64,000 bases of DNA from Planctomycetota bacterium (GTDB lineage Bacteria; Planctomycetota; B15-G4): contig JBBQUR010000010.1 in NCBI GenBank assembly GCA_038212275.1, forward strand, positions 1-64,000, in the 5' to 3' direction. Every line of letters starts with the position of its first letter. Positions within the stretch are counted from its first letter, which is position 1. This document shows, piece by piece, positions 1 to 64,000 of this stretch. Both the position numbers and the translations under genes were made by a program. The notes under the pieces are model-generated. The model was not told the DNA's origin and did no database searches. It was given only the letters and a program-made list of their open reading frames with translations.

Positions 1-185
1 CCCGGGGCCCCGGACGCCCGCGCGGGGGGTGGGGGGGGGGGGGGGTTGTTGGGCCGGCCCGTGGGGCCCCGCGCGGTTATTGGCGCGGTGGCGTGGCCCC
101 CCCGGGCCCCCGCCCCCTTATGTGCCGGGTGTCGTGTGCCCCCCGGCGCCCCCCCCCCAACACCCCCCCCCCCCCCCCCACTCCC
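1..185. other. Low-complexity poly-G/poly-C tract at the window start, probably a contig-end or sequencing artefact
   Basis: Homopolymer runs such as gggggggggggggg and ccccccccccccccccc; the reading frames give poly-Gly/poly-Pro noise. Confidence 0.6.
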
Positions 186-289
186 CGTGCCATCCGACTC
201 CTGCACATCTCGCCCGCAGGGGCAGCCCCCGGCCAAGCGGAACAGCGCCCCACCCGCGTCCGCCCCGCCCTGCGCTATCGTGCCCCTCC

Positions 290-1378
290 ATGCCGTCCCG
301 CGTCGCCCTCCTCGTCACATCGCCGGATACGGTGCTCGCCGACACGGCCCGCGTCATGGACCTGGCCGGCGCGCGCGACGTGCTCTCCACGCATGTGGAC
401 ACGCTGCTCAAGCTGAACCTCTCGTGGACGAAGTTCTTTCCGGCCTGCTCGAGCTGGCCGTGGCAGGTGGACGGCGTCATCGCCGCGCTGCTCGGCATGG
501 GTCACGTGCGGTCGCGGCTCATTCCCATCGAGAACGCGACCGTGGTCACGAACCCCGTGCAGGGATGCCGCGAGAACCTCTGGGAGACGGTGCTCGCGCG
601 ACACGGGCTGAGCTTCCGGCCACTCACCGAGGAGCGCTGGGTCGTGCGCGATTTCGGGCCCGGCCTGCGCGTGCTGCCGCGCATCTTTCCTGACGGCATC
701 ATGGTGCCGGAGCTCTTCGCGGGCCGGCAGATCGTGCACCTGCCCACGCTGAAGACGCACGGCCACACGGTGACCACGGGCGCGGTGAAGAATTCCTTCG
801 GCGGGCTGCTGCGCGAGGAGCGCCATCACTGCCACAAGCACATCCACGAGGTCCTCGTGGAACTGCTCGTCATGCAGCGCGCACTGCATCCCGCGCAATT
901 CTGCGTGATCGACGGCTCGGTCGCCGGCGACGGGGCCGGGCCGCGCACGATGCACCCGCGCGAACGCAATCGCCTTCTCGCCGGCGCGGACCCGGTGGCC
1001 GTGGACGCCGTCGGGGCCGCGCTCATGGGCATCGAACCGATGTCGGTGCCGTATCTGCGCATGGCGCACGAACAGGGGCTTGGATGCGCGGACCTCGCTG
1101 CCATCGACCTCGTGGGCGACCCGCTGGACCGCGCCGACCCGCCCTTCGCGCCGCGTCGCAGCCTCGTGATCTTCGGCGACCAGATGCTGCGCAAGGGCCC
1201 GCTCCGCTTCCTCGAGCGTGCGCTCCTGCACGGACCGCTCTTCGCCTGGGCGCCCTTCGCGAGCAACCTCTGGCACGACGGCATCTGGTATCCGACCGTC
1301 GGCCGCGCCCGCATCGCGCGTTTCCGCCGCACGGACTGGGGCCGGCTGCGAGAGAGCTACCGCAGCCCGCTGCATTAG
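290..1378 (+). CDS. DUF362 domain protein
   Basis: ATG 290 (MPSRVALL). Motifs LLKLNL, LPTLKTH, TGAVKNSFG, DGSVAGDGAGP and DPVAVDAV are typical of DUF362. Confidence 0.85.
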   Translation: MPSRVALLVTSPDTVLADTARVMDLAGARDVLSTHVDTLLKLNLSWTKFFPACSSWPWQVDGVIAALLGMGHVRSRLIPIENATVVTNPVQGCRENLWETVLARHGLSFRPLTEERWVVRDFGPGLRVLPRIFPDGIMVPELFAGRQIVHLPTLKTHGHTVTTGAVKNSFGGLLREERHHCHKHIHEVLVELLVMQRALHPAQFCVIDGSVAGDGAGPRTMHPRERNRLLAGADPVAVDAVGAALMGIEPMSVPYLRMAHEQGLGCADLAAIDLVGDPLDRADPPFAPRRSLVIFGDQMLRKGPLRFLERALLHGPLFAWAPFASNLWHDGIWYPTVGRARIARFRRTDWGRLRESYRSPLH

Positions 1379-1456
1379 TGCTCGCGGCCGACGCCGTCCC
1401 CGGTCCGCCGCGTCCCTGCAACAGACGCGGACGAGCGCTCGCGGGCCGATGCGGGC

Positions 1457-1462
1457 TAGAAT
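1457..1462 (+). promoter_or_regulatory. Putative -10 element TAGAAT for the YbjN-Clp operon
   Basis: GGC-TAGAAT, then a CAGGAG ribosome-binding site and GTG start at 1493. Confidence 0.5.
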
Positions 1463-1492
1463 CCCGGCCCGCACAGGAGACCCCAGGTCAGC

Positions 1493-1918
1493 GTGGATGA
1501 CAGCCCGGAACTCGTCGCGTTGAGGGAAAAGGCCGAGGCGCTGCTGCGCCGCGCGGTGGCGGAGTTCCGTACGGCAGGCGACCGCTTCGAGGTGCCTTAC
1601 CAGGGCACGCGGCTCATCGTGCACCCGCTGGACTGGACGCGCGGCCGCACGCTGCTGCGCTTCATCGCGCCGGTGATCATGGGCATCGTGCCCACGCCCG
1701 AGCTGCACGCACGCCTGTCCGAACTGAACAACACGACGATCTTCGGGAAGTTCTACGTGATGGACGGCTCCGTGTGGATCGAGCACAACCTGCTCGGCGA
1801 GTCGGTGGACTGGGAGCAATTCCGCGCGGTGCTGGCCTCGGTGGCGCACCACGCGGACCACCTCGATGACATGCTCATTGCCGAATTCGGCGGGCGGAAA
1901 TGGAGCGACCATGCGTGA
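1493..1918 (+). CDS. YbjN / type III secretion chaperone-like domain protein
   Basis: 141 aa. Pattern LSELNNTTIFGKFYVMDGSVWIEHNL...ADHLDDMLIAEFGG resembles the YbjN/CesT-like fold; overlaps the next start. Confidence 0.7.
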   Translation: MDDSPELVALREKAEALLRRAVAEFRTAGDRFEVPYQGTRLIVHPLDWTRGRTLLRFIAPVIMGIVPTPELHARLSELNNTTIFGKFYVMDGSVWIEHNLLGESVDWEQFRAVLASVAHHADHLDDMLIAEFGGRKWSDHA

Positions 1919-4367
1919 GACCAAGGCAGCCGTCGTGGCGCTGCAGACCCTGCACGCGGAGGGTTGGCCCGCGCCGGCGCGCGAGCTGCTCGACGCCGTC
2001 GTGGACGTCGCGCGCCGCCTCTCGCAGAACGTGGTCGGGCTCGAGCACCTGCTCGTCGTCGGCGCGGAGAACGGCGTGGAGAGCATGGCGCGCGTCGTGC
2101 CGAGCCTCGCGGCCTTCCGCGAGGCGCTGCTCGATTCGCTCCACGACGACCGCGACGGCTTCCGGCGCCTGAAGCCTGCGGGCGCCGAGGCGCAGGTCTT
2201 CCTGCAGCCCGCGCTCATCGCGGTGCTCCAGCGCGTCCGCGAAGGCGAGTCGGCCATGAAGCTCATGGGCGAGGTCATGGAGGGAGACATGCCGCGCATC
2301 GTGCGCGCCGTGGCCTTCGCGCGAGGCACCGAGCCGGACGTGCTTCCGCCGGACACGATCGCCCTCGACCGCGAGCACCTGGGAGACCCCTCGCTCGTCA
2401 CGGGCGCAGGCGTCGCAGTCCCGGAAGAGTCCGGAGCCGCGAGCCCTGGAGCGGGCGCAGTCGCGGACGCGGAGCCCCGCGCGCTCCCGCTCACCACCGA
2501 CCTGTGCAGGGAGGCGGCCGATGATCTGCCGCTCATCGGCAGGCAGGCGCTCCTCGGCCAGGTCGCGCGCATCCTGCTGCGCTTCCACGAACCCGTGGTG
2601 CTCGTCGTCGGCGACCCGGGCTCCGGCAAGACGGCCTTCGTGCGCGGGCTCGCGCGCGCCGCCTGCACGCGCGAGCTGCCCGCGCTCGCCGGCTACCGCT
2701 TCCATCAGCTGCGCATCCTCGACCTCGTGGCCCAGAGTCACCGCGGACAGGACATCCACAACCTCGTGGACCAGCTGCTCGGCCACATCGCGGCCGACCC
2801 GCAGGCGGTACTGGTCATCGACGACCTCCACATGCTGCTCGCCAAGCAGGGCTACCCGATGATCTCGGACGTCATCGACACGGTGAAGATGCACATCAAG
2901 CGCGGCAAGCTGCGCGCGCTGCTCACGGTGGACAGCTCCGACTTCGAGAAGTCCTTCAGCGGCGATGCCGTGTTCGGCGGCGAGATCAGCGTGCGGCGCC
3001 TGCAGCCGCTCACGCGCGAGGAACTCTCGTCGGTCCTGCACGGGATGAGCGGGCGCCTGGCGCAGCACTTTCACGTCACGGTCGGTGACGATGCGATCGA
3101 CGCGACCGTGAACCTGTCGGTCGCGGAGCAGGCGCCGGACTACCGGCCGCCGGGCGCGTCGGTGCGCCTGCTCGACGAGGCCTGCGCACTCGCGCGCGCG
3201 ACCGGCGTGACGACCGTGAGTGCCGCGCACGTGGAGCAGGCCGCGCACGAGGAAACGCCCTCGGCCATCGCGCACTGGGACCGCGCCCGCCTCGCGCATC
3301 TCGGCGACGCGCTGAAGGCCAGCGTGCTCGGACAGGATCTCGCGGCCGAGGCGCTCGCGCGTCGCGTGCGGCTCTCGAAGCTGCGCCTCGACCGCAAGCT
3401 GAACCGCCCCGACGGCGTGTTCCTCTTCATCGGTCCGTCGGGCGTCGGCAAGACGGAGCTGGCGCGCAGCCTGGCACGTGCGCTCTACGACGACGAGAGC
3501 CGCCTCGTCCGGCTCGACATGAGCGAGTACATGGAGAGCCACTCCGTCGCGCGCATCATCGGGGCACCCCCGGGATACGTCGGCTACGGCGAGGACGGCG
3601 CACTCACGGGGCCCGTTTCCCGCATGGGCCACGGCGTCGTGCTGCTCGACGAGATCGAGAAGGCGCACCCGCAGGTGCTCAACCTCTTCCTCCAGGTCTT
3701 CGACGACGGGCGGCTCACCGACAGCAAGGGCCGCGTCGTCGACTTCAGCGACACGGTCATCATCATGACCAGCAACATCGGGCGCGAGCTCTACGCGATG
3801 CACGGAGAGCGCGCGATCGGCTTCGGCGCCGACGCGCGACAGGCGGCGGCGCCCGCAAGCCCGTTGCGCGACGCGGTGCAGGAACATCTGCTGCGCGTGC
3901 TGCCGAGCGAGTTCGTCAACCGCATCGACGAGATCGTGCCATTCCGCGTGCTGCAGGACGCGGACATCCGCGCCATCGCCGAGCGCCTGCTGCTCGCGGA
4001 GGCCGTGCGCTGGAAGGATCGTGGCCAGGTGCTCACCTGGGACCCGGAGGTCGCAGGCGTGATCGCCACGTCGGGTTACGACCCGCGACTCGGCGCGCGG
4101 CACGTGGAGCGGAACCTCGAGCGGCTCGTCATCTCGCTGCTCTCGGATGCGGCGGTCACGGAGGGATTCGAAAAGGCGCGCGCGCTGCACCTCCAGCTCA
4201 AGGGCGGCGGTCTCTGCCTCATCGTCGATGGCAAGCCCTTCGAGTGCCTGCCGCACGGCGCGCACGGCGCCGACGGGTCGGAGGCGACGGGCGCGGGCGG
4301 CACTTCCGGCTCCGCGGCGGGGCGAAAGAATCCGCTCAGCGCGACGAAGAAGCCGCCAGCGCCTTGA
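1911..4367 (+). CDS. Hsp100/Clp ATPase (ClpA/ClpC-like) with two AAA modules, the first degenerate
   Basis: Walker A GDPGSGKT and GPSGVGKT; GAPPGYVGY pore loop; LLDEIEKAHP; GRLTD; AIGF ClpP-docking loop; no ClpB middle coiled coil. Confidence 0.85.
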   Translation: MRETKAAVVALQTLHAEGWPAPARELLDAVVDVARRLSQNVVGLEHLLVVGAENGVESMARVVPSLAAFREALLDSLHDDRDGFRRLKPAGAEAQVFLQPALIAVLQRVREGESAMKLMGEVMEGDMPRIVRAVAFARGTEPDVLPPDTIALDREHLGDPSLVTGAGVAVPEESGAASPGAGAVADAEPRALPLTTDLCREAADDLPLIGRQALLGQVARILLRFHEPVVLVVGDPGSGKTAFVRGLARAACTRELPALAGYRFHQLRILDLVAQSHRGQDIHNLVDQLLGHIAADPQAVLVIDDLHMLLAKQGYPMISDVIDTVKMHIKRGKLRALLTVDSSDFEKSFSGDAVFGGEISVRRLQPLTREELSSVLHGMSGRLAQHFHVTVGDDAIDATVNLSVAEQAPDYRPPGASVRLLDEACALARATGVTTVSAAHVEQAAHEETPSAIAHWDRARLAHLGDALKASVLGQDLAAEALARRVRLSKLRLDRKLNRPDGVFLFIGPSGVGKTELARSLARALYDDESRLVRLDMSEYMESHSVARIIGAPPGYVGYGEDGALTGPVSRMGHGVVLLDEIEKAHPQVLNLFLQVFDDGRLTDSKGRVVDFSDTVIIMTSNIGRELYAMHGERAIGFGADARQAAAPASPLRDAVQEHLLRVLPSEFVNRIDEIVPFRVLQDADIRAIAERLLLAEAVRWKDRGQVLTWDPEVAGVIATSGYDPRLGARHVERNLERLVISLLSDAAVTEGFEKARALHLQLKGGGLCLIVDGKPFECLPHGAHGADGSEATGAGGTSGSAAGRKNPLSATKKPPAP

Positions 4368-5490
4368 GACCGGCCGCGAGCCGCCCGATGACCGCCTCGC
4401 GCTCGAAGCGCGAGAGGTCGCCGGGCAGCGCGGCGCGAAGCGTGCGCTCCTGTTCGCCGTCCGTGAGCATGCGCTGCAGCTTCAGCGTGAGGTCCTCCAC
4501 GGAGCCGTCGTAGATCACGCCGTTGCGGCCGTCGCGGATCAGCTCGGGCACGAGACCCACGCGCGTGGAGACCACCGGCGTGCCGCATGCGAGCGACTCC
4601 GCGACGACGCGCGGACCGCCTTCGCTGCTCGAGGCGCAGACGAACACGCGCGCCTCGCGGTACACCGCCGCGAGCGCCTCGCTGTCCGGCACCCACGCGA
4701 TGATCTCGACGTGCGGACGCAGGTCGTGCCGGTCGAGAAACGCTTCGATGCGCGCCTGTTCCGGGCCGCGTCCGACGATCCGCAACCGGCACGGCACTCC
4801 CCGCACGAGCAAACGTCGCTGCGCCTCCAGCACCTGCAGCACGCCCTTGTTCGGCACGAGGCGGCCCACCATGAGCAGGTCGCACACGGGTGGCGCGGGC
4901 GGATCGGCTCGGCAGACGGCCAGATCCAGATAGAGCGAACCCAGCACGTGGATTTTCTCCGCGGGCACCCCCCAGCCCGAGAGCAACGCGGGCAGCTCGA
5001 TGGCGTTGACGACGCGGAAGCCCGTCGCGCGCGTGGCAGCCCAGCGCACGTAGCGTCGCGTGGCCCACGTGTCGAATCGTTCGCGCACGGACGCGGGCCG
5101 CGGGAAACCGGGCACGTGATGGATCTCGGAGATCCACGGGATGCCGGTGCGCTGCGCGATGCGCCTGGCGCCCCACCCGTTGTAGAAGGGGTTGTAGTCG
5201 TGACTGGTCATCACGGCGTAGGCGCGTTGCGAGGCGAGCTCGAGGCCCGTGCGCACGATGAAACCGGCCTGGCCCAGCTTGCTCCCGACAGAGGATCCCT
5301 GCCCCGGCGCCGGATGATGCAGGTGCACGTTGGGGAACGGCTGCGGGTTGACGATTCTGTCGGGCCGCGTGCCGATGACGTCCACGCGATCCCAGTGCCG
5401 CGCGAACGACTCGAGCATGTAGTGGAAGGGGCCCTTCTCGCCCGCCACGACGCCGCGGTCGGCGCTGACCATGAGGATGTTCTCGGTCAT
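4336..5490 (-). CDS. Glycosyltransferase family 4 (GT-B fold)
   Basis: VGRLVPNKG, SSSEGGPRVVAESLACGTPVVST. Start placed at MTENILMV (alternative 5523); the 3' end overlaps the Clp gene convergently. Confidence 0.9.
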   Translation of the reverse strand: MTENILMVSADRGVVAGEKGPFHYMLESFARHWDRVDVIGTRPDRIVNPQPFPNVHLHHPAPGQGSSVGSKLGQAGFIVRTGLELASQRAYAVMTSHDYNPFYNGWGARRIAQRTGIPWISEIHHVPGFPRPASVRERFDTWATRRYVRWAATRATGFRVVNAIELPALLSGWGVPAEKIHVLGSLYLDLAVCRADPPAPPVCDLLMVGRLVPNKGVLQVLEAQRRLLVRGVPCRLRIVGRGPEQARIEAFLDRHDLRPHVEIIAWVPDSEALAAVYREARVFVCASSSEGGPRVVAESLACGTPVVSTRVGLVPELIRDGRNGVIYDGSVEDLTLKLQRMLTDGEQERTLRAALPGDLSRFEREAVIGRLAAGLKALAASSSR

Positions 5491-5574
5491 GCTCGCGTCC
5501 GTCGGCCGCGCCGCGTCATGCACCCGCGCCGTGCAGCCGGCCCTCCGCCTTGCGGGTGCAGGTGCGCACGCAGC

Positions 5575-7071
5575 TCAAGCCTTGAAGGTGCCCAGGAAGT
5601 CCTGCGCGGTCTCGATGCCCGCGCGCATCGACCGCGCCATGTTGTTGTACCAGAACTGTCCTGAACGCCCGATCGAGCGCAGGTTCTCGAACTGGTCGAG
5701 GCGCGACCAGATGCGATCGAGCTTCTCGCGGTAATCGAGCGGATACACGGGATAGCTGTCCGGCACGAAGAGATAGCGGATGCCCTCGATGTCGTCCGGC
5801 TTGCAGACCTTCAGCTTGGTGAGGCCCGACTTGATGCGCTCGTCGAGACGTCGCGGGTCGGCTTCGTCGCGCTCGTCATTGGGCGTGATCTCGACGCACA
5901 GGCTGTCCTTGCCCGCGGGGCACAGGCCGCCCACCGAGCGATTCGGATAGTAGATGCGGTTGAAGATCACATCGTCATCCGCGACGTAGGTGTAGAGATC
6001 CTCTCCCTTCTTGAGCGGGCGCGAGATCTTCATCAGCGCGAGCAGGATCGTCATGAACGGCAGCTCCTCGCGCGGGATGCCGACGATCGAGCAGAGCCGG
6101 TGCACCGAACCGGTCCAGATGACCTGCTCCGGGTCGTCGATCGAACCGCCTTCCCACGTGACGCGCGTGATGCGCCTGCCGTCGTGCACCATGTTCACGT
6201 TGGACGCGCGCAGGATCAGCGTGCCGCCGTTCGCGACGAAGTTCTCCGCCATGCGTTCGGTGATCACGCCGACGCCCTTCGGCGGATACAGCACCTTCTT
6301 GTAGTTCTTCTTGAAGGCGGTGTGCAGCAGTCCCTGCGCGATGCGAAAGATGCGCGCCGCGCCTTGAGGCGGCGGTGGCGGCGGCTTCACCCCGGGCGTC
6401 GGCGCCTGCTTTCCCTGCGGGTAGCGCGCGAGGTACCTGTCCACGAGCGGCTTCTCGGTCTGGAGCATCTTGTCGCGCTTGGCGTCGGGCACGTTGTGGA
6501 TGGTGCGTGCCGACTGGTTCCACCAGTCGCGATGCAGTCGCTCGGCGCCGTCCGCGGGCGGCACCTTCTTCTTCAGGTAGGGCCCCAGGAAGATCCGGTA
6601 CATCTTCTGGCCGTAGCAGTGCTCGAGAAAGGCGCGCGCCACATGCGTGGCGGGAATGTCCTGCTTGATGGCGTTGCGCAGGAAGCGGTAGATGCCCGAC
6701 GGCGGCAGCTTGAAGGCCGCGCTCGCCGACGGCGGCCAGGGCACGTTGCTGCGCCCGATGAGCGCGTTGATCTTGAAGTCGATCGGGCGCCACTCGTCCG
6801 GGCGGACGACCGACTTCACGAGGTCGTTCACTTCCGGGCTGACATCGAGGAAGAAGTAGTGCGGGCCGACATCGAAGATGTGGCCGTCATATTCCACCGA
6901 GCGCGCAAGGCCGCCGACCACGCCCAGGCGCTCGAGAATGATGACGCGCTTGCCCGCGCGCTGCAGGGTGAGAGCCGCCCCGAGCCCGGCCATCCCTGCC
7001 CCGATGATCACGATGGGCTTCGCGTCCCCGCGCTTCCCCTCAGGCTTCTGGTTTGTGGCTGGTGCAGTCAA
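5575..7071 (-). CDS. FAD-dependent oxidoreductase (protoporphyrinogen oxidase / UDP-galactopyranose mutase-like)
   Basis: IIGAGMAGLGAA Rossmann motif, VGGLARS, FDVGPHYF, YPVY, GRSGQFWYNNM. Confidence 0.8.
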   Translation of the reverse strand: MTAPATNQKPEGKRGDAKPIVIIGAGMAGLGAALTLQRAGKRVIILERLGVVGGLARSVEYDGHIFDVGPHYFFLDVSPEVNDLVKSVVRPDEWRPIDFKINALIGRSNVPWPPSASAAFKLPPSGIYRFLRNAIKQDIPATHVARAFLEHCYGQKMYRIFLGPYLKKKVPPADGAERLHRDWWNQSARTIHNVPDAKRDKMLQTEKPLVDRYLARYPQGKQAPTPGVKPPPPPPQGAARIFRIAQGLLHTAFKKNYKKVLYPPKGVGVITERMAENFVANGGTLILRASNVNMVHDGRRITRVTWEGGSIDDPEQVIWTGSVHRLCSIVGIPREELPFMTILLALMKISRPLKKGEDLYTYVADDDVIFNRIYYPNRSVGGLCPAGKDSLCVEITPNDERDEADPRRLDERIKSGLTKLKVCKPDDIEGIRYLFVPDSYPVYPLDYREKLDRIWSRLDQFENLRSIGRSGQFWYNNMARSMRAGIETAQDFLGTFKA

Positions 7072-7386
7072 TGGAACCGATGCGGGCTGTGGGGTGTGCC
7101 TCGGCGGAGGGCCGGTCGGCGGAAAGCGGGCGGGGGATCATATCCGGTACGGCTACATCCGGCGCGCCGCGACGTCTCTCCGTTGGTTGGCACTGCCGAC
7201 CCGCCGAAGCACGAAGGAAGTCTCATCGCGTCCCGCCCCTCCCGGGTGGTCCCTTCGCGCCCCGGCCCGAGAAATCCGCCTCCGATTCGGGATCGTGTGC
7301 CCATAATGTCGAGCCCCTCAGAAACGGGTCCCGCGGCGTGGCAGCGCTCCGGGACGCAATCACCCTTCGGTCAGGCGGGAACTCCG

Positions 7387-7863
7387 ATGCAGAGCATCCA
7401 GGTGGCGCGGATGTCTCGGGCGCTGAAGGCGCTCAGCGACAGCAACCGCATCCGGATCCTCGAGATCCTTGTCACGGGCGAATACTGCGTGTCGGACCTC
7501 GTGGAGCGGCTGCAGATCGACCAGCCCAAGGTCAGCCACCACCTGGCCATCCTGCGCAGCGCCGAGGTCATCCGCAGCCGCCGCGACGGCCGGCACATCA
7601 ATTACTCGCTGAAGCCGAACGTCCACAAGCGGATCGAGGCGCCCGAGGGCTCTGCACACGTCTTCGATCTCGTGGACCTGTGCGTGACCTTCCGCTTCCC
7701 CGCGGAGGCGGCTGCGCCTGCTGGAGCTGCAGCTCCAGCTCCCGCAGCACTCCCCGATGAGGGCAGCGACGCCGGGGCGCCGGTACGCGTCACTCCGCCG
7801 ACGCGGCCCGACCGCCAGACGCCCGGGATGCCCGGCCAGCGGGAAGCCACCGGCGAAGCCTGA
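7387..7863 (+). CDS. ArsR/SmtB family transcriptional regulator
   Basis: LKALSDSNRIRIL...CVSDL...QPKVSHHLAILR...RRDGRHINYSL; Ala/Pro-rich tail; alternative start 7306. Confidence 0.88.
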   Translation: MQSIQVARMSRALKALSDSNRIRILEILVTGEYCVSDLVERLQIDQPKVSHHLAILRSAEVIRSRRDGRHINYSLKPNVHKRIEAPEGSAHVFDLVDLCVTFRFPAEAAAPAGAAAPAPAALPDEGSDAGAPVRVTPPTRPDRQTPGMPGQREATGEA

Positions 7864-7905
7864 GGCGGCGAAGCCTGGTAGCCTCGACGAAGGAGCGCTG
7901 CTCCG

Positions 7906-8208
7906 TCAGGTCTCGGCGCCAGTCTCCACACCAGGCGCAGCACCGGCTCCATTGACCTTGCCCGGTGTGCTCGGGCTCGCCGGCGCTTCCTGCTTGGGGT
8001 TCTTGCGGAGTTCGAACTCGAACCGCGCATTGGCCGGCGCATAGCGCAGGTGCCCTTCCTTGCACTCGGGGCACACCCAATCCAGCAGCGCCGACATGTC
8101 GGCGTTGTAGTGGATCAGCATGTTGTTGTTCCGGTTGATCCAGCACTCGAACAGGCACTGGGGGTTGTCGCAGCAGAACTTCAGCAGCGACAGCATCGTG
8201 CTCTTCAT
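7906..8208 (-). CDS. Small hypothetical protein with a putative zinc ribbon
   Basis: CCDNPQC and CPEC motifs; GC3-rich codons; AGAAAGG ribosome-binding site; own promoter-like element. Confidence 0.7.
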   Translation of the reverse strand: MKSTMLSLLKFCCDNPQCLFECWINRNNNMLIHYNADMSALLDWVCPECKEGHLRYAPANARFEFELRKNPKQEAPASPSTPGKVNGAGAAPGVETGAET

Positions 8209-8295
8209 CGATTGCCTTTCTGATGGGGGGCGGGGCTTGCCCGCCCCCGCGTGGAATCCGCGAGCAGAAGGCGAAGCCTTCGACTGCGGGGCCGA

Positions 8296-8323
8296 ATTCT
8301 AGGCCAGCTTGGGGGCGAGGCAA
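8296..8323 (-). promoter_or_regulatory. Putative sigma-70 promoter TTGCCT-N16-TAGAAT for the zinc-ribbon gene
   Basis: Near-consensus hexamers on the minus strand, about 90 bp upstream of the start at 8208. Confidence 0.55.
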
Positions 8324-8547
8324 GCGCCTGCTCCCGCCTGCAGGTCCCGCCCGATATCCGGTTCGGAGGCGAAAAGGGCCCCCACCCCACCGAATGGACC
8401 CTGAATTGGCTGGCTGGCGTGATGTTGGCGAACCTCAAGCGGGGACTCTTCGGTCAACGAAGGGGGTAAGAATAATTCCGTGAGGGCCTCTGGCGAGGGG
8501 CCCGATGCGCCGGAGGGGCCTCGTGAAGCCGGCAGGGTCCTGCCTCT

Positions 8548-10002
8548 TCAGTGCTGGACGAGGCGCTCCGCCTCGATGCGCGCGAGCTGGTCCTCCGTCA
8601 CGTCGCCGGTCGGATAGACGCCGGAGAAGCACGCGTTGCACGTGTGCTGCAACTCCGCATTTCCCTCGAGCACCGCGGTCTTCAGGTTGTCCAGCGTCTG
8701 GTAGACGACTCCGTCGGCGCCGATCTCCTCGGCGATCTGCTCGATGCTGCGATCCTTGGCCACGAACTCGTTCTTCGTGGACATGTCGATGCCGTAGATG
8801 CACGGGTGGCGCAGGGGCGGCGAGACGGATGCGAAGTAGACCTTGCGCGCGCCGGCGCGACGCGCCAGCTCCACGATCTGGCGCGACGTGTTGCCGCGCA
8901 CGATCGAGTCGTCCACGAGCAGCACGTCCTTGCCCTCGAACTCGAGCTGGATCGTGTTGAGTTTCTGGCGGATGGAACTCTGGCGCGCGCGGTTGCTGGC
9001 CATGATGAAGGTGCGGCCGACGTAACGGTTCTTCACGAGACCTTCGCGGTACTTGATGCCGATCTCGTGCGCGAGCGCCATCGCGGAGGTGGTCGAGGAT
9101 TCCGGCACCGGAATCACGACGTCGGCCTTCCAGCCGGTGGCCTGCCAGATCGGAGCCATCGACTCGCCGAGCCGGCGACGCGCCTTGTAGACCGACACGC
9201 GATCGAGGAAGGAGTCGGGCCGCGCGAAGTACACGTACTCGAAGAGGCAGGGCGAGTGCGGCTTGTTCGTGAGCTGCTTGCGATGCAGGTTCCCCTGCCG
9301 ATCGATGAAGACGGCTTCGCCGGCCTTCAGGTCGAAGGTGCTGTGGAAATCCAGGATGTCCATGAGCACCGATTCGGAGGCGATGCACCAGCTGCGGCGG
9401 CCCTGGTCGTCGATGCGCTGGCCCGCGATGATCGGCTTGATGCCGTAGGGGTCGCGGAAGGCGTACATGCCTTCGCCCGCGATCATGCCGACGACGGAGT
9501 AGGCGCCCTTCACCCGCCTGAACACACCCTCCACGGCGGCGAAGACGTGCTCGCTCTTGAGCGCGCCGATCTGCTGCTGCGCGAGTTCGTCGCCGAACAC
9601 GTTGAGGATGCCTTCGAGATCGCACGAGCTGTTGATGTGCCAGTGAGACTCGTTGCTGAGCTGCTTCCGGATCTCGTCGAAGTTCGTGACGTTCCCGTTG
9701 TGCACCATGCCGATGCCGAACGGGTAGGCGATCGAGAAGGGCTGCGCGTCCTCGACCGAACCGCCGCCCACCGTGGGGTAGCGCACGTGGGCGATGCCCA
9801 TCGAACCGCGCAGTTGCGCGGCCTCCGCGTCCGTGAAGACGTCGCGCACCAGGCCGCGAGCCTTGTGCGAGTGGAAGCGGCCGTCGTAGGTCAGCGCGCC
9901 GGCAGCGTCCTGCCCGCGGTGCTGGATGGCCATGAGACCGGCATAGAGCTGAGGAAAGATCTCGGTGCCGGGAGGAGCGTAGATGCCGATGAAACCGCAC
10001 AT
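8548..10002 (-). CDS. purF: Amidophosphoribosyltransferase
   Basis: N-terminal MCGFIG (Ntn Cys), QHRGQDAAG, HVRYPT, HNGN, CLFEYVYFARPDS, VDDSIVRGNT, YGID. Confidence 0.97.
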   Translation of the reverse strand: MCGFIGIYAPPGTEIFPQLYAGLMAIQHRGQDAAGALTYDGRFHSHKARGLVRDVFTDAEAAQLRGSMGIAHVRYPTVGGGSVEDAQPFSIAYPFGIGMVHNGNVTNFDEIRKQLSNESHWHINSSCDLEGILNVFGDELAQQQIGALKSEHVFAAVEGVFRRVKGAYSVVGMIAGEGMYAFRDPYGIKPIIAGQRIDDQGRRSWCIASESVLMDILDFHSTFDLKAGEAVFIDRQGNLHRKQLTNKPHSPCLFEYVYFARPDSFLDRVSVYKARRRLGESMAPIWQATGWKADVVIPVPESSTTSAMALAHEIGIKYREGLVKNRYVGRTFIMASNRARQSSIRQKLNTIQLEFEGKDVLLVDDSIVRGNTSRQIVELARRAGARKVYFASVSPPLRHPCIYGIDMSTKNEFVAKDRSIEQIAEEIGADGVVYQTLDNLKTAVLEGNAELQHTCNACFSGVYPTGDVTEDQLARIEAERLVQH

Positions 10003-10223
10003 GGCAAGGCGTTCCGCACGGGGTGGGCCGACATGGTAACCGGGGAGGGATGAGGATGGCACCGTGCGGGGCGGCTGCCGCCGGCGATCCGGCGCCGCCG
10101 CACGGCCACCGAACGGCCGTGGCGCCCGAGTGAAGGCCCCTTGCAGTCCGGCTCGCGGCCTCGGCTACACTGGCTCCTTTCGCTGCCTCGCTCGAAGACA
10201 ACCCTCCAACGAGTGCTCATCCC

Positions 10224-11153
10224 ATGCTCACCACGCTGCTCGTCCTCGTCACGGCCACTTTCTCCGCACAGGACGCGGGCACGGGAGTGGCGACATCGCC
10301 CCCCCCGCCGCCTCGGGCGGACGCTCAGGCCGAGACAGCGCCCGAGGTGCGTGACTTCATGCTGGACTCCGAGAAACTCCTCTACGACCCGCAGGCCGCC
10401 GGCCTGAAGAGCGTGGAGTTCGACGCGGCTGTCGAGGTTCCGAACCTCGGGCCCGTCGGCAGCGTGCACGTGTCGTGGGCCGATGGCGCCAACACGACCG
10501 TCGTCTTCGCCAAGGATCCCGCTGTCCAGATTCCGCCCGGCATCCCGCCCGAGTTGCTCACGCTGAGCGGCGAGGAATTCGGTCGCGACTTCCTCGACCA
10601 GATGCTCAACCGTCGCATCAGCCCGCTTCTCCAGGAGTCGCTGGCGAAAATGGAGCCGCCGCAGAACGGCATGGTGTGCATCAGCGTGGCGCGCGAGGCC
10701 GAGCGCGCGCAGCGCATCAAGGAGCACACCATTTTCTTCGACGAGGACGGTGTGCTGAAGGTGTCCAAGCTGCTCATGGATACACAGGGCATGGGCGTTC
10801 CCTTCTCCACGCTGCCGATCACCGAGACCTACACGTGGAAGCCGGTTGGTCCGGGCAGCGAGCTGCTCGTGCTCGAAATGCGCCAGGGCGAGCAGGACTA
10901 TGGCGCGCTCGGCAAGGAAAAGACGACCACGACTTTCGACTACACCGTGGTGGACAACATGGCGCTGGTGACCGGCATGACCATCGAAAGCGAGCGACCG
11001 GCGATGATGGGCGGCCGTACCCGGCACCAAGCCACGCTGCGCGGCCTCGTGGTGAATGGCAAGCCGGCGACGGTCACGCCTGCTACTGCGCCGGCCGCCG
11101 CGCCTGCCGACCCCGCGTCCCCCGCCGACCCGAACTCTCCGACCGGGCACTGA
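10224..11153 (+). CDS. Hypothetical exported beta-rich protein
   Basis: Signal peptide MLTTLLVLVTATFSAQ; strongly biased codons; Ala/Pro-rich tail. Confidence 0.75.
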   Translation: MLTTLLVLVTATFSAQDAGTGVATSPPPPPRADAQAETAPEVRDFMLDSEKLLYDPQAAGLKSVEFDAAVEVPNLGPVGSVHVSWADGANTTVVFAKDPAVQIPPGIPPELLTLSGEEFGRDFLDQMLNRRISPLLQESLAKMEPPQNGMVCISVAREAERAQRIKEHTIFFDEDGVLKVSKLLMDTQGMGVPFSTLPITETYTWKPVGPGSELLVLEMRQGEQDYGALGKEKTTTTFDYTVVDNMALVTGMTIESERPAMMGGRTRHQATLRGLVVNGKPATVTPATAPAAAPADPASPADPNSPTGH

Positions 11154-11192
11154 GGCCGTCGGGAAGCCGCATCGCTCAGCGGGCGGTGCGCG

Positions 11193-12824
11193 CTACTCCT
11201 CGCCGTGCCGCGACTCGACCTCGCTGAACACGCGGTCGAGCACGTCGATCATCTGGTCGATCTCGCGCGTGAGCACGTCGGTCAGCAGCACGATGCGCAG
11301 GCGCGAGAGCTCACCCCTGTTGCCGCAGCCGAGCAGTTTCGCGCCGAGGCGCCAGCCGGTCTCTATGACTTCCTCGCGGTGCCGCACCGTCAGCCCCCAC
11401 ATGCCGGCCAGGCCCGAGAACTCGGGAAAGACGTCGGGATGGCGTGCGGACAGGTCGGCCAGGCGCAGGCGCACGTACTCGCCCTTGAGGCGCGAGTTCT
11501 GCAAGCAGGTGCGGCCCTCGAACAGCGGCTCGCGCGCGTGCGTCAGCGTGTCGATCGTCGCCCAGGCCATGTTGACGTCGAAGAACTTGCCGCCGCCGAA
11601 GGTGTTGCTGTGCCAGCCGACGTGCATGTCGTCCGCATACCGGGCGCGCGCGACCGTGAAGCCCACTACCGCGCCCTTGCTCGCCCAGAGGATGTCGGGC
11701 TGCACCTCGAAGTGCTCCGCGGCATAGAGCGCGCCGGTGCGTCCGAACGACTGCACTTCGTCGGCGCCGAACAGGATGTGCCGCTCGGAGCAGGCCCTCG
11801 CGATGGCCGACAGCCAGGCGCCGTCCGCGAAGTGATAGCCGCCCTCGCCCTGGTAGCACTCCACGGCGAAGAGCGCTGCCAGGTCCACGGGAACGCGGCC
11901 GGCTGCAATGACCCCGGCGACGCCGCCGGGCGCGTCGAGAATCTGCGTGATCGGTCGATCGTCGATGAGCTTCGTGAAGTCCTCGGCGCGCCCGTTGAAC
12001 GGGATGTGCTTCACCCAGCGACACTTGCTGAACGCGACGTGGTGGGACTTCTTGCTCCACGTGAGGTTGAGCACGCCGAGCGTGCGACCGTGAAAGGCGC
12101 CGTCGCAGCCGAAGAGGAAGAAGGGATAGTCGGCGTAGAGCGGGTCCTGCAGCGCACCCGGGTCGAGGTCGAAGTGCGTGATGCGCGGGATGCCGAGGTC
12201 GGACATGAGCCGTGCGAAGACGCCGGCGCCGTGCTTGCGCAGGAAGCGCCGGTAGCAGTGGAGCTGCCCCAGCTTGATCGCGGCCTCGCCGGCTTCCGCG
12301 CCGCTGTTGCTGAAGAACACGCGAAAGGCGCCGGCGCCCGGGAAGGCCTTCTGCGTGAGGCTCGTGATCAACTCGGCCAGATCCTGCGTGGTGTGCAGGT
12401 GTTCGGGGCGCTCGCTCATCACGAGATAGTCGTCGGTGTTGATCTCGCGGCGGAAGGCGAGGCCGCTTGCGACGAGCGCGCGCAGCGTTGCGACGAAGAC
12501 CTCGTGATGCTCGTCGATGAGTTTCTGGGCGACGCCCTGATAGAGGTCCAGGTAGACGCCGGCCGGCGAATCCACGTACATGCCCGCGGCGGGGTACGAG
12601 AGATCCACCACGGGGCAGCTGGAGGAGATCGTGTTCGGGAAGATCAGCCGTGCGTGCTCGGCCTTCGCCTCGTCATATGCCGAATGCGGCGTGCCCTCGT
12701 GGGACACCGTCGCGGTGCCGCGGTTCAGGCGGCGGCCGCATACCACATGATCCGGGAGGTTCAGGCGTGCGGTCTCGGCGAGCAGGTCATAGCCATCGAT
12801 GACGATGCTCTCCGACGCGCTCAC
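11193..12824 (-). CDS. Class III PLP-dependent aminotransferase
   Basis: FFSNSGAEA, GAFHGRTLG, QGEGG, DEVQSFGRTG, SKG (PLP lysine), SNTFGG; GTG start overlaps the pyrI stop (GTGA). Confidence 0.85.
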   Translation of the reverse strand: MSASESIVIDGYDLLAETARLNLPDHVVCGRRLNRGTATVSHEGTPHSAYDEAKAEHARLIFPNTISSSCPVVDLSYPAAGMYVDSPAGVYLDLYQGVAQKLIDEHHEVFVATLRALVASGLAFRREINTDDYLVMSERPEHLHTTQDLAELITSLTQKAFPGAGAFRVFFSNSGAEAGEAAIKLGQLHCYRRFLRKHGAGVFARLMSDLGIPRITHFDLDPGALQDPLYADYPFFLFGCDGAFHGRTLGVLNLTWSKKSHHVAFSKCRWVKHIPFNGRAEDFTKLIDDRPITQILDAPGGVAGVIAAGRVPVDLAALFAVECYQGEGGYHFADGAWLSAIARACSERHILFGADEVQSFGRTGALYAAEHFEVQPDILWASKGAVVGFTVARARYADDMHVGWHSNTFGGGKFFDVNMAWATIDTLTHAREPLFEGRTCLQNSRLKGEYVRLRLADLSARHPDVFPEFSGLAGMWGLTVRHREEVIETGWRLGAKLLGCGNRGELSRLRIVLLTDVLTREIDQMIDVLDRVFSEVESRHGEE

Positions 12825-13345
12825 AGCAGCTCGATCTCTTCCTTGCGGAGAGACCGTTCGCAGTAGTGGCAGCGAACGCGGATGGGGTCGGTGCGCAACA
12901 CCGTGAACTTGGTGGACATCCACGGCGCGGTAGACACGCAGGACGGATTCGGGCAGCGGATCATGTTCTCGATCTGCTCCGGCAGCGTCGGCGTGAACTT
13001 GTCCACCACCTGGTAGTCACGGATGATCGAGAAGCTCGCGCGCGGGGAGATGAGCGCGATGCGACTCACCTCCTCGGGAGTGACCTCGCGCTTCTCGATC
13101 TTGATGATGTCCTTGCGGCCGGCCTTGCGACTGTCGAGGTTCAGGCCGATGGTCACGGCGCCCTCGAACTTGATGCCGAGCACGGTGAGCACCTTCAGCG
13201 CCGTGCCGGCGACGAGATGATCGATCACGGTGCCCTCGCGCAACGCGGTGACCTTGATCTGCTTGTCCCCGGACTGCGGGACTGCGGCGCGCGCTTCGGC
13301 CGGGCGCTTCTCGCCGGAGCGGGGATCTGCGGCCTGCTCACTCAC
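12821..13345 (-). CDS. pyrI: Aspartate carbamoyltransferase regulatory chain
   Basis: GTVIDHL, KDIIKIE, and Zn ligands CPNPSC and CHYCE. Confidence 0.96.
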   Translation of the reverse strand: MSEQAADPRSGEKRPAEARAAVPQSGDKQIKVTALREGTVIDHLVAGTALKVLTVLGIKFEGAVTIGLNLDSRKAGRKDIIKIEKREVTPEEVSRIALISPRASFSIIRDYQVVDKFTPTLPEQIENMIRCPNPSCVSTAPWMSTKFTVLRTDPIRVRCHYCERSLRKEEIELL

Positions 13346-14279
13346 GCGACACCCCCAGCAGCATCGAGAGCACGGCCTTGCGGACGGTGACGCCGTTGCG
13401 CGCCTGGTCGAAGTATGCCGAGCCCGGATAGTCGTCCAGGTCGCGGCTGATTTCCTGCAACCTCGGCAGCGGGTGCATCACGGTCACGCTGCCGCCGATG
13501 CGCTCGATGCTGGCGCGGTCGATGCGGTAGGCGTTCTTGACCTTCTCGTATTCCACCGCATCGGGGAAGCGCTCCTGCTGGATGCGCGTCGTGTAGAGGA
13601 TGTCCACGTCCGAAGCGATCGAGAAGAAGTCCTCGTCCTCGGAGTAGACCGTGCCGCGTGCGTCCAGCTCCTCCAGGAACTCGGCGGGCATGCGCAGCGT
13701 CGGCGGCGACACCAGGAAGATCTCGTTGTCGAAGTGCGTGAGCGTCTCGATCAGCGAATGCACCGTGCGGCTGTACTTGAGGTCACCGATGAAGGCGATC
13801 TTCAGGTTGTCGAGCCTGCCGCGCTTCTGGCGGATCGTGTAGAGGTCGAGGAGCGTCTGCGTCGGGTGCTGGTTCGTGCCGTCGCCGGCATTGATCACCG
13901 GAAGCCCGGTGCTCTCGGCCGCAAGCCTCGCGGCGCCTTCGAGCGGGTGCCGGATGAGCACGATGTCGCAGTAGTTCTCGACGACGCGGATCGTGTCGAC
14001 CAGCGACTCGCCCTTGGCGGTGCTCGAGACCTTCGCGTCGGCGAAACCGATGACGTTCCCGCCGAGTCGGTGCATCGCGCTCGAGAATGAGAGATTCGTC
14101 CGCGTGCTGGGCTCGAAGAACAGCGAGCCCAGCACCTTGCCGTGCAGGATCGGGTGCGTGTAGTTCTCGAATGCGGACGCCTCGTCCAGGAAGGCGAGGA
14201 GTTCCTCGCGGCTGATGTCGCGCATCGAGATCAGATCGCGACCCGCGAGCACGGGCGTGCCGGTGGCCTTCGACGTCAC
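13338..14279 (-). CDS. pyrB: Aspartate carbamoyltransferase catalytic chain
   Basis: FFEPSTRT, KGESL, NAGDG..QHPTQ, TRIQQERF, MHPLPR; GTG start at 14279 with a GGGAG ribosome-binding site. Confidence 0.97.
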   Translation of the reverse strand: MTSKATGTPVLAGRDLISMRDISREELLAFLDEASAFENYTHPILHGKVLGSLFFEPSTRTNLSFSSAMHRLGGNVIGFADAKVSSTAKGESLVDTIRVVENYCDIVLIRHPLEGAARLAAESTGLPVINAGDGTNQHPTQTLLDLYTIRQKRGRLDNLKIAFIGDLKYSRTVHSLIETLTHFDNEIFLVSPPTLRMPAEFLEELDARGTVYSEDEDFFSIASDVDILYTTRIQQERFPDAVEYEKVKNAYRIDRASIERIGGSVTVMHPLPRLQEISRDLDDYPGSAYFDQARNGVTVRKAVLSMLLGVSRE

Positions 14280-14343
14280 GGGTGTCTCCCTGGGATCGCG
14301 ACCGCCGCGTCGCACCGCGCGCGAGCGGCGACCGACGATCGTA

Positions 14344-15033
14344 TCAGTTGCCCTCGATGGCCGCTCGCGCTCGTGCTTCGGCGGCCTCCATGCCGCGAGC
14401 GAGGATCGGCGACCATGTCTCACGCAGCTCGGCGCGCGTCGCACCGCCGGGCACGCGGATCTCGGGGCCATAAGCAATGGCGGCGCGACAGAGCGGCTTG
14501 CCGATCACGTGCGCATCCCAGCTCCGGGTGCGCCAGGCGCGGTCCACCCACAAGCCCACGGGCACGATCGGCAGCCCCGTGCGACTGGACGCGAAGAGGA
14601 TGCCCTCCTTGATCTCGCGGGCCGGGCCGCGTGGTCCGTCGATCGCCACGGCGAGGTCGGAGCTTGACTCCCGCGCGAAGCGGGCGATCTCCAGCATCGC
14701 GCGCGCCCCGCCGCGCGTGCTCGAACCGCGGACCAGGTGGAAGCCCAGTCGCCGCATGACGCGGGCGATGATCTCGCCGTCACGGTGTTCGCTGACCAGC
14801 GCGTGCACGTCCCGGTGCCCGACAGCGGAAATCGTGTGCCAGAGGCTTGCGTGCCAGCTGGCGTAGATGCAACGCACATCCTCCCCGGCAAGGCGTCGCT
14901 GACTGCAGGAGCTATCCAGAATCCGCGTGCGGTAGGTGGCGTGGAGCAGGTGATGCAGCACCGCCACCGCTCTCGAGAGCAGCTCGATGCGAAACTTCTC
15001 GACTCGCGGATTCCGGACTCTCTTCGCTGACAT
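14344..15033 (-). CDS. DUF374 / lysophospholipid acyltransferase family protein
   Basis: SWH, LVSEHRDGEII, VRGSSTRGG, DGPRGP, SWD motifs. Confidence 0.85.
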   Translation of the reverse strand: MSAKRVRNPRVEKFRIELLSRAVAVLHHLLHATYRTRILDSSCSQRRLAGEDVRCIYASWHASLWHTISAVGHRDVHALVSEHRDGEIIARVMRRLGFHLVRGSSTRGGARAMLEIARFARESSSDLAVAIDGPRGPAREIKEGILFASSRTGLPIVPVGLWVDRAWRTRSWDAHVIGKPLCRAAIAYGPEIRVPGGATRAELRETWSPILARGMEAAEARARAAIEGN

Positions 15034-15146
15034 GCTGCCAGGCATTCTATGCATGACAGCTCTGCCGGCTGCGGATCCTGCGCTCCCGCGGAGCGAGGCG
15101 CATGGATTCCCGATCCGCCTCCGCAACCAGCGACGTCGGGACGCCT

Positions 15147-17315
15147 CTACTTCCTGGACTTGGCGATGTCGTCGCCCGATCCATCCTGGTCGACCCCGTC
15201 AGGGCCGGTGCTCCAGAGGACGGGTTTGCCCTTCTCGTTGAACTTGAGTCGGTATGGGTTGCCCCACGGGTCCACCGGCACCTCGGGCCTGCCGAGGCAG
15301 CCGTCGGGGTAGTGGGCGAGCGGTCGCACGAGCTCGCCGAGCGAGTCGGGATAGGACTTCTCGCTGATCTTGTAGACCGTCATGCCGGCGCTGATCTGCG
15401 CCAGATCATCCTGCACCTGCTCTTCGGGCGTCGTCTCGCGCGCCTGCACGAGCGTTTCACCGCTGGCACGCGCTGCAGCGAGCGCCCCCGCCGTGAGCAA
15501 CAGCGGCACGAAGTCGGCGACGGCAAACTGCGACACGCCACGCTCGACGAACGTCCCGCCGTCCTTGTCTGCGAAACTCGCGGCATAGGAACTGCCGAGG
15601 TGCTTGGTGATGCTTCCCTCGGTCGGCAGCAGCGAGAAGTCCAGCGGCAGATCGAGGTTGCCGCCGAACATGCCTGCAACACCCGAGAGCTGACCGTACA
15701 TCGCGCCGAACGTCACGGCGCTGTTCGAGAAGGACACGCCGCGCACCACGCCGGACTTGCCGACTGACGCGATGAAATCCATGAACTCCTTGTTCTCGGT
15801 GATCGAGCCGGTGCCCGCGCTGCCATTGAGGTCCGACTTCAGCGTCTTCGGAGACTCGAGGCTCGCGACAAACTCGTTCCCATCGAAAGCGAACGCGGGC
15901 TGCATCCCTGCTGCTGCGAACGGGGTGCGGGAAAGGTCGAGTTCGAAGAAGCGGTGGCCTTCGTGATCCGACTCCTTCAGCGCGAGAGGAGTCTCCTTCA
16001 TGAACATCTCGCTCGCATTCGTGACGAGCGACTGCAGCGCCGTCGCGAAGGCGTCCGGATCGTTCAGTCCGACGCGCATCACGCTCGCCGGAGTTCCCGG
16101 AAAGCCTTCACCCGGAACCGAGAAGGAGACGAAATTGCCGTGCACATTGGCGAAGAGGTCCTTGCGCAGGTCGGATTCGCCCATGACCTTCTTGAGCGTG
16201 CTGTTGGCCTCGGCAAATTCTTCCGGGGCGATGGCCTCGAACGTGTTCATCAGGAAGTCGTACACGTCTCCCAGGCCGTCGATGCTTCCCCCGGAGACGC
16301 CGAGACTGTTTCCCGGCACACGCCCCAGCCGGGCCAGATCGAATGCCTGCTCGCTCGACAGCAGGTGCGGGATGAGGCCCTTTGCGTCCCGTTCAATCGA
16401 CGTCGCGGAGGTGCTCAGCAATCGACCGCTCGTGTCGCGACTCGACACGCTGCCCACCCACTGCAGCGCCTTCACGCCCAGGTTGTCGATTGCAGCGGCG
16501 ATCTTCGGAGCAAGTTCCGAGAACTCGGGGTGCTCGTGCGCCGCGAAGCCCAACGCCGCGTCGACGATGCCGACCATGGCGCCGACGCGCACGAAGCTCG
16601 TTGAGCAACCGGGCTGCAGACCGCCGCCGGCGCTGAGCAGCTTCTGGTATTCGGGAGCGTCGGCAAGACGTCCGAGCTCCCCGCCCTTGGCGTCGAAGCG
16701 ATCCATCACGCTGAACAACGAACGTTCCGAAGCGCTCGCCACGGCGAGATTGCCGAGAAACGCGAGGGAGATGCTCCAGCCCTCGTCGCCCGTCTTGCGG
16801 AAGTAGTCGTGCCCCCCGTGATGCGCGAGCTCTTCCGGCGCCGGGACCCTGGTCCATAGCGCCTTCACGAGGCCGACATCGTTCGCGTCGAGCAGCTCCA
16901 CCCCCATCACGACGCCGATGTCGGGAAAGACCGGCTTTCCTTCGCTCCCCGCAGGGGGAAGCGAGAAGTGAGTCAGCGCGAGGAACATCTTGCCGAGCGC
17001 CGGTCCGTTGGCGCCGCCCGACATCATGTCCGCAAGCGAGATGTTCCGGCCTTCGGCCTCCGCAATGCCGCTGTCCTTGATCGCGCCGTCGATCACTGCC
17101 TGCGCCGCAGCAACGGGCTTCTGGAGAAACGCTTTCACCTCGGGCTCGGCAAGGATCTGATTCATGGCCGAGTTCTTGGAACTCTGGCTCGACAGCTTGA
17201 CGCTGTGCGTGCCGAAGTAGAGCAGCGTGTCGCGAGGCACCAGTGCCGCGGGATCCTCGATCTGCTGGGGCGACGGCGAGGCGAGAACCATTGCGGCGGC
17301 GAACGCGAGCAACAT
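15147..17315 (-). CDS. Exported DUF3352-like protein with a C-terminal GspG (type II secretion pseudopilin) domain
   Basis: AAGGAG ribosome-binding site, then signal peptide MLLAFAAAMVLA; C-terminal YPDSLGELV...PVDPWGNPY...WSTGPDG...DDI. Confidence 0.7.
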   Translation of the reverse strand: MLLAFAAAMVLASPSPQQIEDPAALVPRDTLLYFGTHSVKLSSQSSKNSAMNQILAEPEVKAFLQKPVAAAQAVIDGAIKDSGIAEAEGRNISLADMMSGGANGPALGKMFLALTHFSLPPAGSEGKPVFPDIGVVMGVELLDANDVGLVKALWTRVPAPEELAHHGGHDYFRKTGDEGWSISLAFLGNLAVASASERSLFSVMDRFDAKGGELGRLADAPEYQKLLSAGGGLQPGCSTSFVRVGAMVGIVDAALGFAAHEHPEFSELAPKIAAAIDNLGVKALQWVGSVSSRDTSGRLLSTSATSIERDAKGLIPHLLSSEQAFDLARLGRVPGNSLGVSGGSIDGLGDVYDFLMNTFEAIAPEEFAEANSTLKKVMGESDLRKDLFANVHGNFVSFSVPGEGFPGTPASVMRVGLNDPDAFATALQSLVTNASEMFMKETPLALKESDHEGHRFFELDLSRTPFAAAGMQPAFAFDGNEFVASLESPKTLKSDLNGSAGTGSITENKEFMDFIASVGKSGVVRGVSFSNSAVTFGAMYGQLSGVAGMFGGNLDLPLDFSLLPTEGSITKHLGSSYAASFADKDGGTFVERGVSQFAVADFVPLLLTAGALAAARASGETLVQARETTPEEQVQDDLAQISAGMTVYKISEKSYPDSLGELVRPLAHYPDGCLGRPEVPVDPWGNPYRLKFNEKGKPVLWSTGPDGVDQDGSGDDIAKSRK

Positions 17316-18159
17316 CAGGCAGCTCCTTGGCGGGTGGCGGCAGCCGACGACAAGAGTTGCGCGCCCGGGGAGGGGCTCATGCGCGCGTGTCGCGACCGTT
17401 CCGCTGATGATGACCGACGAACGCGAAGCACCACAAGGCTTGGCGGGACCCAGCCACCGAAACGACACCCCCGACTCGGTGGCAAGCTGTCACGGGATCG
17501 GGGCGCTCTCCCTGTTCTCCATGCGTGCCATGTGCTCGATGCGAGCCGTGCGCGCCGGCACTTCGTGCGTGCTTGTGCGTGGCCAGCGTCATTCGAATCG
17601 GGTGTCCTGGATCAGCAGTTTCGGCACCTTCGTTCGAGGCGCACCGAGAGGGTGAATCAGGCGCAGTCGAAAGCTGTCTCTGGCTGAGCCGCACGAATCC
17701 GCGGTCTCGACTCGTTCAGGCGATACCGACCTCCACCTCGGCGGCCTTCACCCGAGTCGAGCTCAAGCGGCGACTGCGAGGCGAACTCCACGCCAGGACG
17801 CATCGTCGGCCCGTGGCAGACGTCGGTACGGGCTGCTGCCCCGGCCGAGGCAGGCACCGCCCACGTGCGGAAACGGGCTCTCCTCAGCTATGACTGCGCA
17901 CGCTTCCGAGGTCCACCCGTTCGCGTCCCCCGCCAGAGGCCCTTGCTCAGGTTTGCCCTCGCGCGCAGAATGCACGCGGATGTCTGGTCGTTCCAGGCTG
18001 CAACTCTTAGCTACGCATGTCCGCGCATGGGGATGATTCCTCAGTGCCGAGTAAGGCGAGTCCGCCGAGGCAACCAGACTGGCCGCACACGCGATAACTA
18101 CCGTATTGTGGCTGTAAACGTAGGCCATTTAACCATCACAGTCACCCACGGAGAACTCT

Positions 18160-18528
18160 GTGCACCCCCTCTTCAAGGTCCTGATCGTTGCTGCAGTCCT
18201 GGCAATCATCGCCGTCATCTACCAGTCCCAGCAGCAGGCAGATGATCAATCCGGCTGGTCGCAGTACGGTGTCGCAGAGGCGCAGGGCTTCACGGTGGAA
18301 GCGCTTGAGGCTGCGCAGGACCAGACGCACGGCACGTCTGCCGAGCCTTGGATCGCCTATCAGCTGGCTGTGAAGCTTTATGAGTCGGGCGGGCGCGCAA
18401 ATCTCGATCGCTCCCTGCAACTCGCGAAGGAAACGCTCAGGATGTTTCCCGACCATCCCATTGCCGAGCGCCTGCGAAACCTGATCCAGATGACCGACAG
18501 CTATGCCGGAGTCGCAGACGCTGCATGA
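18160..18528 (+). CDS. Small membrane-anchored TPR-like protein (YfgM-like)
   Basis: GGAG ribosome-binding site; N-terminal transmembrane helix; helical repeats ending in FPDHPIAE. Confidence 0.6.
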   Translation: MHPLFKVLIVAAVLAIIAVIYQSQQQADDQSGWSQYGVAEAQGFTVEALEAAQDQTHGTSAEPWIAYQLAVKLYESGGRANLDRSLQLAKETLRMFPDHPIAERLRNLIQMTDSYAGVADAA

Positions 18529-18660
18529 CCGGTCAGGCGATGGTGCGCGGCTGAGCAGAGCTTGAGGGCGTGCCTTCACGCAAGTGAACTGAGTGACCGG
18601 CTGTCCGCTCGGCGGGCCCAGCGGGCGTGTGGCTCTCGGTTGCTGAAGCTTCGATGGTGA

Positions 18661-19545
18661 TCACGCCTCGGCAGCCAGAGCGCCGGCGGTCAACAAGAGG
18701 TGCAACAGACGGTCGCGATCCTTGTCCGAGTAGAACATGAATCGGACTTCGCCACGGCCACCCTTGTCGTTAATAGACACCTTAGTTCCGTATATAACGC
18801 GTAGTTGTTCTTCGTAATCTCGGATTGCGGTTCGTGATCTGGGCGAGCCGGCGACGTGCCTGCGCTGAGCCCGTTTCGAGTGTTGCTGAGCCCTTCGCTC
18901 GACTTCGCGCACGGACAGGCTGTCGCGTGACGCAGCCTCGGCCAACGCAATCATCTGCTCGCCACTGCCAGCTGCCAGCACGGCTCGAGCCTGCCCTGCG
19001 GAGAGCGCGCCGGCGTGGAGAAGTCGCTTCACGCCATCTGGCAGGTCCAGCAGGCGCAGGGCGTTTGTCACGGCGGCCCTGCTCTTGCCGACTCGCTCCG
19101 ACAGAGCCTGGTGCGTCAAGTCGGCTCGGGCGAGCAGCGCGTCATATGCTGCAGCCTCTTCCAAAGCGTTGAGGTTTTCGCGCTGGATGTTCTCGATCAA
19201 GGCCAATTCGAGTGACCGCGAACCGCTCGCCTCGATGACGAGCGCCGGAACGGTGAGCCTTCCCGCCAGCCGAGACGCCCTCAGCCGCCGCTCTCCCGCC
19301 ACGAGCTGATAAACGCCTGCAATACGCTGCACCACAATGGGTTGCAGTACTCCGTATTGTCCGATGGACTTCGCCAGACCTTCCAAAGCAGCCTCGTTGA
19401 TGATCTGTCGCGGCTGGTCCGGATTGGGATGCACATCTCCCACAGGCAACTCAAAGACTCGCTGCTGAGCCTCCAGTTCGGACGGGATCGCCGTGGTTCG
19501 GGAGATGAGGCTGTCGAGCCCCTTGCCGAGTCTGCGCTCGCTCAT
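18661..19545 (-). CDS. parB: Chromosome partitioning protein ParB/Spo0J
   Basis: LGKGLDSLI, NPDQPR, GERRLRA CTP-binding box, IENIQRENL, HTH VGKSRAAVTNALRLL; alternative GTG start at 19554. Confidence 0.95.
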   Translation of the reverse strand: MSERRLGKGLDSLISRTTAIPSELEAQQRVFELPVGDVHPNPDQPRQIINEAALEGLAKSIGQYGVLQPIVVQRIAGVYQLVAGERRLRASRLAGRLTVPALVIEASGSRSLELALIENIQRENLNALEEAAAYDALLARADLTHQALSERVGKSRAAVTNALRLLDLPDGVKRLLHAGALSAGQARAVLAAGSGEQMIALAEAASRDSLSVREVERRAQQHSKRAQRRHVAGSPRSRTAIRDYEEQLRVIYGTKVSINDKGGRGEVRFMFYSDKDRDRLLHLLLTAGALAAEA

Positions 19546-19601
19546 GCCGGTCACTCCGAGATCCAGCAGAAGCTAGTCGGCCAGACGGTGTCGATCAATC
19601 A

Positions 19602-19617
19602 TGTTTCACGTGAAACA
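19602..19617. promoter_or_regulatory. parS centromere-like site
   Basis: Perfect palindrome TGTTTCACGTGAAACA matching the chromosomal parS consensus, directly upstream of parB. Confidence 0.95.
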
Positions 19618-19651
19618 TCGGTCGACCCGGTCGCTCGCCGCATTCGCGCAG

Positions 19652-20968
19652 TCAGGTGCCGATCCGGAGATATTCCAGGCCGGGAGCCAGGGGGCGTCCG
19701 TGCTCGCCGAGGCCCGACTCGAAAAGCGCTTCCAGATCACGCAGGGCCCTCGAATCACCATGCACGCGAATCTGCTGAGGCCGAGGATGCCTTCCGCCCA
19801 GCAGAATCAGGCTCATGAGCGAGTTCGCCGAGCAACTTTCGCCGTCAAGGCTGATCTCCAGCGGCGTGCCGTAATGCCGCGCAATCTGAACGATCAGCGC
19901 CAACGGACGCGCGTGCAGCGTCACCCCCGCCGGCATGCACAGCGCAACAACCGCCCGGCTGACAAACATCTGCAGAATCTGGTGTGCAAGTGCGCTGGCC
20001 GATTCGACATAAAGATATGCATGCCTTAGACATACGTTCACAGCTATGTCCAGTATTTCCAGCTCGTTCACAACCGTCGTGATCGCCGTCCGCGCCGGGG
20101 CATGCCGGATATCACTCTCGTGCCGCTCGTAAAAATGCACGAGACCGGTCGCCATCTCGAGCAGGTGCAGCGACACGGATACGTGACCGCGCAACGAGGC
20201 GAGCCACGGGTGGTCCCGCTCGACAACAGTGTTCAACACGAAGGTGTCGTAGATGGACTGGATGCTGTGGACGGTTGACTCATACCAGCGGCACCGCTCT
20301 TCGCTCGCATATTCCGTGACGAACTCAACGAGCGACTCCTTCGGGCGCGCGAATCCGAGGTTCAGACTGCGGCTCGTCTCGAGCACCTTCAGGAAGCGCG
20401 CCCCGATCTCCGCAATGTGCTGTCGCTCGTCCACGGCTTCGGACTCGTCGAGATTCCGTGGAAGAAGGTGACGCTGCGGTAACTTCGACTTCACTTCGAC
20501 TGACGATAAAGACCATTTACAGCCGTGTTGAGAGGCCTCTAGCTCCAGGGAGCCCAACAAGCCGTGGAGGGCCTCGTTGAGCCTTCCCAACGACTCGTCA
20601 AGCTCTGTGGCGAGTGGGGCGCGATCGATCAGCACTTGGTATCGCGTGAGCCGCTGCGACAGGTGCAGGCCGATGGAGCCGACCGCTGCCAAACCGCGAG
20701 CGGATGCCACCGTCTCCCCGAAGGTCACAAAGGTTCGGTTCTGCCTCGCGCCGAAGTCATCGAGGAAGGTCTCGAAGTCGTGCGCTTCCTGGGACAGCCG
20801 AGCCATGACGGAAGGAGAGCGCAACAGCTGGGCGTCATTGCGAATGGCAACGACGCACCCTCCGAAGGCCTGCGACTCCTTGGCCAGGAGCGTCCTGAAC
20901 TCGTCCTCGCGAACGATCACGTCGCGAGAGAGCGCTGTCGAGGTATCGCGTGATTCCGTCTGCGTCAT
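19652..20968 (-). CDS. Protein with a long N-terminal helical region fused to a C-terminal HPr phosphocarrier domain
   Basis: C-terminal LHARP (His15 equivalent) and ANSLMSL (Ser46 equivalent); roughly 335 aa of unrecognised N-terminal sequence. Confidence 0.8.
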   Translation of the reverse strand: MTQTESRDTSTALSRDVIVREDEFRTLLAKESQAFGGCVVAIRNDAQLLRSPSVMARLSQEAHDFETFLDDFGARQNRTFVTFGETVASARGLAAVGSIGLHLSQRLTRYQVLIDRAPLATELDESLGRLNEALHGLLGSLELEASQHGCKWSLSSVEVKSKLPQRHLLPRNLDESEAVDERQHIAEIGARFLKVLETSRSLNLGFARPKESLVEFVTEYASEERCRWYESTVHSIQSIYDTFVLNTVVERDHPWLASLRGHVSVSLHLLEMATGLVHFYERHESDIRHAPARTAITTVVNELEILDIAVNVCLRHAYLYVESASALAHQILQMFVSRAVVALCMPAGVTLHARPLALIVQIARHYGTPLEISLDGESCSANSLMSLILLGGRHPRPQQIRVHGDSRALRDLEALFESGLGEHGRPLAPGLEYLRIGT

Positions 20969-21109
20969 GGCTCCAGCCCGAATGGCGTCAGTCTATCACG
21001 CGGGGCGCAGGCTCGAGTCCGTTCCACCCGATGGCCTCAAGGTCGCACGCATTCGCTGTCGATCTCCTGACGCGCGCACCCCGTTTCACCCCACCACACC
21101 ACGAGCGCC

Positions 21110-21958
21110 GTGGCCAGCTTCGAGGGAGAGACTCCCATTCCTTCCGACGGCACGATCGAGATCTACCTGCGCGAGATCAATCGCGTGAAACTCCTCACTG
21201 CAGCGCAGGAGAAGGAGCTCGCGGTCAGGGTGCAGGGCGGTTGCCAGGAGGCGCGGAGTCATCTCGCGCAGGCCAACTTGCGGCTCGTCGTTTCCATCGC
21301 CAAGCGCTACGTGAATCGCGGGCTCTGTCTTCTCGACCTCATCGAGGAGGGAAACGTCGGCCTCATGCGTGCCGTCGAGAAGTTCGATCCCGCGGCTAAC
21401 TGTCGCTTCTCCACGTACGCCACGTGGTGGATCAAGCAATCTATACGCCGCGCACTCACGAACACCGTCAAGACGGTGCGCATTCCTTCCTACATGATCG
21501 AACTGATGTCCCGCTGGCAGGCTGCGACAGAGAAGCTGCTGCTGAAGCACGGGCGCGAACCATCGCCTGCAGAGGTCGCCCGGGATCTCCAGATCACCGA
21601 CGAAGCCGTCATTGCCGTCAGGGGTGCGCTCCAGACTGCTTCGCGCTACACGCAGTCCTTCGCGCAGGATGACGATGCTGCGGATCTCTCCGACATCATC
21701 GTGGACCCGAATGCGGAGGAACCCAGCGACCGGCTTCTCGCATCCAGCGAGCTGCGTCGAATGCTTGCCCTGCTCGAGACACTCGAGGACAGGCAGGTGA
21801 AGATCCTGCGCATGCGCTTCGGTCTCGGCTACGATGAGTCGATGACGCTCAAGCAGATCGGCGCCGAACTCGGCCTGACGCGAGAGCGAGTCCGACAAAT
21901 CCAGAACGAGGCGCTGGCGAGGTTGCTCTCCGCGATGAACGAGAGCGAATTCGTCTGA
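21110..21958 (+). CDS. RNA polymerase sigma factor, RpoD/RpoS family, lacking region 1.1
   Basis: YLREINRVKLLT, ANLRLVVSIAKRY, DLIEEGNVGL, FSTYATWWIKQ, TRERVRQI. Confidence 0.93.
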   Translation: MASFEGETPIPSDGTIEIYLREINRVKLLTAAQEKELAVRVQGGCQEARSHLAQANLRLVVSIAKRYVNRGLCLLDLIEEGNVGLMRAVEKFDPAANCRFSTYATWWIKQSIRRALTNTVKTVRIPSYMIELMSRWQAATEKLLLKHGREPSPAEVARDLQITDEAVIAVRGALQTASRYTQSFAQDDDAADLSDIIVDPNAEEPSDRLLASSELRRMLALLETLEDRQVKILRMRFGLGYDESMTLKQIGAELGLTRERVRQIQNEALARLLSAMNESEFV

Positions 21959-21964
21959 CAATCA

Positions 21965-23203
21965 GTGCGGGTCAAACAAGCTCTCGAAGACAATGGCCCG
22001 GCGTTTCCGCTGAGCGGCCTGTACGCGCATGTGCCGTTCTGCCGTGAACGCTGCACCTACTGTTCCTTTACGACGATTGCGGATGATCGCGCACTTCATG
22101 CACCGCTCGTGCACGCATTGCTCGAGGAGTGCGCGCGCCACTCGCGTGCCGGAGCGTTTCGAGATGCGCCCCTGAGATCCCTGTATCTTGGTGGGGGCAC
22201 TCCAGGTCTGCTGGCGCCGGACGATCTGGCAATGCTTGTCGACGGCCTGCGCATTCACGCACCTCTTGCGTCCGACGCCGAGTTCACTCTCGAGGTGAAT
22301 CCTGCGAACGTTTCGACGGAGGCGCTCAAGTGCTGGAACGATCTCGGCATCAACAGGCTCTCCATCGGCGTTCAGACCTTTCGCGACGACGTCCTCAGCC
22401 GCCTCGGGCGACGGCACGATGCGACGATGGCACGGCGGGCTCTGAAGCTCGCCCATGAGCATTGGCCGCACACGTGGTCCGCGGATCTGCTGGTCGGCTG
22501 GGTGCGACAGCAACACGACGATCTCGACCGTGACATCGTCGAGCTGATGAGTCACGCGCCACCGCACGTCTCGGTGTACGGACTCACCATCGAGCCGAAG
22601 ACGCCACTCGCGCAACTCGCCGCCAGTGGCCACGAGGTCACCGCACCGACCGCACTGCTCCCCGCCTTCGACGCCGTCTGGTCGGCCGCGCTCTGCCAGG
22701 CAGGGCTTGAGCGCTACGAAGTTTCGAACTTCGCGCGCGACGGTCATCGGTCGCGGCACAATCAGCTGTATTGGCGAAACCTCTCGTATCTGGGGCTGGG
22801 TCCGGGAGCGTCGAGTTCCGTGCATCCCTGGCGCTGGACAAACCGGACGGACCTGGCCGGCTACCTGAGAGCCACGGCCAATGGGCGAGGTGTTCGTGCC
22901 GCAGCGGAGCGAGTGGGGCCGCATGCCCGGCTGCTGGAGACCGTGTCGTGCGGGTTGCGCACGCAGGAAGGACTGGAGTCCGCCGAACTCGATCGGCGCT
23001 TCGGGCCCGCCTGGCGCGACACTCTTGCGGGCGGATGGCAGCGGCTGTGCGAACACGACATCCTCCGGGAGAGTCGCGGTTGGATCACGGTGCGCCCGGC
23101 AGAGGTCGTCCGGTTGGACGCCATTCTGAGAGAGCTCATCTCACTCTCAACGTCTCGTGGTGCTTCAACCCCAGGGCACCGCAGTCTTGATGGCTGCCTA
23201 TGA
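21965..23203 (+). CDS. hemW: Radical SAM heme chaperone HemW (HemN-like)
   Basis: YAHVPFCRERCTYCSF, GGGTP, RLSIGVQ, YEVSNFA, HNQLYW. Confidence 0.88.
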   Translation: MRVKQALEDNGPAFPLSGLYAHVPFCRERCTYCSFTTIADDRALHAPLVHALLEECARHSRAGAFRDAPLRSLYLGGGTPGLLAPDDLAMLVDGLRIHAPLASDAEFTLEVNPANVSTEALKCWNDLGINRLSIGVQTFRDDVLSRLGRRHDATMARRALKLAHEHWPHTWSADLLVGWVRQQHDDLDRDIVELMSHAPPHVSVYGLTIEPKTPLAQLAASGHEVTAPTALLPAFDAVWSAALCQAGLERYEVSNFARDGHRSRHNQLYWRNLSYLGLGPGASSSVHPWRWTNRTDLAGYLRATANGRGVRAAAERVGPHARLLETVSCGLRTQEGLESAELDRRFGPAWRDTLAGGWQRLCEHDILRESRGWITVRPAEVVRLDAILRELISLSTSRGASTPGHRSLDGCL

Positions 23204-23769
23204 TACTTATCATAGATAATTACGATTCTTTTACCTTCAATCTGTACCAATTAGTTGCTGATCTCGCAGGTTCCTCGGCCCGCCCCGTCGTTCTGCGGAA
23301 CGATGCCGTGGACGTGCTCGAGGTTCGTCGACTCGAGCCGACTCACATCGTGCTGTCGCCGGGACCTGGCCACCCAGCCGGCTCCCGAGTGTCGCTGGAC
23401 ATCCTGCGCGACCTGAGCTCGGTGCCGGTTCTCGGCATCTGTCTGGGCCATCAAGCCCTCGCCCTGGCACACGGAGCTCGCGTGACACGATCCGCACATC
23501 CGAGCCACGGCAGGACAACAAGCGTCAGCCACGACGGATCGAGACTCTTCGACGGTCAGCCTCCGCGCTTCGAGGCGGCGCTGTATCACTCGCTTGCGGT
23601 GGAGCCAGCCTCGCTGCCTCCGGAACTCATCGCGAGCGCCTGGTCCGACCGCGGCGATATCATGGCCTTGCGTCATGCAGACCGCCTGCATTTCGGCGTC
23701 CAGTTCCATCCGGAATCATTCCTCACGCCCACGGGCCGGCACATGCTGCAGGCCTTTCTGGAACTCTGA
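23200..23769 (+). CDS. Anthranilate/aminodeoxychorismate synthase component II (TrpG/PabA)
   Basis: IDNYDSFTFNL, SPGPG, GICLGHQ, YHSL, QFHPES. Confidence 0.93.
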   Translation: MILIIDNYDSFTFNLYQLVADLAGSSARPVVLRNDAVDVLEVRRLEPTHIVLSPGPGHPAGSRVSLDILRDLSSVPVLGICLGHQALALAHGARVTRSAHPSHGRTTSVSHDGSRLFDGQPPRFEAALYHSLAVEPASLPPELIASAWSDRGDIMALRHADRLHFGVQFHPESFLTPTGRHMLQAFLEL

Positions 23770-24692
23770 TGTCGCTACCGTTCGCCGACCGACTCGCGAG
23801 TGCCGTACGCAGCAAGCACTCGGCTCTGGTTGTGGGGCTCGACCCGCAGTTCGCGAAGCTGCCCGTCGAGATTCGCGAGCGCGCGACTGCGCATCACGCT
23901 GACCAGCGCGAGGCTGCCGCGGCAGCCATCAAGGAGTTTGACGCCGCCGTCATCGAAGAGGTTGCGCCATTTGCCGCTGCCGTGAAGCCGCAGATCGCCT
24001 ACTACGAACGGTGGGGGCCGCCCGGACTTGCGGCGTATGAACATGCCATCGAAAAGGCTCATGCAGCTGGCCTTCTGGTCATCGGTGACATCAAGCGAGG
24101 GGACATCGGCCCGACGGCCGAGGCTTACGCCTCGGCCCATCTCGGCTCGGGAACCACGGCCGAGAGGGACCAATTCGCTGACGCCATCACCGTGAATCCG
24201 TACTTCGGCACCGACGGCCTCCAACCCTTCCTGAACGCCGTGCGCGAGAAAGATGCCGGTCTCTTCGTGCTCGTGAGGACCTCCAACGCCTCCGCGGGAG
24301 AGCTTCAGGACTTGCAGGCGCTCGGCCAACCTGTTCATGAGCATGTCGCCGCACGGGTCGTCGCCTGGGGCCATGAACTGACGGGCAGCTGCGGCTACAG
24401 CAGCGTTGGCGCCGTGGTGGGGGCCACGGCCCCGCGCGAACTCGCAAGGTTGCGCGAGTGCATGCCCAGGACGTGGTTTCTGATCCCAGGGGTCGGTGCC
24501 CAGGGAGGCACTGCCGCAGACGTCGCACCAGCCTTCGACTCGGACGGGCTCGGTGCCCTCGTGAACTCCTCTCGGGGAATCATCTTCGCCTACGGTTCGC
24601 CTGCGGCGTCGGAGTGGCGACGCAGCATCCGCGAGGCCGCACGTCGCTTGCGGGACGAACTCCGCACGGCCGCGCCGCAAGCAGCCTCTTGA
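23769..24692 (+). CDS. pyrF: Orotidine-5'-phosphate decarboxylase
   Basis: VGLDP, KPQIAYY, DIKRGDIG, VRTSN, GAVVGAT, PGVGAQG, NSSRGI. Confidence 0.95.
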   Translation: MSLPFADRLASAVRSKHSALVVGLDPQFAKLPVEIRERATAHHADQREAAAAAIKEFDAAVIEEVAPFAAAVKPQIAYYERWGPPGLAAYEHAIEKAHAAGLLVIGDIKRGDIGPTAEAYASAHLGSGTTAERDQFADAITVNPYFGTDGLQPFLNAVREKDAGLFVLVRTSNASAGELQDLQALGQPVHEHVAARVVAWGHELTGSCGYSSVGAVVGATAPRELARLRECMPRTWFLIPGVGAQGGTAADVAPAFDSDGLGALVNSSRGIIFAYGSPAASEWRRSIREAARRLRDELRTAAPQAAS

Positions 24693-24724
24693 GCGCTTCG
24701 CCTCCGCAGCCGCCGAGTGTCTCG

Positions 24725-26335
24725 GTGCATCGGCGGCGAGCTCTCGTTCACCAGCCCTGGACGAACGACTGGTGGGGGGGCGGCGCAACGGATCCGGAGC
24801 GTGACCGCGCCGCCAGGCTCGCCGCAATCTTCGGTCCGCCGCCCTCTCTGCCGGCACTTCTGGACGCTGCGACCGCGAGAACGATCGACCCGCCCGCAGC
24901 GTGGACCCAGCTCCTGCACGGCCGCACGGCGCACGCGGTGCCCCGGGATGCGCTCGTCGTCCTCGCCGGGCAACAACCGATCCTGCTCGGCGGCGCGGCT
25001 CTCGTCGCCCACAAGGCCAGCACGGCGATCGCTCTCGCGCGGCACCTGGAGGCCACGTGGGGTCGGCGTGTCATTCCGGTCTTCCTCATCGCCACGGAGG
25101 ACCACGACACATCCGAAGTGGATCACGTCGACTTCTGGGATCCCATGAGCACCGTGCTCCGGCGTGTCCGCAGTCCGCTAGCCCCGCCACATGACCGATT
25201 CATGTCATGTACGCTTGATGAGACGTCTTACAAAGCCGCTTACGAGATATTTAAAGCCGCAATGCCTCAGGCAACGAGGACCGATGTTCCACCGCAATCA
25301 GCGGGCGAAAGCGTCGCCTCGACACAGGGCGGCGATTTCCTGGAGCTGACGAACGCGCTCCGGTTTACACCTGCCTTTGTAGCGCACTTTGAAAGCATGT
25401 TAGACGCTGTTTTCGGACCACTTGGGCTGCTTACCGTGCGCGCCCATGAACTGACCGCGCGTGCGGGCCATGTCCTTGGCGCGGGCCTGACGCGCCGCGC
25501 CGAACTTGCGGAGAGTCTGGAAGCCGGGGCGCGGGCGCTGCGGCGGGTGGGCCTCCCTGCCAGCTTTGATGCCGCCGATCCGCGGCCACTCGCGCTCGAA
25601 TCGCGCTCAGGCCGAAGGCGCCGGATCGCGGCCGACGACACTGCGGCGGCCTCGCGTTTCGTGAAGGATCCGACGAGCTTCTCGCCGCATGCGGCCCTGC
25701 GACCCGTGATCCAGGCGACTGCCCTCCCCGTCGTGGCCCAGGTCTGCGGCCCTTCCGAACTGCTGTATCTCGGACAGGCCCGGGGCCTTCACGCCCTGCT
25801 GCGGGCCACGCCGCCGGTGCTGGTGCCGCGCCTTGAAGCCACTTCGGTGAGTCCCGAGTTGCTGCGTGCCATGCACGCGGACCTCTCGACGCTTCCATTG
25901 CCAGGCGTGATGCCCGACGGGCAACAGCCTCCCGGGCCACCCGTGGTGGGGGGCGTGGGAACCGCCGACCCGGCAGCCGACGAGCTGGCACGTCACGAGA
26001 CGGCCCTCCTCGACAGCGCTCGCGCGTTTTCGGCGGCTGCGAAGGCGATCGAGCCGGCCAATGCCGCTGCGGCCGAGCGCTGGCTCAGCCGTGTGGAGCA
26101 CGGCGCCCGACGACTCGCCGAGACTCCTCTCTGGCGCGGCCACATCCGCCAGGACGCCCGCTCCGTGCTGCGCCCTCGCGGTCGTCCCCAGGACACGGTC
26201 CTCGCGTGGCTTCCCGATGCACTGCACCATGGCGCCCCACGCCTCTGGGCCGAGCACATCGTGAGCCTGTGCCGGCCGCTCGATCAGCCTGCTCACGTGC
26301 TGCATGTGCCGCCTGGAGAGGTCACCGATGGTTGA
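24725..26335 (+). CDS. bshC: Divergent bacillithiol biosynthesis cysteine-adding enzyme BshC
   Basis: GQQP..GG, EDHDTSE, FSPHAALRPVIQ..LP, GPSELLYLGQ; overlaps the bshB1 start; own start uncertain. Confidence 0.75.
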   Translation: MHRRRALVHQPWTNDWWGGGATDPERDRAARLAAIFGPPPSLPALLDAATARTIDPPAAWTQLLHGRTAHAVPRDALVVLAGQQPILLGGAALVAHKASTAIALARHLEATWGRRVIPVFLIATEDHDTSEVDHVDFWDPMSTVLRRVRSPLAPPHDRFMSCTLDETSYKAAYEIFKAAMPQATRTDVPPQSAGESVASTQGGDFLELTNALRFTPAFVAHFESMLDAVFGPLGLLTVRAHELTARAGHVLGAGLTRRAELAESLEAGARALRRVGLPASFDAADPRPLALESRSGRRRRIAADDTAAASRFVKDPTSFSPHAALRPVIQATALPVVAQVCGPSELLYLGQARGLHALLRATPPVLVPRLEATSVSPELLRAMHADLSTLPLPGVMPDGQQPPGPPVVGGVGTADPAADELARHETALLDSARAFSAAAKAIEPANAAAAERWLSRVEHGARRLAETPLWRGHIRQDARSVLRPRGRPQDTVLAWLPDALHHGAPRLWAEHIVSLCRPLDQPAHVLHVPPGEVTDG

Positions 26336-27083
26336 CGTGCTCATCTTCGGCCCGCACCCCGACGACATCGAGATCTGCGCCGGCGGCCTCGTCCTCACGC
26401 TGATCAGGCGCGGCTACACCGTCGGCGGCGTGGACCTCACGCACGGCGAGGCGGGCACACGCGGCACCCGGGCGGCGCGCGACCGCGAGGCGTCGGCCGG
26501 CACGCAACTGCTCGGCCTCGCCTTCCGCGAGAACCTTGGCCTGCCGGATGGCGGCGTCGACGTGACGACAGCTGCGCGCGACCTCGTCATCGACGTGATC
26601 CGCAGGCACCGGCCACGCCTCGTCGTCGCGCCATTCCCCAGCGACGATCACCCCGACCATTCGCACGCCGGAGAGCTCGTGAAGGACGCGCGCTTCCTCG
26701 CGGGCTGCGCGAACATCGGCCCGGCCGGAGCTCCCTGGCGCCCGGGCCGCGTGCTGTTCTACCCGTCGCGCGAACTCCTCATGCCGAGCCTCATCGTGGA
26801 CATCAGCGACGTCTTCGAGCAGAAGCTCGCGGCCGTGCGCGCGCACGCATCGCAACTGCACGACCCGACATCGCGTGAGCCGCTCACCACGATCTCGTCG
26901 CCGGACTTCCTGTCCATGATCGAGGCCACCAGCCGGCATTACGGCGGACTCATCGGTGCTCGCCACGGCGAAGCCTACGTGGTGCAGGGTCCGCTCGCGG
27001 TGGATGATCCCGTGCCCGCCGTGCGCGACCGCAACTTCGGCCGCAGCGGAGTCCAGCCACAGCTCGACGAGCGTCGGCCGTGA
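26328..27083 (+). CDS. bshB1: Bacillithiol biosynthesis deacetylase BshB1 (PIG-L family)
   Basis: HPDDIE, LTHGEAGTRG, HPDH, VDISD, HASQL; lies between bshC and bshA. Confidence 0.9.
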   Translation: MVDVLIFGPHPDDIEICAGGLVLTLIRRGYTVGGVDLTHGEAGTRGTRAARDREASAGTQLLGLAFRENLGLPDGGVDVTTAARDLVIDVIRRHRPRLVVAPFPSDDHPDHSHAGELVKDARFLAGCANIGPAGAPWRPGRVLFYPSRELLMPSLIVDISDVFEQKLAAVRAHASQLHDPTSREPLTTISSPDFLSMIEATSRHYGGLIGARHGEAYVVQGPLAVDDPVPAVRDRNFGRSGVQPQLDERRP

Positions 27084-28318
27084 AGCCGTTGCGCATCGGC
27101 ATCGCCTGCTACCCGACGTATGGCGGCAGCGGCGTGATGGCCACCGAGCTGGGCCTCGCGCTGGCCGAGCGCGGCCACGAGATCCACTTCTTCTCGTATG
27201 CGCGGCCGTCCCGACTCACCGGCGTGAAACACGGCGTGGAGTTCCACAGCGTCAGTGTCTCGAGCTACCCGTTGTTCCGCTACCCGCCCTACGACCTCGC
27301 GTTGAGTTCGTCGCTGCGCGAAGTCATGGATGAACGTGGACTCGACATCGTGCACGTGCACTACGCCGTGCCTCACGCGCTCTGCGCACACCTCGCGCGG
27401 GAGATGCTGCCGGGCTGCAGGACTCGCATCGTCACCACGCTGCATGGCACCGACATCACGATCCTCGGCCGCGATCCGAGCTACCGCGAGGTCATCAAGT
27501 TCGGGCTGCAGAAGAGCGACGCGGTGATCTCGGTCTCCCGCTGGCTCGAGCAGCAGACGCGCGAGGTCTTCGCGCACGAGGGTCCGATCCACGTCGTGCC
27601 GAACTTCGTGGACCAGACGCGCTTCCGGCCGAGGCGCGACCCTGGACTGCGCCACGAACTCGGAGGCGACGAGCATGCGCTCATCGTGCACACCTCCAAC
27701 TACCGGGCGCTCAAGCGCGCGCCGGAGACTGTGGACGTGCTCGCGCGCCTCGGTCCGAAGAGTCGCGCGCTGCTGCTCCTCGTGGGCGACGGTCCGGACA
27801 TCTCGCTCGTGCGCGACGCCGCCCTGCGCCGCGGGCTCTCCGACCGGGTGCGCTTCCTCGGCGAGATCCCGGACGCGGAGACGGTCACCGCCGCCGCCGA
27901 CGTCGCCCTGCTGCCCAGCGAAAGCGAGTCGTTCGGACTGGCCGCGCTGGAGGCGATGGCGTGCGCCGTACCCGTCGTCGCCACGCGCGTCGGCGGCCTG
28001 CCGGAAGTCGTGCTCGACGGCGCGACCGGATACCTGCGCGAGGTGGGCGACACCGAAGGCATGGCCGAAGCCGTGCGCCGGCTGCTCGACGACGATGCCC
28101 TGCGCAGGCGTCTCGGACAGGCCGGCGTCGAACGCACGACCGAGCTGTTCTCGCTGGAAAGCAGCGTCAGGCAGCACGAGGAACTCTACGCCCGGCTGCT
28201 GGCCGGCGACACCGACGATACCGGCGGCGCGACAGGTGCCGTGCGAGGCGCCGCGCGCGCGACCTCCGGTGATGCGGATCACGGCGGCGGCGCGCCGTCC
28301 GCCGACGCGCGCGGCTGA
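27080..28318 (+). CDS. bshA: N-acetyl-alpha-D-glucosaminyl L-malate synthase BshA
   Basis: CYPTYGGSGVMATELG, YPLFRYPPY, HVHYAVPHA, TTLHGTDIT, ESFGLAALEAM. Confidence 0.95.
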   Translation: MKPLRIGIACYPTYGGSGVMATELGLALAERGHEIHFFSYARPSRLTGVKHGVEFHSVSVSSYPLFRYPPYDLALSSSLREVMDERGLDIVHVHYAVPHALCAHLAREMLPGCRTRIVTTLHGTDITILGRDPSYREVIKFGLQKSDAVISVSRWLEQQTREVFAHEGPIHVVPNFVDQTRFRPRRDPGLRHELGGDEHALIVHTSNYRALKRAPETVDVLARLGPKSRALLLLVGDGPDISLVRDAALRRGLSDRVRFLGEIPDAETVTAAADVALLPSESESFGLAALEAMACAVPVVATRVGGLPEVVLDGATGYLREVGDTEGMAEAVRRLLDDDALRRRLGQAGVERTTELFSLESSVRQHEELYARLLAGDTDDTGGATGAVRGAARATSGDADHGGGAPSADARG

Positions 28319-28326
28319 TCCACCGG

Positions 28327-29454
28327 ATGCGTCGGCTCTACTTCGATCACAACGCGAGTTGCCCGCTGCGTTCCGTGGCGCGCGATGCGATGCAGGAAGT
28401 CCTCGCCGATCCGCTGGCCGGCAATCCTTCGAGCGCCCATGCGGACGGCCGCAGGTCTCGTGCGAGGCTCGAGGCTGCGCGCGAGACGCTCGCTCGCGTG
28501 TTCGACTGCAACCGCGACGAGGTCGTGTTCACCTCCGGCGGCACTGAATCGAACACGCTCGCGCTCCACGCGTCATCGCCGGAGCAATCCATCCTTCACT
28601 CCCCGATCGAACATCCGTCGCTGCTGGAGCCGCTGCGCGATTCTCGGCACGCCGTCGCCTTGAACGTGGATGGCGAAGGGCGCATCGACCCGGACGAGCT
28701 GACACGCCACGCCTCGTTGCATCCATCGCTGGTGACCGTGGCACTCGCCAACCATGAACTCGGCACCGTGCAGGACATGCACCGGCTCGTGCTCGCCGCA
28801 CACGCGCTCGGCGCGCGCGTTCACTGCGACGCGAGCCAGGCCGCGGGACGACTGCCGCTCTCCTTCCGCGAACTCGGTGCGGATCTCATGACCCTGTCCG
28901 CGCACAAGCTGGGAGGACCCGTCGGCATCGGCGCACTGATCGTGCGCGTCGGCACGCCGTTGCGCGCTTTGCACCGGGGAGGCGAACAGGAGGGCGGACA
29001 GCGCGCCGGCACCGAAGCCGTCGCGCTGGCTGCCGGGTTCGCGGCGGCCGCGGAGCGCGCTGCGCTGGAACTTCCAGCCGCCGCGCCGCAATGGCGCGCC
29101 TGGTGCGTCGGGCTGAGAGAGCAGATCGCGCGCATGGCGCCGGACGCCGTGTTCAACTCGCCGGCGCTCGACGGCCTGCCCAACACGATCAATGTCTCGT
29201 TCCCGGGCCGGCCCGGAAGTTCGCTCGTGCACCGCCTCGATCTCGAGGGCGTCAGCGTCTCTCATGGCTCCGCCTGCGCCTCGGGCTCGCTGAAGCCGTC
29301 GCCCGTGCTGCTCGCGTGCGGCGCCGGCGAAGACCGCGCCCGCGGCGCATTACGGATAAGCGTCGGCCCGGTCAATAGCCCTGACGACCTGTCGGAGTTC
29401 GAGGTGCGGCTGTCCCGCGCGCTCGCTGCCGTGTCGCCGCGTTTCTCGACCTGA
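28327..29454 (+). CDS. Cysteine desulfurase (IscS/NifS family)
   Basis: YFDHNA, GNPSS, FTSGGTES, ANHELG, SAHKLGGP, GSACASG. Confidence 0.92.
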   Translation: MRRLYFDHNASCPLRSVARDAMQEVLADPLAGNPSSAHADGRRSRARLEAARETLARVFDCNRDEVVFTSGGTESNTLALHASSPEQSILHSPIEHPSLLEPLRDSRHAVALNVDGEGRIDPDELTRHASLHPSLVTVALANHELGTVQDMHRLVLAAHALGARVHCDASQAAGRLPLSFRELGADLMTLSAHKLGGPVGIGALIVRVGTPLRALHRGGEQEGGQRAGTEAVALAAGFAAAAERAALELPAAAPQWRAWCVGLREQIARMAPDAVFNSPALDGLPNTINVSFPGRPGSSLVHRLDLEGVSVSHGSACASGSLKPSPVLLACGAGEDRARGALRISVGPVNSPDDLSEFEVRLSRALAAVSPRFST

Positions 29455-29729
29455 CTCGCACTGCCTTGCGTGCGGTGATCGATGATGACGGCACATCGTG
29501 TGGAGGAAACCGACGGCCGCGCGACCGTAGCCGTCCGCACGACACATCGACGCGCACGACATCCGACGCTCCGCGCGAAGTGCGTGGTTGCTGACAACCA
29601 CCGCCCGGCAGGTCGTCTGCACCTCACGAGATGGAGCGATGCGTGGCGTTTGCTCCCACGCTTCACGGAGATGTCGCGCACGAGTCGTGACGACAAGCAC
29701 CGCATCGCGTGACGAGTGCTCACAACTCG

Positions 29730-29757
29730 TTGACAGCCGTGGAAAAAGCCCGATAGT
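29730..29757 (+). promoter_or_regulatory. Putative dnaA promoter (TTGACA-N16-GATAGT) with a degenerate DnaA box in the spacer
   Basis: Perfect -35 TTGACA at 29730; TTTTCCACG on the minus strand at 29738-29746. Confidence 0.5.
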
Positions 29758-29943
29758 ACCGCGGCCTTTCCTGCTGTCGGGGGCGCACGCGAGTCGACCG
29801 GATGCCGGGCCTTCCCCGGACGGTTCCGCACGCGCGTGCTCCGCGGGCACCAGCTGGAGGGGGCATCAAGGGATCTGCGCGCCGCGACGGCGCCGCGCGT
29901 TGGATCCGCGTTTTCTCCAGCCAGCGAAGGGAACCTCAGCCGG

Positions 29944-31488
29944 ATGAGCACGGCCGAAACATCGGTGCCGGATCGCACGACATGGCACGACGCGATCCGC
30001 AAGCTCGTGAGCAAGCAGCAGTACGAGCTGTGGTTCTCCTCGATGCAGCCGGTTGCCGCGAACGACGGCGGACTGCACTTCAGCGTGGCGAACGCCTTCA
30101 TCCGCGATTGGCTGTCGACCTACTACACCGAGGTGCTGCGGACCGCAGCACGTCAGTGCGCGGGGAGCGAGTTGCCGGTGCACCTCGTCCTGGCGGATCG
30201 CCTCGTTCCGGGGTCTGTTGCGGCCGATGGCGGCGCAACGACCCAGGGCGAGACGCAGGCCGGCCAGAGCGGCGCCACGAAGCAGACCGGCTGGAGGTCA
30301 GGGCCGACGAGCGCGGATGACGGGGCCACCGGTCACGACGAGCAGGCGTTCATCGGCGTCGGCGCGGACGGCGCCCGACAGCCGGGAACGTCGCCGCACG
30401 CTGGCGGCTCGACGTCCGACGGCATGGCGAACAGCGCAAGCCTGGCCTTCTTCACGCACAACTCGGACGTCGTCCTGAACCCGAAGTACGTCTTCGAGAA
30501 TTTCGTCGTCGGCCCGAGCAATCGCTTCGCGGCTGCCGCAGCGCGTGCCGTGGCGGATGCGCCCTCGGCTTCCTACAACCCGCTCTTCGTGCATGGCCGT
30601 GTCGGACTCGGAAAGACCCATCTGCTTCAGGCCATCTGCCATCAGGTGCTGGCTTCCAACCGCGAAGCCCGCGTGCTCTACCTGTCCAGCGAAACCTTCG
30701 TGAACCAGTTCATCGGAGCCATCGAAGGCCGCGACCTCGACCGATTCCGCACGCGCTACCGCAATGTGGACATGCTGCTCGTCGACGACATCCACCTGCT
30801 GGCCAACAAGGACCGCACGCAGGACGAGTTTTTCCACACCTTCAATGCTCTCTACAACGCCGGCCACCAGATCGTCCTCAGCAGCGACGGGCCCGCGAGT
30901 GGCATCCCGACCCTGAAGGAGCGCCTCATCAGCCGCTTCAAGTGGGGCATGGAGGTCGAACTGGCCGCTCCCGGCTACGAGACGCGGCTCGCCATCGTCA
31001 GGCGCAAGGCCCGTGACCGCGGCGTGGACGTCCCCGAGGACGTGCTCACCCTCATCACCGAGTCCATCGACACGAACATCCGCGAGCTCGAGGGCGCCAT
31101 CACGAAGGTGCTCGGTTACGCCCAGCTCATCCACCGGGACATCACGGTAGACCTTGCGCGCCAGGTGCTCGGCCTTTCGTCGAGCGGGCCGCTGCGACCC
31201 GTCACGGGCATCGAGCGCGTCGTCGAGGTCGTGTGCCGCCATTTCGGCGTGCGGCTGGCCGACCTGCAGGGTCGCAAGCGCACGCAATCCATCGCCCTGC
31301 CGAGGCAGACCGCGATGTACCTGGCGCGCAAGCTCACGACCCTCTCGCTCGAGGAGATCGGCGGGCATTTCGGCGGCCGCGATCACTCCACCGTGCTCTA
31401 CGCGGTCGATCGCACCGGGGAACGCATTGCCCAGGACCGGTCGTTCGCCCAGCTCGTCACCGACATGGAAATTCGTGCACAGCGCTGA
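29944..31488 (+). CDS. dnaA: Chromosomal replication initiator DnaA
   Basis: LNPKYVFENFV, YNPLF, GLGKTHL, QDEFFHTFN, RELEGA, FGGRDHSTV. Confidence 0.98.
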   Translation: MSTAETSVPDRTTWHDAIRKLVSKQQYELWFSSMQPVAANDGGLHFSVANAFIRDWLSTYYTEVLRTAARQCAGSELPVHLVLADRLVPGSVAADGGATTQGETQAGQSGATKQTGWRSGPTSADDGATGHDEQAFIGVGADGARQPGTSPHAGGSTSDGMANSASLAFFTHNSDVVLNPKYVFENFVVGPSNRFAAAAARAVADAPSASYNPLFVHGRVGLGKTHLLQAICHQVLASNREARVLYLSSETFVNQFIGAIEGRDLDRFRTRYRNVDMLLVDDIHLLANKDRTQDEFFHTFNALYNAGHQIVLSSDGPASGIPTLKERLISRFKWGMEVELAAPGYETRLAIVRRKARDRGVDVPEDVLTLITESIDTNIRELEGAITKVLGYAQLIHRDITVDLARQVLGLSSSGPLRPVTGIERVVEVVCRHFGVRLADLQGRKRTQSIALPRQTAMYLARKLTTLSLEEIGGHFGGRDHSTVLYAVDRTGERIAQDRSFAQLVTDMEIRAQR

Positions 31489-31832
31489 ATTCGTACACGT
31501 GAGCCGGCACGGCGCGAACGCGTTCCACCAGCGGACAGTTCGAGTTCCGCGTCCGCATTGTCGGCAACTCGCCGATCGCTCCACACCGATGGCGACCGAC
31601 GTCCACAAGCCGACCCGCCTCGTTGTCGAAAGCCAGCCAAACCCGCTTCGCTCTTCAACAGCCTCCGGCTCGGTGCCCCGGGACTGCGGATCGTTCTCCC
31701 GCCTGCTTCAGGGCTTGCAAACCTCTTCCCGTCAGGCACTTGCCGAGGACACGGAAGAGGTTTTCCCCAATCCGGCCATGCTTCAGAAGATGAAGTCTTT
31801 TCATTAGAATTGAAGGCTCTCAGGAAGATGCC
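31489..31832. other. Candidate oriC (dnaA-dnaN spacer); the spacer upstream of dnaA (29455-29943) may be part of it
   Basis: Position between dnaA and dnaN; degenerate boxes CGCTCCACA 31577, ACGTCCACA 31599, TTTTCCCCA 31761; AT-rich tract at about 31786-31814; no perfect TTATCCACA. Confidence 0.5.
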
Positions 31833-32933
31833 ATGAAACTCGACACACCCCGTGAACCGTTCCTCCAGCACCTCCAGCTCGCGGCATCGTTCTGTCCCGC
31901 GCGCAGTCCAAGGCCGATCGTGCAGGACGTGATGCTCGAGGTCCTGGACGGCGAGGTCGTGATGGCCGCCACCGATGCCGAGGTCTCCGTGCGCACCCGC
32001 TACCGGGTTGACGGCATCACGGGATCGGGACGGACGGCGCTGCCCGCGCTCACGCTGCTTTCCGCCGTGAGGGCGTTGTCCAGCGAGTCGCTGCACATCA
32101 CCGACAGCGGCGTGCTGCACGAGATCTCCGGCGGCAAGTCGATCTTCAAGCTGCACGGCGACGACCCCGAACTCTTCCCGAGCATCCCGTCGGTGGACAT
32201 GAGCCGTGCAGTGCGCGTGCCTGTCGCGGCGTTCGTCGATCTCTGCAACCGGACGATGTTCGCCGCGGCACGCGACATGGGACGTTACGCGTTCAACGGC
32301 GTGCTGCTCGAGATCGATCCGCAGGAGATCACGCTGGTGGCCACGGACGGACGCAGGTTGGCCATGGCGCGCATGGAATGCGCGACGGGCGTCACCGAGC
32401 GTCGGTCGAGCATCGTGCCCGTGAAGGGCCTCATACAGCTTCAGCGCGCGGCCGCCGACGGTGGCGAGGAACTCGCCATCGATCTTCGGGAGAACCAGGT
32501 CGCGTTCCGGCTCGGCGGCGCGGAGATCATCGCGCAACTCGTCGAGGGCGAATTCCCCGATTTCCGGGCCGTCCTGCCGAAGGACAAGGACATGCCGAGG
32601 CAGGTCGAGCTCGATCGCCAGGAACTGGCGCAAGCCGTCCACCGCGCATCGCTCACGGCCGGCGATCAGGGCCGGGCCGTCGAGTTGACCTTCGACAAGG
32701 GACTGCTCTGCGTGACGTCCCGCCAGGAAGGCCTCGGTGAAGCCCGCAGCGAAATGGGAGTGGCCTACGATGGCGACGCCGTCGGAATCCGCTTCAATCC
32801 CGAGTTCCTGGGCGAGTACCTCAAGGCTCTCGAAGACGCCACGGTGACGTTCCGCTTCAAGGACAGGATTTCAGCGGGGGAGTTCACCTCGTCCGGCAAC
32901 GCACGCTATGTCCTGATGCCGATCACGTCGTGA
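31833..32933 (+). CDS. dnaN: DNA polymerase III subunit beta (sliding clamp)
   Basis: ATDAEVS, VATDGRRLA, GEFPDF, C-terminal VLMPI. Confidence 0.97.
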   Translation: MKLDTPREPFLQHLQLAASFCPARSPRPIVQDVMLEVLDGEVVMAATDAEVSVRTRYRVDGITGSGRTALPALTLLSAVRALSSESLHITDSGVLHEISGGKSIFKLHGDDPELFPSIPSVDMSRAVRVPVAAFVDLCNRTMFAAARDMGRYAFNGVLLEIDPQEITLVATDGRRLAMARMECATGVTERRSSIVPVKGLIQLQRAAADGGEELAIDLRENQVAFRLGGAEIIAQLVEGEFPDFRAVLPKDKDMPRQVELDRQELAQAVHRASLTAGDQGRAVELTFDKGLLCVTSRQEGLGEARSEMGVAYDGDAVGIRFNPEFLGEYLKALEDATVTFRFKDRISAGEFTSSGNARYVLMPITS

Positions 32934-33018
32934 ACCTGAGCGGATCCACGCGCCTGGGCGGCGTGCCGGCAGGACACGAGAGTCCGGTCACGAGCCTGCC
33001 GGCCTTCACGGAAGACGC

Positions 33019-35720
<2,702 letters not shown>

Positions 35721-35771
35721 GCCGCGCGATCACACGCGCGCCGGGGAGCTGGAGCAGGACCGCGTGCGCGG

Positions 35772-36269
35772 CTAGCTCCGACCGGCGTCGTCTTCGCGCT
35801 GCGTCGGCTGCGCTGACTGCGCTGACTGCACTGCTTGCGTTGACTGCGTTGACTGCGCTGGATGCGCTGGATGCGCCGGATGCACTGGCTGTGTCGCCTG
35901 TGTCGCCTGTGCCGGAGGCGCGGCCGGCGCCGTCGGCGCCGTGGAGGAGGCTTCGCCGGGAGCCGGAAGCCGCGCAACGTCGTGCCAGTCGATGTCCGCG
36001 TCTTTCGCGAGGTCCAGGTCGTCCTTCATGTCGAGTCCCTGCTTGAACTCGGCGAGGCCAGGCAGCGATCCGATGCCGGCGGGGTCCTGCAGGTTCCTGG
36101 CGGTCTCGCTGGCCAGCGTGCGCAGCTTGCGAACGGTGCGTCCTGCCTTCCGCGCGACGTCCGGGAGGTCGCCGCCGAAGAGCATGATCGCGGCGGCGAC
36201 GACGATCATGAATTCCATCGGCCCGATGTCGAACAGGGCGAGGGACGCGGGCAGGCCGATGACGGACAT
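35772..36269 (-). CDS. Twin-arginine translocase TatA/TatB family subunit (TatB-like)
   Basis: LFDIGPMEFMIVVAAAIMLFGGDLPDVARKAGR; long low-complexity tail. Confidence 0.8.
   Translation of the reverse strand: MSVIGLPASLALFDIGPMEFMIVVAAAIMLFGGDLPDVARKAGRTVRKLRTLASETARNLQDPAGIGSLPGLAEFKQGLDMKDDLDLAKDADIDWHDVARLPAPGEASSTAPTAPAAPPAQATQATQPVHPAHPAHPAQSTQSTQAVQSAQSAQPTQREDDAGRS
35799..35915. repeat. Degenerate 9-bp tandem repeat (13 units) in the TatB-like tail
   Basis: ctgcgctga / atgcgctgg / ctgtgtcgc units encoding QAT, HPA, QST and QSA tripeptides. Confidence 0.85.
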
Positions 36270-36271
36270 GC

Positions 36272-38743
36272 CTAGAAGATACTGTTTTCCGTGGAGCCCG
36301 TCAGACTGTCGTCGCCGACGCCCACCGGCGTGAACGTGATCGTGAAGCTGGTCTCGTTCTTGCTCTGCCCTGTGAAACTCTCCGCGCGGCTGTTGTCCAG
36401 CTCGAAGCCGATGTACCAGCAGTGCGCCTTCTGCCGAAGTCGGACGCCGCTGCGCACCTTGTCGCTCCCGCGCGTGTCCTGCTCGAGGAAGACGGCGACC
36501 GCCCACTTCGGATTGAGTTGCCATTCCACCGTCGTGGTCACGAAGTTGAACTGGCCCGCCACCGCACTGTTCCCGATGGTGAGCTTGCGGCCTTCGCCGA
36601 TGGCGGTGGTGAAGCTCGAATAGCTCGTCTTGTAGTGGCGCGTCTCCGGGTCGAGCGTGGCGCGCCATCGCACCGAGGCGTCCTGCAGCCCGGTGATGTT
36701 GGCGTGCGGAATCCAGCGCGTGTCCACGAGCAGCGGCCCGACGAGATTGTTGTCGTTGAAGGAATTCCTTCCAGGATACAGAGGCAGCAGCAGCTCGGTG
36801 TCGAGCAGCGTCGCGACCTTGTCGTTCTGGTGCGTCTGGATCCGGTCGCGCAGGTCCAGCTTGATCACCTGTCCGCGGTCGAGCTGCTCGACCTGGTCGA
36901 TCTGGATCAACTCATCCGGCCGCTTGTTGAGCGCGAAGAGGTTGAAGTATCCGGCGCGCAGCTCGACGATGCGGCGCAGGCCCTCGATGTTCCACAGTTC
37001 ACTGTGCGCCTCGCCGGTGCCGACATAGGTGCGGCTCCACTGCGCGCCCACGTCGTAGGCGTAGCGCACGTCGGCGCCGCCGTGGAGCGTGTTGCTGAAG
37101 CCGGTGAGGTCCTGGCCCGCCTTGAGCGAGACGCGGTCGCCGTTCGAGAGGTCGTAGGGCAGCGTGACCTCCGCATTGCTGCCGACGCGCAGCACGGTGT
37201 CCGTGGACTGCAGGCCCGAGTCGTCGGCTTCGAGCAGTCGCGCGTTGCTGATGAAGTCCTTCATCGTGAGGAAGGCGTCGCCGACCTGCTCGCCCGCGAC
37301 GCGATGGGTGAGCTCGGGCAGGTACTCGACCTGCGTGTCGAAGTCGTTCAGCCGCGTCTGCGCCAGCACGCCCCACATGTGGTTGTCCACGACGTCGCGG
37401 TACCAGACATACGTCTCCTGGGGCTTCTCCTCGCGGTACTCCTTCTCGTAGTACTCCTGCAGGAAGTTTCCATCGCTGATCGCGGAGACCTCGATGTCCA
37501 GGGTCCTGTGCGCGTCGATCTTCGTGCGGTGCTCGAGGTCGATGCGCCCGCGGTGATTGTCGTTGATGGGCTGGCCCAGGAAATCCTTGCTGGCCGAGTC
37601 GTTGATGTACGAGCCGAACAGCTTTCCGAACGAATCGTCCGTGTGGTAGCTGACCCCGGGCTGCGTGAAGAGTCCGCGCTTGCTGTAGAGGTTCTCGTCG
37701 AGCTCCCATTTCGCGCGCACTTTGCCGTCGTAACCGAAGAGGCCGGCCACGCCCGTGGCGAGGTTCGTCGCGTCGCCCTCCCACGCGGTCTCCAGTTCGT
37801 AACCGAAGCGCGTGCTGCTGCCGAAGCTGAAGCGGTGCAGCAGCAGCTGCCCGTTGTCGACGTTCAGGTTGAGGCCCGGCCACCACATCACGGGGGTCTC
37901 GCCCCAGCAGATGGTGTTGCCCGCCGTCTCCAGGATGCGGCCGTCCGGCGTCGGCGTGAGCGTCGCGTCCGCGGTCTGGATGTGCCAGTGCGGGTTGGCG
38001 TGATCGCAGTTGGTGTAGATCAGCCCCGTCATCTGCGAGCTGCCGTCGCGCAGCCGGTGCAGCAGGTCGTAGCGAGCGACGATCGTCTCGCCGTCCTTCG
38101 ACACGGAGCGCAGCTCGCCCTTCACCACCGTGGCCACGCCCGTCGCGTTGTCGAGCAGGAACGAGCTTGCACCCGTGATCGTCTCGTCGCCCTCGACGAC
38201 GCTCACGTGCCCGTCGAGATAAAGCTCGGCCAGACGCGCATCCTTGACGAACACGTTCCGTTCCGGCGTTCCGGCGCCGTCCTCCGTCGACGGCGGTGCC
38301 TCGGGTGTGGCGTCGGCCTTCGCGTCGGGCAGCATCACGATCACGAGCGTGTCGCCCTTGAGCGTGCGCGCCCCCTGCACCACCTCGACGCCCTCGAGGA
38401 AGACCCAGACAAGGCGGCTGGCGTCCTGCGGGTCCTTGAAAAGGTATTGAGGTCCGAGCGGCCTGATCAGCGTGCCGCCGGCAACGGGGAGGATGCGTGG
38501 CGCGGCGGGTGGAGCGACTGCCTGCGCATCGAGCGCTGCGACGGCGGTGTCGGCCTCCGGTGCGGCGGCGGGAAGCGGCGCCGTCGCAGCTTGCGGAGAC
38601 GCAGGCGTCACGACAGGCTCCTGCTGGGCGATCAGCGTCGGCGCGGCGGCGCACCACGCGCCCAGCAGGAATGCCAGGGCGGTCCGCAGCCCGGAGCGAG
38701 CACGACGTCGGCGGGGCGCGGGGCTGGGCTGCCGTCGTCGCAC
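36272..38743 (-). CDS. lptD: LPS assembly protein LptD
   Basis: GTG start with AAGGAG ribosome-binding site; signal peptide; N-terminal jellyroll region, YTNCD..PHW, beta-barrel, HCW near the C-terminus; downstream of kdsD-kdsC. Confidence 0.8.
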   Translation of the reverse strand: MRRRQPSPAPRRRRARSGLRTALAFLLGAWCAAAPTLIAQQEPVVTPASPQAATAPLPAAAPEADTAVAALDAQAVAPPAAPRILPVAGGTLIRPLGPQYLFKDPQDASRLVWVFLEGVEVVQGARTLKGDTLVIVMLPDAKADATPEAPPSTEDGAGTPERNVFVKDARLAELYLDGHVSVVEGDETITGASSFLLDNATGVATVVKGELRSVSKDGETIVARYDLLHRLRDGSSQMTGLIYTNCDHANPHWHIQTADATLTPTPDGRILETAGNTICWGETPVMWWPGLNLNVDNGQLLLHRFSFGSSTRFGYELETAWEGDATNLATGVAGLFGYDGKVRAKWELDENLYSKRGLFTQPGVSYHTDDSFGKLFGSYINDSASKDFLGQPINDNHRGRIDLEHRTKIDAHRTLDIEVSAISDGNFLQEYYEKEYREEKPQETYVWYRDVVDNHMWGVLAQTRLNDFDTQVEYLPELTHRVAGEQVGDAFLTMKDFISNARLLEADDSGLQSTDTVLRVGSNAEVTLPYDLSNGDRVSLKAGQDLTGFSNTLHGGADVRYAYDVGAQWSRTYVGTGEAHSELWNIEGLRRIVELRAGYFNLFALNKRPDELIQIDQVEQLDRGQVIKLDLRDRIQTHQNDKVATLLDTELLLPLYPGRNSFNDNNLVGPLLVDTRWIPHANITGLQDASVRWRATLDPETRHYKTSYSSFTTAIGEGRKLTIGNSAVAGQFNFVTTTVEWQLNPKWAVAVFLEQDTRGSDKVRSGVRLRQKAHCWYIGFELDNSRAESFTGQSKNETSFTITFTPVGVGDDSLTGSTENSIF

Positions 38744-38747
38744 GCGC

Positions 38748-41612
38748 CTACTCCTTGACCCTGATCGTGGAGCGCACGATGCGGGCCTCCTGCGAACGAG
38801 GATGCACTTCCACCTGCGCGGCGTCGACCACGTTGCCTTCCCAGATGAGCCGGCAATGGCCGGTGAGCAGCGCGACATCCCGACCGACGTCCCACGCGAG
38901 TTCGTCGCCGCGCACTTCGATGTCGCCAAGGTGGCACACGACGTCGCCGGTGGCCTGCAGGCTGCGCAGTTCGTCGTGTTCGTCCGTGACGGCGCGCAGC
39001 AGTTCAGTCGCGGCCACGCTGCGCAGCTCGCTGCCCTCGCCCTGCTGCACCGAGGCGTGACCGAGCAGCTCCACCGTGCGCGTGATGCGGTCCGCCTCGA
39101 GCCGGTCACCCGACAGGTGCAGCGGGGCACGCGAGCCGGCCGTGAAGAGCGTGCCGACGGCGCTGCCTTCCGCGCTCAGGTGCTGCGGCGTACCGTCGGG
39201 CGCGGCGCGCACGGCGAGGCGCTGTGTGGCCGCCAGCGCCACGTGCTCCGCCGCCGTCCGGCGCTCGAAGGAACTGGGCCCCTCCAGCACGGCGGTTCCC
39301 GCGCGGCCATCGAGCGCCAGCAACTCGGTGTGAAAGCGGCCCTGCTGATCATTGCCGCCTTCGACGCCGTCGCGCAGCGTGCCGAAGCCGTCGCGTAGCG
39401 CGTCGTCCGCACCCGGCGGAACGGTCCAGTCGAGGCTGCCGCGCGAGGTCAGCACGAAAGCCTCCGCCGCGGGGGTGCGGGCCGCGAAGCTGATGCGCAC
39501 GTCGCTCCCCAGGTGCAGCACGCCGGTGCCGTCGTCCCAGCGCATGCCGGTGCCCGAGCCCGACATGCCCGCGCGCGACCACGCCACGGCCTCGCTGCTG
39601 GTGACAATGGGGGACGAGTCCGCGTTCTCCACGCGCACCTCGGTGCCGTCCACGAGCAGCGGGCCGTCGCGCCCGGCGAGGCTTGCGTGCGACTTGCCGC
39701 GCAGCGTCATCGTGTGCGACGGCCCGTCCACGAGCAGCGTCTCGGTGTCGAGCGTCGAGCCATCGCTCATGCGGCCGGTGACGCGACCGCGCAGCTCGCC
39801 GTGCCCGTCCTGAGCGCTGGTGGCGTGCGGCGGGGCGACCCACGTCAGTCCGCCCGCTCCGTTCAGCTCCGCCGTGAGCTGGTTCTCGGGATCCGTGAAG
39901 CGGATCTGCGCGTCGCGGGTCAGGTCGAGCTGGCCGGTCGTCTCGTCGTAGACCATGCCCGTGCCCACGATGGTCACGCCGTCGCGCGACCACGACACCT
40001 CGTCGGGCGAGGTGACCATGGCACCGGTGCGTTGCATCGACGCCGCCACCAGGCGCGCGGGCAGCACGTCGATCGGCCCGGAGAGCAGCACGACGTCGCC
40101 CTCGGCGGAGACGAGCGCAAGGCGCTGGTGCTCGTCGGCGCCCAGCGTGATGCGCTGCGCCGAGGCCTCGTTGCGCCGGTCATCGGCGACACGCCGGAAC
40201 TGCGCCGAGCCCTCCAGCCGGAACGCGCGCGCGGCGCCGTCGAAGAAGAGCATGTCCGTTGCGAAGCTCGTGCCGTCGGGCAGCGTGCCCGACACCTTGC
40301 CGCGCAGCTCGCCCTGCGCCGCCGCGATCGGGTCCGTCGCCTCCGGCGGGATGGTCCACGTCATGCCACCGGGCGCGAAGACGCGCAGCCCGGCGAGCGG
40401 CTGCTCGCTGTTCTCATCCACGGAGATCTGCGCTTCGCGGTCGTACACGAGCCGACCGACGGCCGTGTCCCAGTCGAGCTGCGTGCCCGTGGCGACGACG
40501 CCCTCCTGGCTCCACGTGACCTCGCCCGGTGCGGTGACCCGCGAGTCCTGCATGCGGATGTGCTCCGTGACCATCCACGCCGGCAGCACCGCGAACGGCG
40601 CGGACACCAGCCGCACGGAACCGTCCGCCTGCGCGATCGCGAAGCGCCCGCTCTCGTCCGCCTCGAGCGCGATGTGCTGCGCCGTGAGCTGCAGCTTGCG
40701 GCCCTTGTCCTCGCGCTCGTAGGCGGCGCGCTCCACCAGCCGGATCGTGCCGGTGCGGCCGTCCACGAGCAGGCTCTGCGCGGCGACGCGCGTGCCGTCC
40801 GACGCGACGCCCGTGACCGGCCCGCGCAACTCGCCCCAGCTCTGGGTGCGCGGATCCTTGCTGCCGGGCGGCAGGTTCCACGTGAGGCCGTCGGGCGCGT
40901 TCAACTCCAGGCCGCGCCGCTCGGGGCTCTCGACGAGCGTGATCGTCGCGTTGCTCGAGAAGTCCAGCCGGCCCGTGTCGCCGTCCCAGGTCATGTCTTC
41001 GCCGACGAGGGACATGTCGTCGCGCGACCAGGTGACGTGGCCCGGCGCCTTCACCAGGGCGCCGTCCACGTCGACGCGCTCCGCGGTCACGTGCGCGGCG
41101 TGGCCGTCGGCCATGAGCATGTCGCCCTGCACGTCGCCGATGAGGGAGAAGCGCTGCGCGTTCATGTGCGAGAGGTCGATACGCACTGCGCCGCCGACGG
41201 AGTCGCCGGTCTCGAAGCGCGCGCTGTTCGAGGAGAGCGTGCCGTTCTCGGCGCCCGTGATGCGATCGAGCAGCCTCACGAACGGGCTCTCGGCGACGAA
41301 CGCGCCCGACGCGTCGGGCCTGCCGGACTTGATCTTCACGCGATAGGCGGGCACTTCGCGCATGCTGCCGTCGGCGCCCTCCACCGGCTGCACGACGTCG
41401 AACTCGACCTCGCCCGGAAACATGACCTGCGTCGCGCGGTCATCCTTCTCGTCCTGGATGCGGAGACTCGGGGCGTCCTTGCCGGCGGCATCGAGCTCGC
41501 CGATGTGCGCGCGCTTGCGGCCGGAAAGAGGGTCGGCAAGCAGATACACCACGGCAAGACCCGCCGTCACCATGCCGGCGAACAGCAGCGCGCGACGAGC
41601 GGCCGGTTTCAC
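38748..41612 (-). CDS. Giant membrane-anchored LptC/LptA-like protein with four tandem beta-jellyroll-type repeats
   Basis: N-terminal transmembrane helix; four copies of V.WS.......G..(M/L).(W/Y)D...G.L, W..PP and G.LR; lies between kdsC and lptD. Confidence 0.7.
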   Translation of the reverse strand: MKPAARRALLFAGMVTAGLAVVYLLADPLSGRKRAHIGELDAAGKDAPSLRIQDEKDDRATQVMFPGEVEFDVVQPVEGADGSMREVPAYRVKIKSGRPDASGAFVAESPFVRLLDRITGAENGTLSSNSARFETGDSVGGAVRIDLSHMNAQRFSLIGDVQGDMLMADGHAAHVTAERVDVDGALVKAPGHVTWSRDDMSLVGEDMTWDGDTGRLDFSSNATITLVESPERRGLELNAPDGLTWNLPPGSKDPRTQSWGELRGPVTGVASDGTRVAAQSLLVDGRTGTIRLVERAAYEREDKGRKLQLTAQHIALEADESGRFAIAQADGSVRLVSAPFAVLPAWMVTEHIRMQDSRVTAPGEVTWSQEGVVATGTQLDWDTAVGRLVYDREAQISVDENSEQPLAGLRVFAPGGMTWTIPPEATDPIAAAQGELRGKVSGTLPDGTSFATDMLFFDGAARAFRLEGSAQFRRVADDRRNEASAQRITLGADEHQRLALVSAEGDVVLLSGPIDVLPARLVAASMQRTGAMVTSPDEVSWSRDGVTIVGTGMVYDETTGQLDLTRDAQIRFTDPENQLTAELNGAGGLTWVAPPHATSAQDGHGELRGRVTGRMSDGSTLDTETLLVDGPSHTMTLRGKSHASLAGRDGPLLVDGTEVRVENADSSPIVTSSEAVAWSRAGMSGSGTGMRWDDGTGVLHLGSDVRISFAARTPAAEAFVLTSRGSLDWTVPPGADDALRDGFGTLRDGVEGGNDQQGRFHTELLALDGRAGTAVLEGPSSFERRTAAEHVALAATQRLAVRAAPDGTPQHLSAEGSAVGTLFTAGSRAPLHLSGDRLEADRITRTVELLGHASVQQGEGSELRSVAATELLRAVTDEHDELRSLQATGDVVCHLGDIEVRGDELAWDVGRDVALLTGHCRLIWEGNVVDAAQVEVHPRSQEARIVRSTIRVKE

Positions 41613-42130
41613 CGGATGGCTTCCAGGAGCTTGTCCCAGCGGCCGGTGCCGCGCAGCACGTGCTCGACGAGGTCGCGCACGGCGCCGCGGCCGCCGCGCG
41701 ACGGCACGACGAGATCCACGCGGCTGGCCACGTCGCGCGAGCAGTCGGCAGGCGCCGCGGAGAAGCCCGCGCGCTCGAGAATGCGAAGGTCCGGCACGTC
41801 GTCGCCCATGACGGCGACCTGATTCGCCGCGAGGCCGAAGTGCAAGAGGATGTCGTCGAAGGCCGCGGACTTGTCGCGCGCGTTCTCCCAGATGCGCTCG
41901 ATGCGCAGCTCGCGGGCGCGGCGCTGCACCGCGGCGCCGCCGCGCCCCGTGAGGAAGGTGGTGTGGAAGCCCGCGTCGCGCCAGAGCGCGAGGCCCGCGC
42001 CGTCGCGCGTGTGGAAGGCTTTCAGCTCCTCGTTGCCCGCGCCGAGGATCACCGTGCCGTCCGTGAGCACGCCATCCACGTCGAGCACGAGCAGGCGCAG
42101 CGCGTTCAGGTCCGGAGGTCGGGTGCTCAC
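41609..42130 (-). CDS. kdsC: 3-deoxy-D-manno-octulosonate 8-phosphate phosphatase
   Basis: LDVDGVLTDG, RDG, GDDVPDL, GGRGAVRD. Confidence 0.93.
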   Translation of the reverse strand: MSTRPPDLNALRLLVLDVDGVLTDGTVILGAGNEELKAFHTRDGAGLALWRDAGFHTTFLTGRGGAAVQRRARELRIERIWENARDKSAAFDDILLHFGLAANQVAVMGDDVPDLRILERAGFSAAPADCSRDVASRVDLVVPSRGGRGAVRDLVEHVLRGTGRWDKLLEAIR

Positions 42131-43131
42131 GGCATCATCCGCAGCTCGAGCAGGTCCTGCACGTCGAGCAGGCCGACAGCGCGACCGTCGTCATCCACCA
42201 CGGGCAGCTGGTCGATCTTGCGCTCGCGCAGAATGCGTCGCGCCTCGCTCACGAGCTGTTCCGGGCGCACGCTGGCGGGCTTCTCGGTCATGACCTCGTC
42301 GATCGGCGCCGAGAGCATGCCGAAGTCGTTCTTCGCGCGTGCCGCGAGCAGGTTGCGGCGCAGGTCGCCGTCGGTGTAGATCCCGGCGAAACGGCCGTCC
42401 GTCGCCACGACGATGACCGCGCCCGGCCGCCCCGGCGTCGAGGTCATGCGTTCCACGGCCTGCGCGAGCGAGCTGCCGGCCGAGATCGTCGGCAGCATCT
42501 CCCCGCGGCGCATGACCTCTTCCACGCGCAGCAGCGAGCGGCCGAGGTCCCCGCCGGGGTGGAAGCGCGCGAACTCCTCGTGCGAAAAGCGGCGTTCGGA
42601 GAGCACGGCCATCGCGAGGGCGTCGCCGAGGGCCAGCATGACGGTGGTGGAGGTGGTGGGCGCGAGTCCCAGCGGGCAGGCCTCGGTGACGCGGCCGTAG
42701 TCGAGCACCACGTCCGCATGCCGCCCGAGCGGCGAATCCGCGTCGGCCGTGATGGCCACCAGCTTCGCGCCGATGTCCTTGAGCGGGCCGACGAGGCGCA
42801 GCAGCTCCGCGGTGGTGCCGCTGTTGGAGAGCGCCAGCACCACGTCGTGGCGCGTGACGCGTCCGAGGTCGCCGTGCAGCGCCTCGGCCGGGTGCAGGTA
42901 GTCGCTCGGCGTGCCGGTGCTGGCAAGCGTCGCGCCGATCTTGCGCGCGATGATCCCGGCCTTGCCGATGCCCGACATGACCACGCGCCCCTCGCACCCC
43001 GCGAGCAGCCGGACCGCCCGTATGAAGTCCGCGTCCAGCGTGGCGCCGAGCAGCGAAAGGGCCGCCGTCTCGGCGTCGAGCAGCGCGCGGGCGCCGGCGA
43101 GGATGTCCTGGTCTGAAGCCACTCTGAGCAC
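42127..43131 (-). CDS. kdsD: Arabinose-5-phosphate isomerase (KpsF/GutQ)
   Basis: SIS domain GIGKAG, ASTGTP, HPAEALHGDLG, PTTST, FHPGG, followed by a CBS pair. Confidence 0.95.
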   Translation of the reverse strand: MLRVASDQDILAGARALLDAETAALSLLGATLDADFIRAVRLLAGCEGRVVMSGIGKAGIIARKIGATLASTGTPSDYLHPAEALHGDLGRVTRHDVVLALSNSGTTAELLRLVGPLKDIGAKLVAITADADSPLGRHADVVLDYGRVTEACPLGLAPTTSTTVMLALGDALAMAVLSERRFSHEEFARFHPGGDLGRSLLRVEEVMRRGEMLPTISAGSSLAQAVERMTSTPGRPGAVIVVATDGRFAGIYTDGDLRRNLLAARAKNDFGMLSAPIDEVMTEKPASVRPEQLVSEARRILRERKIDQLPVVDDDGRAVGLLDVQDLLELRMMP

Positions 43132-43245
43132 CGCCCTCGTGCGCGCGGACCGTGCGGCTCCGCGCTCCCGGATTGGGGGCGGCGCGGACGCCGCGGGCCG
43201 CTAGAGTAGCGAACCGCTCGTCGCCTTCGCATCCCGGACCCGCCC

Positions 43246-43977
43246 TTGAACACGGAAGATCCCGCCACGCTCGTCGGGGTGCTCGTCATCCTGTTGCTGT
43301 CGCTGAGCTGGCACGAGGCGGCGCACGCCTGGGTGGCCGACCGTCTTGGCGACCCGACCGCGCGCTCGCTGGGCCGGGTGACCCTCAACCCGCTCAAGCA
43401 CCTGGACCCGTTCTTCTCGGTGCTGCTGCCCATCGCGATGTACTTGTCCACCGGCTACGCCTTCGGTGGCGGCAAGCCGGTGCCGATCAACGTGATGAAT
43501 TTCAGGAACCGCGCGCGCGACTTCATGCTCGTGGCGCTGGCCGGGCCCGGCAGCAACATCCTGCTCGCGCTCGGCTTCAGTCTGGTCTTCCTGGTTGCGG
43601 CGAGCACCGGGCTCATGCCGGCGGTCGTGATCCACAGCCCCTACGGCGCCGCCAACGTCATTCCGCCGCAGATGCTGCGGCCCGATCCGGACTCGTTCCT
43701 GCAGTCCTGGCTGGCGACCGGGGTCCTGCTGAACCTCCTGCTCGCCGCCTTCAACATGATCCCGCTGCCGCCGCTGGACGGCAGCCGCGTGGTGGGCTGG
43801 TTGCTGCCGGCCAGCCTGCAGCGCTACTGGTATTCTCTCGACCGCATCGGGATCTTGCTGGTGCTCCTGCTGGTCTTCTATTTCCACGGGAGCTCGTTCA
43901 TCCTGGATCACGTCTTCCGGGCGTATGACGTCCTCGCGAACCACGTGGACGACCTCGTGATGAGGTTCGCCACATGA
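43246..43977 (+). CDS. Site-2 protease, peptidase M50 family
   Basis: HEAAH, LGDPT, ALAGPGSN, FNMIPLPPLDG. Confidence 0.92.
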   Translation: MNTEDPATLVGVLVILLLSLSWHEAAHAWVADRLGDPTARSLGRVTLNPLKHLDPFFSVLLPIAMYLSTGYAFGGGKPVPINVMNFRNRARDFMLVALAGPGSNILLALGFSLVFLVAASTGLMPAVVIHSPYGAANVIPPQMLRPDPDSFLQSWLATGVLLNLLLAAFNMIPLPPLDGSRVVGWLLPASLQRYWYSLDRIGILLVLLLVFYFHGSSFILDHVFRAYDVLANHVDDLVMRFAT

Positions 43978-44005
43978 ACCCCGCCACTGCGCCAGGGAGC
44001 GCGCC

Positions 44006-44926
44006 ATGACCGAGCAGGTCTTCGAGCTGGAGAACTTCCGCGGGCCCATGGACCTGCTGCTGCACCTCGTGCGCGAGCAGGAGGTGGAGATCACGGAGGT
44101 GGACCTCTCGCGCCTCTGCGACCAGTACCTCAAGGCGCTGGATGTCCTGGAAGACCTCGACATCAACGTCGCGGGAGAGTTCCTGGTCATCGCCAGCACG
44201 CTGCTGCTCATCAAGTCGCGCGCGATCCTGCCGCGCGAGGAGGTGGACCTCAACGAGGAACTCGACCCCGGCGACGAACTCATCCTGCAGCTGCTCGAGT
44301 ACCGCAAGTTCAAGTCGCTGGCGATGGAGCTCGGCCACCGCGGCGAGCAGCGCGCGCTGCGCTTCCCGCGCGGCGCCTCCGAGGTGCCGCCGGAGGAGTT
44401 GCCGACGCTGGAAGAAGTCTCCATCTGGGACCTCGTCGGCACCTTCGCGCGCCTCACCGAGGAGCTGGGCCTCAAGCGCAGCTTCGACACGCTGCGCCAG
44501 GAGAAACCGCTCAAGGACTACCTGCGCGCCGTGCTCGACAACCTGCACGCCCAGCCGCAGTGGACCTTCCGCGAGCTGCTGCTGCATGCCGGGGGGCGCA
44601 CCGGCGTCTTCGGCGTGTTTCTCTCCGTGCTCGAGCTGACCAAGACCGGGCAGATCCGCGTGGAGCAAGGCGAGAACGGCGGCGAGATCGTGCTGCGCCT
44701 GCGCGAGGACCGCGACGAGACGCTGCTCTCGGGCATTTTCCAGGACGCGGCCGCGCCGCTCACGGCCCGGGTGGCCGGAGTCGTCGGCGGCCCGTCCGTC
44801 GAGGAGCCGGAGGGGCCGTCGCTCTTCCCGGAGCTCGCGGCGCCAAAGCCAGCGGCCGGAAGAGCCGCCGGCCCGGCGGCAGACGCCGACTCGGACGACG
44901 AGGACGACTCGGACGACGACGCCTGA
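44006..44926 (+). CDS. scpA: Segregation and condensation protein A
   Basis: FRGPMDLLLHL, EFLVIASTLLLIKSR, LLEYRKFK, FLSVLEL; acidic tail. Confidence 0.92.
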   Translation: MTEQVFELENFRGPMDLLLHLVREQEVEITEVDLSRLCDQYLKALDVLEDLDINVAGEFLVIASTLLLIKSRAILPREEVDLNEELDPGDELILQLLEYRKFKSLAMELGHRGEQRALRFPRGASEVPPEELPTLEEVSIWDLVGTFARLTEELGLKRSFDTLRQEKPLKDYLRAVLDNLHAQPQWTFRELLLHAGGRTGVFGVFLSVLELTKTGQIRVEQGENGGEIVLRLREDRDETLLSGIFQDAAAPLTARVAGVVGGPSVEEPEGPSLFPELAAPKPAAGRAAGPAADADSDDEDDSDDDA

Positions 44927-45179
44927 GGCTCATGCGCGCGGCGCCCGGCCAGCCGCACGACCAGCCCCGAGCGCGGCGCCGTGCCGGGCCGCGACGCGCC
45001 GGACACTTGGCCGCCCCCAGCGAGGACAGTATCGTGTGCCGCCCTGCACGGAAGGGCCGCGCGATCCCGCCGAAGGGCTATACGTTTCAGGTTCGCACCT
45101 GCGGCTGAAACCCGTGGCCGGCTGCGTGCATCGCAACGTCCCACCTTCCATCCCTGACCGATCGACCCGAGGAGTTCCC

Positions 45180-45521
45180 ATGGCCGGCAACGTTCCCGCC
45201 TTCACCGATGCCAACTTCGACACCGAAGTGCTCAAGTCCAAGTTGCCCGTCGTGGTGGACCTCTGGGCGGACTGGTGCGCGCCGTGCCGCGCCATCGCGC
45301 CGACGATCGAGGCGCTCTCCAAGGAGCTCTCCTCGGTCATCACCATCGGCAAGATGGACATCACCGCCAACCCGAACACGCCCAGCAAGTTCGGCGTGAC
45401 CGCGATCCCGACGATCCTGCTGTTCAACAACGGCAAGGAAGTCGGCCGGCTCATCGGCGGCGGCAAGACGGCCTCCGACTTCAAGCGCGAGTTCAACAAG
45501 GCCTTCGGCGTCTCGGTCTGA
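45180..45521 (+). CDS. trxA: Thioredoxin
   Basis: WADWCAPC active site, AIPT; GAGGAG ribosome-binding site. Confidence 0.93.
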   Translation: MAGNVPAFTDANFDTEVLKSKLPVVVDLWADWCAPCRAIAPTIEALSKELSSVITIGKMDITANPNTPSKFGVTAIPTILLFNNGKEVGRLIGGGKTASDFKREFNKAFGVSV

Positions 45522-45606
45522 GCCTCTTGCCCGGCGGCGCGAGGCATCCGCAACGCGCGGCTGCCCCGCCGCCGGCCCGCAGACCCTGTCCCGGAGTGAG
45601 CGCGCG

Positions 45607-46533
45607 ATGAGGGTCACGCTGCTCGCATCCGCCGAGTTCGCCGTGCCGGTGCTGGAGGCTCTCGTCTCCAGCGGGCACGAGGTCGCGCTCGGGACGCAGC
45701 CCGCGCGGCCGGCTGGCCGCGGGCGACGTGCGGCCTCCACGCCCGTGGCGCTCTGCGCGGCGGAGTTCGGGCTGGCCGCCGAGGAATTGGACGACGTCAA
45801 CGCGCCGGAAGGCCTCGCCTGGCTGACGACCACGCAGCCCGACCTGCTTGCCGTGGTGGCCTTCGGGCAGAAGCTCGGGCCCGCCGTGCGCGCCGCCGCG
45901 CCATGGGGCTGCATCAACCTGCATCCGTCGCTGCTGCCGCGCTGGCGCGGCGCGGCTCCAGTGCCGGCCGCGCTGCTTGCCGGCGACGCGGAGACCGGCG
46001 TGTGCGTCATCGACGTCGTCGAGCGCATGGACGCGGGCGACCTCCTCGCCGTGCGCCGCACGCCGACGGCCGCGAAGACCGCCGGCGAACTGCTCGACGA
46101 GCTGGGACAGACCGGCGCCACGCTGCTTCTGGAGACGCTGGACTCGATCGCGCGCGGTGACTGCGTGCGCACGCCGCAGGACGAAGCCGCGGTGACGCGC
46201 TCGCGCAAGCTCGTGCCCGACGACGGCCGCATCCGCTGGGAACACACCGGCGCAGACGTGGACCGCCGCGTCCGCGCCGTGACGCCGAAGCCGGGCGCGT
46301 TCACGCTGCTCCCGGACGGCACGCGCCTCTCGGTGCTGCGGGGCGCGCCGACCCCGTGCGAACGCGGGCATCTCCCCGGCGAGGTGCTCGACCGCGACGA
46401 CGGCCTCGTCGTCGCCTGCGGCCGCGATGCCTATCGCATCCTCGAGCTGCAGCGCGAGGGCCGCAAGGCCATGGACGTCGTGGACTTCCTGCGCGGCAAC
46501 CCCTTGCCGCCGGGCACGCGGATGGGTCCGTGA
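45607..46533 (+). CDS. fmt: Methionyl-tRNA formyltransferase
   Basis: TQP.RPAGRG, NLHPSLLPRWRGAAP, MDAGD. Confidence 0.93.
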   Translation: MRVTLLASAEFAVPVLEALVSSGHEVALGTQPARPAGRGRRAASTPVALCAAEFGLAAEELDDVNAPEGLAWLTTTQPDLLAVVAFGQKLGPAVRAAAPWGCINLHPSLLPRWRGAAPVPAALLAGDAETGVCVIDVVERMDAGDLLAVRRTPTAAKTAGELLDELGQTGATLLLETLDSIARGDCVRTPQDEAAVTRSRKLVPDDGRIRWEHTGADVDRRVRAVTPKPGAFTLLPDGTRLSVLRGAPTPCERGHLPGEVLDRDDGLVVACGRDAYRILELQREGRKAMDVVDFLRGNPLPPGTRMGP

Positions 46534-48053
46534 GCGACACGCCGCGCGACGCCTCCGATGCCCCGCGCGGCAAGGTGCGCAAGCCGGCGCATCGCGGCAG
46601 CGGGCCCGACGGCGTGCGCAGCGAGCGCGCGCGCGCCATCGCGTTGCTGCTCGACGTCGAGCGCGGCGCGTTCGCCGCGGAGCTGCTGGGCCCGCACGAC
46701 GGCCGCTTCGTGCGCGAACTCGTGCTCGGCGTGCTGCGTCGACGCCTGACGCTCGACGCCGTGCACGATGCCTTCGGCCGGCGCCCCGCCACAGACCTCG
46801 ACGACGACGTGCGCGCGGCCGTGCGCATCGGCCTCTACCAGTGGCTCTTCATGGACGGCGTGCCGCCACACGCGGTGGTGTCCGAGACGGTGGGCGCGTT
46901 GCGCCTGGCGGCCGGGGCGGGCGGCACCGGCGCGCGGGCCTGGGTCAACGCCGTGCTGCGCACGGTGCAGCGCGAGAGTCACAAGGTGCCCGAGGGACAG
47001 GACCGCGGCGGAAGCAGCCCGCGCAAGACGCTGCACCGTCCCGGCCGCTGCGTGATCTTCTTCTCGCGGCCCGTGTTCCCGGATCCTGCCGTCGATCGCG
47101 TCGCGTATCTCGCGGCGGCGCACAGCCATCCGGCACTGCTCGTGAAGCGCTGGCTGGCGCAGGTCGGCGAGGAGGCCGCCGTCGCGCGCATGGAGGCGGG
47201 CAATGCTCCGGCGCCGCTGGTGCTGCGTCCGCGCCTGCCGCGCTGCAGCGCCCGCTCGCTGGCCGAGACGCTCATGCACCAGGGCGTGTCCACCGAGCTG
47301 CTGCCGCGGCCGGGCGCGGTCACCGACGCGCTGGCGGTGAAGCCCGGCGCCGAGCGCGCGCTGGCCAGCCGCGCCTTCCGAGACGGCCTGTGCCTCGTGC
47401 AGGATCCCGAGCAGATGGATGCGGCGGAGCTGCTCGCGCCGCGCGCGGGCGAGGTCGTCTGGGATGCCTGCGCCGCGCCGGGTGGCAAGACCGCGCAACT
47501 CGCGGAGCTGCTGGAGATCGCGGAGGCAGGCGCAGTCACGCACGGCCGCATCGTCGCCACGGACGCGCGCGAGGACAGGCTGCAGCGCGTGCGCGAAAAC
47601 GTCGAGCGCCTCGGGCTGCGCGGCGTCGAGGTCGGCGTGCACGAGTTGCTTGGCGGCGGTGCGCCGGCCGGTCGTCCGGCGCGCGGCTTCGATGCGATCC
47701 TGCTCGATGCGCCGTGCAGCAACACGGCGGTGCTCGCCCGGCGCCCCGAGGCGCGGTGGCGGCTCCGCGAAGAGAGCATCGCCAAGCTGGCGTCGCTGCA
47801 GCGGCGCATGCTTGCGGCTGCACACGCGCAGCTCGCCCCCGACGGGCGGCTGGTCTACTCGGTCTGCACTCACGAACCCGAAGAGGGCGCGGCGCACGGC
47901 CTGAGTCCCACGCGATCGCCCTTCGCATGGATCGCGACGCACGCGGAACTCGGCGCGCTCGTCGACGGCTGGGAGCGCGACGGCCTGCTGGCCGGCGACG
48001 CGCCCGCGATCGGCCCGGCTGCGGACGGGCCGTCGCCTGGCGACGACGCGTGA
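46530..48053 (+). CDS. rsmB: 16S rRNA m5C methyltransferase RsmB/Sun with a NusB-like N-terminal domain
   Basis: VNAVLR, SHP, VQD, DACAAPGGKT, DAPCS, YSVCT; GTGA overlap with fmt. Confidence 0.85.
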   Translation: MSDTPRDASDAPRGKVRKPAHRGSGPDGVRSERARAIALLLDVERGAFAAELLGPHDGRFVRELVLGVLRRRLTLDAVHDAFGRRPATDLDDDVRAAVRIGLYQWLFMDGVPPHAVVSETVGALRLAAGAGGTGARAWVNAVLRTVQRESHKVPEGQDRGGSSPRKTLHRPGRCVIFFSRPVFPDPAVDRVAYLAAAHSHPALLVKRWLAQVGEEAAVARMEAGNAPAPLVLRPRLPRCSARSLAETLMHQGVSTELLPRPGAVTDALAVKPGAERALASRAFRDGLCLVQDPEQMDAAELLAPRAGEVVWDACAAPGGKTAQLAELLEIAEAGAVTHGRIVATDAREDRLQRVRENVERLGLRGVEVGVHELLGGGAPAGRPARGFDAILLDAPCSNTAVLARRPEARWRLREESIAKLASLQRRMLAAAHAQLAPDGRLVYSVCTHEPEEGAAHGLSPTRSPFAWIATHAELGALVDGWERDGLLAGDAPAIGPAADGPSPGDDA

Positions 48054-49078
48054 GCGGCTCGCGGCCGGGCGCGCCGCTGCGCCTTGCGTACAACACGAAC
48101 GGCTGGCCGCAGCACGAGCTGCCCGAGGCCGCCCGACAGCTCGCGGCGCTCGGCTACGACGGCATCGCGATCACGCCCGACACGTTTCACCTGAACCCGC
48201 TCCGCGACGGCGCCGTGTCCGAAGCGCGTCAGCTGCGCCGGTTGCTCGACGAACTTCCGCTTGCGGTCGCCGTGGAGACAGGCGCGCGCTTCCTGCTGGA
48301 CCCAGCCCGCAAGCACCAGCCCACCCTGCTCAGCGGCTCGTCGGGCGCGCGCGCAAGACTCGACCTGCTGCGCCGCTGCTTCGACCTCGCCGTCGAGCTT
48401 CGCGCCGAGACCTTCTCCTTCTGGGCCGGGACCTGGGCGCCGGACGACGCGCCCACGGCGGCGACCATCACCTCGATGCCAGCGCGCGACGAGCAGCCCG
48501 CGACCGCCACCGCCGCGACCGCCGCCACCGCCGCCGCGACCGATGCCGCCACAGCCGCCACCGCCGCTGCGGCCGCAGCAGCCGCAGCCACCACGCCGCC
48601 GCGCGAGCTGCTGCTCGAGCGATTGTGTGCGGGGGCCGGCGCGTTGCTCGATCACGCGCGCGGCAGCGGTGTCGCCGTGTGTTTCGAGCCGGAGCCCGGC
48701 ATGGCGGTCGCATCGCTCGCGGAGCTGGACGAGTTTCTCGCCCGGCTCGCGCGACCCGAGCTGCGCGTCATGCTCGATGTCGGGCATGTGCCGGTGACGG
48801 AGCGCGAACGCCCCGGGTCGACCGCCGCGGCGGAGTCGGTGACGGCCCTGGCGAAGGCGGGCCGGCTCGGTGGCCTGCAGCTGGACGACTGCCGCGGCCG
48901 CGTGCACGAGCACTTGCTCCCCGGCGAAGGCGAGACGGACTGGCGCGCCTTGCTGGCGGCCATCGCGGAGAGCGGCTATGTGGGCCTCGCCTCACTGGAG
49001 CTGCCGCGGCATGGGCATGACCCGGTGAGCGCTGCCCGTCGCGCGCTGGCCTTCCTGCGCGGGCAGCCGCCGGGCTGA
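48050..49078 (+). CDS. Sugar phosphate isomerase/epimerase (xylose isomerase-like TIM barrel)
   Basis: AYNTNG, ETGARFLLDP..KH.PTL, FEPEPGM, LDVGH, HEHL.PGEG; GTGA overlap with rsmB. Confidence 0.85.
   Translation: MSGSRPGAPLRLAYNTNGWPQHELPEAARQLAALGYDGIAITPDTFHLNPLRDGAVSEARQLRRLLDELPLAVAVETGARFLLDPARKHQPTLLSGSSGARARLDLLRRCFDLAVELRAETFSFWAGTWAPDDAPTAATITSMPARDEQPATATAATAATAAATDAATAATAAAAAAAAATTPPRELLLERLCAGAGALLDHARGSGVAVCFEPEPGMAVASLAELDEFLARLARPELRVMLDVGHVPVTERERPGSTAAAESVTALAKAGRLGGLQLDDCRGRVHEHLLPGEGETDWRALLAAIAESGYVGLASLELPRHGHDPVSAARRALAFLRGQPPG
48500..48595. repeat. Ala/Thr low-complexity in-frame insertion (GCC/ACC repeats)
   Basis: Encodes ATATAATAATAAATDAATAATAAAAAAAAATT inside the TIM-barrel gene. 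Confidence 0.8.
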
Positions 49079-49109
49079 CACGCACATCACTCAAAGGACT
49101 TCCGGGATC

Positions 49110-49799
49110 ATGACCAGCCCCGCACACGCCACGTTCCTTCCGCATCCGAAGCGCGCGCTCTCACCGGAGGCGCTGCTGGATTCGCTGCGCACGCGCTACG
49201 CCGTCAAGGCTTTCGATCCGTCGCGGAAGATCCCTGCCGACGACTGGCGCGCGCTGGAGCAGGCGCTGCTCCTCTCGCCCTCGTCCTACGGCCTGCAGCC
49301 GTGGAAGTTCCTGGTCATCGATGATCCGGCGCTGCGCGCGAAGCTGCAGACGGTGTCATGGGGTCAGCGCCAGGTCGTGGATGCATCGCATTTCGTGGTG
49401 ATCGCCGCGAGGCGCTCGATGGATGTGGAGCATATCGACCGCTTCCTGCGGCGCACGGCCGAAGTGCGCGGCGTGAGCCTCGACTCACTTGCGGCGTACC
49501 GGAAGCTCATCGTGCATTCGCTCGTGAGTCCGCCCGCGGGCTTCGATGCGCACTCCTGGTCCTCGCGACAGGCCTACATCGCGCTGGGCATGTTCCTCGA
49601 GAGCGCGGCGCTGCTCGGCATCGACGCGTGCCCGATGGAGGGCATCGAGCCGCTGAAGTACGACGAGATCCTGGGACTCGGCGCGCACGGCTACGGCGCC
49701 GTGGTCGCCGTCGCGGCCGGCTTCCGGTCAGCGCAGGACGCCTACCAGCACGCGGCCAAGGTGCGCTTCGACATCGGGGACGTCATCGAGCACCGCTGA
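49110..49799 (+). CDS. NAD(P)H-dependent nitroreductase (NfsB-like)
   Basis: RYAVKAFD, SPSSYGLQPW, GIDACPMEG, KVRF. Confidence 0.92.
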   Translation: MTSPAHATFLPHPKRALSPEALLDSLRTRYAVKAFDPSRKIPADDWRALEQALLLSPSSYGLQPWKFLVIDDPALRAKLQTVSWGQRQVVDASHFVVIAARRSMDVEHIDRFLRRTAEVRGVSLDSLAAYRKLIVHSLVSPPAGFDAHSWSSRQAYIALGMFLESAALLGIDACPMEGIEPLKYDEILGLGAHGYGAVVAVAAGFRSAQDAYQHAAKVRFDIGDVIEHR

Positions 49800-51087
49800 G
49801 CGGCACTTTCCCGCCCTTGGCGAGTCGATGCAGTTCGTCGTCCTCGAGCAGCGCGCGGGCTTCCTTCGCGGCGCGGAAGAGCACTTCGACGCGCTCGTCG
49901 CTCGGCTCGTAGCCGTGCTCCTTGAGCCACCACACCACGTTGCTCTTGCCGGACATCGGCCCCACGCGGATGACCTGCTTGAGTCCGAACTCTCCGGCGG
50001 GCACGCCCGAGTAGACGCGGTCCGCGAGCCATGCATCGCCCTTCTGCAGCGCCTTGATGACGGCGGCGGCGTGAACGCCCGTGCCCGTCTCGAAGGCGTC
50101 GCGCCCGAAGACCGGGTAGCCGATCGGAATGGGCACCTTCGTCGCGCGCGAGGTGAGGTGCACGTACTCGCCGAGGCGGCGCAGGTCGTTGTCGATCCAG
50201 CCGAGCAGCTTGAGGTTCACGAGCAGCAGGTCCATCGGGACGTTGCCTGCGCGCTCGCCGATGCCGAGGCCGGTGCCGTGTACGCGATGCGCGCCGGCCT
50301 GCAGCGCGGCGATCGCGTTCTGGATGCCGAGGCCGCGGTCCATGTGCCCGTGCCAATCGATCTTCACGTCCTTGCGGCCGCTCTTTTCGACGAGCTTGAC
50401 CGCCCAGCGGATGAGGTTGCGGGCGCCGTCCGGCGTGGCGTGGCCGCAGGTGTCGCAGAAGCAGAGGCGCGAGGCGCCGTGGTCGAGCGCCGCGCCGTAG
50501 AGCGCCTCGAGCGTCTTCGGGTCGGCGCGCGTCGTGTCCTCCGTCACGAACATCACGGAGAGCCCCTCGGCGCGCGCGAACTTCAGCGCGGCCACGGAGT
50601 GCTTGAGCATCGTCGCGACGTCCCAGTCCTCGGTGTACGCGCGGATCGCGGAGCTGCCGATGAACGTGGAGACCTCGATCTTCACGCCGGTCTTCTGCTG
50701 GATCTCGGCCACGGGCCGGATGTCGGCCTCGACCGTGCGGGCCGCGCAGTTGGGCTCCAGGTCGAGCCCGGCGTCGCGGATCTCCTCGGCAAGGCGCGTG
50801 ACCGTGGACACGACGTGCGGGCCGGCGCCCGGCAGGCCGATGTTCGGGTAGCGCAGCCCGAGCGCGGACATGAGGTGCAGCAGCTCGATCTTCTCGTCGA
50901 TCGTCGGCGCCGTGACCGACGGACATTGCAGGCCGTCGCGCAGAGTTTCGTCGTCGAATTCGATCGGATGCGGAGGACGCGTCACGGCCTCCGCGGTGTT
51001 CCAGTCGTGGATCAGGCCTTCACGGGACTGGTCGGCGCCAGGCTGGCCGGCGGTGGGCGGAGAGGGACGCTGGGGCTCATTGCTCAT
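49783..51087 (-). CDS. 2-isopropylmalate/homocitrate synthase-like DRE-TIM enzyme without a regulatory domain
   Basis: DETLRDGLQ, EDTTRAD, HGHMDRG, GIGERAGN, GVHAAA, GPMSGKSN. Confidence 0.88.
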   Translation of the reverse strand: MSNEPQRPSPPTAGQPGADQSREGLIHDWNTAEAVTRPPHPIEFDDETLRDGLQCPSVTAPTIDEKIELLHLMSALGLRYPNIGLPGAGPHVVSTVTRLAEEIRDAGLDLEPNCAARTVEADIRPVAEIQQKTGVKIEVSTFIGSSAIRAYTEDWDVATMLKHSVAALKFARAEGLSVMFVTEDTTRADPKTLEALYGAALDHGASRLCFCDTCGHATPDGARNLIRWAVKLVEKSGRKDVKIDWHGHMDRGLGIQNAIAALQAGAHRVHGTGLGIGERAGNVPMDLLLVNLKLLGWIDNDLRRLGEYVHLTSRATKVPIPIGYPVFGRDAFETGTGVHAAAVIKALQKGDAWLADRVYSGVPAGEFGLKQVIRVGPMSGKSNVVWWLKEHGYEPSDERVEVLFRAAKEARALLEDDELHRLAKGGKVPLSGAR

Positions 51088-51248
51088 GCAGCGCATTCTA
51101 GCCGCGATGCGGCCCCCTTCGCGCGCCGTCCGTGCTTCGAGCTGCGTCCCGCCGCCTCGCGGTGCGTCGCGGCGCATCGAGACGCGTCGCGAGCCACGCG
51201 GATGAGAGGCCTTCGGCCCCTCGCCGGCCTGCTCGGACAGCGGCTTGC

Positions 51249-52292
51249 TCAGACAGCGGGCGGCTGACCCGGCTCGCTGAAGAACGGGTCGCCCGAGTCG
51301 AGCTTGGAGAGCCAGGCGTGGAAGTCGATGCGCTCGTTGCTGCCGATGGCGGTGCCCGCGCCCAGCATCTGGTCCACGACCTCGTTCGGCAGCGAAGCGT
51401 CGGCGGTCAGCTCCTTGCCCGAGAACGACCCGTCGAGGGCGAGCAGCCCGCGTCGCTGCAGCGGCCGGAGCAGGTGCCGGCGCCGAAGCAGGTCCTCCTC
51501 GCTCTCGCTCACCAGTTTGACCAGATCCACGGCATCGACCGAGCCCACGCCCTCGACCAGCTCCTGGTAGAGCATGGTCACGAGGATGAGCAGGGCGTCG
51601 AGGTCGAGGCCATGCTGCTCGCGCAGTTGCAGCAGCGGCAGCGCGTCGGTGACCGGGGTGAGGGCAAGGCGCTGGCTCGTGCGCAGCGCGTGCGCCCGCG
51701 CGCGGCCGAGCAGCACGCCGGCGCCGTCCGCGACGGGCAGCCCCGTGCCGGACCACGGATCCAACTGGAAAAGCAGTGCGGCGCGCCGCCGGTAGATGAG
51801 CGAGAGCCGGCGCAGGTCCGAGAGCACCTCCGCGTTGTTGCGATACGGCGCGGTGGTCTCCTCCGCATCCGTCGGCGCGATGCGGCGCGCGAAGATGTCG
51901 CAGGCGATGCGGAAGACATGGTCGGAGAGGCGATAGAGCGTGGCCTGAGCCGCGACGCCGTCCACCGGCAACGACTCGGGCAGCAGCAGCCCGCCGCTCA
52001 GCAGGCGCCCGTCGGAGGTCAGCCGTGCAAGTGCCTCCAGCCGGCCGACGCTGTCCGGCGAGGCACGGCGCGCGAGCTCGCTGCCCGTGATGCACGGACG
52101 GCCTTCGAGGCGCTCCGCGAGGGCGATCAGCAGCAGGCGCAATTCTTCCGACGAGACCTTCTGGCGGACGAGGAGTCCGAAGAGATCGCCCTTGCGGGGC
52201 GGACGGCCCAGCAGCCGCGGGAGCTCCGGAGCGGAGCGGTCCAGGGCCGAGAGCAGGCGCGCCAGGGCGGAGCGTTCAGTGGTGGTCGTCAC
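51249..52292 (-). CDS. Hypothetical protein with an internal duplication of a winged-helix-like unit
   Basis: GTG start with AGAAGGA ribosome-binding site; two similar units ending L..DGRLLSGGLL and L.RPLQRRGLL. Confidence 0.65.
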   Translation of the reverse strand: MTTTTERSALARLLSALDRSAPELPRLLGRPPRKGDLFGLLVRQKVSSEELRLLLIALAERLEGRPCITGSELARRASPDSVGRLEALARLTSDGRLLSGGLLLPESLPVDGVAAQATLYRLSDHVFRIACDIFARRIAPTDAEETTAPYRNNAEVLSDLRRLSLIYRRRAALLFQLDPWSGTGLPVADGAGVLLGRARAHALRTSQRLALTPVTDALPLLQLREQHGLDLDALLILVTMLYQELVEGVGSVDAVDLVKLVSESEEDLLRRRHLLRPLQRRGLLALDGSFSGKELTADASLPNEVVDQMLGAGTAIGSNERIDFHAWLSKLDSGDPFFSEPGQPPAV

Positions 52293-52505
52293 GGATGTCC
52301 TTCTCTTCAGGGCGGCTGTCCGAGCCGCGACGCCGAGACCCATCGGGCCCGGGCGAGCAAGCGGCTTCCAGCCGCGAAGGTCCCGAAAGTACGCGGAACA
52401 CCCCACAGAGTAACCCACCTGCGGTGACGTGCCCGGTGTCGTCACGCATGCTGTCGCATCGATGCACGGATGGTGGCCGCAGGTCGGGCTGTTAGGCTTC
52501 CGCCG

Positions 52506-53777
52506 ATGATGGAACCGCCGCTTCGGCCGCCGCAGGAATTGCCCGCCGGCAGTCCCGTCCCTCCTGCGGCGCCGGAGCGTGGCTCGGCAGAGTTCGCAGG
52601 CGCGCACGGGATGGCCCGCGCGCGTCGCTCTGCAGCGCTGGGTCGGCGCGCGGCGCTCATCATTGCCGTGCTGCTGCCGCCGCTCGTCCTGCGCGGCTGC
52701 GTGCTCGACGCCGTGGCCATCCGGCAGACGTCGATGGAGCCGATGTTCAAGGAGAACGATCACCTGCTGGTCCTGCGCCGCGGCGTCGATCCGCGGCCAC
52801 TGCAACGCTGGGACGTGGTCGTGATCGATGGCGTCATCGACAGGGAATTGCCCGAGGGCGTGAGCGCCATGCTGAAGCGCGTCGTCGGTCTCCCGGGCGA
52901 ATGCCTGCAGATTCTCGATGGCGACGTGTTCGCGGCAGTGCCGGACGAATCCGGTTGCCGAGACGCGCGGCCCGTGCTGATCCGCAAGCCGGATGTGCTG
53001 GTGGAGGCGATGCTCGTGCCGTTGCACGTCGGCGCGGGGCTCGTGGCGCCGTGGACCTGGGCGGGGCCCGGCCAGCGCGAGCAGTTGCCGAACGGAGGCA
53101 CGCGCCTCACTGCGGGCGAGCAGCCCGGCCTCGCGGTCTTCGAGCAGAATCTCACCGACGGACAGCTCGACGCGCCGGGCGAGGAGGCTGTGCTCGACAC
53201 CGCGTTGAGCGTCACCGTTGGCGAGGGCGACGCGATCCTCGAGCTCTGGTTGCGCGAGGGCGCGGATGTCTTTCGCGCACGCCTTGCTCCGGCGGCGCGC
53301 GGCGGCGCGTCGCTGCACCACAATCTGGGCGGCGGCGTCGTGACGGCCGCACCTGATTTTCCAGGCCTGCAGCCCGGCCAGACGGTGCTTTTCTGGAACG
53401 TGGACAACGGCGTCAGGCTGCGCGTGGACGGCCAGCCGGTGCTGAACTTCGACTATGCGCAGAACGAGCCGCAACCGCCGGGCGCACCACGGCGCAACGA
53501 GCCGGCACTCGCCGTGGAAGACGGCAGTCTGGAGCTTCGGACCGTGACGGTTCTGCGCGATGTGCACTACAGTGTGCGCGGCATCTACGCAGCGGCCGGT
53601 GAGCCGCCTTCCCACGTGCCCCAGGGACAGCTCTTCGTGCTTGGCGATCACAGCAATCAAAGCCGCGACAGTCGCTCCTTCGGGCCCGTCGGACAGGAGC
53701 TCGTGCTCGGGCGGCCGCTGCTGCGCTACGCACCGTGGCCGCGGGCCGAGTGGCTGTCCGCGTCGGGTCAGCCGTGA
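52506..53777 (+). CDS. Signal peptidase I (S26) with a large beta-rich insertion
   Basis: Transmembrane helix, QTSMEP (catalytic Ser), LKRVVGLPG (catalytic Lys), FVLGDHSNQSRDSRSFG. Confidence 0.88.
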   Translation: MMEPPLRPPQELPAGSPVPPAAPERGSAEFAGAHGMARARRSAALGRRAALIIAVLLPPLVLRGCVLDAVAIRQTSMEPMFKENDHLLVLRRGVDPRPLQRWDVVVIDGVIDRELPEGVSAMLKRVVGLPGECLQILDGDVFAAVPDESGCRDARPVLIRKPDVLVEAMLVPLHVGAGLVAPWTWAGPGQREQLPNGGTRLTAGEQPGLAVFEQNLTDGQLDAPGEEAVLDTALSVTVGEGDAILELWLREGADVFRARLAPAARGGASLHHNLGGGVVTAAPDFPGLQPGQTVLFWNVDNGVRLRVDGQPVLNFDYAQNEPQPPGAPRRNEPALAVEDGSLELRTVTVLRDVHYSVRGIYAAAGEPPSHVPQGQLFVLGDHSNQSRDSRSFGPVGQELVLGRPLLRYAPWPRAEWLSASGQP

Positions 53778-54484
53778 CAGGCAGCGCGGCTGAACCCGAA
53801 TTCCGGCCGCTGGGAGGTCTCCCGAGGTCGCAACCCGCTGAGGCGAGCCCGGTTGAATCGCCCGCTTGTTTCTCCCCGAGTTCTTCCCAGCCCATGGGTC
53901 CCCTCGACGGCCGCGAGATGATGCTCGCCGTGACGAGAGAGGTTCCGGGCGCCTTCGAGCGACTGGTTGCCGTGTACGAGTCCCGCATCAAGGCCGCTGT
54001 CGCGCGCTCCATCAACGACCGGGCGTCTGTGGACGACCTCTCCCAGGAAGTGCTCCTGAGGTTGTATCGCGCGCGGGCTCGCTACGAGCCGACCGCGCGC
54101 TTCGAGACCTTCCTCTACAGGATCATCTTCAACCTCTGCGTGAACCACACGCAGTACCAGCGGCGGCGGCGCACGCTGAGCCTGGAGCAGTCCGGCGGCG
54201 GTGAGGATGATTCCGTCAGTCTGCCGGCCGACCCCGCCGCGCTGATGCCGATCGAGGACGTGGCCCGCGATGAGCGTGCGCGTCTGGTGCGCGACGCGAT
54301 CACCGCGCTGCCCGAGAATCAGCGGCGCGCTCTGCAGCTCTCCCGCTTCGAGGGTCTCGGCTACGACGAGATCTCGGGAGTCATGGATCTCTCGGTGCAG
54401 GCCGTGAAGTCGCTGCTCTGGCGCGCGAGGGAAAATCTGCGACTCAGCCTGGCTGCGCAGCTCGGAGACTTCGCCGATGAATGA
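53774..54484 (+). CDS. ECF RNA polymerase sigma factor
   Basis: DDLSQEV, FETFLYRIIFN, LPENQRRAL, YDEIS, VKSLLWRAR; GTG overlaps the peptidase stop (alternative ATG 53894). Confidence 0.92.
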   Translation: MTGSAAEPEFRPLGGLPRSQPAEASPVESPACFSPSSSQPMGPLDGREMMLAVTREVPGAFERLVAVYESRIKAAVARSINDRASVDDLSQEVLLRLYRARARYEPTARFETFLYRIIFNLCVNHTQYQRRRRTLSLEQSGGGEDDSVSLPADPAALMPIEDVARDERARLVRDAITALPENQRRALQLSRFEGLGYDEISGVMDLSVQAVKSLLWRARENLRLSLAAQLGDFADE

Positions 54485-54980
54485 GCACGACGGCGTGCGC
54501 CTGATGAGTTACGCGGACGGCAGCCTGTCGCCCGCGGAACGCGAGGCAGTCGAGGCGTGGATCTCGGTGGACCCGGAGGCGCGTCGGCTGCTGGCCGAGC
54601 ATCGCGCGCTCTGGGCGCTGCTGGGCGAGGCGGACTTCGCTGCGACACCCGCGACCTCCGAGGATTTCCGTCGCCGCACGCTGCAGCGCGCGACCGAGCC
54701 GGAGACCGCTGCGTGGAAGCCTCGCGCGATCGCCCTGCTGGCAGCCTCGGTGCTCGTCGGCGTGATCATGTTCGCGTGGCTCGATGCGTCGTCGCGGAGC
54801 ACGCTCCGTGCTGACGACGTCGTCGTCGTCGGCAACCTCGATCTGCTCGAGCACCTGTCGTTCGTCGACGAGCACGCCGCCTCGCTGGACGAGTCGGCGT
54901 TCGCTTCGGTGCTGCACGAGTTTGCGCCACCGTCCTCCCGGGACATGCCGGAGCCCGGGGCCTTCGAGGAAGGCCGATGA
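54477..54980 (+). CDS. Putative transmembrane anti-sigma factor
   Basis: LMSYADGSLSPAEREAVE anti-sigma-like N-terminus, one transmembrane helix, NLDLLE; overlaps the ECF stop. Confidence 0.8.
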   Translation: MNEHDGVRLMSYADGSLSPAEREAVEAWISVDPEARRLLAEHRALWALLGEADFAATPATSEDFRRRTLQRATEPETAAWKPRAIALLAASVLVGVIMFAWLDASSRSTLRADDVVVVGNLDLLEHLSFVDEHAASLDESAFASVLHEFAPPSSRDMPEPGAFEEGR

Positions 54981-55837
54981 ACCGGACCTCCCGCTGCCTG
55001 CGCGTCACGTTTCTGGCCGCGCTGCCGGTGCTGCTGCTCGCGGCGAGCTGGGCCCCCTTGCTCCAGTCCGCCGGGCAATTCGATTCGCGACAGTTCGGCG
55101 TGAATGAGAATCGCTGGCGCGCGCTGTCCGAGGCGAGCCGCCAGGAGCTGCGCATCAAGTGGCAGGCCTTCTGCAAGCTGCCGGAAGCCGAGCGAGAGCA
55201 GTACGTGCAGCGCATGGACATCCTGCGCCGCATGACCAGCACGCTACGCCGCATCCTCGGTCGCGAACCGCGCGCCGAGGAGCTCGACTTTCAGCTCGAT
55301 CAGACGCGGGAGCCGCTGCATGCGTGGCTCACGCAGGAGCTGGCGCTCGACGCTTCCGTGGACGACCTGAGCTTGCGGACCACTGCGGAGGAGGTGCTTG
55401 CCGAGAGGATCGCCGGCTTCCTGGGCCAGCTCGTTGCGGACGGCCAGTTGAGCTCCGCCGAGAGCGACCGCATCCTCGCGCAGCCCCTGAGCCTGGTCAT
55501 TCGCGACGCCGTCGGTCTGCACGCCGCCGCGCAGCAGCGCAGCGGCGATTCGATGGCTGCGAGCGGCTCCGGCCCGGCAGGCTCCGACTTTGCCGGACTG
55601 CTGAGCAGGAGCGAGCGCGAGGCGCTGGAGAGCGGCCGCTCGCCCAGCGGTCGCAGCGTCCGCGACCGAGACCCGGGTGGCGGCGGCGACCCGCTCCGCC
55701 TGCGGCTTTTCAAGCTTGCGTTCGTAGCGCAGCGGTTCCGTGAAGCGGGCATGTCCGAGCAGGAAGTGCAGAAGGCCGTGATGCTGCCCATGGCCGAGCT
55801 CGAGCAGCTCATCAACGAGCAGCTCGGGCTGCGCTGA
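54977..55837 (+). CDS. Exported helical protein (DUF3106-like)
   Basis: Signal/TM segment, then W.ALSE..R / F..LPE..R repeats; ATGA overlap with the anti-sigma gene. Confidence 0.6.
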   Translation: MNRTSRCLRVTFLAALPVLLLAASWAPLLQSAGQFDSRQFGVNENRWRALSEASRQELRIKWQAFCKLPEAEREQYVQRMDILRRMTSTLRRILGREPRAEELDFQLDQTREPLHAWLTQELALDASVDDLSLRTTAEEVLAERIAGFLGQLVADGQLSSAESDRILAQPLSLVIRDAVGLHAAAQQRSGDSMAASGSGPAGSDFAGLLSRSEREALESGRSPSGRSVRDRDPGGGGDPLRLRLFKLAFVAQRFREAGMSEQEVQKAVMLPMAELEQLINEQLGLR

Positions 55838-55954
55838 GGGCGAGGCTGGGGCGAGGCTGGGGCGTGGCGGCCGATCGGTCGGCGGAGTCTGAAGTGCGCC
55901 TTCAGCCGACGGGGCCGTTGACAGAGGCGAGCCGGGCGTCGTAAGTATCAAGCC

Positions 55955-56752
55955 GTGCGTGCACAAACCCTGGCCTCGGTCGTGCCGCCCCGCAAGGTCC
56001 TCGAGCGTGTCGTGGTGGTCATGCCCGCCCACAACGCCCAGAGCACCCTGGAGGCCACCTTCCGTGACATCCCGGACAGCGTTGTGTCCGAGGTCATCCT
56101 GGTGGATGACGCGTCGAAGGATCACACGCAGGACCTGGCGCGCCAGCTCGGCATTACGACGCTGCGCCACGAGCGGAACACCGGCTACGGCGGCAACCAG
56201 AAGACCTGCTACCGCGAGGCGCTCAAGCGCGGTGCCGACATCGTCATCATGGTGCACCCGGACTACCAGTACGACGCGCGCGTCATCGGGGCGATGGTCA
56301 CCTTCCTGCGGCTCGGTATCTGCGACGTCGTGCTCGGTTCACGCATCCGCACGCGCCACGAGGCTCTCAAGGGCGGCATGCCCTTCTGGAAGTACATGTG
56401 CAATCGCCTGCTCACGCTGACCGAGAACGTCGTGCTCGGCCAGAATGTCGGTGACTTCCACACCGGCTTGCGCGCCTACACGCGCGAGGTGCTGGAGACC
56501 GTCCCGTTCGAGCTCGACTCCGACGACTTCGTCTTCGACACCCAGTTTCTAGTCCAATGCGTGCACTTCGGCTTCAAGATCGGCGACGTGCCGGTGCCGG
56601 CGCGCTACTTCGAGGAGGCGTCCTCGATCAACTTCCGGCGCAGCGTGAGGTACGGACTCGGTACGCTCGGCGCGCTCGGCAAGTTCCTGCTGCAGCGGAC
56701 GGGCGTGCGCCATTTCAAGGTTTTCGTGCCGGCCAACCTGCCGCGGTGGTGA
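55955..56752 (+). CDS. Glycosyltransferase family 2 (polyprenol-phosphate glycosyltransferase-like)
   Basis: MPAHNA, VDDAS, GYGGNQK, HPDYQY, GSR, DFHTG, FVFD. Confidence 0.9.
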
Positions 56753-56756
56753 TGGC

Positions 56757-58313
56757 GTGCTGAACGACGAGTCGCGCGGCGCATCGCGCGGCTTGAAGCG
56801 CGCGGTCGTCGCGTTCTTCCTGCTGCTGCTCGGCCTGCGCACCCTGGCCGCCGCCCGCCTGCAGCTCTTCGGGGACGAGGCCTTCTACTGGATGTGCGCA
56901 CAGCATCCCGCGCCGGCCTACGCCGACCACCCCTTCGTGACGGCGATGTCGGTTCGCCTCGGCACGATGCTCCTCGGGGACACGCCGCTGGGCGTCCGCG
57001 TGCTGTTTCTCGCTTACGGAGCCTTGCTTCCGTGGGCAGTGTTCGCGCTTGCGCGTCCGATCGTCGGCTCGCGGGATGCCTGGCTCGCAGCGGGCGCCAG
57101 TCTCGTGCTGCCGATTCTGGCCTCGGCGGGCGCCGTGGCCGTTCCCGACGCGCCACTAATGCTGTTCGCGGTGACGACCGCGCTGCTCCTCGAGCGCGCG
57201 ACGCGCACGGGGATGCTGCGCTACTGGCTGGCGGCCGGGTGTTGCGCGGGACTCGGCCTCAGCACGCACTATCGCTTCCTGCTCATCGTCGGCGGCGCGG
57301 GCGCCTACCTGACGCTCACGCAGGTCGGCAGGCGTTCGTTGCGTACGCCGGGTCCATGGCTTGCAGGCCTGCTCACCGTGGCGGGTCTCGTTCCGCTGCT
57401 GCTGTTCAATCTCGCGCTCGACTGGCAGCCCTTTCTCTACCAGGCCGGCGGTCGTCACGGTGAAGCCAACGGCCTGTCGACCTGGCTGTATCACCTGGCG
57501 GAGCAGGCGCTGGTGTCGACGCCGCTGCTGTACGTGGCGCTGATCGTTGCACTGTGGCAGGCCGTCGCTGCCGGCCGCGCCGGAGATCATCGCCGCGCGC
57601 TGCTTGCGTCGTTTGCGCTCGTCCCGCTGGGCACGTACTGGGTCCTCGCTCCCTTCACGGACAGCGGGCACGACCACATTCACTGGCCCGCCGTCGGATA
57701 TCTGCCGCTGCTGCCGTTGCTGCCCGGCGTGCTGCTCGGGTGGGCCGCACGCGGCAGGGCGTGGCGGATCGCAGCGTGGGCGGCCCCGGCGCTGGGCGTG
57801 GCCGTGACGCTGGTGGCCTTCATCGACCTGGGCACCGGCGTGGCCGGGCTGCGCTTTCTGCACGGCCCCTTCGACGGATGGACCGAACTGAACGTCGCAA
57901 CCCGAAGCAAGCTGCTGGTGGGACATGGTGCCGGGGCGACGGTCCAGACACCGGCGCTGCTGCTTGCCGACAACTACATTGCGGCGTCGGAGCTGCAGTT
58001 TCTGCTCGGCTCGGAGGCGGAGGTCTACGTGGCCGCCCATCCCAAGAACGATCAGCACGGCCGGGCGCTGCAATTCCGGATCTGGGAGCGCGACGAGGGC
58101 GCCTTCCGCGCACGCGGGGGCGAGCCTGCGCTGCTCGTGGAAGAGGTGAGCGAGAAGCCGCGGCCTCTGCTGGGCGTCGCATGGGAGGAGCACCTTACGA
58201 GCCTGTTCGAAGATGCCGAGCCGCTGGGCGGCCTGGATTGCAAGCAGGGCAAGCGGCGCTTCCGATTCATGGCCGGACACGTGTTTGCATCGCCACCGGA
58301 GGCGCCGCGCTGA
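56757..58313 (+). CDS. GT-C fold glycosyltransferase (GT39/ArnT-like)
   Basis: DEAFYW, YADHP, PDAPL, many transmembrane segments, HIHW. Confidence 0.85.
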   Translation: MLNDESRGASRGLKRAVVAFFLLLLGLRTLAAARLQLFGDEAFYWMCAQHPAPAYADHPFVTAMSVRLGTMLLGDTPLGVRVLFLAYGALLPWAVFALARPIVGSRDAWLAAGASLVLPILASAGAVAVPDAPLMLFAVTTALLLERATRTGMLRYWLAAGCCAGLGLSTHYRFLLIVGGAGAYLTLTQVGRRSLRTPGPWLAGLLTVAGLVPLLLFNLALDWQPFLYQAGGRHGEANGLSTWLYHLAEQALVSTPLLYVALIVALWQAVAAGRAGDHRRALLASFALVPLGTYWVLAPFTDSGHDHIHWPAVGYLPLLPLLPGVLLGWAARGRAWRIAAWAAPALGVAVTLVAFIDLGTGVAGLRFLHGPFDGWTELNVATRSKLLVGHGAGATVQTPALLLADNYIAASELQFLLGSEAEVYVAAHPKNDQHGRALQFRIWERDEGAFRARGGEPALLVEEVSEKPRPLLGVAWEEHLTSLFEDAEPLGGLDCKQGKRRFRFMAGHVFASPPEAPR

Positions 58314-58355
58314 CCAGGGTGCGCTCGTGGCGCGTCCTCCGCGCGGGATGGCGCG

Positions 58356-58395
58356 AAAAGGTCGAGCCCAAAAGGTCGAGCCCAAAAGGTCGAGC
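58356..58395. repeat. Intergenic 14-bp perfect tandem repeat AAAAGGTCGAGCCC, two full copies plus one partial
   Basis: Copies start at 58356, 58370 and 58384. Confidence 0.9.
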
Positions 58396-58509
58396 AGGTG
58401 TCACGTCGGCGCTCCGATCGACGGGCGGAGCCGGGTAGAGTGGGCCGCCGTTGCATGTCCGGATGCTGCGTGCGGGAGTCCGTACGCGAACTGCCAGCGG
58501 AGGGTGCGA

Positions 58510-59352
58510 GTGCGATTCGTGAAAGTGGAGGGCGCCGGCAACGATTTCGTCTTGCTCGACCTCTTCGAGCAGGCAGTTCGGGATCCCGCCGCGCTTTCGC
58601 GTGCGATGAGTGATCGCCACCGGGGCATCGGAAGCGACGGAATCCTGCTGGTCGGGCCACCGCAGGCTGGCGGCATCGCGCGCATGCGCACCTTCAATGC
58701 GGACGGCAGCGAAGGCCTCATGTGCGGCAACGGCCTGCGGTGCGTCGTGCGCTACCTCGTCGAATCGGGGCATGCCGGGGCGCAGGATCTCGTGCGCGTC
58801 GAGACGGCGTCGGGCCTGCGCGGGGGCCGCATGCTGGGAACCGGGCGCGTCGAAGTCGACATGGGCGTGCCCGACTTCCGGCCGGCATCGGTGCCGGTTC
58901 GCGGCGAGGGCGATGGCGCCGTGCCGGTGGAGATCGAGCTGCCCGCCGGCCTCGATGCGGACCCGGATGCGGGCTTCTGCGTGTCCATCGGCAATCCCCA
59001 TGTGGTGGTGTCGGTGCGCGATCCCGCCGCTGTGGTGCTTGCTGTGCACGGCCGCGCGCTCGAGTGCTCACCGCTGTTCCCGGAAGGCGCCAACGCGCAC
59101 TTTGTGCGGCTTGTCGGCCACGACCGGATCGAGTCCAGAACCTGGGAGCGGGGCGCCGGCGAGACCCTGGCCTGCGGCACCGGAGCCGTGGCGGTGGTGG
59201 CGGTGGCGCGGCGACTCGGCTGGGTGACGGCCCCGCGCGTCACCGTGGCGACCCCCGGAGGCGACCTGCACGTGCGCTGGGATGGAAGCTGCACGGCCTG
59301 GCTGGAGGGCCCGGCGAGGATCGCATTCCATGGCGAATGGGACGGCTCATGA
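58510..59352 (+). CDS. dapF: Diaminopimelate epimerase
   Basis: GAGNDF, GIGSDG, NADGS..MCGNG, GNPH, ERGAGETLACGTG. Confidence 0.95.
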   Translation: MRFVKVEGAGNDFVLLDLFEQAVRDPAALSRAMSDRHRGIGSDGILLVGPPQAGGIARMRTFNADGSEGLMCGNGLRCVVRYLVESGHAGAQDLVRVETASGLRGGRMLGTGRVEVDMGVPDFRPASVPVRGEGDGAVPVEIELPAGLDADPDAGFCVSIGNPHVVVSVRDPAAVVLAVHGRALECSPLFPEGANAHFVRLVGHDRIESRTWERGAGETLACGTGAVAVVAVARRLGWVTAPRVTVATPGGDLHVRWDGSCTAWLEGPARIAFHGEWDGS

Positions 59353-62135
59353 GAGCGGTGGTCGCTTCCGCGCTCGGCTCCCTGCTTGCGGGACTCCTGC
59401 TCTTCGGAACGGCGACGGACCTCGGAGTGAGTTTCGCGCCGGTGGCGACGGCCATCCTTCTGCTCGCCTGCGGTGCCGGCGCCGCGATGCGCGGCGGTTC
59501 CTGCGCATCGAGCCGGCGCCGGGATGCGGTGGTGCTCACGCTGATCGTGTTGCTGCGCGGCCCGCTCAGTGACGCGTTGCTCGCGGTGATTCCCGGCGGA
59601 GCTCGTTCGACCTGGATCATCGTCGCCCTCGTGACGCTGGCGCCCGCAGGGCTGCTGCTCGGACGCTTGCTCCGCGGCGCGCTGCAGGGCGCATTCGCCG
59701 CGCTGCTCGCCGGCGTGTGTGTCGGCGCGCTGGCCATCGGATTCGGCGTGCAGGGGCTGCTGCCTGCATGGCTGACCGTGCCGCTGGCAGTGTTGCTCAT
59801 CTGGTGGCTTTCGCGCCGGCCCGAAGCCTGCGATCACGCGGAGCACAGTCCGCCCGACCCACACACGACGCCATTGCCGGCATCCGGCTCCATCGGGCTG
59901 CTGCTCGGTGCGTCGCTGGCGCTCGTCGCTCTGTGCTTCCGACGCGTCGTGCCCGCTTATGCCTCGCCGACGGAGCATCCGGACATGGATGTCCTGCTCA
60001 TGCTGCTGCTCCCGGCGGCGCTGGTGGCCTGGCCTGCAGGAGTTCTTGCGCGTGGGCGAGCAACGCGCTGGCTCGGCGCGCTGGGAGGTCTGTCACTCTG
60101 TGGTGCGGCCTGGATCACCACTGACAGCCTCGGGCTGTATCAGAACTCCGTCGCGCTGGTCGGGCTCAAGCGCATGTTTCACGATCGCGCGCTTCACGCC
60201 GGCGGGTTGATCGCGGACTGGCATGTCTGGCTGCTGTCATTTTCCGGCGCCGTGGCCGCGGCGCTGGGTATTGCCGCCGGCGCGGTGCGTGGAACGCGTG
60301 CTGCCGCGGGCGCATTGCTCGGCGTTGGCCTGGCCCATCTGGCCGAGTTCCTGCTCATCGCGCCGCAGAGTCCGCTGGCCACCGGCACGGCCGGCGCACC
60401 GCTGCGGCTGCTCGTGGCGGCCTCGTCGTGCGGCGCGCTTCTCTTGCCGCTCTTTCTCTTCGGTCGCAAGGGCTGGTTGGCGTTGCCGGTTGCGGTGATT
60501 CCGTTTCTCGCCTGGGAGCCCGAGTCGGGAGCGCCGTGGTTCTCCACGACGATGTGGCGCCAGGTGGCGGGATTCGATGAGGTGCGTCGACCGGGCGAAT
60601 ACAGCGCCGAGTGCTTCGAGCGCGACCTCGCCGCGGATGTGACGGTCTTCTCGACACCAGGCGTGGACAGTCGCGCGCTTGAAGGGCGCGATGCCTACAC
60701 CCAGACGTTGAGTGCGCGCACGCCGCTCTTCAGTCTGGGGCCGAATGGAGAGATGCAGACGGCCATCGGGTACGAGGGCGCTCATCCCGTCTTCGGCGTC
60801 CCAGGGCAAGCCGCTGAGACCACCGATGAGACCATCGGGGAGACCGCCGGGGAGACCACCCAGAAGCCATCGACGCCTGAAGTCCAGATCGAGCGTTTCT
60901 ACGGCCTGCGCGTTGCGGGGCGCTCCTTGCACCGTCAGCACTCTCCCATCGGTGCAGAGGGAAGCGTCGGGCGACTGACACGCCTGATGGCCGTGCCGGG
61001 GAGCGTGCTTGCCTGCGGAATCGGTGCCGAGCTGCTGGCCGCCGATCTTCACGACTCCGGTCAGGCGAGCTCAGCGGTGGTCGCAAGTCCGGTGCCACTC
61101 GGGAACATCGGAACCCGGGTGTTGCTTGATCATCTGGGGAGCAACGGCTGGCAGGCAGCGCAGATCGAGGACCCGCAGGTCAGCCTGCGCACCACGCAGT
61201 CGGGCATCATCGACACAGTGGTGGTGGCACCCTCGGAAGCCTCGCTTCCCGGTGTCGCCGAGTTGTGCACCCTGGAGTCCATCGAACGCATGCGACGGCT
61301 GCTGGCTCCCGGTGGTCGCTGTCTGCTGTGGCTGGACACTTCGGAGCTGGGTGAGCGGGAACTTCGCGCGCGCATGGCGTCCTTCGGGGCGGTCTTCGGT
61401 GAGCGCAGCGCGGCCTTTGTCGAGCCGCGTGAACTGGACCCGCCCTTCGTGCTGTTGCTCGGCTGGGTCGATGACGCGGGCCGGCCGTCACGACGCGACC
61501 TTGAAGGACGCCTGCCGTCTCCGGACGCCTCGGGCTTCCGGGCGCGCATCCGGCGCCCGGAGGATCTTGCGGCCTTGCTTCTGCGTGACGGGACGGGGAT
61601 GTCGGTGCTGGCCGACTCCGGGCCGCTGCATGCCCGCGCCCGGCCGATCTGCAGCGTGGCGGGCGCGGAGGCCGGCTGGGCGGCGGTCATGGCAGTCCTC
61701 GGCGAAGCACCGCAGCTTGCATCGGTGGTGGAAGGAGCAGGGCCCGCTCGGAGCGGAGCGCGCGAGGTCTTCGCGGGGCTCGCCAAGCACGGTCGGTATT
61801 CCTACCGCCTGCTCGGCCTCAACGACACGCTCCTCGAGATCAAGCCCGATGTCGACTGGCCTCTGTTCGATGCAGAGGTCGCTTGCTACGTGCGCGCTTC
61901 GGAACAGGATCCGGATGATCCACTCCTGCAACTCGCACTGGCCGCCTTGCTCGAGCCGCTTGCGCTCGTAGGCGATCTCACTCGCTTCGCGACGGCCTAC
62001 GAGGCCTGTCACGCCGAACGGATGCGGAGCTGGCGCCTGGCGCTGCAGGAGGCCTGGGTGCGAAAAGAAGGCCTTCAACTGGAAGAGAGCGAAGCGGCCA
62101 TCGCGCGGGCTCGCAACTGGGCTGCCGGCGGCTGA
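59349..62135 (+). CDS. Polytopic membrane protein fused to a degenerate spermidine-synthase-like methyltransferase domain
   Basis: Many N-terminal transmembrane helices; VLACGIGA, LCTLE..ERMRRLLAPGG...W; helical C-terminus; ATGA overlap with dapF. Confidence 0.6.
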   Translation: MRAVVASALGSLLAGLLLFGTATDLGVSFAPVATAILLLACGAGAAMRGGSCASSRRRDAVVLTLIVLLRGPLSDALLAVIPGGARSTWIIVALVTLAPAGLLLGRLLRGALQGAFAALLAGVCVGALAIGFGVQGLLPAWLTVPLAVLLIWWLSRRPEACDHAEHSPPDPHTTPLPASGSIGLLLGASLALVALCFRRVVPAYASPTEHPDMDVLLMLLLPAALVAWPAGVLARGRATRWLGALGGLSLCGAAWITTDSLGLYQNSVALVGLKRMFHDRALHAGGLIADWHVWLLSFSGAVAAALGIAAGAVRGTRAAAGALLGVGLAHLAEFLLIAPQSPLATGTAGAPLRLLVAASSCGALLLPLFLFGRKGWLALPVAVIPFLAWEPESGAPWFSTTMWRQVAGFDEVRRPGEYSAECFERDLAADVTVFSTPGVDSRALEGRDAYTQTLSARTPLFSLGPNGEMQTAIGYEGAHPVFGVPGQAAETTDETIGETAGETTQKPSTPEVQIERFYGLRVAGRSLHRQHSPIGAEGSVGRLTRLMAVPGSVLACGIGAELLAADLHDSGQASSAVVASPVPLGNIGTRVLLDHLGSNGWQAAQIEDPQVSLRTTQSGIIDTVVVAPSEASLPGVAELCTLESIERMRRLLAPGGRCLLWLDTSELGERELRARMASFGAVFGERSAAFVEPRELDPPFVLLLGWVDDAGRPSRRDLEGRLPSPDASGFRARIRRPEDLAALLLRDGTGMSVLADSGPLHARARPICSVAGAEAGWAAVMAVLGEAPQLASVVEGAGPARSGAREVFAGLAKHGRYSYRLLGLNDTLLEIKPDVDWPLFDAEVACYVRASEQDPDDPLLQLALAALLEPLALVGDLTRFATAYEACHAERMRSWRLALQEAWVRKEGLQLEESEAAIARARNWAAGG
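60816..60863. repeat. In-frame 12-bp tandem repeat, four copies (ETTD ETIG ETAG ETTQ)
   Basis: gagaccNNNNNN units at 60816, 60828, 60840 and 60852. Confidence 0.75.
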
Positions 62136-62159
62136 TGGGCCACCGGCAAAGGCACGGCC

Positions 62160-62876
62160 TCAGGCCGTGAGTTCGAGCGTCGCCTCGGCCAGCTGACGCA
62201 CCGGGCCGCCAGGTGCCCGCGCGACCAGGCGCACTCGATAGTTGCCACGACCGATCGGCGCGAAGCTGAGCTCGCCGCCGTCAAAGGGGCGCTTTTCACG
62301 GGCCGACCCGTCCACGTCCAGGAGAATGGAGGCGAGTTCGCCCGAGGCCAGCACAGGCATGTTCTCGCAGCGCACGACAAGCCGGGCCGTGCCATTGGTC
62401 TGCACCTGCAACTCCAGTTCATCGATGCCGTGGCCCGGGCCCCGGATGGCAACCCACTCCGGAGCGAGAGTTTCCGTTCCGCGCACCCCGATCGGCGCGG
62501 GGGTGAGCGAGCCATCAAGGAGCGTGCGGAAGGTGAGCTCCGCGTGGTTCATCAGCTCGATGCCACGCTTCACCAGTCGTCCGACGATGCGCACTGCTGC
62601 GGGCGGCGATGAGGCTTGCACAGCCTCCGCGAAGGCGGGGGAGGGAGCGCTGGCAAGACGGAGATCCGTCGAGTTCAGGTTGACCACCATGCGCAACAGG
62701 TCGTGGCAATCGGCGCAGGCCAGAGAGTGCAGCTCGAGTGCCTCGCGTTCCGGGGCGGGGAGGAGCGCGCCCAGGTACTCCGCGAAGGCCTCATCGGACG
62801 GACAGTTCTTTCCGGGTGCCTTGGAATTCAGCGGCTGGCCGGCAGTCGCGAAGAGACGATCGATGGGGTTGCTCAT
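62160..62876 (-). CDS. Zinc-finger (zf-HC2/ZAS) anti-sigma factor, apparently soluble
   Basis: CP...EYL..LL...HSLACADC (HxxxCxxC); beta-rich C-terminus; no clear transmembrane helix. Confidence 0.75.
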   Translation of the reverse strand: MSNPIDRLFATAGQPLNSKAPGKNCPSDEAFAEYLGALLPAPEREALELHSLACADCHDLLRMVVNLNSTDLRLASAPSPAFAEAVQASSPPAAVRIVGRLVKRGIELMNHAELTFRTLLDGSLTPAPIGVRGTETLAPEWVAIRGPGHGIDELELQVQTNGTARLVVRCENMPVLASGELASILLDVDGSAREKRPFDGGELSFAPIGRGNYRVRLVARAPGGPVRQLAEATLELTA

Positions 62877-62979
62877 GGAAATCCTTTGTGCCTGGCCGCC
62901 TGGGTGGAGAAGCGGGCCGGTCGGACGCGACCGCACGTGGTGGATCTGACAGGCAGCGCGGGGCGCCGGGCCGAGAAGC

Positions 62980-63855
62980 TCACTGCACGACCCCAGCGCC
63001 CACGCGCTCGGCCAGCTCGTGGATGACGGAGAGGCATTCCGCTTCCACGGAGGCCGGATTCTTGAGCGCCGCCAGCTTGGCGAGCTCAGGCCTGGTCGCG
63101 CAGAAACGCGGGTAATCGATCAGGACCAGGCCAAGCAGGGCCCTTCGCTTGGACCCGGGCTGCAGCAGCCCCTCGAGAAGCTGACCGGTGGGGACACCCA
63201 GCAACGGACGAAGGGCCTGCTGGACGGCGGGGGTCAGGACCTCGGGGTCGGGGCGGCGGGGGCTCGCGCAGTCTCCGTCGCCGAGGCGGGCGGTCATCTG
63301 GTCCTTGGCGCGCTTGTAGAGGGCGTCGATATTGGCGCGCGAGGTCGCCATCACCACGCCGATGCGCTCCCGGTCCACCTCCTTGAAGACCCAGAGCACG
63401 GCCGAAATGCGCTTCCAATCCAGTGAAAACAGCAGGTTGTAGAACGTGTCCAGCTGCTCCCGCTCGAGACTCCGCTCGTCCGGGTTGTTCTGCTTCGGGT
63501 CCTCGAACTCCCAGGTGGGCTCATCGTCTTCGCGGCCCCCCTGCCCGATTCCGCGAGGATGGCGGCGGAATTTGCGACGCTCGTCCAGCGTGAAGCGCGT
63601 GACGACGATCTGCAGGAAACTGGCCAATGAGGCCGAGTTGCGCCCCTCGAAGGCGCGCAGCTTGTAGTAATCCTTCGCGGACAGGTTGATGACGAAGCCC
63701 TGGTAGAGGTCGTCCAGGTAGTCGCGGGGGAAGCCCATCCCGGGAGCGTTGAAGATCGAATAGAAGAGCGAGCGATAGCGGTCGAGGAACTGCTCGAAGG
63801 CCCCCTTCTCGCCGGCAAAAATTCGGTCGAGCAGTTCTTTCTCGTCGGCCTTCAT
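62980..63855 (-). CDS. ECF-type sigma factor with a C-terminal extension
   Basis: Region 2 DDLYQ...LRAFEGRN.ASLASFL; region 4 IGVVM..SRANIDALYKRAK; about 95 extra residues. Confidence 0.78.
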   Translation of the reverse strand: MKADEKELLDRIFAGEKGAFEQFLDRYRSLFYSIFNAPGMGFPRDYLDDLYQGFVINLSAKDYYKLRAFEGRNSASLASFLQIVVTRFTLDERRKFRRHPRGIGQGGREDDEPTWEFEDPKQNNPDERSLEREQLDTFYNLLFSLDWKRISAVLWVFKEVDRERIGVVMATSRANIDALYKRAKDQMTARLGDGDCASPRRPDPEVLTPAVQQALRPLLGVPTGQLLEGLLQPGSKRRALLGLVLIDYPRFCATRPELAKLAALKNPASVEAECLSVIHELAERVGAGVVQ

Positions 63856-64000
63856 TCGGGGGCGGTCCGTCTCGGGGAATGGGAGGGCATCTCACCTCGG
63901 CGGAAGCCCCGCATCGGCGCAGGGTCGCAGGCGCTGGTCGAGCCCCTGCGGCAGAGTCGGTAGTCCGACCTTAAACTGCTCCGTGGCAACATCTTACAGG

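Follow-up and report, generated by a model that had tools for sequence, protein, structure and literature searches.

The two genes that usually follow kdsC encode small proteins, LptC and LptA, which carry lipopolysaccharide (LPS) across the periplasm. LptC is a protein of about 190 amino acids (aa). LptA is secreted as a protein of its own, and a bridge has no fixed number of LptA copies. How many copies of LptA make up the bridge, and how the bridge responds to the width of the periplasm, are open questions in E. coli, and the route by which LPS reaches the planctomycete outer membrane is itself a real question. LPS-transport bridges appear, in one account, to be easily disrupted once Lpp+21 widens the periplasm (PMC8824477), and in an early genomic survey LptA and LptC fell outside the markers conserved enough for BLAST detection (PMC3422733). 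Literature searches retrieved no paper on fused or multi-module LptC-LptA proteins in Planctomycetota.

The window, i.e. the whole stretch of 64,000 nucleotides analysed here, comes from an uncultured planctomycete whose genome assembly is 91% complete. It contains a cluster of four genes in the order kdsD-kdsC-X-lptD, all on the minus strand and joined by 4-nt overlaps or a 4-nt spacer (Table 1), where X is likely to be the periplasmic part of the Lpt bridge in one polypeptide, a fused LptC-(LptA-like)x5 protein. The product of kdsD matches TIGR00393 (3.3e-89), PF01380 (2.4e-24) and PF00571 (3.4e-22), and 4-nt overlaps are found between the 3' end of kdsD and the start of kdsC, and between the stop of kdsC and the start of X. 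The GTG start of lptD at position 38743 lies 4 nt past the stop of X and is preceded immediately 5' by AAGGAG, a Shine-Dalgarno sequence. The protein encoded by lptD has its N-domain and barrel in addition to a signal peptide and a linker rich in Ala and Pro; it is barely detected by Pfam (PF04453, E 0.05) and matches NF002997 at 9.4e-8, and a profile of 13 LptD orthologues reaches the LptD chains 8h1r_A (4.2e-8) and 7omm_A (1.2e-6) in the PDB. The tight coupling of X to lptD and to the two genes of Kdo synthesis points to LPS.

Table 1. Genes of the cluster and segments of X, with positions counted from the first letter of the window.
Feature	Residues of X (aa)	Position	Strand	Description
kdsD		42127..43131	(-)	First gene in the cluster; arabinose-5-phosphate isomerase, SIS and two CBS domains
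kdsC		41609..42130	(-)	Kdo-8-phosphate phosphatase; TIGR01670 at 5.6e-40, 136.8 bits against a cut-off of 106.95
X		38748..41612 (including stop codon)	(-)	954-aa membrane-anchored multi-module LptC/LptA-like protein; GTG start
lptD		36272..38743	(-)	823 aa; divergent outer-membrane LPS translocon
Transmembrane helix	4-25	41538..41603	(-)	Single, N-terminal, LptC-like anchor; K/R residues before the helix
N-terminal beta module	49-149	41166..41468	(-)	Strands from aa 49, pLDDT 60-88
Repeat 1	150-321	40650..41165	(-)	Repeat HMM 2.2e-65; blastp to repeats 2-4, E 8e-32 to 6e-17
Repeat 2	322-495	40128..40649	(-)	Repeat HMM 1.1e-66
Repeat 3	496-632	39717..40127	(-)	Short repeat; bears the Pfam/TIGRFAM LptC match
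Repeat 4	633-800	39213..39716	(-)	Repeat HMM 2.1e-51; blastp to repeats 1-3, E 6e-17 to 2e-15
C-terminal LptA-like module	801-954	38751..39212	(-)	LptA profile, TIGR03002 and PDB LptA matches

The layout of the cluster and of X agrees with the first-pass annotation, which had described the gene order with its overlaps or 4-bp spacing (seen again in the ORF coordinates and the TIGR00393 and TIGR01670 matches), one N-terminal transmembrane helix, four repeats with periods of about 172, 174 and 137 aa, and the motifs W..PP and G(E/T)LR behind each repeat. The helix is placed by AF2 at aa 4-25 and by the hydropathy peak at aa 8-27; in 10 homologues G18, L25 and D27 of this region never vary and F11, M14 and P28 hardly ever do, and the invariance of the first three residues in a membrane helix hints at a specific contact. 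The repeat motifs are spaced 172, 174 and 137 aa apart, beginning at aa 187, 359, 533 and 670, and W..PP and G(E/T)LR follow each of them when the translation is read by eye. W..PP and GELRG motifs are also borne by the repeats. When X was divided into six segments and these were compared by blastp, each of the six comparisons between two repeat segments gave a match (32-40% identity, E 8e-32 to 2e-15), while none of the other nine pairs did so at E <= 1; the N-terminal module showed no blastp match of significance to any repeat. The similarity among the four repeats far exceeds chance. Uncut X compared with itself by blastp gave no off-diagonal matches, the repeats showing only after segmentation.

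X passes two curated LptC models, namely PF06835 (31 bits against a cut-off of 21; aa 532-569, model positions 134-171) and TIGR04409 (39.6 bits against 38; aa 531-571, model positions 139-179), but both matches are partial, covering the last 40 or so model positions and lying in repeat 3 rather than in the N-terminal module. PF03968 (LptD_N) reaches 28.6 bits over the whole protein (cut-off 20.4), where no single stretch passes alone, and the LptA equivalog TIGR03002 stays far below its cut-off (21.2 against 71.7 bits), with 2e-4 at aa 827-944. A generic LptA profile, for which 33 stand-alone proteins of LptA type (140-235 aa) were used, matches X at 3.8e-35 in four places, including 8e-27 at aa 810-952; the C-terminal module is, on profile and model evidence, the most LptA-like part of X, in the place where LptA would sit. 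A search with the X-family profile gave 181 matches, among them stand-alone proteins about the size of LptA as well as fusions of LptC+LptD_N (670-815 aa), and against the PDB the same profile found only LptA chains (E 0.08-0.8; 0.08-0.12 at aa 828-937), matches that are weak when taken alone. Pfam at E <= 1 returned LptC, LptD_N and a weak Vault_2 only, and nothing from the MORN family. These profile matches, together with the structural matches described below, bear out the suggestion that X is built of LptC/LptA-type beta modules.

The whole-chain AF2 model of X (pLDDT 85.4) consists of the single helix at aa 4-25 followed by strands from aa 49 to 947; its pTM is 0.57, so that the overall shape is uncertain. 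A sub-model of aa 322-632, numbered from X aa 322 as residue 1, has a pLDDT of 91.9 and a pTM of 0.86. The models were aligned with PDB chains by VIA-align, the sub-model with 48,161 of them. Among its best matches, residues 1-181 of the sub-model align with the LptD N-domain (5iv9_A, Z 13.9 over 146 aa), LptH (4uu4_A, Z 13.7, rmsd 2.2, 123 of 143 aa) and LptC (6mit_C, Z 13.6, with a second LptC match at Z 13.3), and the sub-model matches LptA (2r19_A) at Z 12.5, with a second LptA match at Z 10.6 on the next repeat. In the whole model, Lpt matches are found at aa 257-405, 405-517, 516-647 and 809-953, including LptC 6mit_C at aa 257-405 (Z 9.1), LptH 4uu4 at aa 516-647 (Z 13.2, rmsd 2.0 over 123 aa), LptA 2r1a_A on repeat 3 (Z 13.1), and LptA 2r19_A at aa 827-953 (Z 10.8). 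MORN-repeat proteins tie with the Lpt proteins on these models (Z 12.1-12.8 over 194-208 residues), and the fold judged by Z-score alone is therefore not Lpt-specific. The predicted models of X show the OstA-type beta-jellyroll fold with a Z-score shared with MORN sheets, and we take the likeness to MORN to reflect a single sheet in the array of Lpt modules rather than homology. On the structure prediction asked for in the first-pass annotation, the model is confident, nearly all beta and similar to LptA, LptH, LptC and the LptD N-domain, and MORN sheets match it about as well. Foldseek placed LptD chains at the top for whole X (E 2e-9), but its global alignments (TM 0.15-0.2) were unusable for domains, as were those for the sub-model. 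Co-folding paired LptD aa 80-280 with X aa 800-954, from alignments of 13 and 10 rows respectively, and scored 0.00 in both runs, a value that speaks neither for binding nor against it.

The core partners lptB, lptF, lptG and lptD are all present in the genome. Those other than lptD are located away from the cluster: contig C15 carries both lptF and lptG (184 and 142 bits; 4.8e-54 and 2.5e-41), and contig C1 carries lptB (337.6 bits, the cut-off being 240; 6e-101). In the 91%-complete assembly, searched in all but 1,368 bases, PF03968 and PF06835 match only the X locus, a family-specific profile of X aa 1-150 finds X alone, and four profiles run over its 38,109 six-frame ORFs find X alone plus one weak match. 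The latter lies on contig C24 (E 0.0099) and belongs to a UPF0102 protein, not to LptA. X was proposed at first reading to replace lptC-lptA, and this is what the genome suggests, as no stand-alone lptA or lptC was detected in its 91% and X fills their slot ahead of lptD. It is unlikely that X is only an oversized LptC and that a separate, very divergent LptA-like protein is still needed for the last step to LptD. Such a gene could escape the profiles or fall in the missing 9% of the genome, the Lpt proteins of this clade are very divergent (LptD being barely found by Pfam), and the modules of X themselves score close to the cut-offs; however, the likeness of X to LptA is strongest in its C-terminal module, by both profile and superposition on 2r19_A, the generic LptA profile has no other match at E below 0.01 in the 38,109 frames, and lptD lies 4 nt past X here and directly after the X homologue in relatives.

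It is also improbable that X is no LPS conduit and instead uses an OstA-like or MORN-like sheet to tether or space the two membranes at a set distance, or to carry lipoproteins or some lipid other than LPS. The matches of MORN-type single-sheet proteins to the models (Z 12-13 over about 200 residues) would fit such a function, and Lpt-like machines have been linked to lipoprotein export in other phyla (PMC12065857; bioRxiv 10.64898/2026.10.02.756314). Against this, kdsD, kdsC and lptD are tightly coupled to X, the sequence profiles tie X to LptC/LptA and not to MORN, and the 91%-complete genome shows no other LptC/LptA candidate although lptB, lptF, lptG and lptD are present.

Full-length homologues of X have 906-975 aa and 34-71% identity, and the gene occupies the same slot in all 15 other genomes of the family. 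Among 14 related loci, kdsC lies upstream of the homologue in 13 and lptD downstream in 13, the two misses being loci that end at a contig edge. Both ends and the positions of the four repeats are shared by every one of the 32 relatives of 866-975 aa, and the only complete shorter relatives found are three proteins with 2, 2 and 3 repeats. Repeats 1 and 2 cluster by position and not by genome in the tree (supports 0.95 and 0.97), indicating that these duplications are old. That X is an artefact of annotation or assembly, i.e. merged genes or collapsed or expanded repeats, is highly improbable, for although its stop-to-stop frame of 1128 codons exceeds the gene and long spurious frames arise in high-GC DNA, the 32 homologues come from independent assemblies, the repeats (32-40% identical) are too diverged to mislead an assembler, and the tree grouping speaks for old duplications.

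The first-pass annotation treated X as singular, which does not hold: besides the 15 of 15 family genomes, 62 of the 71 LptC matches in 301 sampled Planctomycetota genomes lie in open frames of at least 500 codons, and the one-chain LptC-LptA architecture is, judged from sequence, a widespread class in the phylum. A search for related loci in genome contigs returned one locus, from an uncultured Phycisphaerales MAG (45% identity), and a homologue search with the shorter fusion P0098 returned 5 proteins. The long X profile matches none of 26 genomes from other families of the order at E <= 1e-5. All three loci fetched from such families (G032, G035 and G037) carry an ORF of 1023-1127 aa before lptD, with weak LptD_N or LptC matches, and have kdsD upstream; two of them also have a kdsC-like ORF as the immediate upstream neighbour, while in the third (L041) the kdsC similarity is inside a long frame overlapping kdsD. 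Further putative forms of the bridge include L050, where a canonical LptC occupies an open frame of 178 codons, the fusions L046 (664 aa; PF06835 5.7e-19, PF03968 4.9e-20) and L047 (1103 aa), and L048, whose single 1705-aa frame apparently runs from the anchor through to the LptD barrel. The 1555-aa frame of L049 was left out as a fusion, since a TatA match lies in it.

Taken as the fused LptC-LptA protein, X would place its LptC-like N-terminal helix with the inner-membrane LptB2FG extractor, about six consecutive LptC/LptA-type modules (the N-terminal one, the four repeats and the C-terminal LptA-like one) would form one continuous slide, and the far end would pass LPS to the N-terminal domain of LptD. 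The Lpt bridge of this organism is probably a single chain of fixed length. In the cell, the chain would be extended and LPS would travel along it, with the N-terminus docked to LptFG and the C-terminus to LptD. A bridge several times the usual length had been claimed, and this stands for the number of modules (about six against two, i.e. LptC and one LptA). A more tentative thought is that bridge length is genome-encoded in Planctomycetota, with modules gained and lost in the course of evolution. Should module number follow the local distance between the membranes, fused bridges may be molecular rulers, or tethers making fixed contact sites in a variable, enlarged periplasm, and the series of fused bridges allows a comparative test of bridge length against envelope geometry. 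A ruler role for repeat number had been put forward in the first-pass annotation; among full-length relatives this number hardly varies, nearly all of them having four repeats. A single chain with a fixed module number is a defined object for cryo-EM and in-vivo crosslinking, and such proteins would, if the assignment is true, be natural fixed-stoichiometry bridges useful for structural work on the whole Lpt machine.

Of the known proteins with a similar sheet, MORN-repeat proteins (MORN1, PDB 6T4R), which are eukaryotic cytoskeletal or membrane-contact proteins, share with X a long continuous antiparallel beta sheet, but X has no Pfam MORN match at E <= 1. Like X, E. coli LptC (PDB 3MY2; 6MIT chain C) has a single N-terminal membrane helix ahead of an OstA-type beta module and a gene directly after kdsC, and its structural matches to X reach Z 9-13.6. 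In contrast to the one-jellyroll layout of LptC, however, X carries the anchor on a chain of 954 aa, about five times longer, with five further modules that bring the total to about six, and its curated LptC match is confined to about 40 C-terminal model positions in repeat 3. The repeats and the C-terminal module of X superpose on E. coli LptA and P. aeruginosa LptH (2R19, 2R1A and 4UU4; Z 10.6-13.7, rmsd 2.0-3.2 over 105-123 residues), but they are covalently joined and anchored, whereas LptA and LptH are soluble periplasmic proteins with a cleaved signal peptide and their own genes. A similar architecture is that of the LptC-LptA fusions of 664-837 aa from other Planctomycetota and metagenomes (L046, P0054, P0056, P0067, P0070 and P0098), which likewise have an anchor, an LptC module and several LptD_N/LptA modules and, where inspected, occupy the kdsD-kdsC slot. 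These shorter fusions give strong matches to the curated models and contain about 3-4 LptA modules, while X possesses four family-specific repeats and is far more divergent.

The candidate LPS bridge protein, here named X, is encoded in the cluster kdsD-kdsC-X-lptD of the window (G+C about 70%). The tight packing claimed in the first-pass annotation was borne out, as kdsD and kdsC overlap by 4 nt, kdsC and X also overlap by 4 nt, and the likely start of lptD is a GTG at 38743, 4 nt past the stop of X and with AAGGAG just 5' of it. LptD is identified by NF002997 (9.4e-8) and by a 13-row LptD profile matching LptD chains of the PDB (8h1r_A, 4.2e-8; 7omm_A, 1.2e-6); the Pfam match to this protein is marginal (E 0.05). 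In the alignment, the region following the signal peptide (aa ~41-80) of LptD proteins of the clade is rich in Ala and Pro, and their N-domain contains a variable low-complexity insert (aa ~135-165). The genes dnaA, dnaN and gyrB are consecutive at window positions 29734-35720 (+) and convergent with lptD, and the cluster therefore lies near a likely chromosomal replication origin. G+C is 0.61-0.65 at window positions 18001-24000, against about 0.66-0.75 over most of the window.

Genes of the cluster containing the candidate bridge protein (window positions)
Gene	Position	Strand	Description
kdsD	42127-43131	(-)	TIGR00393, 3.3e-89; 5' of kdsC
kdsC	41609-42130	(-)	TIGR01670, 5.6e-40; directly 5' of X
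X	38748-41612	(-)	ORF coding 954 aa
lptD	36272-38743	(-)	LptD-like frame, 823 aa; signal-peptide-like start

From the sequence and structure results combined, X is predicted to contain about six modules: one at the N-terminus (aa 49-149), then the four repeats (aa 150-321, 322-495, 496-632 and 633-800) and, at the C-terminus, an LptA-like module (aa 801-954). The four repeat motifs start at aa 187, 359, 533 and 670, and each is followed in the sequence by W..PP and then G(E/T)LR. When X was split into six segments and all 15 pairs were compared by blastp, every pair of repeats matched (6/6; 32-40% identity, E 8e-32 to 2e-15), in agreement with the four repeats originally described, while the remaining nine pairs gave no match. 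An HMM scan for LptC/OstA, proposed in the first-pass annotation, returned matches above cut-off for Pfam LptC (31 bits, cut-off 21; aa 532-569), Pfam LptD_N (28.6 bits over the whole protein, cut-off 20.4, no stretch reaching it alone) and NCBIfam LptC TIGR04409 (39.6 bits, cut-off 38), whereas NCBIfam LptA TIGR03002 was sub-threshold (21.2 vs 71.7 bits; aa 827-944). A generic LptA profile, for which 33 stand-alone LptA-like proteins (140-235 aa) were taken from the matches of the X-family profile, recognised X at 3.8e-35. Its four matching stretches are aa 181-226, 272-391, 453-578 and 810-952, and the C-terminal one scores best (8e-27). Searched against PDB sequences, the X-family profile found LptA chains only, with weak matches (E 0.08-0.8) over aa 828-937.

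For the complete protein, AF2 with a 10-row alignment gave a model (mean pLDDT 85.4, pTM 0.57) that contains a single helix at aa 4-25 followed by nearly nothing but strands (aa 49-947), as the earlier description of one N-terminal helix and a beta-rich chain had it. The model of aa 322-632 (27 rows) reached pLDDT 91.9 and pTM 0.86, and a fixed relation is therefore predicted between adjacent repeats. Searched against 48,161 PDB chains with no Foldseek pre-filter, this sub-model had its best matches to the LptD N-domain (5iv9_A; Z 13.9, 146 aa), LptH (4uu4_A; Z 13.7, rmsd 2.2, 123/143 aa), LptC (6mit_C, Z 13.6; 6mjp_C, Z 13.3) and LptA (2r19_A, Z 12.5), and its second repeat has a separate LptA match (7qs6; Z 10.6, model residues 195-309). 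The whole model is tiled by Lpt matches at aa 257-405, 405-517, 516-647 and 809-953. MORN-repeat proteins scored much like Lpt proteins in both model searches (Z 12-13 over ~200 residues); X has no MORN match in Pfam, and this likeness is read as a match of the models to one long continuous sheet crossing module borders.

In the assembly of the window (4.65 Mb, 40 contigs, 91% complete, 1,368 bases withheld), PF03968 and PF06835 matched only the X locus. Four profiles (the N-terminal part of X, the repeat, the C-terminal module and generic LptA) run over 38,109 six-frame ORFs found no further LptA or LptC save two marginal matches, one of which (E 0.0099) is a UPF0102 protein and not LptA, the other being an 86-aa frame on contig C25 (E 0.017). 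The genes lptF and lptG are adjacent on contig C15 (2921-5022 (-); 4.8e-54 and 2.5e-41), while lptB stands apart from the cluster on C1 (158765-159475 (-); 6.1e-101), between genes read from their translations as signal-peptidase-like and response-regulator-like; neither lptC nor lptA adjoins it. With the Lpt profile and structure matches and X as the only LptA/LptC found by these searches, the core reading of X in place of lptC-lptA is supported, and X probably unites LptC and LptA in one chain.

A word-indexed search retrieved nine full-length homologues of X (906-975 aa, 34-71% identity), including one named as from a Planctomycetota MAG and three labelled LptA by JGI; databases thus already label some homologues as LptA. 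The only named genome match was an uncultured Phycisphaerales MAG. The X-family profile gave 181 matches at E <= 0.001 among 1.84 billion representatives, 38 of them at E <= 1e-30. Among the matches P0001-P0039, the repeat HMM found four repeat positions in all 32 proteins of 866-975 aa; P0023 (614 aa) and P0024 (598 aa) have both ends intact and only two repeats, lacking profile positions ~277-605 (equal to two repeats), and P0038 (797 aa) has both ends and about one repeat fewer (three repeats). Repeat number is thus nearly constant within the family, with rare two- and three-repeat variants. A tree was made of the 40 repeat units of 10 proteins. Units of repeat 1 and of repeat 2 each group cleanly by position (supports 0.95 and 0.97), those of repeats 3 and 4 imperfectly; the duplications behind at least repeats 1 and 2 are older than the divergence of the 10 proteins. 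In the class sample (42 genomes, all of one order), a homologue is present in 15/15 other genomes of the window's family, and the order kdsD-kdsC-X-lptD is kept in 14 loci wherever the flank is present. The long X profile matched none of 26 genomes from the other four families of the order; all three loci fetched from them have a 1023-1127-aa ORF with weak LptD_N or LptC matches directly 5' of lptD, and kdsD upstream.

A Pfam LptC scan of 301 Planctomycetota genomes, for which the X family is too divergent to be detected, gave 71 matches in 70 genomes. Stop-to-stop frames of at least 500 codons hold 62 of these matches, frames above 800 codons 32, and frames below 450 codons nine, though a protein may be shorter than its frame and contig ends truncate some of the frames. 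Five cases were inspected (loci L046-L050). L046 has kdsD-kdsC and then a 664-aa protein with full LptC (5.7e-19) and LptD_N/LptA (4.9e-20) matches, and the 1103-aa protein of L047 combines an LptC match (5.4e-21) with four or more LptA-like stretches. L048 (5776-10893 (+), G108:C33) is a 1705-aa ORF after kdsD-kdsC. It starts with one hydrophobic helix, matches LptC at aa 109-248 and resembles LptD at aa 1038-1357 (24% identity over 325 aa). The ORF holds no internal signal-peptide-like stretch, and its coding signature is continuous, with third-position G+C of 0.83-0.97 throughout. Bridge and LptD are apparently fused here from anchor to barrel, though the long frame may also stem from a frameshift or an assembly error. 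L049 was not counted as a clear fused case, because its frame also has a TatA match. L050 (5522-5998 (-), G074:C55; genome 2.1 Mb, locus 35% G+C) has, directly after kdsD-kdsC, a frame of only 178 codons with a canonical LptC, a useful contrast with the fused forms. Bridge protein length thus varies between Planctomycetota lineages, and X is part of a class of variable length that is widespread in the phylum.

Full-text literature searches retrieved no description of LptC-LptA proteins that are fused or multi-module. In the relevant passages, Speth et al. 2012 (PMC3422733) use only LptD and BamA as markers, other outer-membrane biogenesis proteins being insufficiently conserved for BLAST, and those of the lpt gene survey across phyla by Léonard et al. 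2022 (PMC8871954) make no mention of fused forms. Passages of Mandela et al. 2022 (PMC8824477) state that LPS-transport bridges seem to be susceptible to disruption by Lpp+21.

Beyond fold, context and gene content, every step of the mechanism of X is inferential. The helix, in which G18, L25 and D27 are invariant, would sit with LptFG, where the LptC helix is located in E. coli; the modules would make one continuous slide, and the LptA-like C-terminal end would meet the LptD N-domain. One LptA spans roughly 4-5 nm, and the six modules would reach ~20-27 nm if each spans about one LptA. This would be too short for the large invaginations known from planctomycetes, and would plausibly fit zones in which the two membranes run parallel; repeat number might act as a ruler for inter-membrane distance. 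Compared with LptC plus one LptA (about 8-10 nm), X would be about three times as long in modules, and it belongs within the known Lpt system, as no new kind of system and not confined to this genome.
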